DNA of 64,000 bases from Myxococcota bacterium (lineage in GTDB: Bacteria; Myxococcota_A; SURF-8): positions 5,728,001-5,792,000 of the forward strand of contig OZ223209.1 in assembly GCA_965140415.1 (NCBI GenBank), given 5' to 3'. Below are positions 1 through 64,000 of this stretch, piece after piece (the first letter of the stretch is position 1; the number at the start of each line of letters is the position of its first letter). Below the pieces are notes generated by a model. That model saw only the letters and a program-made list of their open reading frames with translations, had not been told where the DNA came from and did not search any database. The translations under genes were made by a program, and so were the position numbers.

Positions 1-1
1 G

Positions 2-370
2 CACGAAAAGACGATCCTGACCGGCATCGAACAGGAAGATCCGAAGCTGGCCGAAGAGATCAAGGGCATGATGTTCGTATTCGAAGATCTTTCGAGCCTC
101 GACGACCGCTCCCTGCAACTCATCCTGCGCGAAGTGGATCAACAGACTCTGGTTATGGCCCTCAAGGCGGCCAACGAGGATATGGTCGAACGGGTCAAGG
201 GCAACGTGTCCAAACGCGCGGCACAGATGTTGGACGAAGATCTGGATGCGCTGGGTCCGGTGCGCTTGAGCGAAGTCGAAACGGCACAGGGCGAGATTGT
301 ACGTGTTGCGCTTAAACTGGAAGAAGAAGGCAAGATCGTAGCCAGCTCCGGCGAGGAAGAGTATGTCTAA
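2..370 (+). CDS. fliG: Flagellar motor switch protein FliG, C-terminal part (5' truncated by window edge)
   Basis: MFVFEDL..LDDRSLQLILREVD...ALK..NVSKRAAQML.EDL..LGPVRLSEVE.AQ is the FliG C-domain; precedes fliH/fliI. Confidence 0.95.
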   Translation, partial: HEKTILTGIEQEDPKLAEEIKGMMFVFEDLSSLDDRSLQLILREVDQQTLVMALKAANEDMVERVKGNVSKRAAQMLDEDLDALGPVRLSEVETAQGEIVRVALKLEEEGKIVASSGEEEYV

Positions 371-1217
371 GATTCTGAAGAAAGATCTGGCCGATGCGCT
401 GGGGGTGACGAAAGCGATTTTCGATGAGGTACCGGAATCGGCGGAATCGGAGTTCGTGCTTTCCATGCGGGAAAACAGTGGCCGGATGGCCAACCATGGA
501 ACGAATAGTCCGGCCTCTTCCGCCCAAGCGCCGGGATCGTCTTCCGGTGCGGCGGCCATGTCTGATTTCCAACCGGATGTGTCTTCGCAGGAACTTGTGG
601 ATCAGATGATGAATCCGGGTGCTACGAGTGATGGGGCAATTGCCGGAGATAGCGTTCCATCTTCTGCCGGCGCAGGCGAGATTGCAGAATTGGTAGCGCT
701 GTTGGAACGCGAGCGCCACGAACAGGAAGAAAAGATTCAGCAAGCCTACGAACGCGGAGTCGCCGATGGCGAACGTCACCGCGCCGAATTCGAGGCGCAG
801 TTGTCCGAATCCTATCATTACGGACTCAAGCGTTTGGAAATGCTTGGGAATTCATTGGAAGTGCTGGCTCGTTCGGAAGCGTTGGAAATCGCGATTCTGG
901 TCGCCAGACGTATTTTGCAAAAAGAGATCGAAATGAACCCGTTGCAGATCATCGAACAGGTGAAACGGGTCAGTTCGGAAGCGATGGGCAAAAAGGAATT
1001 GACCATCCGCCTCAATCCGCAGGATCTGGCCGCAGTGCGCGCCATCGATCCGGAATTGGGAACGCATTTCCCGGCGGTCGGACAGGTATCGATTCTGGAA
1101 GATCACGACCTGCAACCGGGTGATTGCCTTGTGGATACCGAAGTAGAGCAGATCAATCTGTCATTGGATGAACAACTCGCAGTGTTGAAGAAAGCACTGG
1201 AGGAGGAACTGGCGTGA
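363..1217 (+). CDS. fliH: Flagellar assembly protein FliH
   Basis: AYERGVADG (GxxxG) repeat, IRLNPQDL and GDCLVDTE C-terminal motifs; lies between fliG and fliI. Confidence 0.88.
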   Translation: MSKILKKDLADALGVTKAIFDEVPESAESEFVLSMRENSGRMANHGTNSPASSAQAPGSSSGAAAMSDFQPDVSSQELVDQMMNPGATSDGAIAGDSVPSSAGAGEIAELVALLERERHEQEEKIQQAYERGVADGERHRAEFEAQLSESYHYGLKRLEMLGNSLEVLARSEALEIAILVARRILQKEIEMNPLQIIEQVKRVSSEAMGKKELTIRLNPQDLAAVRAIDPELGTHFPAVGQVSILEDHDLQPGDCLVDTEVEQINLSLDEQLAVLKKALEEELA

Positions 1218-2581
1218 CCCTGTTCAGGATCACAGATATCGAGCAACGGCTGGAAGCCACCGATCCCTACGTGACTCACGGCAAGGTGCAGAAAGTAGTG
1301 GGTATGGTGGTGGAGGGCTATGCTCCCGGCGCGAAAGTCGGTTCCTTGTGCCGAATCCATCCCGGATCGGATCTGCCTTCGATCAAAGCGGAAGTTGTCG
1401 GTTTCAAAGCTCATACCGCGCTGATGATGCCGTTGGGCGATATTCGCGGTGTGCGTATGGGATCGACCATCGACGTCATCAAAGCGGAAACCACCCAGCC
1501 GGTGGGTTCGCGCATGCTGGGTCGTGTCATCAACGGCATGGGTGAGCCGATCGACGATAAAGGCCCGTTGCAACTGGATAAAAACATCCCGTTATACGGA
1601 AACCCGCTCAATCCTTTGCAGCGCCGCAGCATCGAGCAACCGCTGGAGTTGGGCATTCGCGCCATCGACGGTTTACTGACCTGCGGCAAGGGTCAGCGCA
1701 TGGCGATTATGGCCGGTTCCGGCGTAGGTAAATCGGTGTTGATGGGCATGATCGCCCAGGCGACACGGGCGGATGTCAAAGTAATCGCTCTTATCGGTGA
1801 GCGTGGTCGCGAAGTGCGTAACTTCATTCAGAATTCGTTGACGGACCAAGGGCTTGCCACGTCTGTGGTGGTGGCTGCCGCCAGCGATCAGCCTCCGCTG
1901 ATTCGTATGCGCGGGGCTTTTGTCGCTACGGCCATCGCCGAATATTTCCGCGACCAGGGCTTGTCGGTACTATTGATGATGGATTCGATTACGCGCTTTG
2001 CCATGGCCCAACGTGAAATCGGTCTGGCGGTCGGTGAACCACCCACCACCAAAGGCTATACCCCCTCGGTATTTACCCTGCTGCCTCGCTTATTGGAGCG
2101 TGCCGGAACCAGTTCCGGGCCAGGCTCGATCACGGGGTTGTACACGGTACTGGTCGAAGGCGATGACATGAACGACCCGATCGCCGATTCGGTACGTTCG
2201 ATTCTGGATGGCCACGTCACGTTAAGTCGTGCGCGTGCGGAACAGAACATCTACCCGGCCATCGACGTGCTTTCCTCGATTTCACGCGTCATGACCGAAA
2301 TCGTGGACGACGATCACCTGCAAACGGCCTATCGCGTTCGTGAATTGATGGCGGCTTACAACAAAGCCGAGGATCTGATCAACATCGGTGCATACGTCAA
2401 GGGAAACAATCCCAAGATCGATGAGGCCATCGCACGCATCGATACGATTACGAATTTTCTAAGGCAGGGGATTCGCGAACGATCCAGTTTCGATGAATCC
2501 TTGCAGGGACTAAATCAGATATTTTCCAACCAGAATGCCGGTCCGGGCGGGAAACCGTCGGGAGCGACTATGGAGGGATAA
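1214..2581 (+). CDS. fliI: Flagellum-specific export ATPase FliI
   Basis: Walker A AGSGVGKS, IGERGRE, MDSITRFA, DGHVTLSR motifs. Confidence 0.97.
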   Translation: MTLFRITDIEQRLEATDPYVTHGKVQKVVGMVVEGYAPGAKVGSLCRIHPGSDLPSIKAEVVGFKAHTALMMPLGDIRGVRMGSTIDVIKAETTQPVGSRMLGRVINGMGEPIDDKGPLQLDKNIPLYGNPLNPLQRRSIEQPLELGIRAIDGLLTCGKGQRMAIMAGSGVGKSVLMGMIAQATRADVKVIALIGERGREVRNFIQNSLTDQGLATSVVVAAASDQPPLIRMRGAFVATAIAEYFRDQGLSVLLMMDSITRFAMAQREIGLAVGEPPTTKGYTPSVFTLLPRLLERAGTSSGPGSITGLYTVLVEGDDMNDPIADSVRSILDGHVTLSRARAEQNIYPAIDVLSSISRVMTEIVDDDHLQTAYRVRELMAAYNKAEDLINIGAYVKGNNPKIDEAIARIDTITNFLRQGIRERSSFDESLQGLNQIFSNQNAGPGGKPSGATMEG

Positions 2582-2584
2582 ACG

Positions 2585-3316
2585 GTGACGTCGAATTATT
2601 TTCCCAATTATAAACAGAAGAAACCCTGGTACCGCAAACCGGGCTTCTTCTTCTTTCTAATGATACTGGCCGGTATCATGGGTGCAGCCTATTGGGTATT
2701 CAAGGTTTACCCGATGCCGGTGTTGAAACTGGTTGATACGCCACAGGCGGTGGCGCAGGAAGAAGCGAAAAAGGCAAAGAAGGCGGATCAACAACCGCGC
2801 AGCGCAGAAGTGGATAGCGCCAAAGCCGAAGCCGTTTTGAGCAAACGCCAGAAAATCCAGAAGAGCGACGAACTGAAGTTCAGGGAAGAAAAAATCGCGC
2901 AGATCCAGAAAGATGTCATTCAGTCGTTGTACGAAATCCGCACGATTCAGAAATCGCTGGATGAAACACTGAAGAAACAGAAACGGGAAAATCGCTCCGA
3001 GCAGAATTTACATCTGGCCAAGCTGATCAAGATCGTGGGCAGCATGGCGGGTGAACAAGCCGCTCTAGTGATCACGCAAATGGAAGAGGATCTGGCGGTG
3101 AATATCATGGCGTCATTGTCCGGGGCCAAGTCGAGCAAGATCATGGCCGGATTGGAACCGGAAAAAGCGGCGCGTATCAGTAAACGCATGGTTGCCTTGA
3201 AACCGGATGCGGAACTCAAGAACGTGATGGACAACTGGAAAACCATTTTGGAAGAAGAGGCCGAACGTGAGAAAAATGAACGTTATCCTTCCCAAGAGCC
3301 CCCAAAGTCTCAGTGA
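2585..3316 (+). CDS. Flagellar-associated membrane protein, MotE/FlbB-like (TM, coiled coil, MgtE-N-like helical repeats)
   Basis: N-terminal TM, coiled coil, C-terminal M..E.AA.V..QM....A..IM..L...K...IM..L.PEKAA.I; position before fliK. Confidence 0.65.
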   Translation: MTSNYFPNYKQKKPWYRKPGFFFFLMILAGIMGAAYWVFKVYPMPVLKLVDTPQAVAQEEAKKAKKADQQPRSAEVDSAKAEAVLSKRQKIQKSDELKFREEKIAQIQKDVIQSLYEIRTIQKSLDETLKKQKRENRSEQNLHLAKLIKIVGSMAGEQAALVITQMEEDLAVNIMASLSGAKSSKIMAGLEPEKAARISKRMVALKPDAELKNVMDNWKTILEEEAEREKNERYPSQEPPKSQ

Positions 3317-4940
3317 GTCGCCGGATAGTTCTCTCTCGGCGGCAATCTCGGGTACGGGCGAAGCCTTTCAGCAGGTAATGGGAGCGTTGAATGAAACTCC
3401 CAAAACTGGTGAAGCCGTGGTGTCCGAAGCGAAGGAAGAAAGCGGCATCAAGGTGCAGTTCGTTCGGGCGAACAACTCCGAGCTGAAAGAAAAGATGCAA
3501 CCCGGTAAACAGGCCGCCGAGGGGCGGCATCCCTCACGACCGGATTCGGCCAAGGTGACCGAACCCATAGGCAAGAGCCTGCGAGACGAGAAACTTCAGA
3601 CCATCAACGGCAAACGCTTCAGCGGACGCATGGTCGAAGCCAGCGCCTGGGACAAGGCACAGGCCGCCAAAGCACGTTCAATGGCCGCCAGTCCGGGCGC
3701 ACGCAGTCGCATGGGCGGTCAACAGATTGAAGGTACCGATAAAAACACGGTGAATCGCAAGGATCTGGCCTCTGGCGAAAAGTCGGCAGATGCGATCAAG
3801 TTAGGCACCAAGGGTGAAATCAGCCGCGCCGATGGCAGCCCGGCGGTCAAAGCAGCGGATGGCAGCACGAAGGTGCTTGACGCACAAAACGAGGACAATT
3901 CGCTCAAGCTTTTCGTCAATCAGGATGCCAGCGACGAAGAAATCCAGAAAGCCAAGCAAACGATCTCTGAATCGTTGAAGAAAAAACAAGCCGATACAAA
4001 AAGCAATCCGGAAGCGTTTGCACGTGCAAGCGAATCCCTGCATGAAAAATCCGGAGAAACAATCGCCAGAAACGTCAAACTGACCGTAGAGGATTCCGCC
4101 ACTAAATTGACCGAGGACAAACTACGTCCTTCTGTACAAACAGCCGAAGAATCGGTGAAAGCGTCCGATGCCGATAAAAAGCACGACAGTAAGCACGACG
4201 GCAAACACGACGGCAAGAAAGATGCACACGCCGGCAAGGCGGATGTGGTGCAGCAGCGCGGCGAGCAAGCCAAGGGCGAACAGAACAAATCGGATGCGGC
4301 ACAGAACTTCGCGCAGGCAGCCAAAGCGGCCAAAGACGCTGTTGAAACTCTACCGGGAAAAGGCGTCGCAGACGGAAAAATTGCAACAGCAAAGAAACTC
4401 ACCCCCACCAAAGGTACGGAGAAATCCGTGACCACGGGGTCCAGCACGGCAACGGCACAAATGGATGCCACCTCTGTCGCTCATGCTCTGGGACGCGGCA
4501 ATCGTACCCAGGCGGTCAATCAGCTTTCTTCTCTGATGGAAGCGCGTTTAACCATGATGACCCAACAGAACCGCCCGGAGTTGCATCTGAAACTGACGCC
4601 GCAGCATCTGGGTGATATTCACGTCCGGCTCATCAGCCAGGGCGAGCAGACCACGGTGCGCATACAGGCGGAGCGCGAAGTCGTGGGACGCATGCTGGAA
4701 TCGGGCGTACAACAACTATTGCAACAGTTGAACAAGGCCGGGTTGCAGGTCAACGAAGTCAACGTCGACTTCGCTCAAATGGATTTCGAGCATGGTGGAA
4801 GCAATGAAACCGGAGCCGGTTCCGGTGAAAATCAGGATTTCGCCCAGATGATGGGTGGAGAACAGGTTGAAGAAGGCGCAACGACCAATACGGCGCAGCG
4901 CCGATCTCTTCACGAAGGAGCAATCGACGTCACGGCCTGA
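3267..4940 (+). CDS. fliK: Flagellar hook-length control protein FliK (start could be ATG 3276)
   Basis: Long low-complexity N-terminus and C-terminal LKLTPQHLGDIHVRL...QLNKAGLQV domain; precedes flgD. Confidence 0.88.
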   Translation: MRKMNVILPKSPQSLSESPDSSLSAAISGTGEAFQQVMGALNETPKTGEAVVSEAKEESGIKVQFVRANNSELKEKMQPGKQAAEGRHPSRPDSAKVTEPIGKSLRDEKLQTINGKRFSGRMVEASAWDKAQAAKARSMAASPGARSRMGGQQIEGTDKNTVNRKDLASGEKSADAIKLGTKGEISRADGSPAVKAADGSTKVLDAQNEDNSLKLFVNQDASDEEIQKAKQTISESLKKKQADTKSNPEAFARASESLHEKSGETIARNVKLTVEDSATKLTEDKLRPSVQTAEESVKASDADKKHDSKHDGKHDGKKDAHAGKADVVQQRGEQAKGEQNKSDAAQNFAQAAKAAKDAVETLPGKGVADGKIATAKKLTPTKGTEKSVTTGSSTATAQMDATSVAHALGRGNRTQAVNQLSSLMEARLTMMTQQNRPELHLKLTPQHLGDIHVRLISQGEQTTVRIQAEREVVGRMLESGVQQLLQQLNKAGLQVNEVNVDFAQMDFEHGGSNETGAGSGENQDFAQMMGGEQVEEGATTNTAQRRSLHEGAIDVTA

Positions 4941-5004
4941 TGCGGTCGTGCCGGATGCCGCGTTGATCGGCATCTGAAAATTAGCGGAAAGGAGGTGAAA
5001 GACA

Positions 5005-5676
5005 ATGGGAACAACAATCGCGGATATTCTAAACAGTCAGGCAGGTTCGTATGATACCACAACGACCAGCAGCAACGATGCCATGGGAAAGGAAGCCTTT
5101 TTGCAACTGCTGACCGCACAATTGACCAATCAGGATCCGCTCTCACCGATGGAGAACGAACAGTTCGTGGCGCAGTTGGCGCAATTCTCCAACCTGGAGC
5201 AGATGATCGCGGTCAATGAACGGCTGGAATCGATGGCCATGACACAGCTTTCGCAGAGTAGCGCCTCGGCGGTGAACTTCATCGGCAAGGACGTGCGTGC
5301 AATGGCCGACTGGGTGGATTACGACGGCGTCAACGCCACTGATGTGAACTTCGAACTGCTGGGAACGGCAGCCGAAACGAATCTGACCATCGAGGATGAA
5401 GACGGCAACGTGGTGCGCACCGTACAGTTGGGGCAACGCTCGGATGGTAGCCACAGTTGGGAATGGGACGGCCTGAACAACAATGGCGAGCAGGTGGATG
5501 CCGGAACCTACACCGTCACGCTGACGGCAAAGGACGAAAGCGGCACGAATGTCAATGGATATACCGAATCGCTGGCACGCGTAACCGGAATTTCCTATGA
5601 AAGCGGGTATGCCGAGTTGATGCTCGGTGATCACCGTATCAGCCTGGCCGATGTGGTCGAGGTATTGGAGGATTAA
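5005..5676 (+). CDS. flgD: Flagellar hook capping protein FlgD
   Basis: FLQLLTAQLTNQDPLSPM..FVAQLAQFS.LEQ and WDGLNNNG Ig-like motif. Confidence 0.96.
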   Translation: MGTTIADILNSQAGSYDTTTTSSNDAMGKEAFLQLLTAQLTNQDPLSPMENEQFVAQLAQFSNLEQMIAVNERLESMAMTQLSQSSASAVNFIGKDVRAMADWVDYDGVNATDVNFELLGTAAETNLTIEDEDGNVVRTVQLGQRSDGSHSWEWDGLNNNGEQVDAGTYTVTLTAKDESGTNVNGYTESLARVTGISYESGYAELMLGDHRISLADVVEVLED

Positions 5677-5678
5677 CG

Positions 5679-6077
5679 ATGACGAACCGGATTGACCCGA
5701 CAATTACGGGAGCCATCCGGCAAATTGCCGACCAGGGAGGGACGCAACCGTCAACCGGAACGACGTCGGGAGGATTGGCTGATTTCCAGTCTTTACTCGA
5801 AGACGCCCAACGGCAAGAGTTGAATTTCTCCAAACACGCGATGGAACGCTTGCAGCGACGGGAAATCCCGCTGAATCAGGATGATTTGAAGCTGCTTTCG
5901 GAAGGCATCAATCGCGCCAGGCAAAAAGGCTCTCGTGAATCACTGCTGCTCATGGATGACACGGCCTTTTTAGTCAATGTAAACGATCGCCGCATCATTA
6001 CGGCGGTTGGCGAAGAAGGCATGAAGAACAAGACGTTCACCAACATCGATAGCGCCATTCTGCTGTCGAGGAAGTAA
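5679..6077 (+). CDS. Flagellar operon protein, TIGR02530 family
   Basis: LNFSKHAMERL..R.I, KGSRESLLL, FTNIDSA motifs; between flgD and flgE. Confidence 0.9.
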   Translation: MTNRIDPTITGAIRQIADQGGTQPSTGTTSGGLADFQSLLEDAQRQELNFSKHAMERLQRREIPLNQDDLKLLSEGINRARQKGSRESLLLMDDTAFLVNVNDRRIITAVGEEGMKNKTFTNIDSAILLSRK

Positions 6078-6236
6078 GCCGCCTATCAAGGCGGAAAGAG
6101 GACGCTCTTTACGGATATGAAATCGGACTCCGCACTTGAAACCATAAGGATGTGGCCAGTGGAGATCCCTCGCACGGACGCGAAAAGGAGGAACATCGAT
6201 ATGATGAGTAAAACGTAACGATTGACAACATGACGC

Positions 6237-6294
6237 AGGGCTGGCCCTCATTCGAGGAAGCCCTCCACGGTGACCGGTTGCTTGCCGGAACACC
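6237..6294 (+). promoter_or_regulatory. Candidate structured leader (two hairpins) immediately upstream of the flgE ribosome-binding site
   Basis: AGGGCT..CCTC-ATTC-GAGG..AGCCCT (6237-6264) and GGTG-A-CCGG-7nt-CCGG-AA-CACC (6269-6294), then GGAGG and ATG 6310. Confidence 0.5.
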
Positions 6295-6309
6295 ACGAAG
6301 GAGGATATC

Positions 6310-7572
6310 ATGAGCTTGTACGGATCTTTGTACACAGGTATTTCCGGTCTGAACTCCAACGGTTCGGCTCTTTCCGTTATCTCCGACAACATCGCCAATA
6401 TGAACACCATCGGTTTCAAGCGCTCGCGCGCGGTGTTCCAGGACATCATGACCTACCCGACGCTGGGCATCGGCTCGGAGAATTACATCGGTGTCGGTTC
6501 GACTCTGTCGGGCGTCGAGCAGGAAATGTCACAGGGCTCGCTGCTTAACACCGGCAACGGAATGGATCTGGCCATTCAAGGCGCCGGATTCTTTGTCGTC
6601 GGCGGTCAGCAGGCCGGACAATCGGGCAATTTCTACACCCGCGCCGGTCAGTTCCACGTGGACAACAACGGTTACATGGTCAATACCGCCGGTTTCCGGC
6701 TGCAAGGCTATCTGGCCGACAGCGCCGGCAATATCAGCAGTGCGTTGACCGATTTGCAGTTCACCAACGCGTCCGCTCCGGTTCTGGCCACTTCCGAAGT
6801 GGAAATGACCATGAATCTGAACGCCGGTGAAGATACGCCGATGACTTTCGATCCCACCGATCCGGATGCCACCAGCCATTTCTCCACGGCTACCACCGTT
6901 TACGACAGCCTGGGCGCCGCCCACGATGTCACTCTGTATTTCACCAAAACGGCGGACAATACCTGGAGTTGGAATGCGATGCAGGAAGGTGCTGCGGTCG
7001 CCAGCGCATCGGGCGAATTGACCTTCAACAGCGACGGTCAACTGCTCACCGCCACCACCACCGCCAGTTCCTTCGACTTCCCCGGCGCGACTCCGGGTCA
7101 GGTCGTTGACTTCAATTTCGGTGACCCCATCTCCACCGGCGGCACCGGTCTGGCGGGCACCACCCAGTTCGCCTCTTCGTCTTCCGTTTCCGCCCAGAGC
7201 CAGGACGGCTACGGTGCGGGCGATCTGAACACCATTCTGATCGATGACGAAGGCGTTATCACCGGTACCTTCACCAATGGCGAACGCCGCGTGATGGGTC
7301 AGATTGCACTGGCCAACTTCAAAGGCGCGGGCCTGGACCGCATGGGCAACAACCTGTGGCAGGAAACCACCGCCAGCGGGCAGCCGCTGATCGGCGCGGC
7401 AAGCACCGGTTCGCGCGGTTCGATCAATTCCTCGCTGCTGGAACAGAGCAACGTGGATCTGGCAGCCGAATTCGTAGACATGATCGTCGCCCAGCGCGGC
7501 TATCAGGCCAACGGACGTACCATTACCACCTCGGACCAACTGTTGCAGGAAGTATTGAATCTGAAACGATAA
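6310..7572 (+). CDS. flgE: Flagellar hook protein FlgE
   Basis: SLYTGISGL..NIANMNTIGFK, YTRAGQF, VYDSLG, LEQSNVDLA motifs. Confidence 0.97.
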   Translation: MSLYGSLYTGISGLNSNGSALSVISDNIANMNTIGFKRSRAVFQDIMTYPTLGIGSENYIGVGSTLSGVEQEMSQGSLLNTGNGMDLAIQGAGFFVVGGQQAGQSGNFYTRAGQFHVDNNGYMVNTAGFRLQGYLADSAGNISSALTDLQFTNASAPVLATSEVEMTMNLNAGEDTPMTFDPTDPDATSHFSTATTVYDSLGAAHDVTLYFTKTADNTWSWNAMQEGAAVASASGELTFNSDGQLLTATTTASSFDFPGATPGQVVDFNFGDPISTGGTGLAGTTQFASSSSVSAQSQDGYGAGDLNTILIDDEGVITGTFTNGERRVMGQIALANFKGAGLDRMGNNLWQETTASGQPLIGAASTGSRGSINSSLLEQSNVDLAAEFVDMIVAQRGYQANGRTITTSDQLLQEVLNLKR

Positions 7573-7598
7573 TCGCCTTCATTAAAGGCTAAACCGTC

Positions 7599-7637
7599 AA
7601 ATAGGCGACGTCCAACCGGGCGTCGCCTATTTTTCTT
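7599..7637 (+). terminator. Intrinsic terminator after flgE
   Basis: AAATAGGCGACG..CGTCGCCTATTT stem followed by T-rich tract. Confidence 0.85.
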
Positions 7638-7770
7638 GTCAATCCTGTGACGCTTTTCCCCCGAACTTTGACGGATTTCACACGATCACCAACCTAAAAT
7701 TTTCGATCACTATCGCAAATAACGCATTGTAATCACTGAGTTTCGCCTACATGTCAAGAATATACCTCTT

Positions 7771-7786
7771 TGGCATGACGTTTGCA
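7771..7786 (+). promoter_or_regulatory. Sigma54 (-24/-12) promoter of the motA-flhB operon
   Basis: TGGCAT-GACGT-TTGCA matches TGGCAC-N5-TTGCW with exact GG/GC spacing, about 70 bp upstream of motA. Confidence 0.75.
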
Positions 7787-7858
7787 TTATTTGCACGCGG
7801 CAGGTTTTGTATGCATTATATTGGCAATTGTCATTGATTCTATAGAAAGAGTCGAACC

Positions 7859-8629
7859 ATGGATCTTGCAACCATAATCGGACTCGTTGGAGCGTTTGGC
7901 GTTATCGTCGTCGGTATCATGGTCGGTTCCTCGATGAGCATCTTCATCGACATTCCGTCCGTTCTGATCGTCGGCTTCGGAACGATCCTGGCGACAACCA
8001 CCAACTTCAGGTTGACGGATGTGATCAATTCGGTCCGCGTCATCAAGAATGCGTTTTTTGCGCCGTCGCTCCCATTGCAGGGCATCGCCAAGACCCTGAT
8101 CGAAATGTCCATCCGTGCACGTAAAGAGGGTTTGCTGGCCTTGGAAGCCTTGATCAGCGACAGCAAAGATCCATTCATCGCCAAGGGAATCCAGCTCGTG
8201 GTCGACGGACATGAAGTGGACGACGTCGACAAGATCATGTCGGCGGAAATCGAAGCCATCACCGAACGTCACCGGGTAGGCGCGGAACTCTTTTTGCAAG
8301 CAGGTACCTTCGCCCCGGCTCTCGGATTGATCGGAACCCTGATCGGTCTGGTGCAGATGTTGCAGAACATGAGCGACCCATCCAAAATCGGTCCGGCCAT
8401 GTCCGTCGCCCTGTTGACGACCTTCTACGGCGCGATTCTGGCCAACGTCGTGTTCAACCCCTTGGCCGGAAAACTGGCGATCCGCGCCAAAGAAGAAGAA
8501 CAGATGAAAGACATGGTGCTTAGCGGCATTCTGGCGATCAGCAACGGAGACAACCCGCGCATCGTCGAACAGAAACTGAATGCTTTCTTGTCTCCGAAAC
8601 TGCAAATCAGCATGTTCGAAGGCGAATAG
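7859..8629 (+). CDS. motA: Flagellar stator MotA/PomA
   Basis: ARKEGLLALE, APALGLIGTLIGLVQML, ALLTTFYG motifs (PomA-like). Confidence 0.96.
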   Translation: MDLATIIGLVGAFGVIVVGIMVGSSMSIFIDIPSVLIVGFGTILATTTNFRLTDVINSVRVIKNAFFAPSLPLQGIAKTLIEMSIRARKEGLLALEALISDSKDPFIAKGIQLVVDGHEVDDVDKIMSAEIEAITERHRVGAELFLQAGTFAPALGLIGTLIGLVQMLQNMSDPSKIGPAMSVALLTTFYGAILANVVFNPLAGKLAIRAKEEEQMKDMVLSGILAISNGDNPRIVEQKLNAFLSPKLQISMFEGE

Positions 8630-8670
8630 AATACGAATTAATGGTAATGGCATAAACGAGATAAACACTC

Positions 8671-9393
8671 ATGCCTAAGAAGAAACAACCAGAGAAAGCC
8701 AAGGAAGACAAGTTCGCAGCCTTGTTCTTGTCCTTGTCCATCATTCTGTTGGCTTTCTTTATCCTGCTTAATTCCATTGCCGAGCTGGAAGCCTCGCGCG
8801 TGGATCGTGCCCTGCGCTCGTTGCAGGCGCTTTCGGCAGGATTGGGTGTATTCGGGCAGGGCGTCAGTGTGGATGTAAGCAGCGACCGTCCCCCGGTGGA
8901 CATGAGCAAACCGCAAGTATTTGAAAAAGCTTATGAAATGATGCAGAAGTCGCTGACCAAATGGGGTCGCGACATGAATGCCATCGATGCGTATGAAGAT
9001 GAGCGCCGCTTGGTGATCACCATGCAATCGACGGCTTTGTTCAGCAGCGGAAGCAATGCCCTTCATCCGCGAACCTTCGCTTTCCTGGATGATATCGGCG
9101 AGTTGGTCGAGCGTTTGCAAACGCCCATTACCGTGCAGGGGCATTCCGATTCCACTCCGTCTTCGGGTAAGTTTTCCAACTGGGAACTGGCCGCCTTTCG
9201 TGCCAACGAAGTAGCCCGTTATTTGTTGGAAGGCGTAGGTGTTCCAGATGTACTGGTAGAGGCGGAATCCTTTGGCGATACCAGACCGATGACCACCAAT
9301 GATACCGAAGAAGGTCGACGTAAAAACCGGCGTGTGGATCTGGTGTTCTACAAACGTGATCTGGCACGATTGCAGATCGTGGGAGGCGAGTGA
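8671..9393 (+). CDS. motB: Flagellar stator MotB paralog 1 (intact OmpA-like domain; TM lacks the conserved Asp)
   Basis: TM FAALFLSLSIILLAFFILL; GHSD..NWELAAFRA..FGDTRP..NRRV peptidoglycan-binding domain. Confidence 0.85.
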   Translation: MPKKKQPEKAKEDKFAALFLSLSIILLAFFILLNSIAELEASRVDRALRSLQALSAGLGVFGQGVSVDVSSDRPPVDMSKPQVFEKAYEMMQKSLTKWGRDMNAIDAYEDERRLVITMQSTALFSSGSNALHPRTFAFLDDIGELVERLQTPITVQGHSDSTPSSGKFSNWELAAFRANEVARYLLEGVGVPDVLVEAESFGDTRPMTTNDTEEGRRKNRRVDLVFYKRDLARLQIVGGE

Positions 9394-10154
9394 TGGCTAA
9401 AAGCGAGCCAAAACCAGTCGACCGCAATGCCTGGATGGCAACGTTCTCGGATCTGATCACGCTGATGCTGACCTTTTTCGTGTTGTTGTTGACCATGAGC
9501 ACGATTGACACCAGCCGCCTGCGCAGTTTGTTCCAGTACTTCCCCGGTGCGGGAATGATGATGGAAGGTGGCGCACCTTCTATCGTGGATTCCAAACGCG
9601 CCATGATCGAACCGTTTAAAATTTCCAGCCGCTCGGGTCAGAAACGCTGGTTGGACGAACAGGACGAAGAACCTTACCATGCATTGACGCGCTGGTTGGA
9701 GAGTCGGCAACTTGATAAAAACGTGAAAGTGATCCGACGCGGCGATGCCTACGAAATCCATTTGGATAACCGGGTCGTCTTCGGAGCAGGTTCGGTTGAA
9801 ATCAATCCGGAATTCGTTCCATTTCTGCATGAAGTGGCGCAGACCTTGAAAGAACAGACCGGCGCTCGCTTGCGTGTACAGGTTGTCTCCTCCGATCCCA
9901 ACGATCTGGCCCAACAGAGCGTATATAAGTCACTTTGGACCTTGGCAACCAAGCGGAGTTTTGAATTATCGCATGCACTAATCTCGCGCTTTAAAGCGGA
10001 TCGCAGGCGGTTATCGTTGATCGGATACGGAGAAGCGCGTAAAATTATGGCAGAGGGCCAGTCGGTAGAAACCTTCGACCAGCGTGTCGAGTTCATTTTT
10101 GTCGAAAACGACGATTCCGCCTCGGCGGCGGAGCCAGGCAAGAGAGAGGATTGA
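9393..10154 (+). CDS. motB: Flagellar stator MotB paralog 2 (canonical TM with Asp; divergent OmpA-like domain)
   Basis: WMATFSDLITLMLTFFVLLLTMS; C-domain degenerate (VVSSD, IGYGEAR, DQRVEF). Confidence 0.88.
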   Translation: MAKSEPKPVDRNAWMATFSDLITLMLTFFVLLLTMSTIDTSRLRSLFQYFPGAGMMMEGGAPSIVDSKRAMIEPFKISSRSGQKRWLDEQDEEPYHALTRWLESRQLDKNVKVIRRGDAYEIHLDNRVVFGAGSVEINPEFVPFLHEVAQTLKEQTGARLRVQVVSSDPNDLAQQSVYKSLWTLATKRSFELSHALISRFKADRRRLSLIGYGEARKIMAEGQSVETFDQRVEFIFVENDDSASAAEPGKRED

Positions 10155-10157
10155 TCC

Positions 10158-10691
10158 ATGGCCGTTGACGAAAAAGATGTGGAAGAAGAAGGATCCAGCC
10201 CCAAACCTAAAAAGGGAGGAAACTTCCTGATCGTGCTGTTGCTGGTGGTGAATCTGCTGCTGGTCGGTGGAATGGGCGCATACTTCATCCTTTTCGGCGG
10301 AATGGGAAAAGGCGGCTCCAATGCCGGTGAACTGGAAGGTGCTCAGGAAACCGGAGCGGAAGAAGTAAAAGAAGAAGTTTCCGACAAGTTGGGAACCATC
10401 GTTCAACTGGAGCCGTTTCTGGTCAACCTGGACGAGCCGGGAACCAACCGTTATCTAAAAGCGGTCATCCAGCTTGAAGTTGCCGCCAAGGAAACGGAAG
10501 AGGAAGTCAAATTGCGGGCGGTGCCGCTTCGCGATCTGGTGATTACCTACCTCTCCTCGCTCAATTACAGCCAGACCCAAGGTGTCGTCAACAAGGAAGT
10601 CATTCGCACCGCGTTGATCAAACAGATCAGCAATCTGTTGAAAACCGGAAGCGTAAAGAATTTGTACTTCACCGAATTCGTCATTCAGTAA
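10158..10691 (+). CDS. fliL: Flagellar basal body protein FliL
   Basis: Single TM, FLVNL, LRD.V, V.NLYFTEFVIQ C-terminus. Confidence 0.95.
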   Translation: MAVDEKDVEEEGSSPKPKKGGNFLIVLLLVVNLLLVGGMGAYFILFGGMGKGGSNAGELEGAQETGAEEVKEEVSDKLGTIVQLEPFLVNLDEPGTNRYLKAVIQLEVAAKETEEEVKLRAVPLRDLVITYLSSLNYSQTQGVVNKEVIRTALIKQISNLLKTGSVKNLYFTEFVIQ

Positions 10692-10709
10692 CGGCGAACG
10701 GAGTTCATC

Positions 10710-11702
10710 ATGGAGCAAGTGCTTAGTCAGAATGAAGTCAATGCGCTGCTGGAAGCGGTACAGGAAGGAAACGTTCCGACCGAGGGAGACCCGATTCCAC
10801 GCGACGACGAATTCGAATCATACGATCTGGCCAGTCAGGACAAGATTATCCGTGGCCGTATGGCCGGACTGGAAATCATCAACGATCGTTTTAACCGTTA
10901 CCTGCAAATCGCCCTGTCCAGTTTGCTGCGCAAAGTGGCCGACGTGCAACTCGAATTCTCCGGCCTGATGAAGTTCGGTGAATTCATCAACCAGTTGATT
11001 TCGCCGACCACGTTGAATTTATTCAAGATGTCACCCCTGCGCGGCGTGGCGATTCTGGGCTTGGAAACGCGATTCATCTTCAGCATGCTCAACACCTTTT
11101 TCGGTGGCAGTCGTGGAGATGACAAAGACATCGAACTGCTCGACACGCGCGATTTGACCATCATTGAAATGAATATCGTTAAAAAACTCGTGCGCACCAT
11201 GTTGGGCGAGCTGCAAAAAGCCTGGCATCCGGTGCACGAAATTCACCCCAGCTATCTGAGAACCGAAATCAATCCTCAGTTCGTTGGTGTGGTGCCCTCT
11301 TCCGACGTGGTCATCAACACGCAGTATACCGTGGAATTCGATAACGCGGTGGGCATGCTCAATCTGGTAATTCCTTATTCCATGATCGAACCAATCAAGC
11401 AGAAGCTGTCGATTTACAGCCAAAGCGAGGAACAGGAACTGGATATGCACTGGATTCAGCGCCTGAAAGAGGAAATGATGCAGGCGGCGGTGAACATGCG
11501 TGTCGATCTGGGTCATGCGGATATGACGGTACGCGAGCTGAAAAACATGAAGGCCGGCGACGTCATCATGCTGGACAGCAGCGCCAACGATCCGTTGGTG
11601 GTGCGTATCGAAAACATTCCGAAAATGAAGGGTTTGCCCATTGTCCATAAGGGACATGTGGCGATGAAGATTACCAATATGCACCTCGATGGTGAGGATT
11701 AG
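10710..11702 (+). CDS. fliM: Flagellar motor switch protein FliM
   Basis: VLSQNEVNALL CheY-binding motif, EINPQF, SpoA C-domain. Confidence 0.96.
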   Translation: MEQVLSQNEVNALLEAVQEGNVPTEGDPIPRDDEFESYDLASQDKIIRGRMAGLEIINDRFNRYLQIALSSLLRKVADVQLEFSGLMKFGEFINQLISPTTLNLFKMSPLRGVAILGLETRFIFSMLNTFFGGSRGDDKDIELLDTRDLTIIEMNIVKKLVRTMLGELQKAWHPVHEIHPSYLRTEINPQFVGVVPSSDVVINTQYTVEFDNAVGMLNLVIPYSMIEPIKQKLSIYSQSEEQELDMHWIQRLKEEMMQAAVNMRVDLGHADMTVRELKNMKAGDVIMLDSSANDPLVVRIENIPKMKGLPIVHKGHVAMKITNMHLDGED

Positions 11703-11723
11703 GCGAAAGCGGAACGGGAGGAT

Positions 11724-12134
11724 ATGATGAGCGACGAACTGGATAAAGCCATACAAGAGCTGCAAAATTCCATGGCTTCTGGCGAAAGCGCGGATTCCTC
11801 GTCGATGCAGGAAGACCTGATGGCCGCCGCCGTATCCCAGTCATCGGATATGGAAAAAGGCCACGGCAAGAATTTGCAAATGATTCTGGATATTCCGCTG
11901 GAAGTTTCGGTGGAGTTAGGGCGCAACAAGATGCTGATCAACGACCTGCTGCAACTCGGGCAGGGATCGGTCATCGAGTTGAACAAGCTGGCTGGTGAGC
12001 CGATGGACGTCCTGGTCAACGGGCGTCTGGTGGCACGCGGCGAAGTGGTTGTACTGCACGATAAGTTCGGTGTGCGCCTGACAGACATCATCAGCCCCAG
12101 CGAGCGCATTCAACAGCTCGCGGAGGAAGCGTAA
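11724..12134 (+). CDS. fliN: Flagellar motor switch protein FliN
   Basis: [35 protein letters not shown]. Confidence 0.97.
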
Positions 12135-12144
12135 GGAGAACGTC

Positions 12145-13467
12145 ATGTCGAAACATCTACTCGCACTCACGGCCTTGATGCTGTTTGCACTGACCCTGAT
12201 CGGTCCGGTTTCCACCGCGACGGCGGCTGGCAAGCAGCGAACCTTGACCGGTATTTCGGTCGAGGCCGACAACGAGACCGCGCGCATTACCTTCGATCTG
12301 GAAAAGAACAATGGCCGTCGTCTGGGAAAAGTCTATTTCTCGGGTAAAACGGTCAAGATTCTGGTCGAAGATACCAAACTGGCCAAGAATCGCGAGATCA
12401 AGATGCCGGGTCATGATGATACCCTGAAGGGCATCACCGTCAAGCAGAGCAAGTCGGATGTTGTCGTACAGTTGAAACTGGAAGACAAAATCACGTCCAT
12501 TCTGGAACATCTGGTTTTCGAGCCTTACGCCAATCACTCGGTATTGACCATTCGCAAACCCGGTTTCTACGCTGCACGTGCCAAAGCGGTAGAGGAACTG
12601 GCAGCAGCCAAGCCAAGCCCCGCCGAAACCAAAGTGGTCCAGGTGCAAGCCGTAGCCCCTGTAAAAGCAAAAGCCGACAATAACAACAAGTTGGTAGACA
12701 TGCTGCCTTTGGTGGAACCGGAAGCGAAACCGGTCGAACCCAAAAAAGCCGTAGCCGCCGAAAAAACGGTCAGCAAACAGGAAACCCTGGCTTCGCTGCG
12801 TAAAGGCATGGAAAAGACTCCCGCCGAGGCTACGGAAGTTGCGGCGGTTCCTGTCGCCGCTTCGTTGGGCACAGCACCCGCTGGAGGCGTTTCCTCAACC
12901 GGAACCTCCGGTACTTCGGGCATGTCCAAGCCTTTCAAAGTCGGCAATGCCGCACCGGATCTGACCGGTTTGTACGTCATGACCGTGGCCGTGCTGCTGA
13001 TCGCTGCCGTCTGGTTCTTTTTCCGACGTGGACGCCTGGTGTCCTTTACCAAAGTCGAAGAACCGATTCAGGTGGTCAAATCCACCAACATCGGTCATCG
13101 TCAACGCTTGTTGGTTGTCGAAACGGAAGGCAAACGCTTATTATTGGCTGCCAGTGACAAGCAGGTCAATTTCCTGTCGGACCTGACGGTCTCCGACAGC
13201 ACCGCGTTACAAAAGCGCGAAGCACCAGCCGAACCCACAAACGTGCATCCTTTCCGTCAACAAAGTGCCGCTCAAAGCGAAGCCGACACCTCCAGCATGT
13301 TCGGTCAGGCTCAGCAGCCTACTCAACCAGCCAGTGGGCGTCCCAGCTACTTCGGCGGCAAAGCACCTCAGATGAATTCCGGTGCTGCACCCAAACCCCG
13401 GTTCGAAGAACAGTCACAACCGATGACCTTCGCCGAAAAACTGCGCGCGATGAAGCGGAGGGCCTAA
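12145..13467 (+). CDS. fliO: Extended FliO/FliZ family protein with N-terminal periplasmic (AMIN-like) domain
   Basis: Between fliN and fliP; signal peptide, TM, then IQVVKSTNIGHRQRLLVVETEGKRLLL FliO domain. Confidence 0.75.
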   Translation: MSKHLLALTALMLFALTLIGPVSTATAAGKQRTLTGISVEADNETARITFDLEKNNGRRLGKVYFSGKTVKILVEDTKLAKNREIKMPGHDDTLKGITVKQSKSDVVVQLKLEDKITSILEHLVFEPYANHSVLTIRKPGFYAARAKAVEELAAAKPSPAETKVVQVQAVAPVKAKADNNNKLVDMLPLVEPEAKPVEPKKAVAAEKTVSKQETLASLRKGMEKTPAEATEVAAVPVAASLGTAPAGGVSSTGTSGTSGMSKPFKVGNAAPDLTGLYVMTVAVLLIAAVWFFFRRGRLVSFTKVEEPIQVVKSTNIGHRQRLLVVETEGKRLLLAASDKQVNFLSDLTVSDSTALQKREAPAEPTNVHPFRQQSAAQSEADTSSMFGQAQQPTQPASGRPSYFGGKAPQMNSGAAPKPRFEEQSQPMTFAEKLRAMKRRA

Positions 13468-13469
13468 TC

Positions 13470-14246
13470 GTGCAAACGTCATCTCTCACTGCCAAATGGC
13501 CGATATTAATCGCTCTTGCGCTATTGGCGGGCCTGTTTTTCATTATGGCCGATGCCTCCGCCGCGCCGTTGGAACTACCTAAGATTTCAATTGAAATGGG
13601 CGATCAAGGGGAACCCGGTCAGGTAGTGGGAACCATTAAAATCATGGTATTGTTGACGGTCATCATGCTGGCGCCGTCGATCTTGATCACCATGACCTCC
13701 TTTACACGCATCGTCATCGTATTTTTCTTTTTGCGACAGGCCATGAGCACCCAACAGAGCCCCCCCAATACGGTTCTGATCGGGTTGGCCATGTTCTTGA
13801 CCTTCTTCATCATGAAGCCGGTGTTGACAGAAATCAACGACACGGCGCTGCAACCGTATCTGGAAGGAACCGTTACCCAGGAGCAGGCATTGGAGTCGGC
13901 CTCCACGCCGATCAAGGGATTCATGCTTTCGCAAACGCGCGAAGCGGATCTGGCTCTGTTCTTCCGCATTTCCAAATCCCCTAAACCGAATTCGGTGGCG
14001 GACGTTCCCTTTCACATCGCGGTGCCGTCCTTCATTATTTCCGAATTGAAAACCGCGTTTCAGATCGGCTTTCTGATCTACCTGCCGTTTTTGATTCTGG
14101 ATATGGTCATCGCCAGTGTTTTGATGGCCATGGGTATGATGATGTTGCCACCGGTGATTATCTCACTGCCGTTTAAGATCATGTTGTTCGTATTGATCGA
14201 CGGCTGGAACCTGATTGTAGGTTCCCTGGTCAAATCCTTCGGATAA
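13470..14246 (+). CDS. fliP: Flagellar export protein FliP
   Basis: MTSFTRIVIV, PPN.VLIGLA, SELKTAFQIGF, MGMMMLPP, DGW motifs. Confidence 0.97.
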   Translation: MQTSSLTAKWPILIALALLAGLFFIMADASAAPLELPKISIEMGDQGEPGQVVGTIKIMVLLTVIMLAPSILITMTSFTRIVIVFFFLRQAMSTQQSPPNTVLIGLAMFLTFFIMKPVLTEINDTALQPYLEGTVTQEQALESASTPIKGFMLSQTREADLALFFRISKSPKPNSVADVPFHIAVPSFIISELKTAFQIGFLIYLPFLILDMVIASVLMAMGMMMLPPVIISLPFKIMLFVLIDGWNLIVGSLVKSFG

Positions 14247-14259
14247 TGCGAGGCTTGCA

Positions 14260-14529
14260 ATGACTCCAGACGCCGTATTAGCACTGGCCTCCGATGCATT
14301 GAAAACCGCGTTGCTGATTGCTTCGCCCATGCTGGCGATCGGCTTGACCGTCGGTCTGTCCATTTCCTTGTTTCAGGCCGTTACTCAGATCAACGAAGTT
14401 TCGCTGGCGTTTATCCCGAAAATCATCGCCATGGTTTTATCTCTACTGGCGTTTTCCTCCTGGATGCTCAACCAGTTGATGAGCCTGGCAATTCGTCTGA
14501 TCGAACAAATCCCTCAAATGACACAGTAG
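14260..14529 (+). CDS. fliQ: Flagellar export protein FliQ
   Basis: SLFQAVTQINEVSLAFIPKI. Confidence 0.96.
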   Translation: MTPDAVLALASDALKTALLIASPMLAIGLTVGLSISLFQAVTQINEVSLAFIPKIIAMVLSLLAFSSWMLNQLMSLAIRLIEQIPQMTQ

Positions 14530-14533
14530 ACCC

Positions 14534-15307
14534 ATGCTGGTCACGCATTTCTATTACCACCTGTTTCCACTTGTCATGATCGCCGGGCGCATTACCGGTC
14601 TATTCATGTTCATCCCCGTTTTCGGCAGTAATCTCGTGCCCATGCAAAGCCGCGCCGTCTTTGTGTTTCTTCTAGCCGTCGTGCTGCATCTGGGTGGAGA
14701 TATCGGCATGGAGCAGATGAACATCGGCCCGATGGAAGCGGCTTATGGAATTTTATTCGAGTTTCTGGCCGGAGCGGCAATGGGTCTGATATTGGTGATT
14801 TTCTTTGCCGCCATCAGCTACGCCGGAGATATCGTCGCACCTCAGATGGGTATGGCCATCAGTCAATTGGTCGATCCGCAGACACAGCAGATGCAGCCGG
14901 TATTGTCCACGTTTCTCAATTTCATCGCCGTAATCTTCTTCCTGTCGATCAACGGGCATTTGTTGGTGATTCAAGGCATGGCCGACAGCTACCGCCTGTT
15001 GCCGCTGGGTGGGTTTCACATGACCGGAGGTCTGATCGAAGCCCTACTCGAACAGGGTGGACAGGTATTCATTTTAGGGTTGAAAATCTGCTCGCCGGTA
15101 CTGGCGGTCATCATGTTTTTAAATACCGGCATGGCGATCATGGCGCGAGCGGTGCCGCAGGTGCACGTCATCGTCGTGGGATTTATCATTACGATTTCGG
15201 TTGGTATTTTGACGTTGATTAGCATCCTTCCCGCGTTTGAGCCAATCTTTGACGAGTTGATGCACGATGCGGTAGAACGCATGATGTGGTTGTTGAAAAC
15301 GATGTAA
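14534..15307 (+). CDS. fliR: Flagellar export protein FliR
   Basis: Polytopic membrane protein with QMG, DP, NGH, ARAVPQ motifs. Confidence 0.94.
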   Translation: MLVTHFYYHLFPLVMIAGRITGLFMFIPVFGSNLVPMQSRAVFVFLLAVVLHLGGDIGMEQMNIGPMEAAYGILFEFLAGAAMGLILVIFFAAISYAGDIVAPQMGMAISQLVDPQTQQMQPVLSTFLNFIAVIFFLSINGHLLVIQGMADSYRLLPLGGFHMTGGLIEALLEQGGQVFILGLKICSPVLAVIMFLNTGMAIMARAVPQVHVIVVGFIITISVGILTLISILPAFEPIFDELMHDAVERMMWLLKTM

Positions 15308-15344
15308 AAGGGTTCGTTAATAGAGATTCGGTTCTTTGATTCTC

Positions 15345-15411
15345 GTAGTGGCGAGGCGTAAGCCCGCCGAAAAACACCTTTATTAACGGCGGGCTTGCGC
15401 CTCGCCGCTAC
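15345..15411. repeat. REP-like inverted pair (GTAG family A)
   Basis: GTAGTGGCGAGGCGTAAGCCCGCCG ... CGGCGGGCTTGCGCCTCGCCGCTAC; single arms recur at 26435 and 62495. Confidence 0.8.
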
Positions 15412-15475
15412 AAAACAACATCGTTAAATAATGTAAAGACCGATAAAGGTCTGAACCAGACGGGCCGGAAGACGA

Positions 15476-16567
15476 ATGGCCGAAGAACAATTCGAGCGTA
15501 CAGAGCCCGCCACACCCCGAAGGCGTCAGAAGTTTCGGGAAAAGGGGCAGGTGGCAAAAAGCCAGGAAGTCAACGCCGTGGCGGTGCTGGTGGGTGTACT
15601 GCTTTATTTTTATTTCGCCGGAGAAACCATCTTCGAGCGTATGAACGTTCTGATGGGGCAGAATTTCAAAATCGCCGCCGATGTCAATCTCGATATCAAC
15701 GGCATGTACAGTATCATCGGGACGACCATCGAACTTTTTATCGAACTGCTCTTCCCCCTGTTCATCATTATTCCCGTGTTGTCCGTACTCACCAATATCA
15801 GCCAGACCGGCTGGCTGTTTACGGCGAAACCTCTGGTGCCGGATCTGAAACGCATCGATCCGATCAGCAAGTTTCAGCAAAAATTCTTGAGCATGAAGCT
15901 GTGGACCGATACGGCAGTGAACATCTTGAAAATTTCGGCTCTTACTTCCGTGATCTGGTGGGTCATTGCCGGTAAATACGACGGCTTGACGGAACTGATG
16001 TTCATGAGCCCGATGCTGTTGACGCAAACGATCATGATGGACATCCTGGAAATCATGCTGAAAACCATCCTGTTGTTCGTCGTGGTGGCCATAGCCGACT
16101 TCGCCCAGCAGTGGTACCAGCTTGAAAAACAGATGAAGATGACCAAGCAGGAAATCCGGGATGAATTCAAGGACATGGAAGGTGATCCGCATATGAAGGG
16201 CAAAATGCGTTCGCGTATGCGTGAGATTTCATTGAACAAAATGATCGATGTCGTACCCGAAGCGGACATGGTCATCACCAACCCGACCCATCTGGCCATC
16301 GCCATTCGTTACAAGCAGGGTGTGGACACTGCACCAAAAGTGCTGGCCAAGGGCAAAGGGTTCTGGGCGGAACGCATCAAGGCGATTGCACGCGAAAACA
16401 ACGTCGAGGTGATCGAAAACAAGCTACTGGCGCGCTCACTATATAAATCGGTTAAAATCGGCGGAGAAGTTCCACCTCAATTCTATCGCGCTGTGGCCGA
16501 ATTGCTGGCTTACGTCTACCGCTTGCAGCAGAAGGTCGGAAGTCAGCCGCAAACGAGACAAGCCTGA
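15476..16567 (+). CDS. flhB: Flagellar export protein FlhB
   Basis: RTEPATPRR, KMTKQE.RDE.K..EGDP, NPTH autocleavage motif. Confidence 0.97.
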   Translation: MAEEQFERTEPATPRRRQKFREKGQVAKSQEVNAVAVLVGVLLYFYFAGETIFERMNVLMGQNFKIAADVNLDINGMYSIIGTTIELFIELLFPLFIIIPVLSVLTNISQTGWLFTAKPLVPDLKRIDPISKFQQKFLSMKLWTDTAVNILKISALTSVIWWVIAGKYDGLTELMFMSPMLLTQTIMMDILEIMLKTILLFVVVAIADFAQQWYQLEKQMKMTKQEIRDEFKDMEGDPHMKGKMRSRMREISLNKMIDVVPEADMVITNPTHLAIAIRYKQGVDTAPKVLAKGKGFWAERIKAIARENNVEVIENKLLARSLYKSVKIGGEVPPQFYRAVAELLAYVYRLQQKVGSQPQTRQA

Positions 16568-16575
16568 GATCTCGT

Positions 16576-16857
16576 TCAGGGGCAACCCACGCTTTCCCAT
16601 TCACTCATCGGCTTGACTTGAGATTCGAAGTGAGCCGCCATCCAGCCAAAGCAATCCGAATATCCCTGGCAGTCTTCGCAGTGCAAGAGGCAGTCCTGCC
16701 GCTCATCGCTTGTTTCCGAAAGGCAGATTTCATCGCAATTGTAACAGGTGCCGTCGTAATCCCCGGAATCGTCGCCGCCGCCGCAAGCGGCAAAGCTAAT
16801 TGAAATCAGCAACAGCATCGGCAGGAAAATCAATCTGAAGTTTTGTAAGATGTGCAT
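16576..16857 (-). CDS. Small Cys-rich lipoprotein
   Basis: Lipobox FAAC followed by GGGDDSGDYDG and multiple Cys. Confidence 0.7.
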   Translation of the reverse strand: MHILQNFRLIFLPMLLLISISFAACGGGDDSGDYDGTCYNCDEICLSETSDERQDCLLHCEDCQGYSDCFGWMAAHFESQVKPMSEWESVGCP

Positions 16858-16880
16858 CAGTGGTCCTCTTTCGCGTTTTC

Positions 16881-17128
16881 AGTAACTACTGGAATGAGTA
16901 CCAGCAAAGGACAGCTAGCTTAACAAAGGGTGGCACGTGGCCAAGCGAAATGGAATGGAGCTTGCCCGTGTTCTTGTTTTGGCTCATGGGCAACCTGCGG
17001 TTCGCCCATGCCACCCACCACCGATATTATTGGTGTTTTCGGACTTACCCCCTCGCCGCTACAAGAAGACATCGCCAGTAATGAAAATAACTCTTCTAGT
17101 AACTACTGGAATGAGTACCAGCAAAGGA
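16881..17128. repeat. Two identical 31-bp direct repeats (16881-16911, 17098-17128)
   Basis: AGTAACTACTGGAATGAGTACCAGCAAAGGA occurs twice, bracketing the family B element. Confidence 0.85.
16928..17016. repeat. Palindromic ~89-bp REP/MITE-like element (family B), copy 1
   Basis: GGGTGGCA...TGCCACCC termini with two internal hairpins; near-identical inverted copies at 62565 and 62829. Confidence 0.85.
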
Positions 17129-17304
17129 TGTACCAGAATTCTTGATGTGCCGGAAAGCGGTACTTCAAAACCGCTGCGGCATGGTTTTTCATGGTTGCAA
17201 TACGTGTAGGACTTGACAAATTCTAGCCATTACGCTTATATGGGGCCATAAATCCGCGAGCTTCGCGGGTATAACGACGTTTACCATAGGTGGGAGGTTT
17301 ATCG

Positions 17305-17634
17305 ATGCGGTCAGCATGGGCGGTAGTAATAGTGGCGGTAGTAGCCGGAATGTGGCTCATGGCCTGTAGTGATAGTGAAGAATGGACCACCGAGCGTCGT
17401 TGCGTCGAGGATAAACTGATGCTGGTTTACGTGTTCGAGGACGACCTGGACGCCAACAACCAGCCCAAAGAAGAGTTTTCCCTGCTCGAAGATTGCACAG
17501 CCACCGGCTTGGTTTGCGACGATTCCAACCCGAGCGAGTTGCAATGTGCAGAAGGGGGAAGCACTCCCGATGGCGATGGCACCACCGACGGCGACACTGC
17601 CGATGGCGACACGACCGTTGACGGAGACGAATAG
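17305..17634 (+). CDS. Lipoprotein with C-terminal DGD repeats
   Basis: GGAGG before ATG 17305; lipobox LMAC; PDGDGTTDGDTADGDTTVDGDE tail. Confidence 0.75.
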   Translation: MRSAWAVVIVAVVAGMWLMACSDSEEWTTERRCVEDKLMLVYVFEDDLDANNQPKEEFSLLEDCTATGLVCDDSNPSELQCAEGGSTPDGDGTTDGDTADGDTTVDGDE

Positions 17635-17944
17635 TCAAGCCAGCTTGACACTCGGGCGTCAATGTCGGAACACCGGAATTTATATCTGCCGGATGAAGAC
17701 ACGTAACCGCTGGTAAATACAAAGTTTCCGTTTTTTGGCGCGAGCTTTGCGAGCAAAAGCGACGCAGATTGTTTGAAATCGTAATTTGCTTGAAAGTAAC
17801 ATTCGCTGTAGGGCTGGTTGAGGCGACAGGCGAATGTTATCTTTTTATGATTCGATAGCAGTAGACTGGGGCTTGAATACCCGTTAAAGATGTGGGTCCG
17901 CAACGCCGGATCCCGATTGAAAGAACAACGAGGAGGAGAGAATC

Positions 17945-18751
17945 ATGCGTAAAAGTAATTGGATCTTGTTTTTAGTCGTGTTTGCGATCTCGAGTATGTT
18001 GCTGGTGGCCTGTGCCGCGGACGAATGGGATTGCAATTCGTACTGCGAGAAAATGTTGGAATGCGGGGATATTCCGGCATCGGGGTTGGATAGTTGTATC
18101 TCCAAGTGCGATGCGATCAGAACTTGCATCGAATCCAGCACAATGAGCATCGAATGCCAGGATGCCCACACGGCCTATAGGGAGTGTTTGCAGGGCCTGA
18201 CCTGTTCGGTTTACGATAATGAAGTGGACGAATCGCATGTTTGTTATAGCAAACTGACAGCGATTGACACGGTCTGCACCGTTCAGGACAGCTCGAAATA
18301 CGATGAATGCCAGAGCGCGGAAGCGGTTGATGGCGATGTGGACGGCGACGGCACCATCGATGGCGACATGACGACCGATGGCGACATGACGACCGATGGA
18401 GACATGGTTGACGGCGATGTGGACGGCGACGTGGACGGCGACTCGACCGAACCGGAATGCACCGTCGATGATGATTGCTTGACCGCGGAAATCTGCGATG
18501 ACACCGGCGCCGAGCCGCTGTGCACCGTGGCTTGCAGCGACAATTTCGTCAACGAAGACTGCGGCGGCGTGTATGAATTCACCACCACCCGCTATGCCAC
18601 CGGCGACACCAAAGACGAAACCTGCCAGGAAGTGCCCTGCACCACCAACGACGACTGCGCCGGCCTGGGTGCCTGTGACGATCCGGAACAGAGCAGCACC
18701 AAGTCCTTCATCTGCGACGCGGACAAGTGCAAGCGTACCACCACGAAATAA
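17945..18751 (+). CDS. Cys-rich lipoprotein with central DGD repeats
   Basis: Lipobox LVAC; two Cys-rich domains linked by VDGD/TTDGD repeats. Confidence 0.8.
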   Translation: MRKSNWILFLVVFAISSMLLVACAADEWDCNSYCEKMLECGDIPASGLDSCISKCDAIRTCIESSTMSIECQDAHTAYRECLQGLTCSVYDNEVDESHVCYSKLTAIDTVCTVQDSSKYDECQSAEAVDGDVDGDGTIDGDMTTDGDMTTDGDMVDGDVDGDVDGDSTEPECTVDDDCLTAEICDDTGAEPLCTVACSDNFVNEDCGGVYEFTTTRYATGDTKDETCQEVPCTTNDDCAGLGACDDPEQSSTKSFICDADKCKRTTTK

Positions 18752-18857
18752 CCACCTTTCAACGGGGACGGTTTGTATGGGGTCACTTTATGGTGGCCCC
18801 AATTTTTGTTTAAAAGGCTCTATTTTCCAATGAGTATAACTGCTTCGAATTAAACTA

Positions 18858-19430
18858 CCTTCGCCTAAAGGCGAAGGATTTATGGGTGGTCGTTCAACGG
18901 CGTGACGACTCAAGTCGTCACGCATCTTCGCCCTCAACTCTGAAATTGGCTCCACCGTCCGGCGGTTCCCCTTCTTCCTGCAATCGGATATATTCCTGAA
19001 TCGTCTCATCCGTCACATTACCGCTGCTCGCAACAAAGTAGCCTCGCGCCCACAAATGACGACCCCAGAAAGCTTTTTGCACGTGCTTGAACTCCATCAT
19101 CAGTTTCCGTGACGATTTTCCTTTGATCTTCTGCATGATCTTGCTTGGAGACAAATTCGGAGGACACGACACGAACAGATGAACGTGATCTTTGGCTACA
19201 TGCCCTTGCAGTATTTCGATCTCATTCGCCTTGCAAACTTCAATTACCAAATCCCTTAGTCGCTTGCCTACCGCGCCGGAAAGAATGGGTTTCCGATACT
19301 TCGTTATCCAAACAAAGTGATACTTCAGGTCGAAACGCGAATGCGAACTGGTGCGATATTTCTCCATGACAAAGACATTATCACGCTCAATTGAAAAACC
19401 TCAAGGTTTCGCCTAAAGGCGAGGGATTTA
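18858..19430 (-). mobile_element. IS200-type insertion sequence (tnpA only); ends approximate
   Basis: Nearly identical subterminal hairpins TTCGCC-TAAA-GGCGA(A/G)GGATTTA at about 18860 and 19408 flank a Y1 transposase. Confidence 0.88.
18918..19367 (-). CDS. tnpA: IS200/IS605 family Y1 (HuH) transposase
   Basis: YHFVWITKYRK, DHVHL (HuH), KGKSSR, LWARGYF, YIRLQ catalytic Tyr. Confidence 0.96.
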   Translation of the reverse strand: MEKYRTSSHSRFDLKYHFVWITKYRKPILSGAVGKRLRDLVIEVCKANEIEILQGHVAKDHVHLFVSCPPNLSPSKIMQKIKGKSSRKLMMEFKHVQKAFWGRHLWARGYFVASSGNVTDETIQEYIRLQEEGEPPDGGANFRVEGEDA

Positions 19431-19482
19431 AACCCATCGACTGACATTAATCTGCTTTTCTCTTTGCTTTTCCCGTATTTGC

Positions 19483-19510
19483 TTGACAAACGAAGCGCGA
19501 TATATATGAT
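19483..19510 (+). promoter_or_regulatory. Putative sigma70 promoter of the yceD-rpmF operon
   Basis: TTGACA-N16-TATGAT. Confidence 0.5.
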
Positions 19511-19562
19511 TAATCGCCTTCTCGGGCCTAGCGCCCGAAAATGGATGTAAGGAGACGCGGAC

Positions 19563-20117
19563 ATGATCATCCGCCTGACCGAAATACCCGAGCGGGGGCT
19601 GGAGATCAAGGAAAGCCGTTCGCTGGACTGGCTGCGCGAGCAGATGCAGAGCGAGGGCTTTGATGTCATGTGGCCCGCCTCCAATATTGAACTGGATCTC
19701 AAACTGATCCGGCACAAGCGCCAGGTGCGTTTGACCGGAAAAATGCGTTTGCAAGCGGCTTATCTCTGCTCGAAGTGCGGCAAGCAGTTCGAACGTGAGA
19801 TCAAGATCGCTTTACAGGAACTGTTCCTGCCCAGCGACAGCTTCGGCGATCCGGGGGTTCGTACACTGGATCTACAGGAGGAAGATTTCCAGAATTCGCT
19901 ATATAGCGAAGATGAAATCAACCTCGGACGCTACCTGGCGGAATCGGTTTTATTGGAAATGCAGGATTATCCTCGTTGCGAGGCTCCCGAATGCAATACC
20001 GAAAACCCCGTCACATACGGGGAAGATTGGGATGTCGATGAGCGAGAGCTGCGGCGCAATCCGGATTGGCAGCGCCAGTTGCAACGAGTGAACTTGAAAA
20101 TGAACGGAAAGAATTGA
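19563..20117 (+). CDS. yceD: DUF177/YceD family protein
   Basis: CxxC (CSKC), EINLG..L.E.VLL..P.C motif; directly upstream of rpmF. Confidence 0.85.
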
Positions 20118-20148
20118 ATCACCACGTTTGTGGGAAAGGAGCGGAGAA

Positions 20149-20331
20149 GTGGCTGTCCCAAAGAAAGCAAAATCGAAAAGTCGCCGTGACATGCGTCGTT
20201 CGCACCAGGCGCTGACCAAATCCACGACCATCAACTGCCCCAACTGCGGCGAAGCCAAGCTGCCGCATCGTGTCTGCCAGAGCTGCGGTCACTACAAGGG
20301 CCGTGAAATCATCCAGATGGAAGAGGATTAG
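20149..20331 (+). CDS. rpmF: 50S ribosomal protein L32 (Zn-ribbon type)
   Basis: GTG start; [36 protein letters not shown]. Confidence 0.97.
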
Positions 20332-20372
20332 TTTAGGCTGAATTCTTGTACGCTGCGCTTTAGGAGCTACAG

Positions 20373-20810
20373 ATGATAGCAATCGCAAGCGACCATGGCG
20401 GATACGAACTCAAGCAGTTGATCGGGCAATGGCTGGCAGAGCGGGGTCTGGAAGTTACCGACCACGGATGCGTGGACGGTGAATCCGTCGATTATCCCGA
20501 TTACGCCGCCAAAGTGGCCCAGGATGTTGCTGCCGGTCGGGCTCAAAAAGGTGTATTGGTTTGCGGCACCGGCATCGGCATGTCCATCGCCGCCAACAAG
20601 TTTCCTGGTATTCGTGCAACGCTGGTTCACGATGAATTCACCGCGCGCATGAGCCGCATGCACAACGACAGCAATGTGCTGGTGTTGGGCGGACGTGTGC
20701 TGGGCGTGGAAACCGCCAAGGGAATTCTGGATGTGTGGCTGAACACCGAATACGAAGGTGGCCGTCATCAACGACGCCTGGATCGAATCGGCAGTTTCGA
20801 AAAGCCTTAG
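20373..20810 (+). CDS. rpiB: Ribose-5-phosphate isomerase B
   Basis: SDHGG, DYPD, CGTGIGMSIAANK, HNDSNVL, GGRH..R. Confidence 0.96.
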   Translation: MIAIASDHGGYELKQLIGQWLAERGLEVTDHGCVDGESVDYPDYAAKVAQDVAAGRAQKGVLVCGTGIGMSIAANKFPGIRATLVHDEFTARMSRMHNDSNVLVLGGRVLGVETAKGILDVWLNTEYEGGRHQRRLDRIGSFEKP

Positions 20811-20873
20811 ATTCATTGGGAATCTTGGGTTGCGTCGCCGTGTGACGTTCTTTGTTCGACAAGGACGGTATGC

Positions 20874-21371
20874 ATGAAATGCCCTCATTGCGGAGAGACC
20901 AGCAGTTCGGTCGTGGATTCCCGGCTAACCCGGGAAGGGCGGGAAATTCGGCGACGCCGTGAGTGCGAGCATTGCAAACAACGATTCACGACGTATGAAC
21001 GCATCGAAGAACGCGAAGTGCTGGTCGTCAAAAAAGATGGCCGCCGCGAACCCTTCAATCGCGATAAAATCCGTTCCGGATTGTACAAAGCCTGCGAAAA
21101 AATCCCAATCGCCAGTGATGCCATCGAACAGTCCGCCATTCGCGTGGCGCGACGTGTATCCGATCTGAACAAGCTGGAAGTCGCAAGCGACGTTGTTGGT
21201 CGCTTCGTGATGGAAGAGCTGTTTCAGCTCGATGAAGTTGCCTATCTGCGATTTGCTTCCGTGTATCTGCGCTTTCAGGATATCTCGGAATTCACAAGTA
21301 AAATCGAAGAATTGCGGCGAATGAAGAAAAATCAGGCAAAAAAGAAAGCCGAAGCAAACGAGAAACCGTAA
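20874..21371 (+). CDS. nrdR: Transcriptional repressor NrdR
   Basis: MKCPHC, IRRRREC..C..RFTTYE, ATP cone, AYLRFASVY. Confidence 0.97.
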   Translation: MKCPHCGETSSSVVDSRLTREGREIRRRRECEHCKQRFTTYERIEEREVLVVKKDGRREPFNRDKIRSGLYKACEKIPIASDAIEQSAIRVARRVSDLNKLEVASDVVGRFVMEELFQLDEVAYLRFASVYLRFQDISEFTSKIEELRRMKKNQAKKKAEANEKP

Positions 21372-21401
21372 TCCCCAGTTCCTTCATTAGTAAAGATCGC
21401 C

Positions 21402-22529
21402 ATGCGCCCTCATGATCACCGCTACGATACCGAAATGATGTCCCGCGCGTTGCGGCTGGCGCGACGTGGCGCGGGTTTCGTATCCCCCAATCCAATGGTG
21501 GGAGCCGTAGTCGTTGAAGACGGCAAAGTCATTGCGGAAGGGTATCACCACCAGGTCGGACAGGATCACGCCGAAGTCGATGCCTTGAAAAAGATCGATT
21601 TCAAGGCCAAGGGCTGCGATATGTACGTCAGCCTGGAACCCTGTAATCACGAAGGTCGCACTCCGCCCTGCACCAGCGCCATTATCCGCTCCGGCGTGCG
21701 CACGGTGCATGTCGCCATGGTCGATCCCAATCCGCTGGTGGCGGGTACGGGTATCGAGCGGCTGCGGCAGGCGGGCATTCAGGTGGAAGTCGGTTTACTG
21801 GAGCAACGCGCCCGGCAGTTGAACGAAGTCTTTTTGACCTACATTTCCACCAAGCGACCCTTCGTGCACGCCAAGGCGGCGATTTCGCTGGATGGCAAGA
21901 TCGCCACCCGCACCGGCGACAGCGGCCAGCATTCCGGCGGTATCAGCGGCGAGGCAGCGCATCGCTACGTGCAGACCCTGCGCAAAAACCTGGATGCCAT
22001 CCTGGTGGGCGCGGGAACGGTACTGGCGGACAATCCGCGCTTGACCTATCGCGGAGCGGGACGCGCCCGGCAGCCGTTGCGCATCGTATTGGACGGAGAA
22101 GGCTTGACCGATCCGGGTGCACGCATCTATGATGTGGGCCTGGCACCGACGTTGGTAGCCACCACACGTACCTCTCGTACCGACTGGCGTAAGAATTTGC
22201 AGGCTCGTGGTGTGGATGTACTCGTATTTGCTGCGAAAAAAGGATTTTTGGATATCGGCGACCTGCTGGACGATCTTGGGCGCGAGCAGGTATCCTCGGT
22301 GCTAGTCGAGGGCGGTTCGGGTGTTTTAGAGCAGTTCGTGTCGCATAATGCGGTGGATCGCTTCGATATTATCCTGGCCCCGATGCTGATCGGCGGGCAG
22401 AGCATCCCCATGATCGGGGGTGTGGGCGTCGAAAAGGTAACCCAGGCCTATCGTATGCAGCAGATGAGCTTCCGCAAACTCGGCAGCGATATTTTAGTGA
22501 CCGCTTACCCGCAGAAAGGAGCCCGCTAG
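21402..22529 (+). CDS. ribD: Riboflavin biosynthesis deaminase/reductase RibD
   Basis: PNPMVGAV, HAE, LEPCNHEGRTPPC, SLDGKIA, VEGG. Confidence 0.97.
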   Translation: MRPHDHRYDTEMMSRALRLARRGAGFVSPNPMVGAVVVEDGKVIAEGYHHQVGQDHAEVDALKKIDFKAKGCDMYVSLEPCNHEGRTPPCTSAIIRSGVRTVHVAMVDPNPLVAGTGIERLRQAGIQVEVGLLEQRARQLNEVFLTYISTKRPFVHAKAAISLDGKIATRTGDSGQHSGGISGEAAHRYVQTLRKNLDAILVGAGTVLADNPRLTYRGAGRARQPLRIVLDGEGLTDPGARIYDVGLAPTLVATTRTSRTDWRKNLQARGVDVLVFAAKKGFLDIGDLLDDLGREQVSSVLVEGGSGVLEQFVSHNAVDRFDIILAPMLIGGQSIPMIGGVGVEKVTQAYRMQQMSFRKLGSDILVTAYPQKGAR

Positions 22530-23165
22530 ATGTTTACCGGACTGATCGAAGACATCGGCACCTTGCATGGCGTACAGCGGGGAAGCGAAGGATTGCGCAT
22601 CGAAATCGACACCCAGCTTCCGGTGGATGAAATCGCCATTGGCGATTCGGTGGCCTGCGATGGTGCCTGCTTGACGGTCGTGGCCAAGCAACCCGGTCGC
22701 TTTACGGCGGAATTGTCGCACGAAACCGTTGCGCGTACGAGTTGGAAAGAGGCGACAATCGGGCGCAAGATCAACCTGGAGCGGGCGTTACGGCTGGGCG
22801 ATCGGTTGGGTGGACATATTGTGTCCGGTCACGTGGACGGTGTCGGGCATCTGTCGCGGCGCACACAGCGCGGACAGGCCACGGACTTAGTTATCCACTG
22901 TGATTCCAATGTGTTGCGATATGTCGTAGAAAAAGGTTCCATCGCCATCGACGGCATCAGCCTCACAGTCAATGCAGTTGACGAGTATGGATTTACGGTT
23001 ACATTGATTTCGCACACCCAGCAAAAAACCACCCTGATCGACAAGCGCCAGGGACAACAGGTGAATCTGGAATGTGATATTGTTGGAAAATACATCGAGA
23101 AGCTCATCAGCAAACATGGTAAGATCGACCGATCTTTTCTAGCTGAGAACGGTTTTCTGAAATAG
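22530..23165 (+). CDS. ribE: Riboflavin synthase (alpha)
   Basis: MFTGLIE, GACLTV, NLERAL, GGHIVSGHVDG, GISLTVN. Confidence 0.97.
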   Translation: MFTGLIEDIGTLHGVQRGSEGLRIEIDTQLPVDEIAIGDSVACDGACLTVVAKQPGRFTAELSHETVARTSWKEATIGRKINLERALRLGDRLGGHIVSGHVDGVGHLSRRTQRGQATDLVIHCDSNVLRYVVEKGSIAIDGISLTVNAVDEYGFTVTLISHTQQKTTLIDKRQGQQVNLECDIVGKYIEKLISKHGKIDRSFLAENGFLK

Positions 23166-23182
23166 GGTTCAAGGAGAAGAAG

Positions 23183-24466
23183 ATGAACGCGAGCAAAGTC
23201 GAAGCCGCAATGGAGCGTCTGCGCCAGGGCAAAATGATCATCATGGTTGATGATGAAGATCGCGAAAACGAGGGCGATCTGGTCTGCGCCGCCCAATTCG
23301 CCACCCCGGAAAATATCAATTTCATGGCGACTCACGGACGCGGTCTGATCTGTCTTTCGCTGGATCGCAAACAGGCGCGTCAGGTCGGTTTGTCGCTGAT
23401 GGTCTCGCGTGAACGCAACTCGGCCCGCTTCGGCACGAACTTCACGATCAGCATCGAAGCTCGCGAGGGTGTCACCACCGGCATCAGCGCCTTCGATCGC
23501 TCCACAACGATTTTAACCGCCATCAAAGACGATGCCACCCCGGACGACATCGTGTCTCCCGGCCACGTTTTCCCGATTATCGCCAGAGACGGCGGCGTAC
23601 TGGTGCGCACCGGACAAACGGAAGGCTCGGTGGATCTGGTGCGGTTGGCGGGTTTGAAACCGGCTGGCGTGATCTGCGAAATCATGAATGAAGACGGCAC
23701 CATGGCGCGTCGTCCACAGTTGGAAGTGTTCGCGAAAGAGCATGATATGCTCATCGTTTCGGTGGCGGAAATCATCGCCTACCGCATGCGCTACGATTCC
23801 CTGATCCGACGTGCGGCGGAATCCATCCTGCCCACTCAATTCGGCGGAGATTTCAAGGTAATCGCCTATGAAAACGACGTCGACCAGCAGGTGCACATGG
23901 CGCTGGTAAAGGGTGAGGTCGATGACGGCGAGCCGGTATTGGTGCGGGTGCACAGCGAATGCATGACCGGCGACATCTTCGGCAGCTTGCGTTGCGATTG
24001 CGGTCCGCAATTGCAGGAAGCGATGCGCATGGTCGAGCGGGAAGGTCGCGGCGTGGTTCTGTACCTGCGCCAGGAAGGACGCGGGATCGGAATCGTCAAC
24101 AAGCTGAAAGCCTATCACCTTCAGGAAGAAGGCGCGGATACGGTGGAAGCCAACCTGAAACTCGGTTTCAAGGAAGACTTGCGCGACTACGGCATCGGAG
24201 CGCAAATTCTGGCGGATCTAGGCCTGAAACAACTCCGCTTAATGACGAACAACCCCAAGAAAGTCATCGGTCTGGAAGGCTACGGAATGCGCGTGGTCGA
24301 GCGTGTGCCGATCGAGCTGCCCTCCCAACCGTTCAATTTGCGTTACCTGACGGCGAAAAAAGAGAAGATGGGACACAAATTGAACCTGCTGCCGAAGGAC
24401 GGAACTCACGATTTGAGCGAAGAAGAACGAGAGCTGTATCAGAACGGTAACAAGACGAAGCCGTAA
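23183..24466 (+). CDS. ribBA: Bifunctional DHBP synthase / GTP cyclohydrolase II
   Basis: DDEDRENEGD, RVHSECMTGD..SLRCDCG, QEGRGIG, TNNP.K. Confidence 0.97.
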   Translation: MNASKVEAAMERLRQGKMIIMVDDEDRENEGDLVCAAQFATPENINFMATHGRGLICLSLDRKQARQVGLSLMVSRERNSARFGTNFTISIEAREGVTTGISAFDRSTTILTAIKDDATPDDIVSPGHVFPIIARDGGVLVRTGQTEGSVDLVRLAGLKPAGVICEIMNEDGTMARRPQLEVFAKEHDMLIVSVAEIIAYRMRYDSLIRRAAESILPTQFGGDFKVIAYENDVDQQVHMALVKGEVDDGEPVLVRVHSECMTGDIFGSLRCDCGPQLQEAMRMVEREGRGVVLYLRQEGRGIGIVNKLKAYHLQEEGADTVEANLKLGFKEDLRDYGIGAQILADLGLKQLRLMTNNPKKVIGLEGYGMRVVERVPIELPSQPFNLRYLTAKKEKMGHKLNLLPKDGTHDLSEEERELYQNGNKTKP

Positions 24467-24512
24467 GGGCCGTGTTTCTAAGGAACAAGCCCGATTTTTA
24501 TGGAAAAAAAGA

Positions 24513-24541
24513 TTGATTTTAATGCCTTTGTGCATTAGCTT
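24513..24541 (+). promoter_or_regulatory. Putative sigma70 promoter for tRNA-Ser
   Basis: TTGATT-N17-TAGCTT preceded by an A-tract. Confidence 0.45.
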
Positions 24542-24574
24542 CACATCGATACCCTTCGGGGCAACAGCCATGAT

Positions 24575-24662
<88 letters not shown>

Positions 24663-24670
24663 GTGTATCC

Positions 24671-24707
24671 AAAACGATCTCCATTTTCGTGGAGGTCGTT
24701 TTTTTTT
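24671..24707 (+). terminator. Intrinsic terminator after tRNA-Ser
   Basis: AACGATCTCCA..TGGAGGTCGTT followed by a T run. Confidence 0.85.
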
Positions 24708-24810
24708 GACTAGCGGTCTACTCGCGCCGGACTGACTCGCTATCAACCGCAGTCACTCCGACGTGTCGATTCAATGCAGCCGGACAATTAACAAGTAGAA
24801 TGAGGCGAAT

Positions 24811-26400
24811 ATGAAAGAGACGGCATTTCTTGATGAGATCGGCATTAAAAACATCAAATCCGTTTATCGGAACCTGCCTGTGGCGCAACTGGTGGAAGAA
24901 GCCTTGCGTCGCGGTGAGGGCGTTCTTGCGAGCAACGGTAGTTTGCTGGTGAATACGGGAGCGCGCACGGGGCGTTCTCCAAACGACCGCTTTTTCGTGA
25001 ACCATCCCAACACGGAATCCGGTAACAACATCTGGTGGAGTAACGCCAATCTGTCCGCCGATCCGGAAACCTTTAACCTTCTGTATGCACGCGCCTGCGC
25101 GTACCTGCAACAGCGGGATCTGTTCGTGTTCGATGGTTTTTCCGGGGCTGACAAGACCTTCCGTCTGCCGCTGCGCCTGGTGACGCCGCTGGCCTGGAAT
25201 GCGCTCTTTGCGCGCACATTGTTCGTGCGTCCGACGGAAAAAGAACTCGCCGCGCACGAACCGGAATTTACCGTTCTGGCGGTTGGGAATATGACCGTCG
25301 CCGATGAAATCGAGGGCGTTAACTCCGAAGTTTTTGTAGGCCTGGATCTGGAGACCAAGCGTATTCTGATCATCGGTTCCATGTATGCAGGGGAAATCAA
25401 AAAGGCCATTTTCACCGTCATGAACTACCTGCTGCCCATGCGGCATCAGTTGATGACCATGCACTGCTCGGCCAATATCGGTCAGGATGACAGCGTGGCG
25501 TTGTTCTTCGGTTTATCCGGTACTGGAAAAACCACGCTCTCCGCCGATCCGACCCGCCGCCTGATCGGCGACGACGAGCATGGCTGGAGCGATAACGGCG
25601 TCTTCAACTTCGAAGGTGGCTGCTACGCCAAGTGCATCAACCTCTCCGAAGAAGCCGAACCGCAGATCTACCACGCCATCCACTTCGGTTCGGTGCTGGA
25701 AAATGTGGATTTCGACCCGCACACGCGCGAACCCGACTACGATTCGTCGCGCTTCACCGAGAATTCCCGCGCCAGCTATCCGGTGGATCACATCCCGAAT
25801 TGCGTGCTCAAGGGCACCGGCGGACATCCTTCCGACATCTTCTTTTTAGCCGCCGATGCCTTCGGTGTGCTGCCTCCGATTTCGCGCCTGGATGGTCCGC
25901 ACGCCATGTACCATTTCCTGTCCGGTTATACCGCCAAACTGGCCGGAACCGAGGCGGGTATCGACGAACCGAAAGCCACCTTCAGTGCCTGTTTCGGCGA
26001 ACCGTTCATGCCGCTGCATCCGGCGCGTTATGCGGAACTGCTGGGCGAACGGATTGAAAAACACGGCGTGCGCGTATGGCTGGTCAATACCGGCTGGAGC
26101 GGCGGCCCTTATGGCGTCGGCAAGCGGATGCGCATTCAGCATACGCGGGCGTTATTGAATGCGGCGCTGTCGGGAGCGCTGGACAAGGTGGATTACCGGG
26201 AAGACGAACTGTTCGGTTTGCAGGTTCCGAGGCAGTGCCCCGGTGTGCCGGATCAGGTCTTGACACCGCGTGAAACCTGGCCGGATAAAGACGCCTACGA
26301 CCGCAAGGCGCGCGAACTTGCCGGGTTGTTTGTGGAGAATTTCAAGAAGTACGAGTCGGGCGCAAGCGAAGCGATTCGCAACGCCGCACCGAAACTGTAA
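24811..26400 (+). CDS. pckA: Phosphoenolpyruvate carboxykinase (ATP)
   Basis: TGRSP.DRF, YAGEIKK, MHCSAN, GLSGTGKTTLS, IGDDEHGW, NFEGGCYAK. Confidence 0.98.
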   Translation: MKETAFLDEIGIKNIKSVYRNLPVAQLVEEALRRGEGVLASNGSLLVNTGARTGRSPNDRFFVNHPNTESGNNIWWSNANLSADPETFNLLYARACAYLQQRDLFVFDGFSGADKTFRLPLRLVTPLAWNALFARTLFVRPTEKELAAHEPEFTVLAVGNMTVADEIEGVNSEVFVGLDLETKRILIIGSMYAGEIKKAIFTVMNYLLPMRHQLMTMHCSANIGQDDSVALFFGLSGTGKTTLSADPTRRLIGDDEHGWSDNGVFNFEGGCYAKCINLSEEAEPQIYHAIHFGSVLENVDFDPHTREPDYDSSRFTENSRASYPVDHIPNCVLKGTGGHPSDIFFLAADAFGVLPPISRLDGPHAMYHFLSGYTAKLAGTEAGIDEPKATFSACFGEPFMPLHPARYAELLGERIEKHGVRVWLVNTGWSGGPYGVGKRMRIQHTRALLNAALSGALDKVDYREDELFGLQVPRQCPGVPDQVLTPRETWPDKDAYDRKARELAGLFVENFKKYESGASEAIRNAAPKL

Positions 26401-26434
26401 AAAAAATAGCGTTCATGATTTGCGATTTCGTTTT

Positions 26435-26525
26435 GTAGCGGCGGAGCGTGAGCCCGCCGTTTTTTTGATGGTTCAAGGCTCTGTCTTGAACCATTCGTTT
26501 TCGGTCGGGGCTCCCGTCCCGACCA
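26435..26525. repeat. REP-like arm (family A) plus two further hairpins
   Basis: GTAGCGGCGGAGCGTGAGCCCGCCGT; ATGGTTCAAG..CTTGAACCAT; GGTCGGG..CCCGACC. Confidence 0.6.
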
Positions 26526-26604
26526 GGAAGACAAACATTTGGAGAAGGTCAGGAAACGCTGCTCCAACCCCTCAACAATCAGTTATCAATGCAATACACC
26601 AGAC

Positions 26605-26649
26605 AAAAAAAACGCACCCTCGAAAAAGAGGATGCGTTTTTTTATTTTT
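26605..26649. terminator. Bidirectional intrinsic terminator between convergent genes
   Basis: A-tract, CGCACCCTC..GAGGATGCG stem, T-tract. Confidence 0.8.
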
Positions 26650-26664
26650 GTTACCGGATACGAG

Positions 26665-27783
26665 TTACTTTTCTTCCTGCTTTACACGAAGAATCTCGTA
26701 GCTGGCGGTTTTATCCGGGTTGATGGTCATCACGGCGGCCATACCCACGGAGATGCTGCCGTCGTTCATGTTCCAGGGATCGGAATCCGCCGGGCCGGGG
26801 TTCAGGAAAAGCTGACCGGCTTTGGCACCCTGCTTGACCAGGGTTTTGAAATCGCCCGCAACCGCTTTGCCACCGGCTTCGTGGATGTTGCCGAAGATAC
26901 CGAAGGGAATCTTCGCCTTCGTGATCATTTCAGCCATCTTCGGATCGCCGACGTTGCCCGCTTCAACGGCCAGATCCAGCGCGTCTTTGCCATCGCCACG
27001 AGGTGGTCCATGAGAGAGCAGCACCACGGGGTTCTTGGCGTCGGCGGCCAGTTTGCCAACCAGATCCAGTTGCGGTTGTTTGTAAGCGCAACCCGGCTTG
27101 TTGTGGATGTAATTGGGATCGTAGTAACCGGCCAAAGAAACCACGCTGGCAACACCCAGATCCGCAAAGCGGATGCGATTCATGTTGACTAGGTTTTTGA
27201 ACTGTGCGCCCACTTCGGTCATGGCTTTGTCGAAGTCAGCCCGCGTGTCACGGTTGCCCATGATGACCAGGGTCAGCAGATTCTGCTTGGCCAGCATTTC
27301 GAACAGGGGCTTCATCATGTCGTATTTTTCCGACGAATCACCCGCTACGACGACCACGGAAACACCTTTTGCCTTGAAGGTCGTGTAAAATTCCTTCAGG
27401 TTCTTTTCATTGGCCGGAATGAAGTTTTTGATGTCGGTCAGCACGCCGATAACCAGGGGCTTGGCGGCGTCGGCATCTAACGCCTTCAAACGGTAATTAC
27501 TGGTAATTTCGAACTTTTTGCCACCGACCTCAAAGGCCACCGGTGCAGCTTTGGCGTCTTCGGCACCCCAGCAAATGCCCGATTTAGCAGGTTTGGCCGC
27601 TTTGGCTTCGTCGGCTTTCTTTTCGTCCTGCTTTACTTGCAGATCCTTGATTTCTTTTTCTTTTTTCTCCACCAACTGCGCTTTTTTGTCCTTATAAGAC
27701 TTCTCGCAGCCGGCGAACGCCGTCGCGACCAGACTAATCGCGATCAGCAAACAGATCATCAGCTTTGCGTGTTTCATGGTCAA
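26665..27783 (-). CDS. Lipoprotein, metallophosphoesterase (calcineurin-like) fold
   Basis: Lipobox FAGC; TDIK, AGD, GNRD, SHGPP, GNIHE motifs. Confidence 0.75.
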   Translation of the reverse strand: MTMKHAKLMICLLIAISLVATAFAGCEKSYKDKKAQLVEKKEKEIKDLQVKQDEKKADEAKAAKPAKSGICWGAEDAKAAPVAFEVGGKKFEITSNYRLKALDADAAKPLVIGVLTDIKNFIPANEKNLKEFYTTFKAKGVSVVVVAGDSSEKYDMMKPLFEMLAKQNLLTLVIMGNRDTRADFDKAMTEVGAQFKNLVNMNRIRFADLGVASVVSLAGYYDPNYIHNKPGCAYKQPQLDLVGKLAADAKNPVVLLSHGPPRGDGKDALDLAVEAGNVGDPKMAEMITKAKIPFGIFGNIHEAGGKAVAGDFKTLVKQGAKAGQLFLNPGPADSDPWNMNDGSISVGMAAVMTINPDKTASYEILRVKQEEK

Positions 27784-27948
27784 GCACCTCGCCTTTCATC
27801 TATCGATTGACGAAAATTCCTGTGAATAATCCCTCAAATTCATTATGGAAATGATGACACACCTTTCCGCGCCCTAGTATACAACACGGAAAGGTAGAGT
27901 AAAGCTTTTTTCCCTTCCACCTGCTCTATTGCCGATTCGCTGGCGTTT

Positions 27949-29001
27949 CTAGCGTTTCACCTCAACGCACTGCTCGAATCCCTGATCCGATGGCGGAATG
28001 TACACACCGCTATGCGGGTAGCCATCACAATAGGGAACCATGAGCTTGTCTACATCGAACCATTCCTTCGATCCGTCCTCGCAAACAACCTCATAGTATT
28101 CGGGCGATTCGTCCATCACCAGCTTGGTGCGTCCCAATTCGTTGCCGTCCCGATCCGTATAGACGTTGTAGCCGCTTGCAGCATCGACATACATGCGATA
28201 GCAGAATACTGCGGTATCTTCGCTGTTGATGCCGGTGGCTTCGTAGCTCAAATTCCCGGCCTGTCCGATCATCTTCCAGGTGGAACCGTCTGGGAATTCA
28301 AAGAGATACACCGGGCGGTCGAGATCGTCTGTATAGTGGCTGCACTGCAAATAGCTAGCCGCATCGGGGTAGCCCTTGTCGAAGCAGCTAAGCGTTTCGT
28401 ACAGGCAGCTTTCCTTGAATTCGGGGCATTGCTGCAAATCGCCGACCTGCCCTTCCGAGTCGCCGTCGAGATTGCTCACACAGATCCCGTCGTTGGAGCA
28501 ATACTGGTTTTCCTTGGGACAGTCGGTGTCGAACATGCAGTCTTTGCAGGTGTAGGTATCCAGATCGCAGAGCTTGCTTTCGCACTGGCTGTGATCGTCG
28601 CATTCCTTTTTAATGCAGACACCGTTCAGGCAGGTATGCCCGGAGCGCGTACAGTCGGCGGGTTCGGTGCAGCTTTTCTCTTTGCAGCGATCCTCGATGC
28701 AGTACCAGGGTTCGGCGCATTCCGCATCGGTGTTGCATTCGATTTTGCGGCAGCAGTAATTGGGCTGGATGCAGTCGTAACCGCTGTCGCAGTCCTGCCG
28801 CACGTTGCAGCTATCGCAGGCTTCGCAAATGCCGTCGGTCGAGCAGAGCGTTCCCACGCCGCACTCGCTGTCGTTACTGCAAGCGGTTCCGTCGCCATCG
28901 ATCTGACTGTCATCCGAATCGCCTTCGTTACAGGCAAACAGTAACAGCAACATCACTATCGAACACAGGGTCATCAGCACGAGTTGTTTTCGGCTAGGCA
29001 T
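27949..29001 (-). CDS. Cys-rich repeat lipoprotein
   Basis: Lipobox LFAC; repeated C..D.(D/E)C.....C....C units; DGD motifs. Confidence 0.8.
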   Translation of the reverse strand: MPSRKQLVLMTLCSIVMLLLLFACNEGDSDDSQIDGDGTACSNDSECGVGTLCSTDGICEACDSCNVRQDCDSGYDCIQPNYCCRKIECNTDAECAEPWYCIEDRCKEKSCTEPADCTRSGHTCLNGVCIKKECDDHSQCESKLCDLDTYTCKDCMFDTDCPKENQYCSNDGICVSNLDGDSEGQVGDLQQCPEFKESCLYETLSCFDKGYPDAASYLQCSHYTDDLDRPVYLFEFPDGSTWKMIGQAGNLSYEATGINSEDTAVFCYRMYVDAASGYNVYTDRDGNELGRTKLVMDESPEYYEVVCEDGSKEWFDVDKLMVPYCDGYPHSGVYIPPSDQGFEQCVEVKR

Positions 29002-29094
29002 CCGTTACCTCGCTTTCATCTTGATCGGGATGCAATCGTTCTCTTCATAGCGGAAAGGTGCGAGCGAGTCAAGTTGTTCGCTCGCTTGTTGTAT

Positions 29095-29676
29095 CTATCG
29101 ACGCCTGGCCAGCCAGTCGCGCAGGTTTTTGCGATGCGCGATCACGATCCAGCCTGCGCAGCAAAGACAACCCACCACCGAAAGCGCCATCCACCCGGAA
29201 ACGGAAACAAGGCCCAAAATCAACACGGCCAGCATACCGAATGACGCGATGAACGGCTCTTTGACCCAGCGATGAATCAGCACCCAGCCCGCCATGGAAA
29301 CAACGGCGTATCCGGGAGCCAGCGCCAACACGAAACCCAGCAGATTCGCTACGCCTTTACCGCCTCGAAAACCGTGAAAACAGGGATAGCGATTGCCGAT
29401 GAGTAACGCCAGCGCCACCCAGGGCAGCCAGTGGGGTGACAAGAGCCATTGGGCAACCAGGGCGATGGTGATCGAGCGCCCCAGATCCAGCAGCAGCACC
29501 GCCGCCGCCGTCAGTCGTCCATGCTGGCGGTAGACGTTCACCACACCGGGATTGCCGCTGTGCAACTTGCGCGGATCGGGATGTCTCAATATCTTTAAGG
29601 TTAGAATCGCGAAGTTGATCGACCCTGCCAGATAGGCAGCCAGAGCGGAGATGAGCAGCAGCAGCGTTTCATTCAT
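29095..29676 (-). CDS. plsY: Glycerol-3-phosphate acyltransferase PlsY family
   Basis: YLAGSINF, DPR..HSGNPG..N..R, FRGGKGVA; start ATG 29676 overlaps upstream stop. Confidence 0.9.
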   Translation of the reverse strand: MNETLLLLISALAAYLAGSINFAILTLKILRHPDPRKLHSGNPGVVNVYRQHGRLTAAAVLLLDLGRSITIALVAQWLLSPHWLPWVALALLIGNRYPCFHGFRGGKGVANLLGFVLALAPGYAVVSMAGWVLIHRWVKEPFIASFGMLAVLILGLVSVSGWMALSVVGCLCCAGWIVIAHRKNLRDWLARRR

Positions 29677-31166
29677 GGGCGCTCTCCATCCAGCACCAGC
29701 AGAGTAAACACATGTTCGTCTACTTCCATATGAACGGCCCAATGCTGGCGCTCGTCGATCAGCACAAGGCTTCGATCTCGCTCGATTTCTACAGCTTCCA
29801 CCGTCTTCCAGCACATGGGCAGGGGGCGATCCAGGGCTTTGGCGGCAGCTTCCTTTAGCGACCAGATGCGCGTGGCCGCTTGCATTTCCGATAATTCGGA
29901 TTGCTCCACCAAGCGGCGCTCGGCGGGATTCATAAAGCTTTGTTGTCCTTTAATAACGCGCTCTCCGATTCGCTCCACATCCACGCCCAGCGGCTTCGAT
30001 CCGCCCACCGCAACGGCAAAGCGCTCATCGTGCGAAAGGCTGCAATACATCGGATTCTGTTCGTTTTTTCCGATCCGGCACAGGGGGCGTTGCGCGTCAT
30101 CAAACGTTTCGATGTCTGTCGCGTCGCAGCGATTTTCTCCGCTGCTCAATCTGGCCAGACGTTTGAGCGCCGCTCTTCCGGCGAGATAGCTTTTCCAGCG
30201 TCGGGGGTGGAAGTTTGCGCTCCGCGCGATTTCCGATTTGGATAACCACCGGTTTTCAAAAGGAATCACCGCGTCCAACTCGACAATCGCCAGTTGTTCG
30301 CAACGCTGCTTGAATGCAGAGAAATCAGGAGGTTGAAGCTGCTGCAACCAATCCGGAACCGTCATCTTTCCTTTAAAGATGTTCCCCATGCGCAGTCCGA
30401 GCAGGCTTTCACACAAAACGCCGTCCGCTTGCAGCACATACAGATCGTAGCGCAACACGTCGCCTTCCGGGGCTTTCGGGAAGATGCGGCAAATGTAGCG
30501 CCCGCCCGCTTGAGTCGGCACATGGATGCACCGTTGCTCGTAGCCAACCGGAATGCCAACGATACCCTGGGCGTATTGTCCCCAGGCGCAGGCGATATGA
30601 AACGCCGCATCGAGCACGAAGGGCGAACCGAGCGGCGCTTCACGTTCAGAATGCGAAGGCGCTAGGATCTCCCCGAGTGCACCATCGGGTGTTAAAAAGA
30701 TCTCGCCGGTCGCGTTGTGAAATGAAGCACCAAAGGGCACCAGTTCGTTGTATAGCGTTTCACCGGAGATGCGGCAGGCCACGCCTTCCGGCGCGGCGAG
30801 TCGATCCAGCGGTACAAGCGCAAGTTCCGGCAACTCACCGAAATGCAAACGGATATGCTCCAGGTTTCTGCGGATGCCGCTTTTGGGCGATTGAAAACTG
30901 GAGAGCAGGCGCGCTCCGCCGTCTTCGTCAAATTCGGCCAGCGCCTCGATTGTATTTTTCTCACCTTGCGGCGGCAAGGGCAGAAAGCGTCCGAATTGGG
31001 CGTTTTCGCTCTGTGTGACGCAAGCCGTCGGGTCTTGCTGCAAACGGGCAATGGCCAGACTTTGCAAGCCTTCCACGGCGGGATAAACAGCTTTGCCGAA
31101 GAAATGATGGTCGTAGAGATAGGATTCCAAGGGAAAAGAAAGCGGCGCTCGTTGCGAATCGCTCAT
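29673..31166 (-). CDS. Fusion of PKS-type dehydratase (double hotdog) and Sfp-type 4'-phosphopantetheinyl transferase
   Basis: DHHFFGKAVYP (HxxxGxxxxP) and LDAAFH DH motifs; SLSHD, GVDVE, WSLKEAAAKA PPTase motifs; ATG 31166 overlaps thioesterase stop. Confidence 0.85.
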   Translation of the reverse strand: MSDSQRAPLSFPLESYLYDHHFFGKAVYPAVEGLQSLAIARLQQDPTACVTQSENAQFGRFLPLPPQGEKNTIEALAEFDEDGGARLLSSFQSPKSGIRRNLEHIRLHFGELPELALVPLDRLAAPEGVACRISGETLYNELVPFGASFHNATGEIFLTPDGALGEILAPSHSEREAPLGSPFVLDAAFHIACAWGQYAQGIVGIPVGYEQRCIHVPTQAGGRYICRIFPKAPEGDVLRYDLYVLQADGVLCESLLGLRMGNIFKGKMTVPDWLQQLQPPDFSAFKQRCEQLAIVELDAVIPFENRWLSKSEIARSANFHPRRWKSYLAGRAALKRLARLSSGENRCDATDIETFDDAQRPLCRIGKNEQNPMYCSLSHDERFAVAVGGSKPLGVDVERIGERVIKGQQSFMNPAERRLVEQSELSEMQAATRIWSLKEAAAKALDRPLPMCWKTVEAVEIERDRSLVLIDERQHWAVHMEVDEHVFTLLVLDGERP

Positions 31167-31642
31167 TTGGGAAAGCTCTCCCACATCGTAACCGTTTTCG
31201 GATCGACCGCCACCACCGTGCCGCGTGCGTTCAACGCGCAGTGCTCGGTGAAGCCACGGCAGACCAGCCTGCCGGTTTCGGCATTCGTGATGACGTAATC
31301 GAACAGGATCTTGACCTTTTCCAGTTTCGCCGGGCGCGTATGCACCCACATCGGATCGTCGTAGTAAAGTGGATGATGGTAGCTGATTCCCAGGTTGACG
31401 ATGGGGTACACGTAGCCGCTGTCTTCCACTTCGCGGTAGGGATAGCCCACCTCGCGCATGAGGCTGGCGCGTCCCAATTCGAAGTAGCGCAGGTAGTTGG
31501 CGTGATAAACGACCTGCGAGCGGTCGGTGTCGGCGTATAAAGGCCGATGAAAAACACGATGCCACACCAGCCCGCCGTGGCTGTCGCGCACGAAGGCGGC
31601 CTGCTCGTCACTGGCTTCCGGCTTAAAAGGTTCAGGTCGCAT
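31163..31642 (-). CDS. Acyl-CoA/ACP thioesterase (YbgC/4-HBT hotdog family)
   Basis: YADTD..VVYHANYLRYFE.GR motif. Confidence 0.9.
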   Translation of the reverse strand: MRPEPFKPEASDEQAAFVRDSHGGLVWHRVFHRPLYADTDRSQVVYHANYLRYFELGRASLMREVGYPYREVEDSGYVYPIVNLGISYHHPLYYDDPMWVHTRPAKLEKVKILFDYVITNAETGRLVCRGFTEHCALNARGTVVAVDPKTVTMWESFPK

Positions 31643-32908
31643 TTACACTCCTCGAAACACCACGCAGCAATTGGTGCCGCCGAATCCGAAGGCATTGCTG
31701 ATCATCAATTCCACCGACAGCTTACGCGCTTCGTCGGGAACCACATCGAGTTCATCGAAATCGGGATCGGGCAGGTGGTTGATAGTCGGTAAAATCATTC
31801 CCTGCCGCATGCCATGAATAGAGAGCGCCGCTTCGATAGCTGCGCTCGCACCCAGGGTATGCCCGAGCTGACTTTTATTCGACGAAACCGGGATCTTGCT
31901 CAACCGCTCCCCGAATACTTCCCGTAAGCAGGCGACTTCGTTGGAATCGCCTTTGGAAGTGGAGGTGCCGTGGGCGTTGATGTACTGGATGTCCTCCGGC
32001 TTCAGTTCGGCATCGTCCAGAGCCTGTCGAATCGCCTGCACGATGGTCGGCTGGTTGGGGCGTGTGAAATGATACGCATCCGAACTCCAGCCAATACCCA
32101 GCACTTCGGCATAGGCCGTTAAGCCATGCGCCTTGATCGCATCTTCGGAAGCCAGCACCAATACGCCGCAACCTTCGGAAAGCACAAAGCCTTTGCGGTC
32201 ACGGCTGAAGGGGCGCGAGGCCTGGCCCGGATCCAGAAACGCGCGGTCTTTTTCCGTCACCTTGACCGTGGCGTTCATATTGGCGAAACCGTGAATGATT
32301 TCCGGCATGATCGGCATATCCACGCCGCCTACCAAGGCGAATTCCAACTCGCCGTCGCGGATCATGCGCGAGGCGATGCCGGTCGCGTGATTGCCCGAGG
32401 CACAGGCGCCCTGCGGCGAAAAGACAGGCCCGGTGTAACCCAGCAAAATCCCCGCCTTGCCTCCGGGCAGGTTGGCGCAGAGATTGGGCAGTAAAAAAGG
32501 ACTCACGCGATTGGGGCCGCGTTCGGCCAGGTTCGTCATGGCGACGCGGAAGGCATCGTGGCCGTTGATGGCGCTACCGATCATGCTGGCGGTAAGCCCG
32601 GCGATCTCCGGTGTAATCTCCAGCCCGGCGTGCTTGAGCGCGTCGCGACTGACAGCCATAGTCAGAATCACGAAGGCCGCGTTCCAGTTGGACACCTCGC
32701 GCTGATCGGTGAAGTCCAGTTCCGATGGGTTCCAGTCGGGAATTTCGCCGACCACGTTACAGGTGGACGCCACCTCGCAGCGTGTTACCTTACGAAATCC
32801 CGCGTCGCCTTGTACGGCTCTTTTCCAGGTATCTTCAAAGCGGCTCCCCAACGGCGTCGCCGCTGCATAACCCGCTACGAATACACGTCTATTTAAAGGT
32901 GCTTTCAT
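31643..32908 (-). CDS. Beta-ketoacyl-ACP synthase (FabF-like) 2
   Basis: GACASG (Cys), INAHGTST (His), KSQLGHTLGA (His), SNAFGFGG. Confidence 0.93.
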   Translation of the reverse strand: MKAPLNRRVFVAGYAAATPLGSRFEDTWKRAVQGDAGFRKVTRCEVASTCNVVGEIPDWNPSELDFTDQREVSNWNAAFVILTMAVSRDALKHAGLEITPEIAGLTASMIGSAINGHDAFRVAMTNLAERGPNRVSPFLLPNLCANLPGGKAGILLGYTGPVFSPQGACASGNHATGIASRMIRDGELEFALVGGVDMPIMPEIIHGFANMNATVKVTEKDRAFLDPGQASRPFSRDRKGFVLSEGCGVLVLASEDAIKAHGLTAYAEVLGIGWSSDAYHFTRPNQPTIVQAIRQALDDAELKPEDIQYINAHGTSTSKGDSNEVACLREVFGERLSKIPVSSNKSQLGHTLGASAAIEAALSIHGMRQGMILPTINHLPDPDFDELDVVPDEARKLSVELMISNAFGFGGTNCCVVFRGV

Positions 32909-32935
32909 CGGTTCAATCCACTACGATGCAGGTCG

Positions 32936-34183
32936 TCAACCGACCCGCTTGAAAACGGTACAGGCGTTGCAGCCTCCGAAACCGAAGGCGTTTTTCAGCA
33001 TGAATTCCTGTTCGAGCGCGCGCGCGCCCTCGGAGACACAGTCCAGTTCCAGTTCGGGATCGGCAGTATAGTTGATGGTCGGCAGCAGCTTTTGATTCCG
33101 CAATGCTTCCATGGCGAAAATGCTTTCGATGGCGCTGCTGGCTCCCATGGCGTGACCGATCTGCGATTTATTGGCGCTCACGGGAGGAATGTTCTTACCG
33201 AAAACTTCGTGCAGCGCTTCGACTTCCACCTGATCGCCGACTTTGGTAGAGGCGGCGTGGCCGTTGATGGCGTCGATGTCCTGCGGTTGCAGCCCCGCAT
33301 GGGAAATCGCCTCGGTAATACAGCGGGTGATGGTCGGTTTATGCGGTGCAACGAAGTGATGCGCATCGGCGCTCATGCCCCATCCGGCCAGTTCGATATT
33401 GTAACCAAGACCGTGCGCGTCCGCGAATTCCTTGCTGGCGATCACGATGCAGCCGGAGCCTTCGCTGATGACGAAACCGCGCCGATCGATGGAAAAGGGA
33501 CGGCTGGCGCGTTCGGGCGCTTCCGGCAGATTCGGCTTGTCTTTATAGGCTCCGTTCATGGTGGCGAAACCGGCGGTGATCGGTTCGACCAAAGGACAAT
33601 CCACCGCGCCGCAAACGGCTACATCGGCCATACCCGACTGAATGAACATCGCGCCGATGATCATCGAAGTGCTGCCGGTGGCGCAGGCGGTAACGGTCGT
33701 GACAATCGGCCCGGTCGCGCCGGTTAAAATGCTGACCTTGCCGCCGACCATGTTGATACAGGAATTGGGATTGACAAAAGGCTTGGGCAGTTTGCCTTCG
33801 GCGATCATCAGCCGATCTGCGTGCAATACCGCATCCTGCCCGCCTACGGCGGTGGAAAAGGTCGTCGCCACGCGCGGAGCCAGTTCCGGCGTAATCTCCA
33901 AACCGGCGCGCTGCAAAGCCCGATGCACGGCCAGCAATCCGTATTTGAAAATCGGGGAGGTCCACTGCGCCAGGGCGCGCGGCGAAAGAAAGGGATACTC
34001 GCTAACATCCACATCGCCGATCTGACCGGAGATTTTCACCGGGAAGGCATCGTTGTAGGCAAAGCGAGTCAGTTCCGATACGCCGCTTTCTCCGCGCTCG
34101 GCACGCTCCCACTGCTCTTGCAGGGTTACGCCCAGCGGCGAAAGCGCGTCATACCCCAGAATGACTATTGTACGATCCGACAT
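32936..34183 (-). CDS. Beta-ketoacyl-ACP synthase (FabF-like) 1
   Basis: TACATG (Cys), INGHAAST (His), KSQIGHAMGA (His), KNAFGFGG. Confidence 0.93.
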   Translation of the reverse strand: MSDRTIVILGYDALSPLGVTLQEQWERAERGESGVSELTRFAYNDAFPVKISGQIGDVDVSEYPFLSPRALAQWTSPIFKYGLLAVHRALQRAGLEITPELAPRVATTFSTAVGGQDAVLHADRLMIAEGKLPKPFVNPNSCINMVGGKVSILTGATGPIVTTVTACATGSTSMIIGAMFIQSGMADVAVCGAVDCPLVEPITAGFATMNGAYKDKPNLPEAPERASRPFSIDRRGFVISEGSGCIVIASKEFADAHGLGYNIELAGWGMSADAHHFVAPHKPTITRCITEAISHAGLQPQDIDAINGHAASTKVGDQVEVEALHEVFGKNIPPVSANKSQIGHAMGASSAIESIFAMEALRNQKLLPTINYTADPELELDCVSEGARALEQEFMLKNAFGFGGCNACTVFKRVG

Positions 34184-34227
34184 TGGGGACTGTCCATCAA
34201 GGTTAGGGGCTGCTGTGGCGCTGCATC

Positions 34228-35229
34228 TTACCAGGGAATAAACTTATACAGCTTGGCGAACATTTCGTACACTTCGATCCAGTTCTGGAAATCCTGGCTG
34301 CTTTCCATGTGCGCCCGCTTGTTGACCATTACCCAGCTCATGTGCGCTGCGCCATCCTTGCAGGTTTTGCAGTCGCGCGTGGCCGAAGTGCAACAGCGAT
34401 GGATCGTTTCCTGATCCGCACCCCAGCGGGTGAAGTGAATCAGCCGCTTGGTACCCGCCGGGCGGTTGTCGATCTGTTCGCTGACGGAGGGACATTCCAG
34501 CCAGCCGAATTCACGTCCCAGCATTTTACCGTTAGTGATGACCTCGTGGTAATATTTACTGGAAATGACCGTATCCGGATAACGCTCCATCAAACCGTCC
34601 ATCTCGTCGCGCACGTCGGCCAGGTTGTGTTCGTCCCAGACCAGCCCTTCCACGTCTTCGTCGTTGCTGAACAACTGGTAATGCACTTTCAGTCCGGCGT
34701 TGCGAATGAATTGCGTGTAGCGCTCGATTTCGCCGGTAGCCACCAGGTTGGGAGTGATGGTGTACAGGTAGTAGGTGTAGGGGTCGCCTTCGTAATTGGC
34801 CATTGAAATCTTGAAGACATCACGCCCGCGCAAGGCGCGTTCCTCTTTTTCTCCGCCCCACAGCGAAATGCCGACCATCATGTCGGGAAAACGTTCGCGC
34901 GGCACTTTGATGATGCCGTTGGTGGCGCAGTAGGAAGGAATGCGCTTGTAAAAAGCTTCCACGCGATCCAGAAACAAGGTCGGCTCGCCGCCGATCAGAA
35001 TCGCGAGATTCACACCGCGTTCCTTTTCACGATCCACAAAGGCTTCCCAGTCGGCCAGTTCCTTTTTCTCCTCCAGCTTGTGCTCGTCCGAAGAAAAGAA
35101 GAAGCAGCCTTTGCAACGCAGGTTGCAGCGGTTGGTCACGTCGTAAATCGAGGAACGGATATTCAGTTTCGCAATGCGCTTGTAACGCTCGTACCATTGC
35201 TCGTCTAACAGAGAACTGACGGTCTTCAT
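34228..35229 (-). CDS. Radical SAM protein B with C-terminal Cys cluster
   Basis: CNLRCKGC, GGEP, C-terminal C...RCC....DCKTC. Confidence 0.9.
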   Translation of the reverse strand: MKTVSSLLDEQWYERYKRIAKLNIRSSIYDVTNRCNLRCKGCFFFSSDEHKLEEKKELADWEAFVDREKERGVNLAILIGGEPTLFLDRVEAFYKRIPSYCATNGIIKVPRERFPDMMVGISLWGGEKEERALRGRDVFKISMANYEGDPYTYYLYTITPNLVATGEIERYTQFIRNAGLKVHYQLFSNDEDVEGLVWDEHNLADVRDEMDGLMERYPDTVISSKYYHEVITNGKMLGREFGWLECPSVSEQIDNRPAGTKRLIHFTRWGADQETIHRCCTSATRDCKTCKDGAAHMSWVMVNKRAHMESSQDFQNWIEVYEMFAKLYKFIPW

Positions 35230-35278
35230 CGTATCATCCTATTTGGGAATGAGTTCGTATCCCGGTAAGTAAAGCGGT

Positions 35279-36364
35279 TCATTCACGCTCGCCGGCTTGC
35301 GGCGGCTCAATGAAGCGGCGGCATAAATTGGGTTGTTTGTCGTAGCCCGTCACCCAGACCGCCAGGTAGGTATCCACGTAATCCAGCCAGGAGCGGAAGG
35401 TATCCGGGTCGATGGCGTGGCGATAGAGTTTGCTGGTTACGACCGCCGAACCGGCGGCGTAATGGCGGCAGTCGCCGCAATCGGTATCGGGAACGCAGCA
35501 GGCAGCGTCGCGATCCCAGTTGAGATCCGTTCGGTACTGGCGGAAGGAACGCCCCAGCCCGACAGCGGTAGACGGATTCATGCGCGGATAAGGACAGGCG
35601 AACAAATCGTGCAGGCCGTTGGTATGCGTATGCGCCACGGTGCTGTAATGCGAAAACAACACCGTTTCCGGGTATTGGTCCAGCAGATCCACCATCACCC
35701 GACGAACGTGCGCCAGCGATTCGGGCGTATGTCGCAACGCGCCATTATAGCCGACCGGCGCGGAAAACATGTTGAAACTGATGGTGCAGTCGTTTTTCGC
35801 CAGCAACTCGGTCACTTCGTAAGCCTGCTCGATGTTTTCGCGGCAGAAGGTATAAATGAAGGTGGCGCGCTTGTCGCCGCTGTAGTTTTCGATCTGTCGC
35901 TCCAACAGATTCTTCACACCGCGCACTTTCGCGCTTGTATCGTCGTTCCCCCAGCTACTGACGTGCAGACGATAACCGATGGCATCGTCGATGCGCTTGA
36001 ACCCGTTGGTGGCGATACAACCCAGGGGTTGCTCGTCGTAACAGACTTCCAACAGCTTCGGCAACAATGACGGCTCGGCTCCGGCGAGCACGACAAAGGT
36101 GACGCCGCGCTCTTTTTCCTTGCGCATCAAGTCGCGCCAGGCTTCGGGATCTTTGTTCTGCTGGGCGAACTGCTTTTCGCCTTCGTAGTAGTAGCAGCCG
36201 TCGCAACGAATGTTGCAGGTATTGCTGATATCATATGTCGATTCGCGCAAAAAGAAGTACTTACGCACCCGCTCGAAGCGCTCTCGGATATCGGGCATTT
36301 GCAACAGTTCCGAGAATTTGTATTTACGCCCGGATTGCTGCGCGTTCAGGTCCATTGCTTCCAT
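35279..36364 (-). CDS. Radical SAM protein A (paralog of B) with C-terminal Cys cluster
   Basis: CNIRCDGC, GAEP, C-terminal C...ACC....DCGDC. Confidence 0.9.
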   Translation of the reverse strand: MEAMDLNAQQSGRKYKFSELLQMPDIRERFERVRKYFFLRESTYDISNTCNIRCDGCYYYEGEKQFAQQNKDPEAWRDLMRKEKERGVTFVVLAGAEPSLLPKLLEVCYDEQPLGCIATNGFKRIDDAIGYRLHVSSWGNDDTSAKVRGVKNLLERQIENYSGDKRATFIYTFCRENIEQAYEVTELLAKNDCTISFNMFSAPVGYNGALRHTPESLAHVRRVMVDLLDQYPETVLFSHYSTVAHTHTNGLHDLFACPYPRMNPSTAVGLGRSFRQYRTDLNWDRDAACCVPDTDCGDCRHYAAGSAVVTSKLYRHAIDPDTFRSWLDYVDTYLAVWVTGYDKQPNLCRRFIEPPQAGERE

Positions 36365-36594
36365 CGTTCACTCTCCCATTCCGTAAGGAAACGCTCGTTG
36401 CTACGTTGAATGATTTCATAGATGCCCGCTTAGCAGCGGGGCGTTCCCGCAACATACCGCAACAGTCTGCCGTATGTATCACAAGTTCCCGCCTGCCCGC
36501 AAGTATAAGACCTTGAGTCTCAGCGGGTGTTGATTATATTCAACATCTTGGAATCTTGGCGGTTTTGACGACAAGCATTAAACCACAGCACGAC

Positions 36595-36622
36595 TTGACG
36601 TCAAAAGATGGCACATTATAAT
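36595..36622 (+). promoter_or_regulatory. Putative sigma70 promoter in the divergent intergenic region
   Basis: TTGACG-N16-TATAAT in an AT-rich spacer. Confidence 0.55.
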
Positions 36623-36767
36623 AAACTGGAAAAAAAATTCAATACTTCCCTTTCTCTTTTTTGAAACAATTTAAGGTATAGTGTATTAAACGTAAATTCG
36701 CTTGGTGGGTGTTTTATAGCATGGAAAACTCGCAAGCTGCGGAAAGATATAAACGAAGTTGAAAACA

Positions 36768-37508
36768 ATGAACGACGCAACAGAAAAAAAGAGCCGGGCA
36801 GCCTTTGTCATTCCGAACTACAATCATGGCCAAACGGTACTTTCCGTCGTGCAGCAAGCGCAGCAAACCGGCTTGCCGGTCGTCGTGGTGGATGATGGCT
36901 CCACCGATGGTGGCACTGAAAAACTCATGGAATATCAAGGAATTCACTTAATTCGGCATGAAAGTAATCAGGGCAAGGGAGCCGCATTGAAAAGCGGCTT
37001 TCATGCCGCTCGCGAGTTGGCGGAATTTGCCATCACCATCGATTCCGACGGTCAGCACGATCCTCAAGACGGCTTGCGTTTATTGGCTTCGGTCACCGAA
37101 AACGAGCGCCCCTTCATCGTAGGAAAACGCGAGGGAATGCTGGACGATCCTCGGATTCCCTGGACCAGCCGCTTCGGTCGGAAATTTTCCAATTTCTGGG
37201 TGCGACTTTCGGGCGGGCCGAAATTGTCGGATACGCAAAGCGGCCTGCGGCTTTATCCGATAGAAGAAACGTTGTCATTACATACACATGCCCGTCATTA
37301 CAATTACGAGGTGGAAGTGCTGGCGCTGGCGAACTGGCGCGGCTATCCGATTCGCGAAGTCCCGGTTTCCGTCGAGTATTTCGGCAAGGTGCAGCGCATT
37401 TCCCATTTCAAGCCTTTTACCGACTTCTGGCGCAACGGGGGCGTGTTCATCCCATTGATGTTATTAAGTTTTCTACTTCCAAAGTCTCTGCGTAGAAGGT
37501 GGTTTTAA
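36768..37508 (+). CDS. Glycosyltransferase family 2
   Basis: IPNYNH, VVDDGSTD, GKGAAL, DSDGQH, DTQSGLRLYP. Confidence 0.92.
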   Translation: MNDATEKKSRAAFVIPNYNHGQTVLSVVQQAQQTGLPVVVVDDGSTDGGTEKLMEYQGIHLIRHESNQGKGAALKSGFHAARELAEFAITIDSDGQHDPQDGLRLLASVTENERPFIVGKREGMLDDPRIPWTSRFGRKFSNFWVRLSGGPKLSDTQSGLRLYPIEETLSLHTHARHYNYEVEVLALANWRGYPIREVPVSVEYFGKVQRISHFKPFTDFWRNGGVFIPLMLLSFLLPKSLRRRWF

Positions 37509-40500
37509 TGGCGCGGGGACAGGCGGAAATCCGTTGGAGCGTGGTCGTTTTCACGTTTGTCGTGCTTGCGTTGATGGCCTTCTTCGGTCAACGCCAATTG
37601 CATCTGGACACCAATATTCTGTCCGCCATGCCGCAGCAGGATGAAGCCTTGCGGGATGCACGCTACGTATTCACTCAAACTCCGATTATGGATCGTATCG
37701 TGGTCGATCTGGAGTGGCAAGGCAAGATGTCCGATAAGGATCAGTTGGTGTCAGTCGCCGACCGATTGACGGAAAAAGCGAACGCCAGCAAGCTGTTTCA
37801 GCCTATCGACAATAGCGCAATGGCCCAGTCTTTTACCTCCCTGGCCAGCCAACTGGCCGCCAACCTACCGCTTCTGTTCGACCGGGAAACGTTAGAAAAC
37901 GAGGTGCTTCCAAAGCTGAGCGAGCAAAGCATTCAGGCAACATTGCAAAACTACCTGAACGATCTCGCCGGGCTGGAAGGCATCGGACAGGCCCAGCTAT
38001 TCGAACGCGATCCATTGGGATTGCGAAATCTGATTTTGGCCCGCTTGCGATATTTGCTTCCCGATGGGGAGAACCAGCTTTATAAAAACCACTTGTTCAG
38101 CGCGGATGAACGCCATGTGCTGCTGAGTTTTCAGCCGTTGCAGTCGAGCATGGATAATCGCTACGCCGAAAAAATCGAAGGCTTTTTCGCTAAGGCCAAA
38201 CGCGATCTCATCGCAGCAGGTGGCGGGAAAAGCAAGAAAGCCAACGACGCCAATAAAAAAGAGAACATCCTGAATTCAGAAGGGAATTCCTCCTTACCGG
38301 TATTATTGACACCGGTTGGCTCCTATCGGGCCGGGCTGGATAACGAACGCACGGCGAAAAGCGATACGGTCAAGGCGGTGCTACTGGCAACAATCGGTAT
38401 TGCGTTATTGTTGTTACTCAGTTTTCCGCGCGGCCCCATCGGGTTGTTGTCGCTGCTTCCAGCGCTGGCAGGCACGGCGGCGGCCTTGTTTACGCTCTCC
38501 TTTTTTTACGAGTCGGTTTCGATTCTTGCAATCGGATTCGGCGGGGCGATCATCTCGATTACAGTCGATCACGGCATCGCGTATTTTCTTTTTCTGGATC
38601 GAAATAAGGAGACGACCGGAAAAGAGGCCAGCCACGAAGTGCGAGCGGTCGGATTGATCGCGGTACTGACAACAATCGGGGCGTTTTTATCATTATTGAT
38701 TAGTGATTTCAGTGTATTGGGAGAAATAGGACTGTTTGCGGCGCTGGGTGTCGGCTATTCCTTTGTCTTCGTTCATTCCGTTTTTCCTTTGATCTTCCGG
38801 CGCATGCCGCCCGCCCGGCGGCAGCACGGTTTGTGGCTGCAACGCCTTCCCGGCAAACTGGCAGAGAAAGGCGGCTGGCCGCTTTGTATCTCCATGATCC
38901 TACTTGGGATTTTTGCGGCTTTGATCATGCGTCCCGAATTCCGGGCCGATCTGGCAGCCATGAATACGGTGAGCGCCGAAACTTTGCAAGCCGAAGAAAA
39001 GGTACGCACAATCTGGGGCGATCTGACGCAGCGGGTTTATATTCTGATCGAAGCGCCGGAAATAACGGAGCTACATCGAAAGGCCGACCGACTACAGCAA
39101 ATGCTGCAAGACGGAGTAGCACGAGGCGCCGTGCTGCCTGCCGCGACACTATCGGATATCGTTCCGGGCGCGGAACTGGCAAAAAAGAACCTGGCTGACT
39201 GGCGGAATTTCTGGAGTGACGCTCGACAGCGGCAGGTTCGGGAAATATTATTGAAACAGGCAGAAGCACTCGGTTTTCGAGCGGAGACGTTTTCGGCTTT
39301 TTTCGAGGATCTGCGTCGAAATGACAGCCAACCACCGAAGCTGAATCCGTCTGTCTTTTCGCTTTTCGGGTTAGAAAAGAACCGGCAGGGCGACGGCTGG
39401 TTGTTGATGAGTTCGTTAAAACCCGGACCGAATTATCAGGCCGATGACTTGTACCGGGCGGTTCAAGATCAAAAGTTGGGGCGCATGCTGGATGCCCGTT
39501 ATTTCTCCAACCGGCTGGGCCGGATGCTGTCGGATACCTTTTCGCATATGTTCGTGCTGATCGGACTTGGGGTGACGATTCTGGTTTTCTTTTTCTTTCT
39601 GGATGCTTGGCTCGTTCTACTGGCGCTTGCTCCGGTGGCTTTCGCCACCGTCTGCACCTTGGCGACATTGACCTTGATCGATCATCCGATCGACATTCCC
39701 GGCCTGATGCTGACGATTGTGGTGTTGGGAATGGGCATCGATTATTCACTGTTTTTCCTGCGCGCCCAGCAGCGGCATTTCGATGCAAAATCGGACGCCG
39801 TGCGCACCATTCGGCTTTCGGTGTTTCTTTCCGCCTGCTCCACCTTGATCGGTCTGGGTGTGCTGGCGCTGGCGGAGCATAGTCTGCTAAAAAGCATCGG
39901 ACTGACGACCTTTCTGGGTATCGGCTTTTCCGTGCTTGGCACGTTTACGTTATTGCCGCCGTTTCTATCGAGGTTGTACAACTTTCAGCCTTTGATACGG
40001 GAAACGCTGGAGGCGGGATCGAAAACGCATCGGCGTCGTATTCTGGCGCGCTATCGACATCTGGAGCCGCAGGCGCGTTTGTTTGCGCGTTTCAAATTGA
40101 AGTTGGACCCGATGTTTTCCAACCTGAATGAGTTGAGCCGGGAATTCATTCCTGCGCAGGCGCGTATACTGGATGTGGGCTGCGGCGCGGGCCTGCCGGG
40201 ATTGTGGTTATTGACGCAGCGCCCGGACATTCGATTGACCGGCATCGATCCCGATGCGGAGCGGGTGCGGATCGCACGGCGCGTGTGGGGTGTTTCAGAG
40301 AACTCCGAAGATACGCAAAATTCAAACGATACGGAAAACGGGAATTCGAGCAAAGCAGACGAAACCGTTCAGGTGCATATTGCTTCGGCGCAGCAACTGC
40401 CGGAGATGTTGCACTCGTTCGATGTCATCATGCTTTTGGATATGTTGCATTACCTGGATGATGCGGAAGTGGCAACCTTGTTTTTGAATCTGGAAAAACT

Positions 40501-40732
40501 GCTGCAAACGCAGGGACGAATTCTGCTGCGGGTGACGCTACCCGGCGACAAGCGCTTTCCCTGGGAACGTTGGTTGGAGGCCGGTCGCTTGAAATTGCAG
40601 CGGAAACCGTCGTATTTCCGGGATCTGGATGCGTTACAAACCATCATAGAACAATCCGATTTCCGCATCGTAAAGCAGCAGGTCAGTCAGGTTGGACGCG
40701 AAGAAACCTGGATGATTCTGGAACGAAAGTAA
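37508..40732 (+). CDS. MMPL/RND-family exporter fused to a C-terminal class I SAM methyltransferase
   Basis: Two TM blocks with ITVDHG / GIDYS motifs and large loops; C-terminal ILDVGCGAG, GIDPD, LDMLHY. Confidence 0.87.
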   Translation: MARGQAEIRWSVVVFTFVVLALMAFFGQRQLHLDTNILSAMPQQDEALRDARYVFTQTPIMDRIVVDLEWQGKMSDKDQLVSVADRLTEKANASKLFQPIDNSAMAQSFTSLASQLAANLPLLFDRETLENEVLPKLSEQSIQATLQNYLNDLAGLEGIGQAQLFERDPLGLRNLILARLRYLLPDGENQLYKNHLFSADERHVLLSFQPLQSSMDNRYAEKIEGFFAKAKRDLIAAGGGKSKKANDANKKENILNSEGNSSLPVLLTPVGSYRAGLDNERTAKSDTVKAVLLATIGIALLLLLSFPRGPIGLLSLLPALAGTAAALFTLSFFYESVSILAIGFGGAIISITVDHGIAYFLFLDRNKETTGKEASHEVRAVGLIAVLTTIGAFLSLLISDFSVLGEIGLFAALGVGYSFVFVHSVFPLIFRRMPPARRQHGLWLQRLPGKLAEKGGWPLCISMILLGIFAALIMRPEFRADLAAMNTVSAETLQAEEKVRTIWGDLTQRVYILIEAPEITELHRKADRLQQMLQDGVARGAVLPAATLSDIVPGAELAKKNLADWRNFWSDARQRQVREILLKQAEALGFRAETFSAFFEDLRRNDSQPPKLNPSVFSLFGLEKNRQGDGWLLMSSLKPGPNYQADDLYRAVQDQKLGRMLDARYFSNRLGRMLSDTFSHMFVLIGLGVTILVFFFFLDAWLVLLALAPVAFATVCTLATLTLIDHPIDIPGLMLTIVVLGMGIDYSLFFLRAQQRHFDAKSDAVRTIRLSVFLSACSTLIGLGVLALAEHSLLKSIGLTTFLGIGFSVLGTFTLLPPFLSRLYNFQPLIRETLEAGSKTHRRRILARYRHLEPQARLFARFKLKLDPMFSNLNELSREFIPAQARILDVGCGAGLPGLWLLTQRPDIRLTGIDPDAERVRIARRVWGVSENSEDTQNSNDTENGNSSKADETVQVHIASAQQLPEMLHSFDVIMLLDMLHYLDDAEVATLFLNLEKLLQTQGRILLRVTLPGDKRFPWERWLEAGRLKLQRKPSYFRDLDALQTIIEQSDFRIVKQQVSQVGREETWMILERK

Positions 40733-40757
40733 GTTGAAGTAGAAAATAGAGGAGTTA

Positions 40758-40908
40758 TTACTCATTTCTGTCCATCGAGTAATCATGATGTGCCATGGTC
40801 TCACGGAATGGAAATTCCGGGAGGCCGTGTGTAACTTATTGAAGACACACAGCCTTCCACGATCTTCGATCGCGTAAGACTATGGCACAAAATCACAGAA
40901 TCTGTGGC
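40758..40908. repeat. Structured ~150-bp intergenic repeat (family C), copy 1
   Basis: Near-identical to 59094-59244; closing stem TGTGCCATGGTCT/AGACTATGGCACA encloses three hairpins. Confidence 0.88.
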
Positions 40909-40941
40909 TAAAAATGATTAAGAACCGCTCTAGCTGAAGCT

Positions 40942-40991
40942 GAAAGTAGCTGGAGGCAGAAAGTAGCTGGAGGCAGAAAGTAGCTGGAGGC
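40942..40991 (+). repeat. 17-bp tandem repeat x3 (GAAAGTAGCTGGAGGCA)
   Basis: Read directly; the last copy supplies the GGAGG RBS of the ORF at 41000. Confidence 0.9.
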
Positions 40992-40999
40992 GCAGGCGA

Positions 41000-41896
41000 A
41001 TGCACTTGTGGTTTTATCGAATGATTGCCGGTATCGGGCGCAGAATCGGGTTATGGTTTGTGGCCTGGGTCTCCTGGCTGATCAGTAGCTGGTTTTTCTT
41101 TTTCTTTCCTAAACGGCTTAAAACCAGTTTGCATTTTTATAAAGCCTTGTTCCCTGAACGTAGTCTGCTTTCGCGATTACGCTTAAGCTGGAGGCAATAT
41201 CACAGCTTTGCGGCATTGTATGCCGAGCGCCTGCGGTATCGTGCGGCAGGCAAGTTGGAGTATCAGTCGGAAGGCTGGGAGCATATCCAAAACCTGCAAC
41301 AACAAGGCAAGGGCGGCATTTTATTGATGAGCCACGTCGGTAGCTGGGAGGCGGCGGCTTTTGCACTTCAAAGCGAAGGGCTGCGCATCATGGCCTATAT
41401 GGGTTCGCGTGAAGGCGAGCCGATAGAAGAGAAAATGCGACAGGATTTGCGGCGGCAGGGAATTGAAATCGTGGCGGTGGCTAGCGATGGCGGATCGCCT
41501 TTGGATGGTTTGGCGGGAATACGTTTCGTTCGCGATGGCGGTTTTCTGACGTTGAGTGCGGATCGGCTGTGGAGAGAGGATCAGCCAAGCATTCAGGCGA
41601 CATTTTTAGGCCATCGGGTTTGCCTGCCGAAAGCACCGTTCGCTTTTGCGCTGAGTAGCCATGCGCCGTTGATCGTCTTTTTCATCACACGTGATAAAAC
41701 ACAAAAAGGTACACCGGGCGAGTATCGTTTTACTGGTTGTGAGCCGATTTATGTTGAAGCAACCAGCAGATCCGAACGCGACCTCGCGATGCAACAAGCT
41801 GCACAGCGTTACCTTTCGTACCTTGAAGAAACCTTACGAAACACTCCGGAGCAGTGGTATCACTTCGAAGCCTTCCTAGGCGAAAAAGTCCAATGA
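41000..41896 (+). CDS. LpxL/lysophospholipid acyltransferase family protein
   Basis: GGILLMSHVGSWE, SADR, FLG....P..P, PEQWYHF. Confidence 0.88.
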   Translation: MHLWFYRMIAGIGRRIGLWFVAWVSWLISSWFFFFFPKRLKTSLHFYKALFPERSLLSRLRLSWRQYHSFAALYAERLRYRAAGKLEYQSEGWEHIQNLQQQGKGGILLMSHVGSWEAAAFALQSEGLRIMAYMGSREGEPIEEKMRQDLRRQGIEIVAVASDGGSPLDGLAGIRFVRDGGFLTLSADRLWREDQPSIQATFLGHRVCLPKAPFAFALSSHAPLIVFFITRDKTQKGTPGEYRFTGCEPIYVEATSRSERDLAMQQAAQRYLSYLEETLRNTPEQWYHFEAFLGEKVQ

Positions 41897-42189
41897 ACTT
41901 TACGTTTTGTGGTGAAGAATGTTGCGCGCAGTCGCCCCCTGACGAAGTGGCTTGAAGTCAGGCCGAGGCTCCCCGCCCTCTCACCCCCGGTTGTCATGCG
42001 TTTTGCGAAGCCGTCACGGCGTTTGCAATCGCATCCACATTTTTTCAGTGACAGGCAAACGCCACGCCGGAGCAAACCGCACGCCAACCTGTGTTATTGA
42101 AATCAGGTGACGGTGCCAATTGCCAAACGATTACTGGAGTGTTATGGTTTTCGAGTTACTGGGTTCTTGTTCGGGTTTGGCGGAGTCCC

Positions 42190-42214
42190 TGGATTCCCGC
42201 CTACGCGGGAATGA
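42190..42214. repeat. Short palindromic REP-like element (GGATTCCCGCCTACGCGGGAATGAC)
   Basis: ATTCCCGC/GCGGGAAT hairpin, resembling the widespread GTCATTCCCGCG.AGGCGGGAATCC repeat in reverse. Confidence 0.65.
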
Positions 42215-42255
42215 CATGATGATATGTATCGATACACAGTGATTGAGAATGACGA

Positions 42256-43245
42256 ATGGATCTGAAAGCGAAAGTAAAAATCGGGTTATCGGTTGCCCGG
42301 TATAATTTGAATGGGACACGCATTCCCATTGCCGTTGCGTGGCTGATCACCGGGCGCTGCAATCTTGCCTGCGAGTATTGCCAGTGGAAAGATTTGCGCC
42401 AAAGTGAGGAACTGGATACAAAGCAGGCGCTAGATATGATCGATCAAATGAAGCGAGCGGGAACACAACTGATCTCGATCACCGGCGGCGAACCGCTGTT
42501 ACGCAAGGACATCGGGCAGATTGTGAAGTATATCAAGCGGCAGGGAATGGTGTGCAAATTGAACACTAATGGCGTTTTGCTCGATGAGAGGCGGCTTGCC
42601 GAGCTATCCGGACTAGATCTGTTGCAGGTCAGCCTGGACGGTCCTCCGGATGTGCACGATCGATTGAGAGGCGAAGGTTCCGCGATGCGTGCAGTGCGTG
42701 CGATTGTTTTGGCGAAGTCAAAAGGGATAAAGGTACAGTTGATCGCCTGTTTGACACGGGAAAACGTGGAACGGATCGACGAGGTACTGGATTACGGACT
42801 GGAGTTGGGAGTCGGTTTTTATTTCCAGATTCTGACCCCGCAGCCGTTAAACGCGGAGGAGATCGACCGCTCGGTACCGGATCGAGAGAGTTTAGCCAAT
42901 ACATTGCGCTACCTGCTGAAACTGAAGCGCAGCAAGCGCGGGAGAGGACGAGCCGTTGGAAGCAGCGAAAGCGAGCTGCTTTATTATCTCGATATGGTTG
43001 AAGAGCAGCGCCGCGGTTGTGATTGCGCGTTAGTTACAGCGACCATGCTTCCCGATGGCAAGTTGATTTTCTGTGGCAACAGGAAAGAGATTCAAGCTTT
43101 CGATACCAAAGCGATGGGATTTTCCGAAGCGTTTTCGAAATTGACGACACCGGATTGCGACGGTTGCGTGTGCGTGGGTAAGCTGCGCTTATCTAAAGTT
43201 TTTCGACTGGACACCGGTTTGATTAAGGAAATGATCAAACTGTAA
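42256..43245 (+). CDS. Radical SAM protein with C-terminal Cys-rich (Twitch-like) region
   Basis: CNLACEYC, TGGEPLLR, QVSLDG, C-terminal CDC..C..CDGCVC. Confidence 0.9.
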   Translation: MDLKAKVKIGLSVARYNLNGTRIPIAVAWLITGRCNLACEYCQWKDLRQSEELDTKQALDMIDQMKRAGTQLISITGGEPLLRKDIGQIVKYIKRQGMVCKLNTNGVLLDERRLAELSGLDLLQVSLDGPPDVHDRLRGEGSAMRAVRAIVLAKSKGIKVQLIACLTRENVERIDEVLDYGLELGVGFYFQILTPQPLNAEEIDRSVPDRESLANTLRYLLKLKRSKRGRGRAVGSSESELLYYLDMVEEQRRGCDCALVTATMLPDGKLIFCGNRKEIQAFDTKAMGFSEAFSKLTTPDCDGCVCVGKLRLSKVFRLDTGLIKEMIKL

Positions 43246-43308
43246 GGTGAAATACAATTCTTTTCACCGTTTGGTTGCATCACAAATTATTGCGATTTTC
43301 AGAAAAAC

Positions 43309-43401
43309 CGCTCATGGTAAGTGATTGGCAAAGCCAATTGTATCGAACCATAGCGAAAATCCCTCGATACTCCGCCCTTCGGACGGCACTCGGGATGAGC
43401 G
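43309..43401. repeat. Palindromic intergenic element (CGCTCAT...ATGAGCG) with internal hairpins
   Basis: Closing CGCTCAT/ATGAGCG with internal ATTGGC-AAA-GCCAAT hairpin; single copy in the window. Confidence 0.45.
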
Positions 43402-43609
43402 TTGGTAAACCTAAAGAATCAATGCACTATCTTGTGATGCCCCCTCATCGTTTGTTTTTGGTTCTTTGCGACTTCATCATGTTGCCTCACTTTGTTCAAT
43501 GTGCTACAAAACATCATGGCTGACCCCGATTGAGATGAATTCGATTGAACGCTTGCATCGATTCGGCAAAGCCACGTCTAGTAAAACTGTTGTCACTTGG
43601 AGAGATACC

Positions 43610-45754
43610 ATGAAACGTTATGTTGTTGCGTTGTTGTGTGTGCTATGGATGCTGCCTTCGTTTGCCGTGGCGGAGAATGGCAATTCGAGTACGAACGAAG
43701 AGCCTGCTGCCGCTTCTGAAACGGCGGCTCCAACGTTGGGAGAAGTGATCATCAGCGCGACCCGTAGCGAGGATGAAGCTTTTTTAAGCGATCGCAGCCT
43801 GAACGTGATCGGCAGTGAAAAAATCACGCAGCATGCGCCGCGCAGCCTCCCGGAATTGCTGCGGGAATCCACCGGAGTATTCGTTCAACATACCAACTAC
43901 GGCGGTGGCTCACCGATTCTGCGTGGCATGGTCGGACCGCAGGTGCTGCTATTGGTGGACGGCATTCGCCTGAACAATTCGGTTTTTCGTACCGGACCTT
44001 TGCAATACGCCAACCTGATCGATCCGTACGCAGTGGAACGACTGGAAGTGGTACGCGGTCCCGGTTCCGTGCTGTATGGCTCCGACGCCATGGGCGGTGC
44101 GATTCAGGCACTGACCTTTTTCCCGCGTGATCGCCGCTACACCAATGACAAGGCCGATGGTCGGGGGCTGATCAAGTTGGGTAGCGCCTCCAGAGAGGCG
44201 ACCTATCACGGTATGCTTGATTCCGGATTCGAAGGTTTCGGCTTCAACGTCAATGCAACGTATCGCGACTTCCACAACCTGCGCGCGGGTGGGGATGTCG
44301 GTGCGCAACCTTACAGCAATTACAGCCAGGTGAACTCCAGCGGCAAGTTGATGTATCGGTTCAATGGGGCAGCGGACGGTGTGACTCTGTCGGCAGGATA
44401 CATGCTGACCCGTATGTACGATGTAGGCCGGGCTGAGAATCTGGAAGTCAAGGACTCCTACAATCTGTACCAGAACGACCATTACCTGGCTTTCGTCAAA
44501 GCGCATTTCCCGGTTGCGGCGATGCATACCGATTTCGATCTGACCTTTGCCTACCAACGGTTTTTCGAGGAAAAGGATTCGGTCAAGCTGGATGAATCTC
44601 ACGAAACGGAGTTGAAACGCACTCGCGATCATACAACGGTAGACACGTTCAATCTCGACGTACAGGGCACCACCAAGCTGTTTGAAGACCGGCTGCGCAT
44701 CACCTTCGGTGGAGAGTACAACCACGACGACATCGATTCGTCGCGCCAGAATCGCAGCGGCACGGACATTTGGACGGACAATGCGTTAACGCCGTTTCCC
44801 GATGGCTCCAGCTATCAATTGGGCGGGGGCTATGTATATCTGCGCGGAAAAGCACTGCCGACCAATTGGGCCGCCGAGTTGAACTTGAACGCCGGGTATC
44901 GCATTCAGTACATGGGCGGCAAAGCAGACGCCAACGGAAGTAATCCGGCGGCGGATTACAGCAATCTGGCACATGTGGCCATGGCAGGCATTCAGGCGAA
45001 TTACCTGCATTACTTCACCTCCGCTTTTACCTGGTCGCAGGGCGTGCGCGCTCCCAACTTGCAGGAAAGCGTGCAGGTTGGTGATACCGGCGACTGGTAC
45101 CATGTGCCCAACAACGATCTGAAACCGGAACGCAGCAACACACTGGAATTATTACTTCGATTCGATACGCCTTACATCTACGGATCGGGTAGCGGCTACG
45201 TCAGTTTCATCAGCGATGTCATCAAGCGCGTTTCGACTACTACGGATGATGGACAGGATACGGTAATGGATAAGCAGGTCGTGCATAACGTCAACGGCGG
45301 CAAGGCGCGCATGTACGGCACGGAAGGCGAACTGGGTTTCCGTTTCGGCCATGGGGTATCGCTGGATGGCAGTGTGACCTATACCTATGGAACCGAGGAA
45401 AAATCCGATGGCGGCGAGATTCCGCTTTCGAAAATCCCTCCCCTGTTCGGTCGTGTGGCGCTGCGTTGGGAGCACACCGTCAATAAAGATCTGGATGTGC
45501 TGGCAGAAGCCTACGTGCTGTGGGCGACGAAGCAGGATCGTTTGTCGGAAAACGATCTGACAGACGTGCGTATTCCCGAAGGCGGCACGCCGGGATGGGC
45601 GACGGTCAACCTGCGGGTGGCTTTGGATCTGTATCAGCACGCCCGATTGACGTTGAACGCCGAGAACCTGTTGGACAAAAAATACAAGTACCACGCCAGC
45701 GGCATTTACAGCCCGGGCACGAACGTCATCGTCGGTGTGGAAGGTCGGTTTTAG
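43610..45754 (+). CDS. TonB-dependent outer-membrane receptor
   Basis: Signal peptide from ATG 43610, TonB-box-like EVIISATR, plug LLLVDGIR and ERLEVVRGPGSVLYGSDAMGG, ENLLDKKY, terminal Phe. Confidence 0.95.
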   Translation: MKRYVVALLCVLWMLPSFAVAENGNSSTNEEPAAASETAAPTLGEVIISATRSEDEAFLSDRSLNVIGSEKITQHAPRSLPELLRESTGVFVQHTNYGGGSPILRGMVGPQVLLLVDGIRLNNSVFRTGPLQYANLIDPYAVERLEVVRGPGSVLYGSDAMGGAIQALTFFPRDRRYTNDKADGRGLIKLGSASREATYHGMLDSGFEGFGFNVNATYRDFHNLRAGGDVGAQPYSNYSQVNSSGKLMYRFNGAADGVTLSAGYMLTRMYDVGRAENLEVKDSYNLYQNDHYLAFVKAHFPVAAMHTDFDLTFAYQRFFEEKDSVKLDESHETELKRTRDHTTVDTFNLDVQGTTKLFEDRLRITFGGEYNHDDIDSSRQNRSGTDIWTDNALTPFPDGSSYQLGGGYVYLRGKALPTNWAAELNLNAGYRIQYMGGKADANGSNPAADYSNLAHVAMAGIQANYLHYFTSAFTWSQGVRAPNLQESVQVGDTGDWYHVPNNDLKPERSNTLELLLRFDTPYIYGSGSGYVSFISDVIKRVSTTTDDGQDTVMDKQVVHNVNGGKARMYGTEGELGFRFGHGVSLDGSVTYTYGTEEKSDGGEIPLSKIPPLFGRVALRWEHTVNKDLDVLAEAYVLWATKQDRLSENDLTDVRIPEGGTPGWATVNLRVALDLYQHARLTLNAENLLDKKYKYHASGIYSPGTNVIVGVEGRF

Positions 45755-45767
45755 GCGATCGATTGAT

Positions 45768-47120
45768 TCAACCGATTTTATAACGCTTCATTTGTGAGGC
45801 GCGCTGCTGAACGCCAGCCTCGTCGAAAGGCTGGATTCCCAACGTTCCATGAATTTCCACATAACGGCTGGAAACACCTGGACATTGCGACTGGAGCAGG
45901 CAGGTACTACAGACATCGGGATGAATGAATTCCGGCTCACGCCCAAGGTTTTGGATTATCGGTGTGGATTTGTCGGATTTACCGCTGGTAATGATTTCCT
46001 CGGTGCTGACGACGTTGATACTTTCCGGACCGGAATAGACGATTTCCGGCAGTACACACAGGGGTAGACCGCTATTGATGGCGAACGGCATTCTGTTGCC
46101 GGGACTTCGCGCGATGATATTCAAAAGCGCGTCGCGCACATCGGAAAACGGCGCGGCGACCTGCTCGGCGTTGATGGCCGCCTGCCCGTTCATCCATGGA
46201 TAATTCAAGGTGATCTGATGGGGGGTGTGATAATGCAACAGGTCGAACAGTTGTGGCAAAACCGGAATATTGTAGGTAGTCAGCACGGTGTTCGAACGCC
46301 AGAATCGGCCTATGCTACGCTGCTGTTTTACATCGCCTAAAATGGTTTTCAGATTTTTTAACGCCTGTAGCTTTTTCTCGAACAGGTGTTCACGCCTGGT
46401 AATTTTGCGCTCGGTTTCGTTATCGGGACCGTGGATGCTCAGCACAATTACCCGCATACCTTTTTCAAACAACAATTCCAAAAATGCGCGATCCGCAATG
46501 CGACTGCCATTGGTAATGACCTCGACATCCTGAAAGCCCATCTTGCTGGCCGCCTCTACCAAGTCGGGAAAATCTGGGCGCAAAGTGGGTTCCAGACCGT
46601 TAAAGGTCAGCCCTTCGTAACCCTGTTCCCTGGCCAGTTCCATCGCTTGCAGGCAGCTCTGTTTACTGCGGCGGGTATACAATTCCTGACGACAGGTGTC
46701 GGTGCAGAAAATACAGTTGGAAGGGCAGGCATGACCGATGGGAAGGTCGATGCGCTTGTCGGGGTCCACGATAAGCAGTGTGTCATCCGTCGATATTTCG
46801 AGCAGATTCAGGATTTCCTGTTCGCTCAGGTTCTTAAGGTTATTTGCGACGATGCGTGCGACGGCTCGTGCCAGCAGCTCGGCTTTAGGGTAAATACGTG
46901 TGGTCTCGGGAAACGACACCGATACGGGACCATCGCTGGCGAAGCTTTTAACGTTACTTTTCGTGGCGAATACCCGAATGCGTACGGTTTCATTTTCCTC
47001 GTGGTCTTGAAAGACCAGCACCGGTATTTCTTCCTCTTGGATGCTTTTCAGCGTAAAGCGCTGAGCGAACAAGACACCCTGTTTTATTGGGGCGAGATAT
47101 TTTTCAAACGGATGCGTCAT
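45768..47120 (-). CDS. Radical SAM protein, HxsC-like, with ~120-aa N-terminal extension
   Basis: CPSNCIFC, GLEPT, LPLC, C-terminal CSTC.....CPG....Y...HG. Confidence 0.82.
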   Translation of the reverse strand: MTHPFEKYLAPIKQGVLFAQRFTLKSIQEEEIPVLVFQDHEENETVRIRVFATKSNVKSFASDGPVSVSFPETTRIYPKAELLARAVARIVANNLKNLSEQEILNLLEISTDDTLLIVDPDKRIDLPIGHACPSNCIFCTDTCRQELYTRRSKQSCLQAMELAREQGYEGLTFNGLEPTLRPDFPDLVEAASKMGFQDVEVITNGSRIADRAFLELLFEKGMRVIVLSIHGPDNETERKITRREHLFEKKLQALKNLKTILGDVKQQRSIGRFWRSNTVLTTYNIPVLPQLFDLLHYHTPHQITLNYPWMNGQAAINAEQVAAPFSDVRDALLNIIARSPGNRMPFAINSGLPLCVLPEIVYSGPESINVVSTEEIITSGKSDKSTPIIQNLGREPEFIHPDVCSTCLLQSQCPGVSSRYVEIHGTLGIQPFDEAGVQQRASQMKRYKIG

Positions 47121-47217
47121 TGTAATCCTTCGTTCAATGCAAAGGAATTATAGTGTGATTTCAGAAGCACCGCAATGAGGGATGCAAAAAGAAAAAGATA
47201 TTTCCTATGGGAACACG

Positions 47218-48996
47218 TTATCGAATCGCTTTCAGTTCTCCGGTGCCATAGTGTTGAACGTACTGTTCGCGCAGACCGAAACAGGCCGCATCGTAGCGAC
47301 AGCTTTTACAGGTATCCGCCTTGATGAAATCGCCATCGGATACCACGTTTTCCGGCGAGGGAAAGAAGCGAGGATCGCCATCGAGTATGCAACGCGGCAC
47401 ACCACAAGGCGTCTCCAGGCCGCGAAATACAAGATTTCTTTTTAGACAACGCTCCAGCGCCTGCTTCAGGTAAGGTTTGACTTCCGAAAGACGCGGCACC
47501 AACTCGTCGAAGATATCCGAGAAATCCGTTCCGATGGGAGCGATGAATGCCAGATTCAAAAGCAGCTTGTGTCGCACTTCCGGCGAAAAGCGTTCGTAGA
47601 GCCAGTCGATGAATTCAGGCAGATCGCGATAATTCGCCTTTTGGATCAGGTGATTCACGACAACTCCCTGCGGCAGGGTGGACAACAGCTCGATGCCCGT
47701 CGCCGTCTTTTCGGTGACGCCTGGACGTTTCGTCAGTTGCTCCAGCACCGGTGGGCGGTGGGAATGCAGGGATACGAAAGCCTGATCGAGCCCGGCATCT
47801 TTTAATGCCTGCACACGGCTTGGATCGTTCAGCAAAACGGCGTTGGTTTGTAGAATCACGGTCTCCGTGCCGATGCTCTTTGAATATGAAATCAATTCCG
47901 CCAATGGTGCAAACAGAGCGGGTTCGCCGCCGGAAAGAGTCAGACGCTTTGGACGCACCAGGGCGAGGCGCTGTTTCTGTTCCTCCAAACTCGGCGAAGG
48001 TGCATCGGCGCGCACGAAACAGAAAGAACAGGCTTCGTTGCAGGCGAGCGTCACACGCAAAATGGCGCTAGGGGAATCGGTGGAGGAAGACTGGAAATAG
48101 TCGATTCCCAGCGGCTTCGGTGCGTGACGTTGTTCTGTGGCGTATGCAGCAGGCAGGCGCGGGCAGCGTTCGATCCACAAGCAACGATAGCAGCGCAAGC
48201 GACCATGCGGCGCATAATAGCGACTGCGTTCCAGCATGATTTCCTCGGGATAGCGCAAGGGATCGACCACCGGCAACGCCGGGAGGATCTCGAAGGGCAA
48301 CTCTTCGCCAAAAGACAAGCCGCAGGGTGGATAGTCAAATAGAGCGACTTGAAACGCCATGTTGCTGCGCCGACGATACTTCCACGCCACCAGCGATTCA
48401 CGCAAACGGTTTAGATCCGGGTACTGCTGCGCGTTGTCGCCCAGTGGATAGCCGAGCGCGACCGAATCCGCACCCGCTTGCTTTGCCTGTTCGATTTCGG
48501 TATCCAGCCAATCGGCGGCGGCCTCATCGACACCAAGCCAGGACGTAACGGGAATCTTCAATGCCACCAGACGTGTGAGCATGTGGCGGTATGACTGGAC
48601 CTCTTCTTTTAAAATAGTCGCCGGTGCAGGTTTGCGCACAAAGACACGCTCAATACCGGATGCCATCAACGCGCGCTCGAAGGGATCAGACCATGTGGTT
48701 TGCGTTTGCAGCACCAGAAAAAGAGACGTGAACCCGAGCTTCTTTGCGGCTGCAAGCAGTTTCGGAAACTCCGGGTAACTTTCCAGGTGATCTCCATCGA
48801 TCAGTAATGATGAGCGATCCTGTTCGCGCAGTCGCTTTAAATATAGAAGCAGCGTACGCAGATCGGGATAGCGCCCTGCCCGTCCGAGTATCAGGTGAGC
48901 GCCCTGCATCATGGCATGACGGCAGGGGGCCAGCGGCAGCGTATCCAGGTAGTGCCGATTCTCCCCACTCAGACTTTCGTAACGCTGCTCGGTCAA
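47218..48996 (-). CDS. Tandem radical SAM protein (degenerate N-domain plus intact HxsC-like C-domain)
   Basis: C-domain CNEACSFC, SGGEP, VPRC, CKSC.....CFG....Y...YG; N-half keeps PPC and CYRC.....C but has no CxxxCxxC. Confidence 0.82.
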   Translation of the reverse strand: MTEQRYESLSGENRHYLDTLPLAPCRHAMMQGAHLILGRAGRYPDLRTLLLYLKRLREQDRSSLLIDGDHLESYPEFPKLLAAAKKLGFTSLFLVLQTQTTWSDPFERALMASGIERVFVRKPAPATILKEEVQSYRHMLTRLVALKIPVTSWLGVDEAAADWLDTEIEQAKQAGADSVALGYPLGDNAQQYPDLNRLRESLVAWKYRRRSNMAFQVALFDYPPCGLSFGEELPFEILPALPVVDPLRYPEEIMLERSRYYAPHGRLRCYRCLWIERCPRLPAAYATEQRHAPKPLGIDYFQSSSTDSPSAILRVTLACNEACSFCFVRADAPSPSLEEQKQRLALVRPKRLTLSGGEPALFAPLAELISYSKSIGTETVILQTNAVLLNDPSRVQALKDAGLDQAFVSLHSHRPPVLEQLTKRPGVTEKTATGIELLSTLPQGVVVNHLIQKANYRDLPEFIDWLYERFSPEVRHKLLLNLAFIAPIGTDFSDIFDELVPRLSEVKPYLKQALERCLKRNLVFRGLETPCGVPRCILDGDPRFFPSPENVVSDGDFIKADTCKSCRYDAACFGLREQYVQHYGTGELKAIR

Positions 48997-49092
48997 ACCG
49001 CTTCTCCGTGGTTTTCGGAGCCAAAAACGAGTTGGTTCAGGACAAAGCCTGAACCAACCGGATACAACATCGTTGTGAAAAGAAAACTCACA

Positions 49093-52000
49093 TCAGTCCT
49101 GCAACCCCAGAACACCGACGGAGGTATAAGCGATGGTGTACAGGTAATAGCGGTACACATCCGCCGCGTCTTCGTTGTCGAAAATGGCAAAGTGGCCATC
49201 GTCGGGATATTGCAGCAGGCCACTGGTAGCCATCGTCATATCCGGTCCCTGCACGGTGTTGGTAGCCGGACGTGAGACCGGATCGATTCCAATCAGTTGC
49301 AAGCCACCCACCGCCTCCGGCGTCGTCCCGGCAGCGTTTTCGATCTGCGGAATCAAGGCCGCCGTAGCCAGCGCATAGGTGGTGGATTTGGGCGTTTGCG
49401 GGTCCAGCAGTCCGCTTGTGAACATCACGTTTTTCGCCCGGTCGTCGTGCGGCGTGATGGTGTAATAGGGCGCGTAATTGATGGGATCGGTCACTTCCCC
49501 CGCCGTCTGGATCAACAGCAGCAACGGGTGGAATTTGTGCATGTCGTCACGTTCCACCAGGCCGTTGTCTTCCAGCATCTGCAACACGTCGGGATCGGTG
49601 CGTTCCATAACGGTATTGCTGATGCGCCCACCGGAACCGCTGAGCACATAACCCAGGATGTCGTCTTCGATTCCCGCCAGCATCGCACCCGACAATCCCC
49701 CGTGACTGTGGCCGTGGAACAGAATCGTGTTGGTATCGATGGGGATTTCATTCGGTCCGTTGTAGACTTCGCTACCCGGCCAACTCGAACAGACGCTTTC
49801 GGAGATCGTCAGTTTCCCAGCTTTGATGAAAGCGGTCAACTGAATGTTGTCCAGCACCGACTGCCGCATGGTGGCGCGGGCCGATTCCGGGTTACCGAAG
49901 TTGAACGAATAGAGCTCCAGTTCGTCGTTGGTATAGCCGTTGCCGCGTGCGCCATGCAGGGGCTGATTGATGCCGATGGTTGCCAGTCCGGCGGAACAGA
50001 GCTCGTCGGAGATGGCGTAATCGCCGGTTATGCTGTCGCCGATATAATTGTTGTAATCGCCGCCGGTGCCGTGAGAAACCAGCACGATCGGCCAGCCGTC
50101 CTGTGGAGCACTCTGATCGGTGGCAATGCAGAAGGCAAAGTCTAGGGTTTCCACCGCCTGCGAAATCGGATCACCGTTGTCATCGAATACGAAAGAACCA
50201 CCGAAATACTGGTAGGGCTGCGTACCGCTTTGGAAGTTATGCGCGGTGTAATGGCCCTCGAAACAAATATGGTTGTGGTGAGCGCCGGTATAGGCGCAAT
50301 CCACCAGAGCGCCGGCCAGATCGCCGTTTGGATATTCGCTGCGAATGGAATCGCGCATCTGGCGGGTCTGTTTGACCGGATCGTGGGTAGTAAAGACCGT
50401 AGCAACGCGCACGCGATCGGGGTCGAAGGATGTATTCGGGTCCGAGAGCCAATCAACCAGGGGCGCATACGCCGCATCGAGTTTCGTGTCGCCACTTGCA
50501 ACCCCACTGAACACCCAGCTCATCACCAGATCCCGGCCCAGCGGATCTCCAGTAGCATTGGTAACGCCATCGGTCACGATGACGGCATAGGTCGTTTCCG
50601 GCAACAGCGGGAAACCGTCGTACGGTGCAACCGTCAACTGGTTCCCATCCGGCTCGTAGAAGGTCGCAGCCGCAGTCCAGTGGGTTTCGATCGGAACCAT
50701 CGTACCGTAGTCTTCAGAGAGCGGATCGACGTTGACCAGCAGCACCGAGGCTTCCCACTGCATGCTGTCACTGGGAGTAGCGGGCAGGCTGTCCGGGTCG
50801 ATGGCCGCCGGGAAGGTGAAATAGGCCGCCGCATTGGTGCCGAAGCCGTCCAGTTCGCTTTCCATGATCGAGATGTAGCGGTTGATCAGCAGATTGGCCT
50901 GCATGTTTTCCTGGAACGACGGTGTCGGGAAGCCGTTGACCTGGATGTATCCGTCCTCGTCCTTGTAATAGTCGTTCGGGTAGGGAGAAGAGAAGATGTT
51001 GCTGTTGTCGGTGAAATTGAAAAACGCCAGCATACCGCTGACCGGCTGCAACTCATAAGCGGCTTCCTCGTCGCCATCGACAACATCGCCGTCTACGATA
51101 TCACCATCGATGGTATCGCCATCGATGTAATCGCCATCAACCAGATCACCGTCGAAATCGCCATCGACTCCGCAAGTGCAATCCACGTACAGCGAGAAAT
51201 TACCGGTTGCGCCATCCACGCCATCGACTACGACATAGTAGGGTTCACCCGCCAGCGTATTGAAAGTGATGATGTCGTCGGTCGTGCCGGTATTGGCTGA
51301 ATAATGCAAACAGGAGTTGGTGCTACAAGAAGAGAGCACGAACAGGTCGAGGTTGTTGTACAGGTTGGTCAGTTGCAGCGTGGCTTCGCAATCCTCATCC
51401 GTGGCGAATTCATAAATCGCCTCCGGGCCGTTTTCGTTCAGCATTGCATCGCAGCTATAGGATTCCCACACATTGGCTCTGCCATTAAGCAGATTGTGAT
51501 TTCCAATGCGATCCGTGCATTCCAGCGAATTGGTGGAGGGGCAGATCGGCTCCTGGTCGCCGTCGACGTCGCCATCGGTGTAGCAGGCCTGCTGCGTAAA
51601 GGTGGCCGTGCATAAGCTGGGGCAGTCCACCGTGATGGAGCCGTCTTGGTTCACCGTCAGGCCACACATGCCCATAATATCTTCATCGACGAATTCGCAG
51701 CCGGTTACCTGTACCGATTGCGGCGGCAATCCAGAAACCGCTACAGTAACGGTGAAGTCACAGTCGGTTCCCTGCGTCCGTTCGATGACGGCAGATTCGA
51801 TATTGAGTTGATTACAGTTGGGGCCGGTTGCCGAGGCCACGCAGTATTCGCCGGGGAAATTCTCGCAGCCCGCACAACTGACGGTATCACCGTCAACCAC
51901 ATCACCGTCGATCACATCACCGTCGGGCATGTCGCCGTCGGGCATGTCGCCATCGGGTGTATCACCATCGGGCATGTCGCCATCGGGCATGTCGCCATCG

Positions 52001-52329
52001 GGAGTGTCGCCATCGGGCGTATCACCATCGGGCATATCGCCATCGGGCGTGTCGCCGTCGGGCACATCGCCATCCGGCGTGTCGCCATCGGGAGTATCAC
52101 CATCGGGAGTATCGCCATCGGGAGTATCACCATCTGGTGTATCACCATCTGGTGTGTCGCCGTCGGGCGTGTCGCCGTCGGGCGTATCGCCGTCTGTCGT
52201 GTCACCGTCGGGCGTGTCACCGTCGGTCGTATCGCCGTCAGGTAGATCGAAAATATCATCGGTGGAACAGCCTACCGTTGACAAGGCGGTAATCAACAAC
52301 AATGCAATCAGTCCTATCCACTTGTTCAT
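49093..52329 (-). CDS. Large lipoprotein: xPDGD repeats, Cys-rich and PPC-like domains, C-terminal alpha/beta-hydrolase (extracellular lipase-like)
   Basis: Lipobox TVGC; PYPND and DGFG N-terminal lipase-associated motifs; HGTGG, QPLHGAR, GHSHGG nucleophile elbow, GHF. Confidence 0.82.
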   Translation of the reverse strand: MNKWIGLIALLLITALSTVGCSTDDIFDLPDGDTTDGDTPDGDTTDGDTPDGDTPDGDTPDGDTPDGDTPDGDTPDGDTPDGDTPDGDVPDGDTPDGDMPDGDTPDGDTPDGDMPDGDMPDGDTPDGDMPDGDMPDGDVIDGDVVDGDTVSCAGCENFPGEYCVASATGPNCNQLNIESAVIERTQGTDCDFTVTVAVSGLPPQSVQVTGCEFVDEDIMGMCGLTVNQDGSITVDCPSLCTATFTQQACYTDGDVDGDQEPICPSTNSLECTDRIGNHNLLNGRANVWESYSCDAMLNENGPEAIYEFATDEDCEATLQLTNLYNNLDLFVLSSCSTNSCLHYSANTGTTDDIITFNTLAGEPYYVVVDGVDGATGNFSLYVDCTCGVDGDFDGDLVDGDYIDGDTIDGDIVDGDVVDGDEEAAYELQPVSGMLAFFNFTDNSNIFSSPYPNDYYKDEDGYIQVNGFPTPSFQENMQANLLINRYISIMESELDGFGTNAAAYFTFPAAIDPDSLPATPSDSMQWEASVLLVNVDPLSEDYGTMVPIETHWTAAATFYEPDGNQLTVAPYDGFPLLPETTYAVIVTDGVTNATGDPLGRDLVMSWVFSGVASGDTKLDAAYAPLVDWLSDPNTSFDPDRVRVATVFTTHDPVKQTRQMRDSIRSEYPNGDLAGALVDCAYTGAHHNHICFEGHYTAHNFQSGTQPYQYFGGSFVFDDNGDPISQAVETLDFAFCIATDQSAPQDGWPIVLVSHGTGGDYNNYIGDSITGDYAISDELCSAGLATIGINQPLHGARGNGYTNDELELYSFNFGNPESARATMRQSVLDNIQLTAFIKAGKLTISESVCSSWPGSEVYNGPNEIPIDTNTILFHGHSHGGLSGAMLAGIEDDILGYVLSGSGGRISNTVMERTDPDVLQMLEDNGLVERDDMHKFHPLLLLIQTAGEVTDPINYAPYYTITPHDDRAKNVMFTSGLLDPQTPKSTTYALATAALIPQIENAAGTTPEAVGGLQLIGIDPVSRPATNTVQGPDMTMATSGLLQYPDDGHFAIFDNEDAADVYRYYLYTIAYTSVGVLGLQD
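51886..52239 (-). repeat. 15-bp coding tandem repeat, 24 x (xxDGD, mostly T/M-P-D-G-D)
   Basis: Counted from the translation; period 15 nt. Confidence 0.95.
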
Positions 52330-52687
52330 CCTGTTTCTCCCGTTTTGCGATTCTTTCCCCATAACCGGCCTTCATCATGCCTACCCTTCCTTTGGCGCAA
52401 TGACCCGGAACTCTGTTCAATTCGCCGGAAGTTTACCCTAATTCGTCCCCGGACACAAGCCGGGACGAAGCCCTGTGAGCTTTCGATGGAACAACGAATA
52501 ATTTACTAACTAAAAATGATGTCGGCAAAACTTGCACCAACATTAGCCGGTCTAGTATAATTGGCAGAGGTTCTCAGATCGTTGCCTTATCGGTGGGGCA
52601 CGAGGAGAACCGATTCCGAAGTGCCACGTTCGCAAACGGAATCAACCCAGTGAATGATCCACCTACGCCGCTGAAAACGAGAAGTAC

Positions 52688-53752
52688 ATGATCACCAGTC
52701 GGCAAATCTTCGATGCCAAGTTGTTAGTGGTTGACGACACTGCCGCCAATGTCAATTTGCTGCAAGAAATTCTTCGCTTATCCGGATATCACAATATCCG
52801 AGGACTGACAGACCCCCGTGAGGTGCTGGATCTGTACAAGTCCTGGCGGCCCGATCTGGTGCTGCTGGATCTGCGTATGCCGCACCTGGATGGCTTCCAG
52901 GTAATGGCACAGTTGCATCAGGTGGAACAGGGTTCTTACATTCCTGTGTTGGCGCTGACCGCCGAACCGGACTACGAAACCCGTGTAAAGGCGCTTGAAG
53001 CGGGAGCCAAGGATTTCCTGACCAAACCGTTTGACCGCATCGAAATTCTGAACCGGGTACGCAATCTGTTGGAGGTGCGGCTGCTGCACAACCAGGCACT
53101 CGATCAGAACGAAGTACTGGAACAGATGGTTATCGAGCGTACCAGCGAAATCCATGAAACCCGCAAGGCCATTATCCATAAATTGAGCGCGGCGGCGGAA
53201 TACAAGGACAACGAAACGGGCCAGCACATCATCCGCATGAGCAAGATCTGCCATGAGCTGGCAATAACCATCGGCATCGACGAGCGTTCCGCAGAAGTGC
53301 TGCTTAACGCCGCTCCCATGCACGATATCGGTAAAATCGGGGTGCCCGATACGATTTTAAAGAAACCGGGACCGCTGGACAGCTGGGAATGGCGTACCAT
53401 GCGTGCCCACACGACCATCGGTGCTGAAATTCTGGGAGACAATCGCTCGGAGCTATTGGTTGTCGCACAGCGCATCGCACTGCACCACCACGAAAAATGG
53501 GACGGCAGCGGTTATCCAGACGGCTTGGCAGGCACCGCGATTCCTTACGAGGCGCGCATTGCCGCAGTGGCGGATGTATTCGATGCCTTAACTTCCAAAC
53601 GTCCCTACAAAACAGCTTGGTCATTCGATGATGCAGTAACGGAAATTCAACGCGGGAGCGGAACACACTTCGATCCCGCCATCGTAGATGCATTCAGTTC
53701 CATTCTTCCCAGCATCAAGGCCATTCATCAGGCCCACGCCGATCCGGTATGA
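52688..53752 (+). CDS. Response regulator with HD-GYP c-di-GMP phosphodiesterase domain (RpfG-like)
   Basis: REC (VVDD, LLDLRMP, KPF); [29 protein letters not shown]. Confidence 0.95.
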
Positions 53753-53825
53753 ACGGGAAACGATCACAGCGGGGAGTGACCATGTCGGCACATCATTTTA
53801 AAATCGTCCGGTTGTAGGAGACAGC

Positions 53826-54890
53826 GTGTTTCCCGCCACATTGATTTATAACCTATTGATGTTTCTGGTGGATTTTCTGGCTCTCGGATTGGGGCAACGC
53901 TTAAGAACGCCACAGGCGGCAAGAATTCTTATTTTATCCGGTCTGCTTTTAGGGTTACTTGTCGGTTTGTTTCTCGGAGAGGACAGATTCGGCAATATGC
54001 GCTTGTTCTGCTATAACCTGTTTGTACATGTTCCCCTGTTGCTTTTGGGATTTGCTGTAATACTTTGGTCGAAGCACCGAAAAACAAGCTTGGCAGCGCT
54101 GGTCGTCACCGCTTTGCTTATTGTATTGGCTATCGACGCCTTTTTCATCGAACCGAATTGGCTACAGGTAAAACACTATAGCTTACAAAGCGATAAGATC
54201 ACGAAATCACTTCGTATTGTTGTGATTGCCGATCTACAGACGGATCATTTCGGAGAGTATGAAAAACAGGCTTTGCGCCAGGCAAAAGAGGAAAAACCGG
54301 ATATCCTGCTCTTTGTCGGCGATTACGTACAGATTTACGAACCGACACAACGGGCGGCGCTGATTGCGGAAATCAATCGATTCCTTCGTCAGGAGAACAT
54401 CCGAGGCACACAGGGGTCGTTCGCGGTATACGGCAATATCGATCTACCCGGCTGGAAAGCGATGTTCAAACGCACCGGCATCCGGCTGATGGGCGATACC
54501 CTTACAACGAGCGCAGGTGAAATCGCTATCACCGGTTTGAACATGCACGATTCCTATAAAACGGATCTGCGTTTACCGCCTCAAAATCGCTTTCATCTCG
54601 TGTTTGGCCATTATCCCAACTTTGCCGCCGGAGATCTTCGGGCGGATTTGCTGCTTGCCGGACACACGCACGGCGGACAAGTCCGCCTGCCTTTTATCGG
54701 ACCGCTGCTCAACTATTCGAAATTACCGCGTAAATGGGGAGCGGGTCGCACCGATCTGGAAGGCGGAGGAACATTGATCGTTTCTCATGGTGTTGGAATG
54801 GAACGTGGTTTTGCGCCGCGCCTGCGTTTTCTCTGCCGACCTCAACTGGTGGTCATCGATCTGATACCGAGCGAAAAGACGACTCCGTAA
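53826..54890 (+). CDS. Membrane-anchored metallophosphoesterase (YkuE-like)
   Basis: N-terminal TMs; ADLQ, GDYV, GNID, GHTHGGQ. Confidence 0.88.
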   Translation: MFPATLIYNLLMFLVDFLALGLGQRLRTPQAARILILSGLLLGLLVGLFLGEDRFGNMRLFCYNLFVHVPLLLLGFAVILWSKHRKTSLAALVVTALLIVLAIDAFFIEPNWLQVKHYSLQSDKITKSLRIVVIADLQTDHFGEYEKQALRQAKEEKPDILLFVGDYVQIYEPTQRAALIAEINRFLRQENIRGTQGSFAVYGNIDLPGWKAMFKRTGIRLMGDTLTTSAGEIAITGLNMHDSYKTDLRLPPQNRFHLVFGHYPNFAAGDLRADLLLAGHTHGGQVRLPFIGPLLNYSKLPRKWGAGRTDLEGGGTLIVSHGVGMERGFAPRLRFLCRPQLVVIDLIPSEKTTP

Positions 54891-54930
54891 ACTGCTAGAA
54901 TCATATAGAATTCTTCTTATTGCAGAGAGA

Positions 54931-56559
54931 TTACCACTCGGTAAAGAAGGATTTGGGGACGGTCATGGCCTTGTAAATCCAAAAACCAAGCGGTATCCGC
55001 AGTTCCCACACAAGTTCTTTATCGCGTGTGATCTCGAACAGGCGCCCGTTATTGGCATCGGTCACGAGGATGTGGTCGTTTTCCAGTGGAATTGCGGCAC
55101 CCTGGGCGGGGCAGTAGAAATCGGGAGTTTCCCGGTATTCCCATTCGAGTTCCATGCTCTTCGCTTCCGGATCGAAAGCCACTTCAATGACACGCGAATG
55201 AAGATGATAGGTGCCGTTGTCGAATATCACCATGCGACCGGGAGCGATGTATTCCGGGTTGTGAGCGTGATCCCACATGGCTTCTCCGAAATCGGCATCT
55301 TTACCCATCGTCCATTCCACCTCTCCCGATGGGTAGCCCACTTTGTAGATTTTATTGAGGTTTCTATAGTTGATGTACAGCGCCCCGGCTTGCTCGTCCA
55401 GCGTGATCGAGTTGGCGTGGGTCCAGTCGTACCCCAAACCGTAGAAGCTGGTCAGAATATCGATGGCGTTGTAATCGGACAGGGGCACATGGTCTTTCGA
55501 ATGCCACTCCCAATCGATTGTGCGGGTTTCCAGGTTCAAGATCTGAACGCCGTCGGTCAGTAAATAGCGATCCGGTTCCGGTTCGTAACTTTCGAAAAAG
55601 AGATGGATCAGGCGACCGTCGCTCATCTGATCGATATCGTGATGCGCCGTCACGCCTTCATTGGTGGAGTTGTACAGCACATTGTGATCCAGATCGAGTT
55701 GAATCAGGCTAAGATATTGAGCGGTGGCCAATGAGTGATCGCGTAACGGTTCCAGCTCGGTGACCGTTCCATATTGATCGCTGAAAAACTCCCACCAGAC
55801 TACCCCCTGGCGATCCACGGCGGCGATGTAACCGTATGGTGCCGTGTAATACTCCGAAGAGTTGACCGGAGCGAAAAGCACCAGGTCATCGTCGGTGCCG
55901 TCGGGAGGATGAGTCAAGGTAATGGCGGGCAGATGCGATGCCAGGGTGGTAACAACCGGAGATTCAACCATTTCGCCGCAAAGTTGGTCGTTACAGGCCG
56001 TCAGGCGATACTTGTAGGGCGATTCCGGGCTAAGCGCCAGATCCAGAAAACGGGCGTGATCGCCGGCAACGCGCCGGATTTCTTCGAACCAGCCATCTTC
56101 ACCGGCGGAGCGCATGATAATGACTTCGCTATCCGGAGCCAGCCTGGCCCAGCTGATTACGATGTTGTGCCCTGAAATGGGTCGAATCTGCAAGGAACGC
56201 AGGGCAAGATCCTGCAATGCGCTGGAAGCGTCCGAGTCGTTGCTGTCTTCCATTTCCGTATCGCCATCCACGACATCTGCATCGGGCAGCAGACCGGAAT
56301 TTTCGGACTCATTGCCAAAGCGCTTTTCCTCGTCGAAATCGCCATCGATTACCGGCAGATAAGGCTCCCGATCGGCATCCCCCAATGCAGGAATGTCCAG
56401 ATCCGGTCCATTGATTGAAGATGGAGAATTATCATCGCCGAAAGAATACAGACTGCTGCTCGTCTGCTCGCAGGCCGACAAGCCGATAAGTGCAAGAAAC
56501 GTCAACGACAGGATGCATGAAACGAACGAGGCAGGATTTTTATACGGCAAAGCACACAT
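54931..56559 (-). CDS. Lipoprotein: FN3-like domain plus arylsulfotransferase (ASST)-like beta-propeller
   Basis: Lipobox LSAC; HHD, DWTHANS, NYRN.N, H....FDNG motifs. Confidence 0.8.
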   Translation of the reverse strand: MCALPYKNPASFVSCILSLTFLALIGLSACEQTSSSLYSFGDDNSPSSINGPDLDIPALGDADREPYLPVIDGDFDEEKRFGNESENSGLLPDADVVDGDTEMEDSNDSDASSALQDLALRSLQIRPISGHNIVISWARLAPDSEVIIMRSAGEDGWFEEIRRVAGDHARFLDLALSPESPYKYRLTACNDQLCGEMVESPVVTTLASHLPAITLTHPPDGTDDDLVLFAPVNSSEYYTAPYGYIAAVDRQGVVWWEFFSDQYGTVTELEPLRDHSLATAQYLSLIQLDLDHNVLYNSTNEGVTAHHDIDQMSDGRLIHLFFESYEPEPDRYLLTDGVQILNLETRTIDWEWHSKDHVPLSDYNAIDILTSFYGLGYDWTHANSITLDEQAGALYINYRNLNKIYKVGYPSGEVEWTMGKDADFGEAMWDHAHNPEYIAPGRMVIFDNGTYHLHSRVIEVAFDPEAKSMELEWEYRETPDFYCPAQGAAIPLENDHILVTDANNGRLFEITRDKELVWELRIPLGFWIYKAMTVPKSFFTEW

Positions 56560-56655
56560 TCCTTACTTATAACGGATTGCAGAACGCTTGGCAATCTCTG
56601 AACGTGTAGTTTTTTGTATCGGCTTCAACTTAAAAATAGCAGCCGCTTCAGGCAT

Positions 56656-56690
56656 AAAAAAAACCGGCTCTCTTTAAAGAGAGCCGATTC
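56656..56690 (-). terminator. Intrinsic terminator after the tRNA-Gly/Cys operon
   Basis: CGGCTCTCT-TTAA-AGAGAGCCG stem followed by T8 on the minus strand. Confidence 0.85.
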
Positions 56691-56695
56691 ATTTT

Positions 56696-56769
56696 TGGAG
56701 GCGCCGACCAGATTCGAACTGGTGATGGAGATTTTGCAGACCTCTGCCTTACCACTTGGCCACGGCGCC
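56696..56769 (-). tRNA. tRNA-Cys(GCA)
   Basis: Minus strand GGCGCCG...CT-GCA-AA...GTTCGAATC...CGGCGCC-TCCA. Confidence 0.96.
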
Positions 56770-56807
56770 GAAGAGAACGGCCAACCTGCTGGTTGGCCGC
56801 TCGTATA

Positions 56808-56882
56808 TGGAGCGGGAAACGGGATTTGAACCCGCGACTTCGACCTTGGCAAGGTCGCACTCTACCACTGAGTTATTCCCGC
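56808..56882 (-). tRNA. tRNA-Gly(GCC)
   Basis: Minus strand GCGGGAATAACTCAGTGGTAGAGTG..TT-GCC-AA..GGTTCAAATCCC..CCCGC-TCCA. Confidence 0.96.
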
Positions 56883-57172
56883 AATTCAATTTTCAAATTC
56901 CAGCGTTCGCAAGGTCCGTTTTCTATAACAATCCCCGGTTGCTGTCAAGCTTTTTTTCCCATCCCGTTTTCTGGATTAGCGAATTTTCCGCCCCGGATGG
57001 CATAGCCGGATCATCTCAGCTTCACCAGCAAGAGGAGCGAAGAACGAAATTTTCAATTTCTAAAAGGAAATTTATCTCTTGTTAAAGGAATCTTATTCTT
57101 TCGACAGGCCAGAGAATGCGGGCTAGGATGCAAGGGTGTGGATTGGAGTCTTTTCGAATGAAAGGGGGTAAC

Positions 57173-57661
57173 ATGCCGGATAGTGTATATGAATTCTCGG
57201 CTACGACCATTGCCGGTAAGGACATCGACCTGAGCGACTATCGGGGCAAGGTGCTGTTGATCGTCAATACCGCCAGCAAGTGCGGGTTTACGCCTCAATA
57301 CAAAGGCTTGCAGGCTCTGTATTCGGAATACAAGGACCGGGGTCTGGAAATTCTGGGTTTTCCCTGCAACCAGTTTCAGAATCAGGAACCGGGCAGCGAA
57401 ATGCAGATTATGGAATTCTGCGAGTTGAATTACGGCGTAAGCTTTCCGATGTTCGGGAAAATCGATGTGAACGGCACCAATGCACATCCCCTGTTCCGCT
57501 ATCTGACCGGTCAGCTACCGGGATTGATGGGAAGCAAGGCCATCAAGTGGAATTTCACCAAGTTTCTCATCGACCGCGAAGGCAAACCGGTAAAGCGTTT
57601 TGGTCCGGCTACTGCACCGGAGAAAATGTCCAAGGATATCGTGGCGTTACTAAAGCAATAA
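57173..57661 (+). CDS. gpx: Glutathione peroxidase family peroxidase (Cys-type)
   Basis: VNTASKCGFTPQY, FPCNQF..QEPG, KWNFTKFL. Confidence 0.95.
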   Translation: MPDSVYEFSATTIAGKDIDLSDYRGKVLLIVNTASKCGFTPQYKGLQALYSEYKDRGLEILGFPCNQFQNQEPGSEMQIMEFCELNYGVSFPMFGKIDVNGTNAHPLFRYLTGQLPGLMGSKAIKWNFTKFLIDREGKPVKRFGPATAPEKMSKDIVALLKQ

Positions 57662-57702
57662 GTCTTGTTTAAAATCAACCGCTTTCTTTACGGGACGAGA
57701 AA

Positions 57703-59082
57703 ATGGACCTGCTTTCATTCGGCATACAACCCGAGCGCGTGTGCGTACTCAATCCGCGCTTGATACGCAAGCCTCCCCAGGCTCGCTACGTGTTGTATTG
57801 GATGCAGCAGGCACAACGCATTTCAGACAACCACGCGCTTTCGTATGCGCAAATCCAGGCGAATGAGCGGCACCTGCCGCTGGTGGTCGTCTTCGCCTTG
57901 ACCGACGGCTACCCGGGCGCGACATTGCGTCACTATCGTTTCATGCTGGAAGGCTTGCAGGAACTTCGAAAAGAACTGAAACGCCGGGGGCTGCGATTTT
58001 TACTCGTGCGCGGTGAACCGGACCAGGTGGTGACCGAATTGGGCCGGGAGGCCGCCCTGGTGGTGGTGGATGGCGGCTACACACGCATTCAGCGCCAATG
58101 GCGGCAGCAGGTCGCGAAAAACCTGGAATGTCCCCTGATCGAGGTCGAGAGCGATTGCATCGTGCCACCCTCGGTTACCACTGACAAGCAGGAATTCGGC
58201 GCGTACACGATTCGCCGGAAAATCAATCGAAATGTCGGAGCTTTTCTCTCCGCAGTCAAGCTACCCAAGGCCGCGCGTTCGGCGGAACGACTGGAGCTTT
58301 CTCTGCCGGATTTCAGCGGCGATATCGATGATCTCCTGGAACAGATGAAGTTGGATCGCTCCGTCCCAGCAGTTTCACAAACGCTTGGCGGAGCGCAGCA
58401 GGCAGAACGTAAGCTATTGGAATTCCTTGAAAACAAGCTCGGTCGTTATGCGCAAGACAGCCGCGATCCGAGCATCGACGGCCTTTCGGGCTTGAGTCCC
58501 TACCTGCATTTCGGGCAGATCTCTGCCAACGCCATTGCACGCCGGGTCTTATTGGAGGGCGGAGCGGGAGCGGAAAGTTTTCTGGAACAGTTGATCGTGC
58601 GCCGGGAACTGGCCGTCAATTACGTGCTGCACAATCTGCAGTACGATCGCTACGCCGGATTGCCGGACTGGGCCAAGCAGACTTTGGGACTACACCGGAG
58701 CGACAAGCGGGAATATCTGTATTCGATTGAAGAACTCACACAGGCCCGCACACACGATCCCTACTGGAACGCGGCGCAAAAAGAATTGCTGCTACGCGGC
58801 ACGATGCATGGATACATGCGAATGTACTGGGGAAAAAAGATTCTGGAATGGAGCCGGACGCCGGAACGGGCCTTTGAAATCGCGGTTCAATTAAACGATG
58901 CCTACCAGTTGGATGGCCGCGACCCGAACGGCTATGTCGGGGTGGCCTGGTGTTTCGGTGCGCATGACCGCCCCTGGAAAGAGCGGGCGATCTTCGGCAA
59001 GATCCGCTATATGAACGACAAGGGCCTGCGGCGTAAATTCGACATCGACCGCTACGTGCAGAAAGTCGCGGAAATGGAGTGA
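57703..59082 (+). CDS. phr: Class II CPD DNA photolyase
   Basis: VLYWMQ..QR..DNHAL, LSPYLHFGQIS, MHGYMRMYWGKKILEW, DGRDPNG, IFGKIRYM. Confidence 0.95.
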   Translation: MDLLSFGIQPERVCVLNPRLIRKPPQARYVLYWMQQAQRISDNHALSYAQIQANERHLPLVVVFALTDGYPGATLRHYRFMLEGLQELRKELKRRGLRFLLVRGEPDQVVTELGREAALVVVDGGYTRIQRQWRQQVAKNLECPLIEVESDCIVPPSVTTDKQEFGAYTIRRKINRNVGAFLSAVKLPKAARSAERLELSLPDFSGDIDDLLEQMKLDRSVPAVSQTLGGAQQAERKLLEFLENKLGRYAQDSRDPSIDGLSGLSPYLHFGQISANAIARRVLLEGGAGAESFLEQLIVRRELAVNYVLHNLQYDRYAGLPDWAKQTLGLHRSDKREYLYSIEELTQARTHDPYWNAAQKELLLRGTMHGYMRMYWGKKILEWSRTPERAFEIAVQLNDAYQLDGRDPNGYVGVAWCFGAHDRPWKERAIFGKIRYMNDKGLRRKFDIDRYVQKVAEME

Positions 59083-59093
59083 TTGAACAGATG

Positions 59094-59244
59094 TTACTCA
59101 TTTCTGTCCATAGAGTAATCGGGATGTGCCATGGTCTCACGGAATGGAAATTCCGGGAGGCCGTGTGTAACCACAAGAAATCACACAGCCTTCCGCGATC
59201 TTCGATCGCGTAAGACTATGGCACAACTTCTTGGAATCGGTGGC
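59094..59244. repeat. Structured ~150-bp intergenic repeat (family C), copy 2
   Basis: Near-identical to 40758-40908. Confidence 0.88.
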
Positions 59245-59317
59245 GAAAAAAGACTGATACCTCTAACCTAAACTTAAGGAAGTTATAGGTGATGACCCAC
59301 TCAACAGTGGCAAAGCT

Positions 59318-59854
59318 TTACTTCGGCAGGTTCTTCAATACGGAGAGTTTGTCGCGGTACAAGCGGCGGATCTCGATGAAATCGCGGTGATCCAATAAAA
59401 GTGCGCTGGAAATGCGGCGTACTTCTTCGTTTTCCTCGGGGCTGATTTCATCGTCGGCGGCGGCTACGGCGAACAGGCAGGAAACGATCTCCAGCTTTTG
59501 CGCTTTATCCGCCTGCTCGTTGATTTCACGCAGGTACAGGTGATTTTCGATGCCCGCCAGTTCCTTGGCTTTGCGTCCCACCAACTGAGCCATCCAGGCG
59601 GCTTCCTCGGCGGAAAGATTGGAAACGGTGTGCAGAATCGACTCGATGCGCCCGACTTCTTCTTCGGAAACCGTCGCGTCGGCCATAGCCACCCGGCCCA
59701 GCAATCCTCCGAAAGCGGCCAGATAATTCAGGCGTTGAGGATCTTCAATGCTCAGCCGTTCGGCCAATTCGCGCCCAAGGCTGCTCGTACCGGCTTTTGC
59801 GGCAGCGCCAGTGGCGTTCTTTTTAAACCCAAGTTTTTCCCATAGCGTCGTCAT
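59318..59854 (-). CDS. TerB family (tellurite-resistance/DjlA-N-like) protein
   Basis: VAMADATVSEEE and LFAVAAADDEISPEE duplicated motifs. Confidence 0.85.
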   Translation of the reverse strand: MTTLWEKLGFKKNATGAAAKAGTSSLGRELAERLSIEDPQRLNYLAAFGGLLGRVAMADATVSEEEVGRIESILHTVSNLSAEEAAWMAQLVGRKAKELAGIENHLYLREINEQADKAQKLEIVSCLFAVAAADDEISPEENEEVRRISSALLLDHRDFIEIRRLYRDKLSVLKNLPK

Positions 59855-59967
59855 GGGGCGCATTGTAGCGATGGCCTGCCGATTGGGCAAGGATTTCCGG
59901 CATTTTTACGCTTAAACAACCATGATGAAACTTGCGTCTACCTGCCTTTTACGATACATTGCCCGCC

Positions 59968-60645
59968 ATGAAAACCGTCGACTTGTTACAACAGCATATG
60001 ACCGAGCGGCGCATTCAACGGCTGGAACGTGTGCTGCTGCGCCGCACGCGCGACATCACCATCGTGATCGACCGCTTCAATAAACCTCATAATTACATGG
60101 CGATTCTGCGCACCTGCGAAGCCTTCGGCCTGCAAGATGTCCATATCATCCTGCCCGAGTCGATGAAGCAGGACGGCATCAGCAAGAGCATCACGCAGGG
60201 TGCCGATAAATGGCTGACCCTGCATTATCACGACGACTGGACCGCCGCATTTGCGGCGTTGCGCGAGTTGGGATATCGCATCTACGCCAGTTACCTGTTG
60301 CCCGAACGCGACACCCAGGCGGAAAACGGCCTGGAAGCACTGGAACCGGATGGCAAGATCGCCTTGTTGATGGGCAATGAACTGGATGGCCTGGAACCGG
60401 AACAGGCAAAGGCGGCGGACGGCCTGTTCATGCTGCCGATGCTGGGATTTACGCAGAGCTTCAATGTCTCGGTTGCCTGTGCTTTGTCCGTACAGCGCTT
60501 GATGCTGCTGCGCGAAGCACACGGAATCACTCTTACTCCGTTATCCGAAGCGGAGCAGGACGAACTTCGGGTGCGGTGGTACAAGTTGGCGGTACCCAAC
60601 AGCGCACGCATCATAGAAGAACACAAGCGACGCGAACCGAGCTAG
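59968..60645 (+). CDS. TrmH/SpoU family RNA 2'-O-methyltransferase
   Basis: PHN..AILRTCEAFG, GNELDGL, LPMLGFTQSFNVSVA. Confidence 0.92.
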   Translation: MKTVDLLQQHMTERRIQRLERVLLRRTRDITIVIDRFNKPHNYMAILRTCEAFGLQDVHIILPESMKQDGISKSITQGADKWLTLHYHDDWTAAFAALRELGYRIYASYLLPERDTQAENGLEALEPDGKIALLMGNELDGLEPEQAKAADGLFMLPMLGFTQSFNVSVACALSVQRLMLLREAHGITLTPLSEAEQDELRVRWYKLAVPNSARIIEEHKRREPS

Positions 60646-60692
60646 CGCCCTTCCCCCTGATTCCTTGTTGTGAAATTCTCAGTTAAGTGGAA

Positions 60693-61124
60693 TTACTCCA
60701 CTTTAACGATTGTACCCTTGTAGCGCAGCGTTTCACCGGCCAGAGGATGATTGAAGTCGACCACCACTTCGTCGCCGTCGATCTCTTCGATGCGCACCAC
60801 GACCGGCTCGCCGTCTTCATCTTCAAAGAAGAAATCTTCGCCGACTTCGATATCGGCGTCTTCAAACATCTCCAGCGGAATGGTGTCGAAGGCGTCCTCA
60901 TCGTATTCGCCGTAGCCCTGTTCGGGTTCGACTTCGATGTCGAAGGTGTCGCCGGAGGCTTTTCCCATCAATCCCTCTTCCAGGCCGGGAATGATTTCGT
61001 TGTTGCCGACGGTAGCGGTTAACGCGCCGTCTTCTTTGGTGCTGGCGACGAGTTCGCCATCTTCCAGATAAAGATCCATTTCCAACGTTACGCGACTACC
61101 CGAGGTAATGGTTTTATTCGGCAT
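60693..61124 (-). CDS. slyD: FKBP-type peptidyl-prolyl isomerase, SlyD-like (no His-rich tail)
   Basis: G...IIPGLEEGL, PEQGYGE, DFNHPLAG. Confidence 0.9.
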   Translation of the reverse strand: MPNKTITSGSRVTLEMDLYLEDGELVASTKEDGALTATVGNNEIIPGLEEGLMGKASGDTFDIEVEPEQGYGEYDEDAFDTIPLEMFEDADIEVGEDFFFEDEDGEPVVVRIEEIDGDEVVVDFNHPLAGETLRYKGTIVKVE

Positions 61125-61277
61125 CTGTTTCCTCCTTTGACGCAGTGCCAGCTTATCGCGCCCATGATAACGGACACGCAATAAAAAGAAACGGTTTTTT
61201 TTAAGGTTTCTTTCAGGCCGTCATGAGGTAGAATCCTATGTTGAACAAGAGGCGTTTTTCGAATAAGGAGCGGAACC

Positions 61278-62477
61278 ATGCGCAATACGCACTCGATATT
61301 CACCTGGAGCTTGCTGGTGTTTGTTTTATTGTCAATAGGGCTTGCCGGTTGCGGCGGTGAAGACGATCCGATCGCCGATGGCGATTGGGAAAGCAGCTCG
61401 GATGGTGACGAGGATACCGATTCGAACGACTGGATTCCCGATGGCGACACGGCCATCACCACGCGAAGCATCACGGTGCATCTTTTCGCCACCGATCAAC
61501 CTTATTTGTACTACAGCGGCAACAGTGGCCAGAGTTGGTCGCCCTATCCGGGAACGGCCATGGATGACGAAGACGACGGCTGGTGGGTCGCTGCGAATAT
61601 TATACGCAACGAGCCGGGCCAGTTGTATTTTCTGTTCAACGACGGTGCAGCCCAGCAGGATGCTGCGCAATGGCTCAAACCCAAGGGCGAAGAAAATTGC
61701 GACACTTGCCAGTTTCGCACCTCGCTGTTGGAAGTCTGGGTGAAAGATGGCCTGATGTACGACACCGACCCGGATACGCCGACTGATGGCGATGCAAGCG
61801 ACGGCGATCAAATCGATGGCGACACGATTGATGGCGATGCCATAGATGGAGACAGCACCGACGGCGACGTAGTAGACGGCGATACAATTGATGGCGATAT
61901 CACAGATGGCGACGTGGTTGACGGCGATGTCGTTGACGGTGACGTAGCTGACGGCGATATCGTCGATGGCGATATAACCGATGGTGATGTAGTCGATGGC
62001 GATGTGGTTGACGGTGATGTCGTGGATGGCGATATAACCGATGGTGACATCATTGACGGCGATATCGTGGATGGTGATGTGATCGATGGAGATCTGGCAG
62101 ATGGGGATGTCACGGATGGCGACGTGATTGACGGCGATAGTGTGGATGGCGATCTTACGGATGGCGACATCGAAACCGCGCCGACGTATCGAGTTCATTA
62201 TTACACCGGCTGGATTCCGCCCTACATTCACTACAGCTACGATGCTGGCACGACCTGGACTACGGTTCCCGGCGAAGCCATGAGCTTGGAAAGCGGTCAG
62301 TGGTGGGTCAAGGATATCGACATCAACCCGGCCTATCCGCTGTACTTCGTCTTCAATGACGGCGGGAGTAACTGGGATAATCCGAACCTGGACCCCAGCC
62401 AGAATTATGAAACCTCCGCCGGTGAATGCTGGGTGAAAGACGGCGTGGTCTACACCGACGGTCCTCCTGCGAAATAG
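61278..62477 (+). CDS. Lipoprotein with two CBM25/26-like starch-binding modules separated by 26 xxDGD repeats
   Basis: Lipobox LAGC; PYIHY....WTTVPG.AM...WW...FVFNDG..NWDN duplicated. Confidence 0.78.
   Translation: MRNTHSIFTWSLLVFVLLSIGLAGCGGEDDPIADGDWESSSDGDEDTDSNDWIPDGDTAITTRSITVHLFATDQPYLYYSGNSGQSWSPYPGTAMDDEDDGWWVAANIIRNEPGQLYFLFNDGAAQQDAAQWLKPKGEENCDTCQFRTSLLEVWVKDGLMYDTDPDTPTDGDASDGDQIDGDTIDGDAIDGDSTDGDVVDGDTIDGDITDGDVVDGDVVDGDVADGDIVDGDITDGDVVDGDVVDGDVVDGDITDGDIIDGDIVDGDVIDGDLADGDVTDGDVIDGDSVDGDLTDGDIETAPTYRVHYYTGWIPPYIHYSYDAGTTWTTVPGEAMSLESGQWWVKDIDINPAYPLYFVFNDGGSNWDNPNLDPSQNYETSAGECWVKDGVVYTDGPPAK
61785..62168 (+). repeat. 15-bp coding tandem repeat, 26 x DGDxx
   Basis: Counted from the translation; synonymous codons are diverged between units. 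Confidence 0.95.
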
Positions 62478-62494
62478 GCAGGGTGTTTTCTATT

Positions 62495-62520
62495 GTAGCA
62501 GCGAGGCGTAAGCCCGCCGT
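62495..62520. repeat. REP-like arm (family A)
   Basis: GTAGCAGCGAGGCGTAAGCCCGCCGT, matching the 15345 arm. Confidence 0.75.
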
Positions 62521-62564
62521 TGTTCATGGTTTGTGCTGGTTCAAAACAGTTGCTTTCCGGGTGT

Positions 62565-63093
62565 GTGGCATGGGCTAACCGTAGGTTGCCCATGAGCCGA
62601 AACAAGAACACGGGCAAGCTCCATTTTATTCCGCTTGGCCACGTGCCACCCTTTGACATTGCCACTCATCGACCTACCGTAGGTCGGGCAGATTCTGCCC
62701 GACAATCTGCTTACCGCCCCGAAAGCGACGCGCTCCAATAGGCGGGATGCAGCATGACTCCCGTGCTTAACACCTGCTGGTTTTCCAAACGGATGATATT
62801 CAAGTCCCGCTTGTAAGGCATATCCGGTGGGTGGCATGGGCTAACCGTAGGTTGCCCATGAGCCGAAACAAGAACACGGGCAAGCTCCATTTTATTCCGC
62901 TTGGCCACGTGCCACCCTTTGACATTGCCACTCATCGACCTACAGTAGGTCGGGCAGATTCTGCCCGACAATTTGCCTTACCGCCCCGAAAGCGACGCGC
63001 TCCAATAGGCGGGATGCAGCATAACTCCCGTGCTTAACACCTGCTGGTTTTCCGAACGGATGATATTCAAGTCCCGCTTGTAAGGCATATCCG
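62565..63093. repeat. ~266-bp tandem duplication: family B element + GTAG hairpin + 3' end of the adjacent minus-strand gene
   Basis: 62565-62827 nearly equals 62831-63093, with a few substitutions and one indel. Confidence 0.9.
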
Positions 63094-64000
63094 GGTAGGG
63101 AAGCGCATCCGAGAACAGACCATAGCGATAATCCAAGCCGCCCAGACCGACTTCGTAGGAACCTTGTGCGGAGAAATAGTAAAAGCCGATCACATCATCG
63201 GAATAGGTATCGAAAATCGCGCCTTCCTCGTCGACGAAACCCAGAAAGACCACCGCATGTCCGCTGCCGCTGGTGCGATTGAAATTGATGAACGAACCCG
63301 GCTGCAATTGTTCGAAGGGACAATGCTCGCCCATGCCGAATGCTTCCAGCGCATCGGCGGTTCCGGCTGAGCCCAGATCGTAATTGACCCAGAGCCAGCT
63401 TTTGATATCGGTATCCTCCATGTTTTCCCAACTGCTTTTAGGCAGGTATTCCCACACGCTTTGGTCGCCGGTGTCGGCGCTGTACAGTTGCAGGGCGGTC
63501 AGAATGACTTCCATCATGGCGGAAACGCTCATGGTGCGCGAGCCGCCGGTGGCATAAATCAAGCCGTGCGGACCATAGGCGATGTCGTGAGTCAGCTCGG
63601 CGGCATCGTATCCCAACAGACCGTAATTCGTGTAGGCATACTCCACCGCTGCCAGGATATAGGCATTGAATAACCGAGGCGCTTCGATGTCGGCTTCTAC
63701 ATCGAATTCGGCGTCAGCTTCTACATCCGGTTCTGTATCCGGTTCTACATCCGCTTCCAACTCGAATTCAATTTCTGCATCCGGATCCGTTTCGGCCTCG
63801 ACGTCAACCGCTTCCGTTCTTTCCAGCTCGACTTCGCCCTCTAGCTCGGAGTCGCTCTCCGCGTCTCTCTCGCGTTCTTCATCATCCGTGGAGTCAAGCT
63901 CTACATCGAATTCGAAAATGTCGAACTCGGCATCCGCTTCCGTTGTGTCGGCGTTTTCCTTGTCGCTGTCGCCCTGCTCCTCGTCCGCATCGAGATCGCC
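62978..64000 (-). CDS. Hypothetical protein with long Asp/Glu-rich linker (5' truncated by window edge)
   Basis: Frame is open to the window end; EADVEPD-type repeats precede a globular domain with FINFNR..GSGHAVVFLG. Confidence 0.75.
   Translation of the reverse strand, partial: GDLDADEEQGDSDKENADTTEADAEFDIFEFDVELDSTDDEERERDAESDSELEGEVELERTEAVDVEAETDPDAEIEFELEADVEPDTEPDVEADAEFDVEADIEAPRLFNAYILAAVEYAYTNYGLLGYDAAELTHDIAYGPHGLIYATGGSRTMSVSAMMEVILTALQLYSADTGDQSVWEYLPKSSWENMEDTDIKSWLWVNYDLGSAGTADALEAFGMGEHCPFEQLQPGSFINFNRTSGSGHAVVFLGFVDEEGAIFDTYSDDVIGFYYFSAQGSYEVGLGGLDYRYGLFSDALPYPDMPYKRDLNIIRSENQQVLSTGVMLHPAYWSASLSGR

Follow-up and report, generated by a model that had tools for sequence, protein, structure and literature searches.

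The window analyzed here, a 64,000-nucleotide stretch of a Myxococcota genome, carries one motA gene followed by two unlike motB genes, the first of which encodes a protein (MotB1) without the ion-binding aspartate of the family. By its sequence MotB1 is a member of an old and widespread clade of aspartate-less MotB paralogues, and the pair that it forms with the aspartate-bearing MotB2 would stem from one old duplication. The best-supported reading, for and against which the chances seem about evenly balanced, is that one stator unit, MotA5-MotB1-MotB2, has MotB1 and MotB2 as its dissimilar axle subunits and only one ion site. Neither a description of an aspartate-less MotB paralogue nor a paper on a MotA5-MotB1-MotB2 unit was found in the literature searched, and the MotK paper (PMC10954123) mentions the aspartate for ordinary MotB only.

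All genes of the locus lie on the forward strand. The motA gene (7859..8629) encodes a PomA/MotP-like protein of 256 amino acids with a Pfam MotA_ExbB match of 100.9 bits; among NCBIfam models it matches PomA (267.8 bits) and MotP best, in both cases under the cut-off. After a spacing of 41 nt comes the gene for MotB1 (8671..9393; 240 amino acids), in which an N-terminal tail is followed by a membrane helix (amino acids 15-36; 8713..8778), a plug helix, a disordered linker, and an OmpA-like peptidoglycan-binding domain (amino acids 123-220; 9037..9330). The MotB1 stop codon TGA (9391-9393) shares one base with the ATG of MotB2 (9393), forming the sequence TGATG (9391..9395) with a GGAGG 6 nt upstream of the ATG (junction sequence ...GGAGGCGAGTGATGGCT), which bears out the preliminary description of one motA followed by two translationally coupled motB genes. 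MotB2 (9393..10154), a member of the aspartate-bearing B2 clade with an OmpA-like domain at 9780..10067, has 253 amino acids from this ATG, or 254 if the open reading frame is taken to start at 9390. The next gene is fliL (10158..10691; Pfam FliL, 74.5 bits), as it always is after the pair in the gene order of the best 80 of 96 loci described below. Both motB genes are encoded beside motA and inside the flagellar gene cluster, as is characteristic of MotB/PomB proteins. The flagellar operon in the window spans fliG to flhB, flagellin genes and flhA are present at other sites in the genome, and the flagellar system of the host looks intact.

This genome has a single flagellar-type MotA and no MotB beyond the pair. 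It contains eight MotA_ExbB genes, among which the motA of the window alone adjoins MotB-type genes, while the seven others each adjoin an ExbD/TolR or DUF2149 gene. A scan of the same genome with PF13677 (MotB_plug) placed only MotB1 and MotB2 above the cut-off, with two further matches at E-values of 0.75 and 0.81. In five relatives (G001, G003, G004, G008, and G012), exactly two PF13677 matches were present in each, and these were the tandem pair.

The membrane segment of MotB1 (FAALFLSLSIILLAFFILL) has, as had been proposed from the sequence, serine in place of the ion-binding aspartate: Ser21 (codon 8731-8733) aligns to the MotB aspartate column (Asp32) in both pairwise and multiple alignments. 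Across 87 members of the B1 clade this column holds serine in 49, alanine in 28, threonine in 8, and glycine in 1, and the Trp26 column, six residues before the aspartate, holds Phe15 in MotB1 and phenylalanine (43), isoleucine (28), leucine (6), or valine (4) in the clade. The Thr/Ser column is leucine or methionine, and the next threonine column isoleucine, methionine, or valine. With the tryptophan, threonine, and aspartate of the ion face replaced, a unit with MotB1 as its sole B protein would therefore be inactive, but the gene has persisted across phyla. Asp13, in the upstream sequence KEDKF, had been raised as a residue that could occupy the ion-binding position; this is unlikely, as it lies 8 residues before the site and ahead of the modeled helix, and the position is aspartate in just 41 of the 87 members.

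The outer half of the MotB1 helix is strongly conserved and, with the plug, is the most conserved part of the protein. The stretch LLAFFILLN is nearly invariant, with L27, A28, F29, F30, I31, and L33 each found in 87 of 87 sequences and N34 in 85, and the clade signature, LLAFFI[LM]LN together with a small uncharged residue in the aspartate column, is present in the MotB1 of the window. In the plug region, the columns common to ordinary MotBs (D40, K/R43, and S50) are retained, S50 being invariant in all 87; the match to MotB_plug is borderline against a cut-off of 24 (22.7 bits by hmmscan, 25.1 bits in the genome scan). Measured as the majority fraction, conservation falls from the helix (0.72) through the plug (0.56) to the OmpA domain (0.46). 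The AF2 model of MotB1 (mean pLDDT 81) predicts a helix over residues 14-57, disorder over 57-79, a second helix over 81-102, and then an OmpA-like fold. Judged by this pattern of conservation, MotB1 seems made to fit the MotA ring rather than to be a mere anchor.

MotB2 has the canonical W..TFSD membrane segment that the preliminary description assigned to it (NAWMATFSD, with W14, T17, and D20; aspartate codon 9450-9452), and it scores 57.6 bits with MotB_plug against the cut-off of 24. The aspartate column holds aspartate in all 80 B2 partners from the best 80 of 96 loci and in 18 of 18 single MotBs, and the tryptophan column holds tryptophan in 79 of the same 80 and in 18 of 18. MotB1 and MotB2 share 22% identity overall, and their helices differ at the tryptophan, threonine, and aspartate columns. 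In their wall-binding domains, the canonical form expected of MotB1 was confirmed (PF00691, 66 bits, with GHSD, NWELAAFRA, FGDTRP, and NRRV all present), while the OmpA match of MotB2, at 22.2 bits, is below the cut-off of 27.2. The MotB2 columns corresponding to GHxD read V-V-x-S, those of NxxLSxxRA read LWTLATKRS, and those of NRRV read DQRV; its key wall-binding columns are V V S L R D R, so that the GHxD aspartate and both asparagines are lost and the LSxxRA arginine and the second NRRV arginine are retained. The OmpA-like domain with its three motifs (GHxD, NxxLSxxRA, NRRV) is therefore complete in MotB1 and partial in MotB2, and the domain of MotB2 is degenerate as had been claimed, though it keeps the fold and two arginines. 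Its AF2 model has pLDDT above 90 over approximately residues 100-215, the best Foldseek PDB match of MotB2 is the Helicobacter pylori MotB periplasmic domain (3s0w; E 4e-10), and the top Foldseek matches of its OmpA-like domain are the periplasmic domains of MotB, PomB, and MotS with probability 1.0. In the lineage of the window, neither MotB looks sufficient alone.

The pair is not peculiar to this genome. One genome per species was scanned, which gave 351 pattern matches; 96 of them could be confirmed, and the best 80 of those were retained. These 80 come from Myxococcota, Desulfobacterales, Desulfarculales, Nitrospirota, and other taxa. Among these best 80 of 96 loci, the aspartate-less gene directly precedes an aspartate-bearing motB in all 80 (74 pairs, the loci L067, L070, and L113, and three contig-end loci with the N-terminal part only), the B1 reading frame is open in all 80, and motA lies directly upstream of the pair in 78, the two exceptions being L046, with ABC ATPase genes upstream, and L115, which is cut. 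Across the 74 pairs, the closest in-frame B2 start overlaps the B1 stop codon in 19 cases and is found within 30 nt of it in 36. Because 80 of 80 related loci (best 80 of 96) share it, the arrangement is not due to chance; these loci are kin, and the counts exceed the number of independent events. In a FastTree phylogeny built from 179 MotB rows, the 84 that lack the aspartate, the MotB1 of the window among them, form one clade (support 99), and a single branch (support 90) has the 77 partner rows on one of its sides. Among the 150 best cluster representatives from a library of 1.84 billion proteins, at least 86 lack the aspartate.

The reciprocal loss that had been described for the pair of the window is not the rule in this family. 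When a wall-binding triad was scored (the GHxD aspartate, the LSxxRA arginine, and the second NRRV arginine) in the best 80 of 96 pairs, it was intact in both partners in 42, in B1 only in 25 (the type seen in the window), in B2 only in 12, and in neither in 1, three of the 80 rows being duplicates of other genomes. On the MotA tree, at least four changes are needed to account for loss of the triad in B2 and at least nine for its loss in B1. As far as these residues can be read, complementary degeneracy is a lineage-specific condition, and either wall-binding domain can apparently decay, almost never both. Since wall binding by the partner is intact in 42 of the 80 pairs and a B1 residue has been lost in 12, the conserved role of MotB1 is not simply that of an anchoring subunit. 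The asymmetric A5-B1-B2 unit of the preliminary description thus survives as the best-supported reading, one that we infer, while a fixed division into a conducting and an anchoring subunit across the family does not, given the 12 of 80 pairs (best 80 of 96) in which B1 has lost a wall-binding residue.

The periplasmic domains of MotB1 and MotB2 were modeled as a heterodimer, with an ipSAE of 0.77 as against 0.01 for the best of three controls. Of 157 solved complexes, 116 attain the ipSAE mark of this job, as do 2 of 215 mismatched pairs, and the runs agreed in at least 77% of contacts with a partner pLDDT of at least 81. The pass may reflect likeness to, or memory of, solved structures, because the periplasmic homodimers of MotB, PomB, and MotS have already been solved. 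Charge complementarity at the predicted interface was considered and rejected as a signal: the window pair looks acidic versus basic, but over 77 pairs the anticorrelation of net charges was weak and not significant (Spearman -0.18, p 0.11), with a net-charge correlation of 0.00 in the rest of the domain, and B2 was more positive than B1 in only 31 of 80 pairs (best 80 of 96). Within the helices, position 23 of B1 (S, F, or M) tracks position 24 of B2 (T, M, or F), but this covariation follows taxonomy and so gives no independent support for a contact. No signature of the pair was seen in MotA, in which the GT motif of the third helix and the TT motif of the fourth are identical in pair-bearing and single-MotB relatives.

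In a MotA5-MotB1-MotB2 unit, both MotB membrane helices would enter the single MotA pentamer and reside together in one ring, each protein would supply a plug helix, and the two OmpA-like domains would pair in the periplasm. The ion-binding aspartate would come from MotB2 alone and, in the lineage of the window, a competent peptidoglycan anchor from MotB1. Such a one-site unit would turn, presumably with one ion for each 72 degrees that MotA rotates and not for each 36. An extended version, which is speculative and rather unlikely in its entirety, is a natural 5:1:1 rotary unit in which the serine, alanine, or threonine of MotB1 would act as a permanently neutral aspartate, so that every second 36-degree step would be ion-free and a full turn of the MotA ring would cost half as many ions; this unit would have arisen once and persisted where energy is limiting, in lineages such as sulfate reducers, relatives of syntrophs, Nitrospirota, and flagellated Myxococcota, and its asymmetric axle would then have let either wall anchor decay. 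Several observations stand against a mixed unit. MotB1 lacks the tryptophan that the available part of the preprint by Deme et al. calls completely conserved (W26 of Escherichia coli, where W26A abolishes motility), so its packing in the ring may differ, or it may not pack there at all. In the model set out in the same part of that preprint, the two B-subunit aspartates of 5:2 motors take turns, one ion per 36-degree step, and both MotB chains alternate in ion binding every 36 degrees. Moreover, MotB2 resembles a complete ordinary MotB in 42 of 80 pairs (best 80 of 96), where a homodimer would be possible, the net charges at the interface are not significantly opposite in the 77 pairs, and locus L046 has no adjacent motA.

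A homodimer is the known state of MotB, and MotB1 could instead form non-conducting MotA5(MotB1)2 units that serve as a brake, placeholder, or regulator, as the preliminary description also considered, and compete with active MotA5(MotB2)2 units for rotor sites. MotB1 has kept the stator-subunit layout of helix, plug, and linker while losing the aspartate and tryptophan columns, and the 42 of 80 pairs (best 80 of 96) with a self-sufficient-looking MotB2 fit such competition. We nevertheless regard it as unlikely: in the window lineage and in 25 of the 80 pairs MotB2 has lost key wall-binding residues, which would leave an all-MotB2 unit without a canonical anchor, a competitor would be odd in a core operon, often with stop and start overlapped and kept across several phyla, and no regulatory domain was found in MotB1 with Pfam or NCBIfam. 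A graded variant, in which MotA assembles with (MotB2)2, MotB1-MotB2, and perhaps (MotB1)2 in mixed populations whose ratio tunes torque, ion cost, or anchoring, draws on the same data as the MotA5-MotB1-MotB2 reading and on the full wall-binding motifs of both partners in 42 of 80 pairs (best 80 of 96); adjacent, often overlapping genes favor fixed ratios, however, and this variant appears quite improbable.

Alternatively, MotB1 might lie outside the MotA ring as a membrane-tethered periplasmic anchor or scaffold, holding the periplasmic domain of MotB2 or the wall around the motor in the manner of MotY. Its canonical OmpA domain (66 bits), the periplasmic model with MotB2 (ipSAE 0.77, best control 0.01), and its lack of the tryptophan that contacts MotA in E. 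coli (according to the available part of the source) would suit this role, which is nonetheless an unlikely one, for the helix is the most conserved part of MotB1 (seven invariant positions among 87 sequences), followed by the plug and then the OmpA domain, a constraint not expected of a plain anchor helix, and MotB1 itself lacks a key wall-binding residue in 12 of 80 pairs (best 80 of 96). That MotB1 is a decaying, functionless duplicate is suggested by its loss of residues essential in E. coli MotB, but is contradicted by the conservation data (the frame open in 80 of 80 loci from the best 80 of 96, a clade across several phyla, invariant positions, and at least 86 aspartate-less sequences among the best 150 cluster representatives from 1.84 billion proteins) and is extremely improbable.

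A conserved stator with one aspartate-free axle protein would be a direct test of the alternating two-aspartate model. If a one-site unit turns, this fixes the coupling between ion binding and rotation and the number of ions per turn; the alternative outcome is a different role in the motor for the aspartate-less MotB1. Cultured carriers of the pair exist (Desulfocarbo indianensis, Dethiosulfatarculus sandiegensis, and Desulfosudis oleivorans), and experiments are therefore possible.

Compared with the canonical MotA5MotB2 and PomA5PomB2 stators, the locus is alike in having a MotA_ExbB gene followed by MotB-type proteins with an N-terminal tail, one membrane helix, a plug, a linker, and an OmpA-like domain, in keeping the tryptophan, threonine, and aspartate columns in MotB2, and in its place in a flagellar operon beside fliL. 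It is unlike them in having two dissimilar B genes for one A gene and a MotB1 without aspartate and tryptophan. MotY-type accessories are additional OmpA-like proteins that bind the wall and serve the stator. To our knowledge such accessories have no MotB-type membrane helix or plug, whereas in MotB1 these are present and are its most conserved parts.

Aquifex aeolicus also has motA, motB1, and motB2 in one operon, with strongly different MotB periplasmic regions; the two proteins are 97% identical in their N-terminal and membrane regions, and as E. coli chimeras both function with MotA (Takekawa et al., 2015; PMC4525482, as far as the available part goes). The near-identical membrane regions and the two working chimeras therefore point to two conducting alternatives. 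The window is similar in its single motA, its tandem motB pair, and its divergent periplasmic regions, but the ion site is lost in MotB1 and the near-identical, aspartate-bearing membrane regions described in that source are not found. Another proposed mixed axle, by prediction only, is that of the transpore-helix vWA proteins encoded beside tolQ-like genes, which are mostly heterologous pairs predicted to insert into a TolQ-like pentamer (PMC12204202, available part); unlike MotB1 and MotB2, these have a conserved aspartate pair, one per monomer, as well as other domains and another function. In the AglR-AglQ-AglS gliding motor of Myxococcus, one MotA/TolQ-like protein has two MotB/TolR-like partners, and a mixed axle has been considered, the available part of the review stating that it is not known if AglQ and AglS pair with each other or each with itself (PMC9389320). 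Unlike the proteins of the window, AglQ and AglS are TolR-like and not OmpA-domain MotBs, and the system is non-flagellar; no structure paper on AglRQS was found in the literature searched. AglQ carries an essential aspartate. The pair described here bears on mixed axles in other motors of the family with two unlike B-type partners, AglRQS among them.

The tandem of a single motA with a pair of motB genes is confirmed, and the preliminary description of its sequences was correct. The gene for MotA (7859-8629) is followed by that for MotB1 (8671-9393, 240 aa) and then by that for MotB2, which ends at 10154 and begins at GTG 9390 or ATG 9393. The ATG is the likelier start, having a GGAGG 6 nt upstream, and its first base is the last base of the MotB1 stop TGA (9391-9393). 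The two MotB proteins share 22% identity over their full length (E 1e-11). MotB1 has Ser21 (codon 8731-8733) at the MotB aspartate column and Phe15 at the conserved tryptophan column, followed by a complete OmpA domain (66 bits) with the motifs GHSD, NWELAAFRA, FGDTRP and NRRV. MotB2 carries the helix motif NAWMATFSD (Asp codon 9450-9452) and a strong MotB_plug match (57.6 bits); its OmpA match, at 22.2 bits, lies below the Pfam cut-off of 27.2. The key wall-binding columns of MotB2 have V-V-x-S in place of GHxD, L instead of the first Asn and D-Q-R-V at NRRV; LSxxRA keeps its Arg and NRRV its second Arg. Despite these losses, the OmpA-like fold of MotB2 is retained in its AF2 model (mean pLDDT 79, above 90 over approximately residues 100-215). 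Its C-terminal domain is best matched in the PDB by H. pylori MotB (3s0w, E 4e-10), Vibrio PomB, B. subtilis MotS and Salmonella MotB, in each case by the periplasmic domain. MotB1, modelled at a mean pLDDT of 81, likewise has a predicted MotB architecture: a single long helix comprising the membrane segment and plug (14-57), a disordered linker (57-79), a second helix at 81-102 and, last, the OmpA-like domain.

The pair lies in a flagellar operon with the order fliG(C-end)-fliH-fliI-x-fliK-flgD-flbD-flgE-motA-motB-motB-fliL-fliM-fliN-fliO-fliP-fliQ-fliR-flhB, in which the succession flgE-motA-motB-fliL-fliM-fliN resembles that of spirochaete operons. A small FlbD-type gene (Pfam Flagellar_put; 5679-6077, +) lies between flgD and flgE, and FliO (12145-13467, +) is a 440-aa protein in which the FliO domain occupies only residues 292-372, behind a long N-terminal extension. 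The operon stops after flhB (operon-end region 15476-19367), with an IS200-like Y1 transposase gene (18918-19367, -) shortly beyond. The flagellin genes and flhA are found elsewhere in the genome, flhA approximately 0.5 Mb away (G000:C1:5193670-5195643 in this genome). Further along is a lipid- or polyketide-like cluster (29673-36364, -) encoding a PS-DH and phosphopantetheinyl-transferase protein, two ketoacyl-synthase proteins and two radical SAM proteins. The genome is a single contig of 5.98 Mb, in which only MotB1 and MotB2 match MotB_plug above the cut-off (two more matches have E 0.75 and 0.81), and MotB2 is the sole aspartate-bearing MotB. There are eight MotA_ExbB genes; the seven besides motA each adjoin an ExbD/TolR or DUF2149 gene and are Tol/Ton-type motors. 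With one flagellar MotA and two MotBs in the genome, both MotBs must therefore be served by one MotA. The MotA beside every pair (7859-8629 here; L043-L122 in the species-wide scan) has GT in helix three and TT in helix four, the pattern of sodium-type PomA, which single-MotB relatives have as well; the top NCBIfam model for the window MotA is PomA, with a score under that model's cut-off.

Tandem pairs were found in four relatives from the window's own family (G001, G003, G004, G005), one from its order (G008) and one from another family in the phylum (G012); in each, the aspartate column of the first gene holds S, A or G. Five relatives tested have exactly two MotB_plug matches apiece, both belonging to the pair. 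Among other phylum members, four loci (L020, L022, L025, L028) have one ordinary MotB ahead of fliL, and three (L021, L023, L024) carry a MotAB pair for which the fetched stretch showed no fliL. Protein searches placed MotB1 among a wide set of aspartate-less proteins with the helix signature LLAFFI[LM]LN. Scanning one genome per prokaryote species for this signature gave 351 pattern hits, of which tblastn confirmed 96; the 80 best loci were kept. By record title these include Myxococcota (Bradymonadales, Microvenator, Polyangia, Myxococcia), two of whose MAGs are the closest matches (60% and 54% identity), and span Desulfobacterales, Desulfarculaceae, Nitrospirae, Nitrospinae, Tectomicrobia, Sumerlaeota and a Thiohalorhabdus MAG; cultured or named carriers are Desulfocarbo indianensis, Dethiosulfatarculus sandiegensis and Desulfosudis oleivorans. 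In all of these best 80 of the 96 confirmed loci an Asp-bearing motB lies directly 3' of the aspartate-less gene, a tally made up of 74 pairs, L067, L070 and L113, and L049, L056 and L121 (partner's first part only, at contig ends). The next gene after the pair is fliL, and motA is immediately upstream in 78 of 80, the exceptions being L115, a cut locus, and L046, a Nitrospirae MAG. In the latter (L046:1-2500) two ABC-transporter ATPase genes precede the pair, fliL and fliM, which could reflect rearrangement or misassembly.

Taking the partner's in-frame start closest to the stop of the first gene, a choice that biases distances toward short, the genes overlap in 19 of the 74 pairs, and the start follows by 0-30 nt in 36, by 31-120 nt in 13 and lies elsewhere in 6; the assumption-free bound, from that stop to the partner's aspartate codon, has a median of 24.7 codons. 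A profile of the aspartate-less alignment had 183,589 hits (E <= 0.001) among 1.84 billion cluster representatives. The best 150 comprise 86 proteins aspartate-less by pattern (S45, A36, T4, G1), 26 with Asp, 25 long multi-domain proteins and 13 off-pattern, about eight of these last also being aspartate-less by eye. Two high-scoring representatives, P0133 and P0210, retain the tryptophan, with the aspartate column being Gly or Ser; proteins of this type may be independent ion-site losses outside the LLAFFILLN clade.

A FastTree was built from 179 distinct MotB rows; it is unrooted, made by a quick method and has long branches flagged. It groups all 84 aspartate-less rows in a single clade (support 99), and a branch with support 90 sets the 77 partner rows apart; the 18 single MotBs need two changes. 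Nearest to the partners are same-phylum single MotBs located before fliL. This topology is consistent with a single old duplication, after which both genes were inherited jointly. Loss of the aspartate, universal in the clade, was the first event, with later, repeated decay of one or the other anchor. For the latter, three key wall-binding residues were scored in 80 paired rows, including the window and six relatives: the GHxD Asp, the LSxxRA Arg and the second Arg in NRRV. The triad is intact in both genes in 42, in the aspartate-less gene only in 25 (three of them relatives that duplicate scan genomes), in the partner only in 12 and in neither in one (L018, with GHE in its first gene). The reciprocal loss first described is thus real in the window's lineage without being the general state. 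The window falls in the class of 25, mostly Myxococcota-type loci; the class of 12 is scattered, mostly in Desulfobacterales. On a MotA tree of 74 loci, partner triad loss takes at least four changes and first-gene loss at least nine. In these small numbers of related loci either anchor may be lost but hardly ever both, as would be expected of a shared two-anchor unit. The most extreme anchor decay is seen in seven Polyangia-like partners (L071, L083, L094, L097, L108, L110, L120), whose OmpA-like domain has the GHxD-to-SNW loop deleted and its C-terminal half shortened.

Within the aspartate-less clade, conservation is highest in the membrane helix (majority fraction 0.72), followed by the plug (0.56), the OmpA domain (0.46) and the linker (0.29). 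All 87 sequences share L27, A28, F29, F30, I31, L33 and S50, and 85 of them have N34; the plug-region columns common to ordinary MotBs (D/E40, K/R43, S50) are retained. The losses map to the inner half of the helix. The Trp column (W in 79/80 partners and 18/18 singles) is F or I in the clade, and three columns shared by ordinary MotBs and partners are changed as well: Thr/Ser to L or M, Asp to S, A, T or G, and the next Thr to I, M or V. Asp13, suggested as a substitute ion site upstream, was rejected, being Asp in only 41 of 87 and preceding the modelled helix.

The periplasmic regions of MotB1 (residues 90-240) and MotB2 (85-253) were co-folded with alignments, giving an ipSAE of 0.77 (0.77, 0.77 and 0.78 in three runs) against 0.01 for the best of three controls; of 157 solved complexes 116 reach the benchmark mark, as do 2 of 215 mismatched pairs. 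Contact agreement between runs was at least 77% and partner pLDDT at least 81, with the predicted interface formed in both chains by the helix that follows SNW and the edge strand next to it. The solved MotB, PomB and MotS periplasmic domains resemble both modelled chains and form homodimers, so the result may derive from this likeness, and the model does not separate heterodimer from homodimer. It shows the decayed MotB2 domain as a predicted competent pairing partner for MotB1.

The best reading of these data, to which we give roughly half of our confidence, is a MotA5-MotB1-MotB2 unit. The asymmetric stator of the preliminary description is supported in part, by the anatomy, genome inventory, co-inheritance and residue pattern; from these we infer that MotB1 and MotB2 would co-assemble in one MotA ring and that rotation would be driven with one ion site. 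Speculatively, the small uncharged residue of MotB1 could act like a permanently neutral aspartate, in which case every second 36-degree step would be ion-free and the ion cost per turn halved. In a stator-structure preprint, the Trp is called completely conserved, W26A is reported to abolish motility, and the two MotB chains are proposed to alternate in ion binding, with a MotA-ring turn of ~36 degrees per event (Deme et al.). On that basis, a unit with MotB1 as its only MotB should be inert. Such an inert MotA5(MotB1)2 unit might serve as a brake or placeholder, a role that we consider unlikely. Equally unlikely is that MotB1 is a MotA-independent anchor or scaffold; its OmpA domain is complete, and the strong constraint on outer helix and plug argues that it still packs against MotA and is not a plain membrane anchor. 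Mixed populations of units, with both MotBs drawing on the one MotA, are slightly less probable again. That MotB1 is a decaying duplicate is very improbable: the residue losses in its helix stand beside positions that are invariant in the clade.

No description of an aspartate-less MotB paralogue was found in the literature searched, which left most subscription journals outside its coverage, so that absence is not proof. Related arrangements are known. For AglRQS, a review of 5:2 motors gives the hetero- or homodimer state of AglQ and AglS as not known (PMC9389320). A 2025 paper predicts that transpore-helix vWA proteins form heterologous pairs within TolQ-like pentamers, with an aspartate in each partner (PMC12204202). 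The Aquifex motA-motB1-motB2 operon has the same gene order, but its two MotBs are 97% identical in the N-terminal and membrane regions and each functions with MotA as a chimera (PMC4525482), a different situation from that of the window pair.
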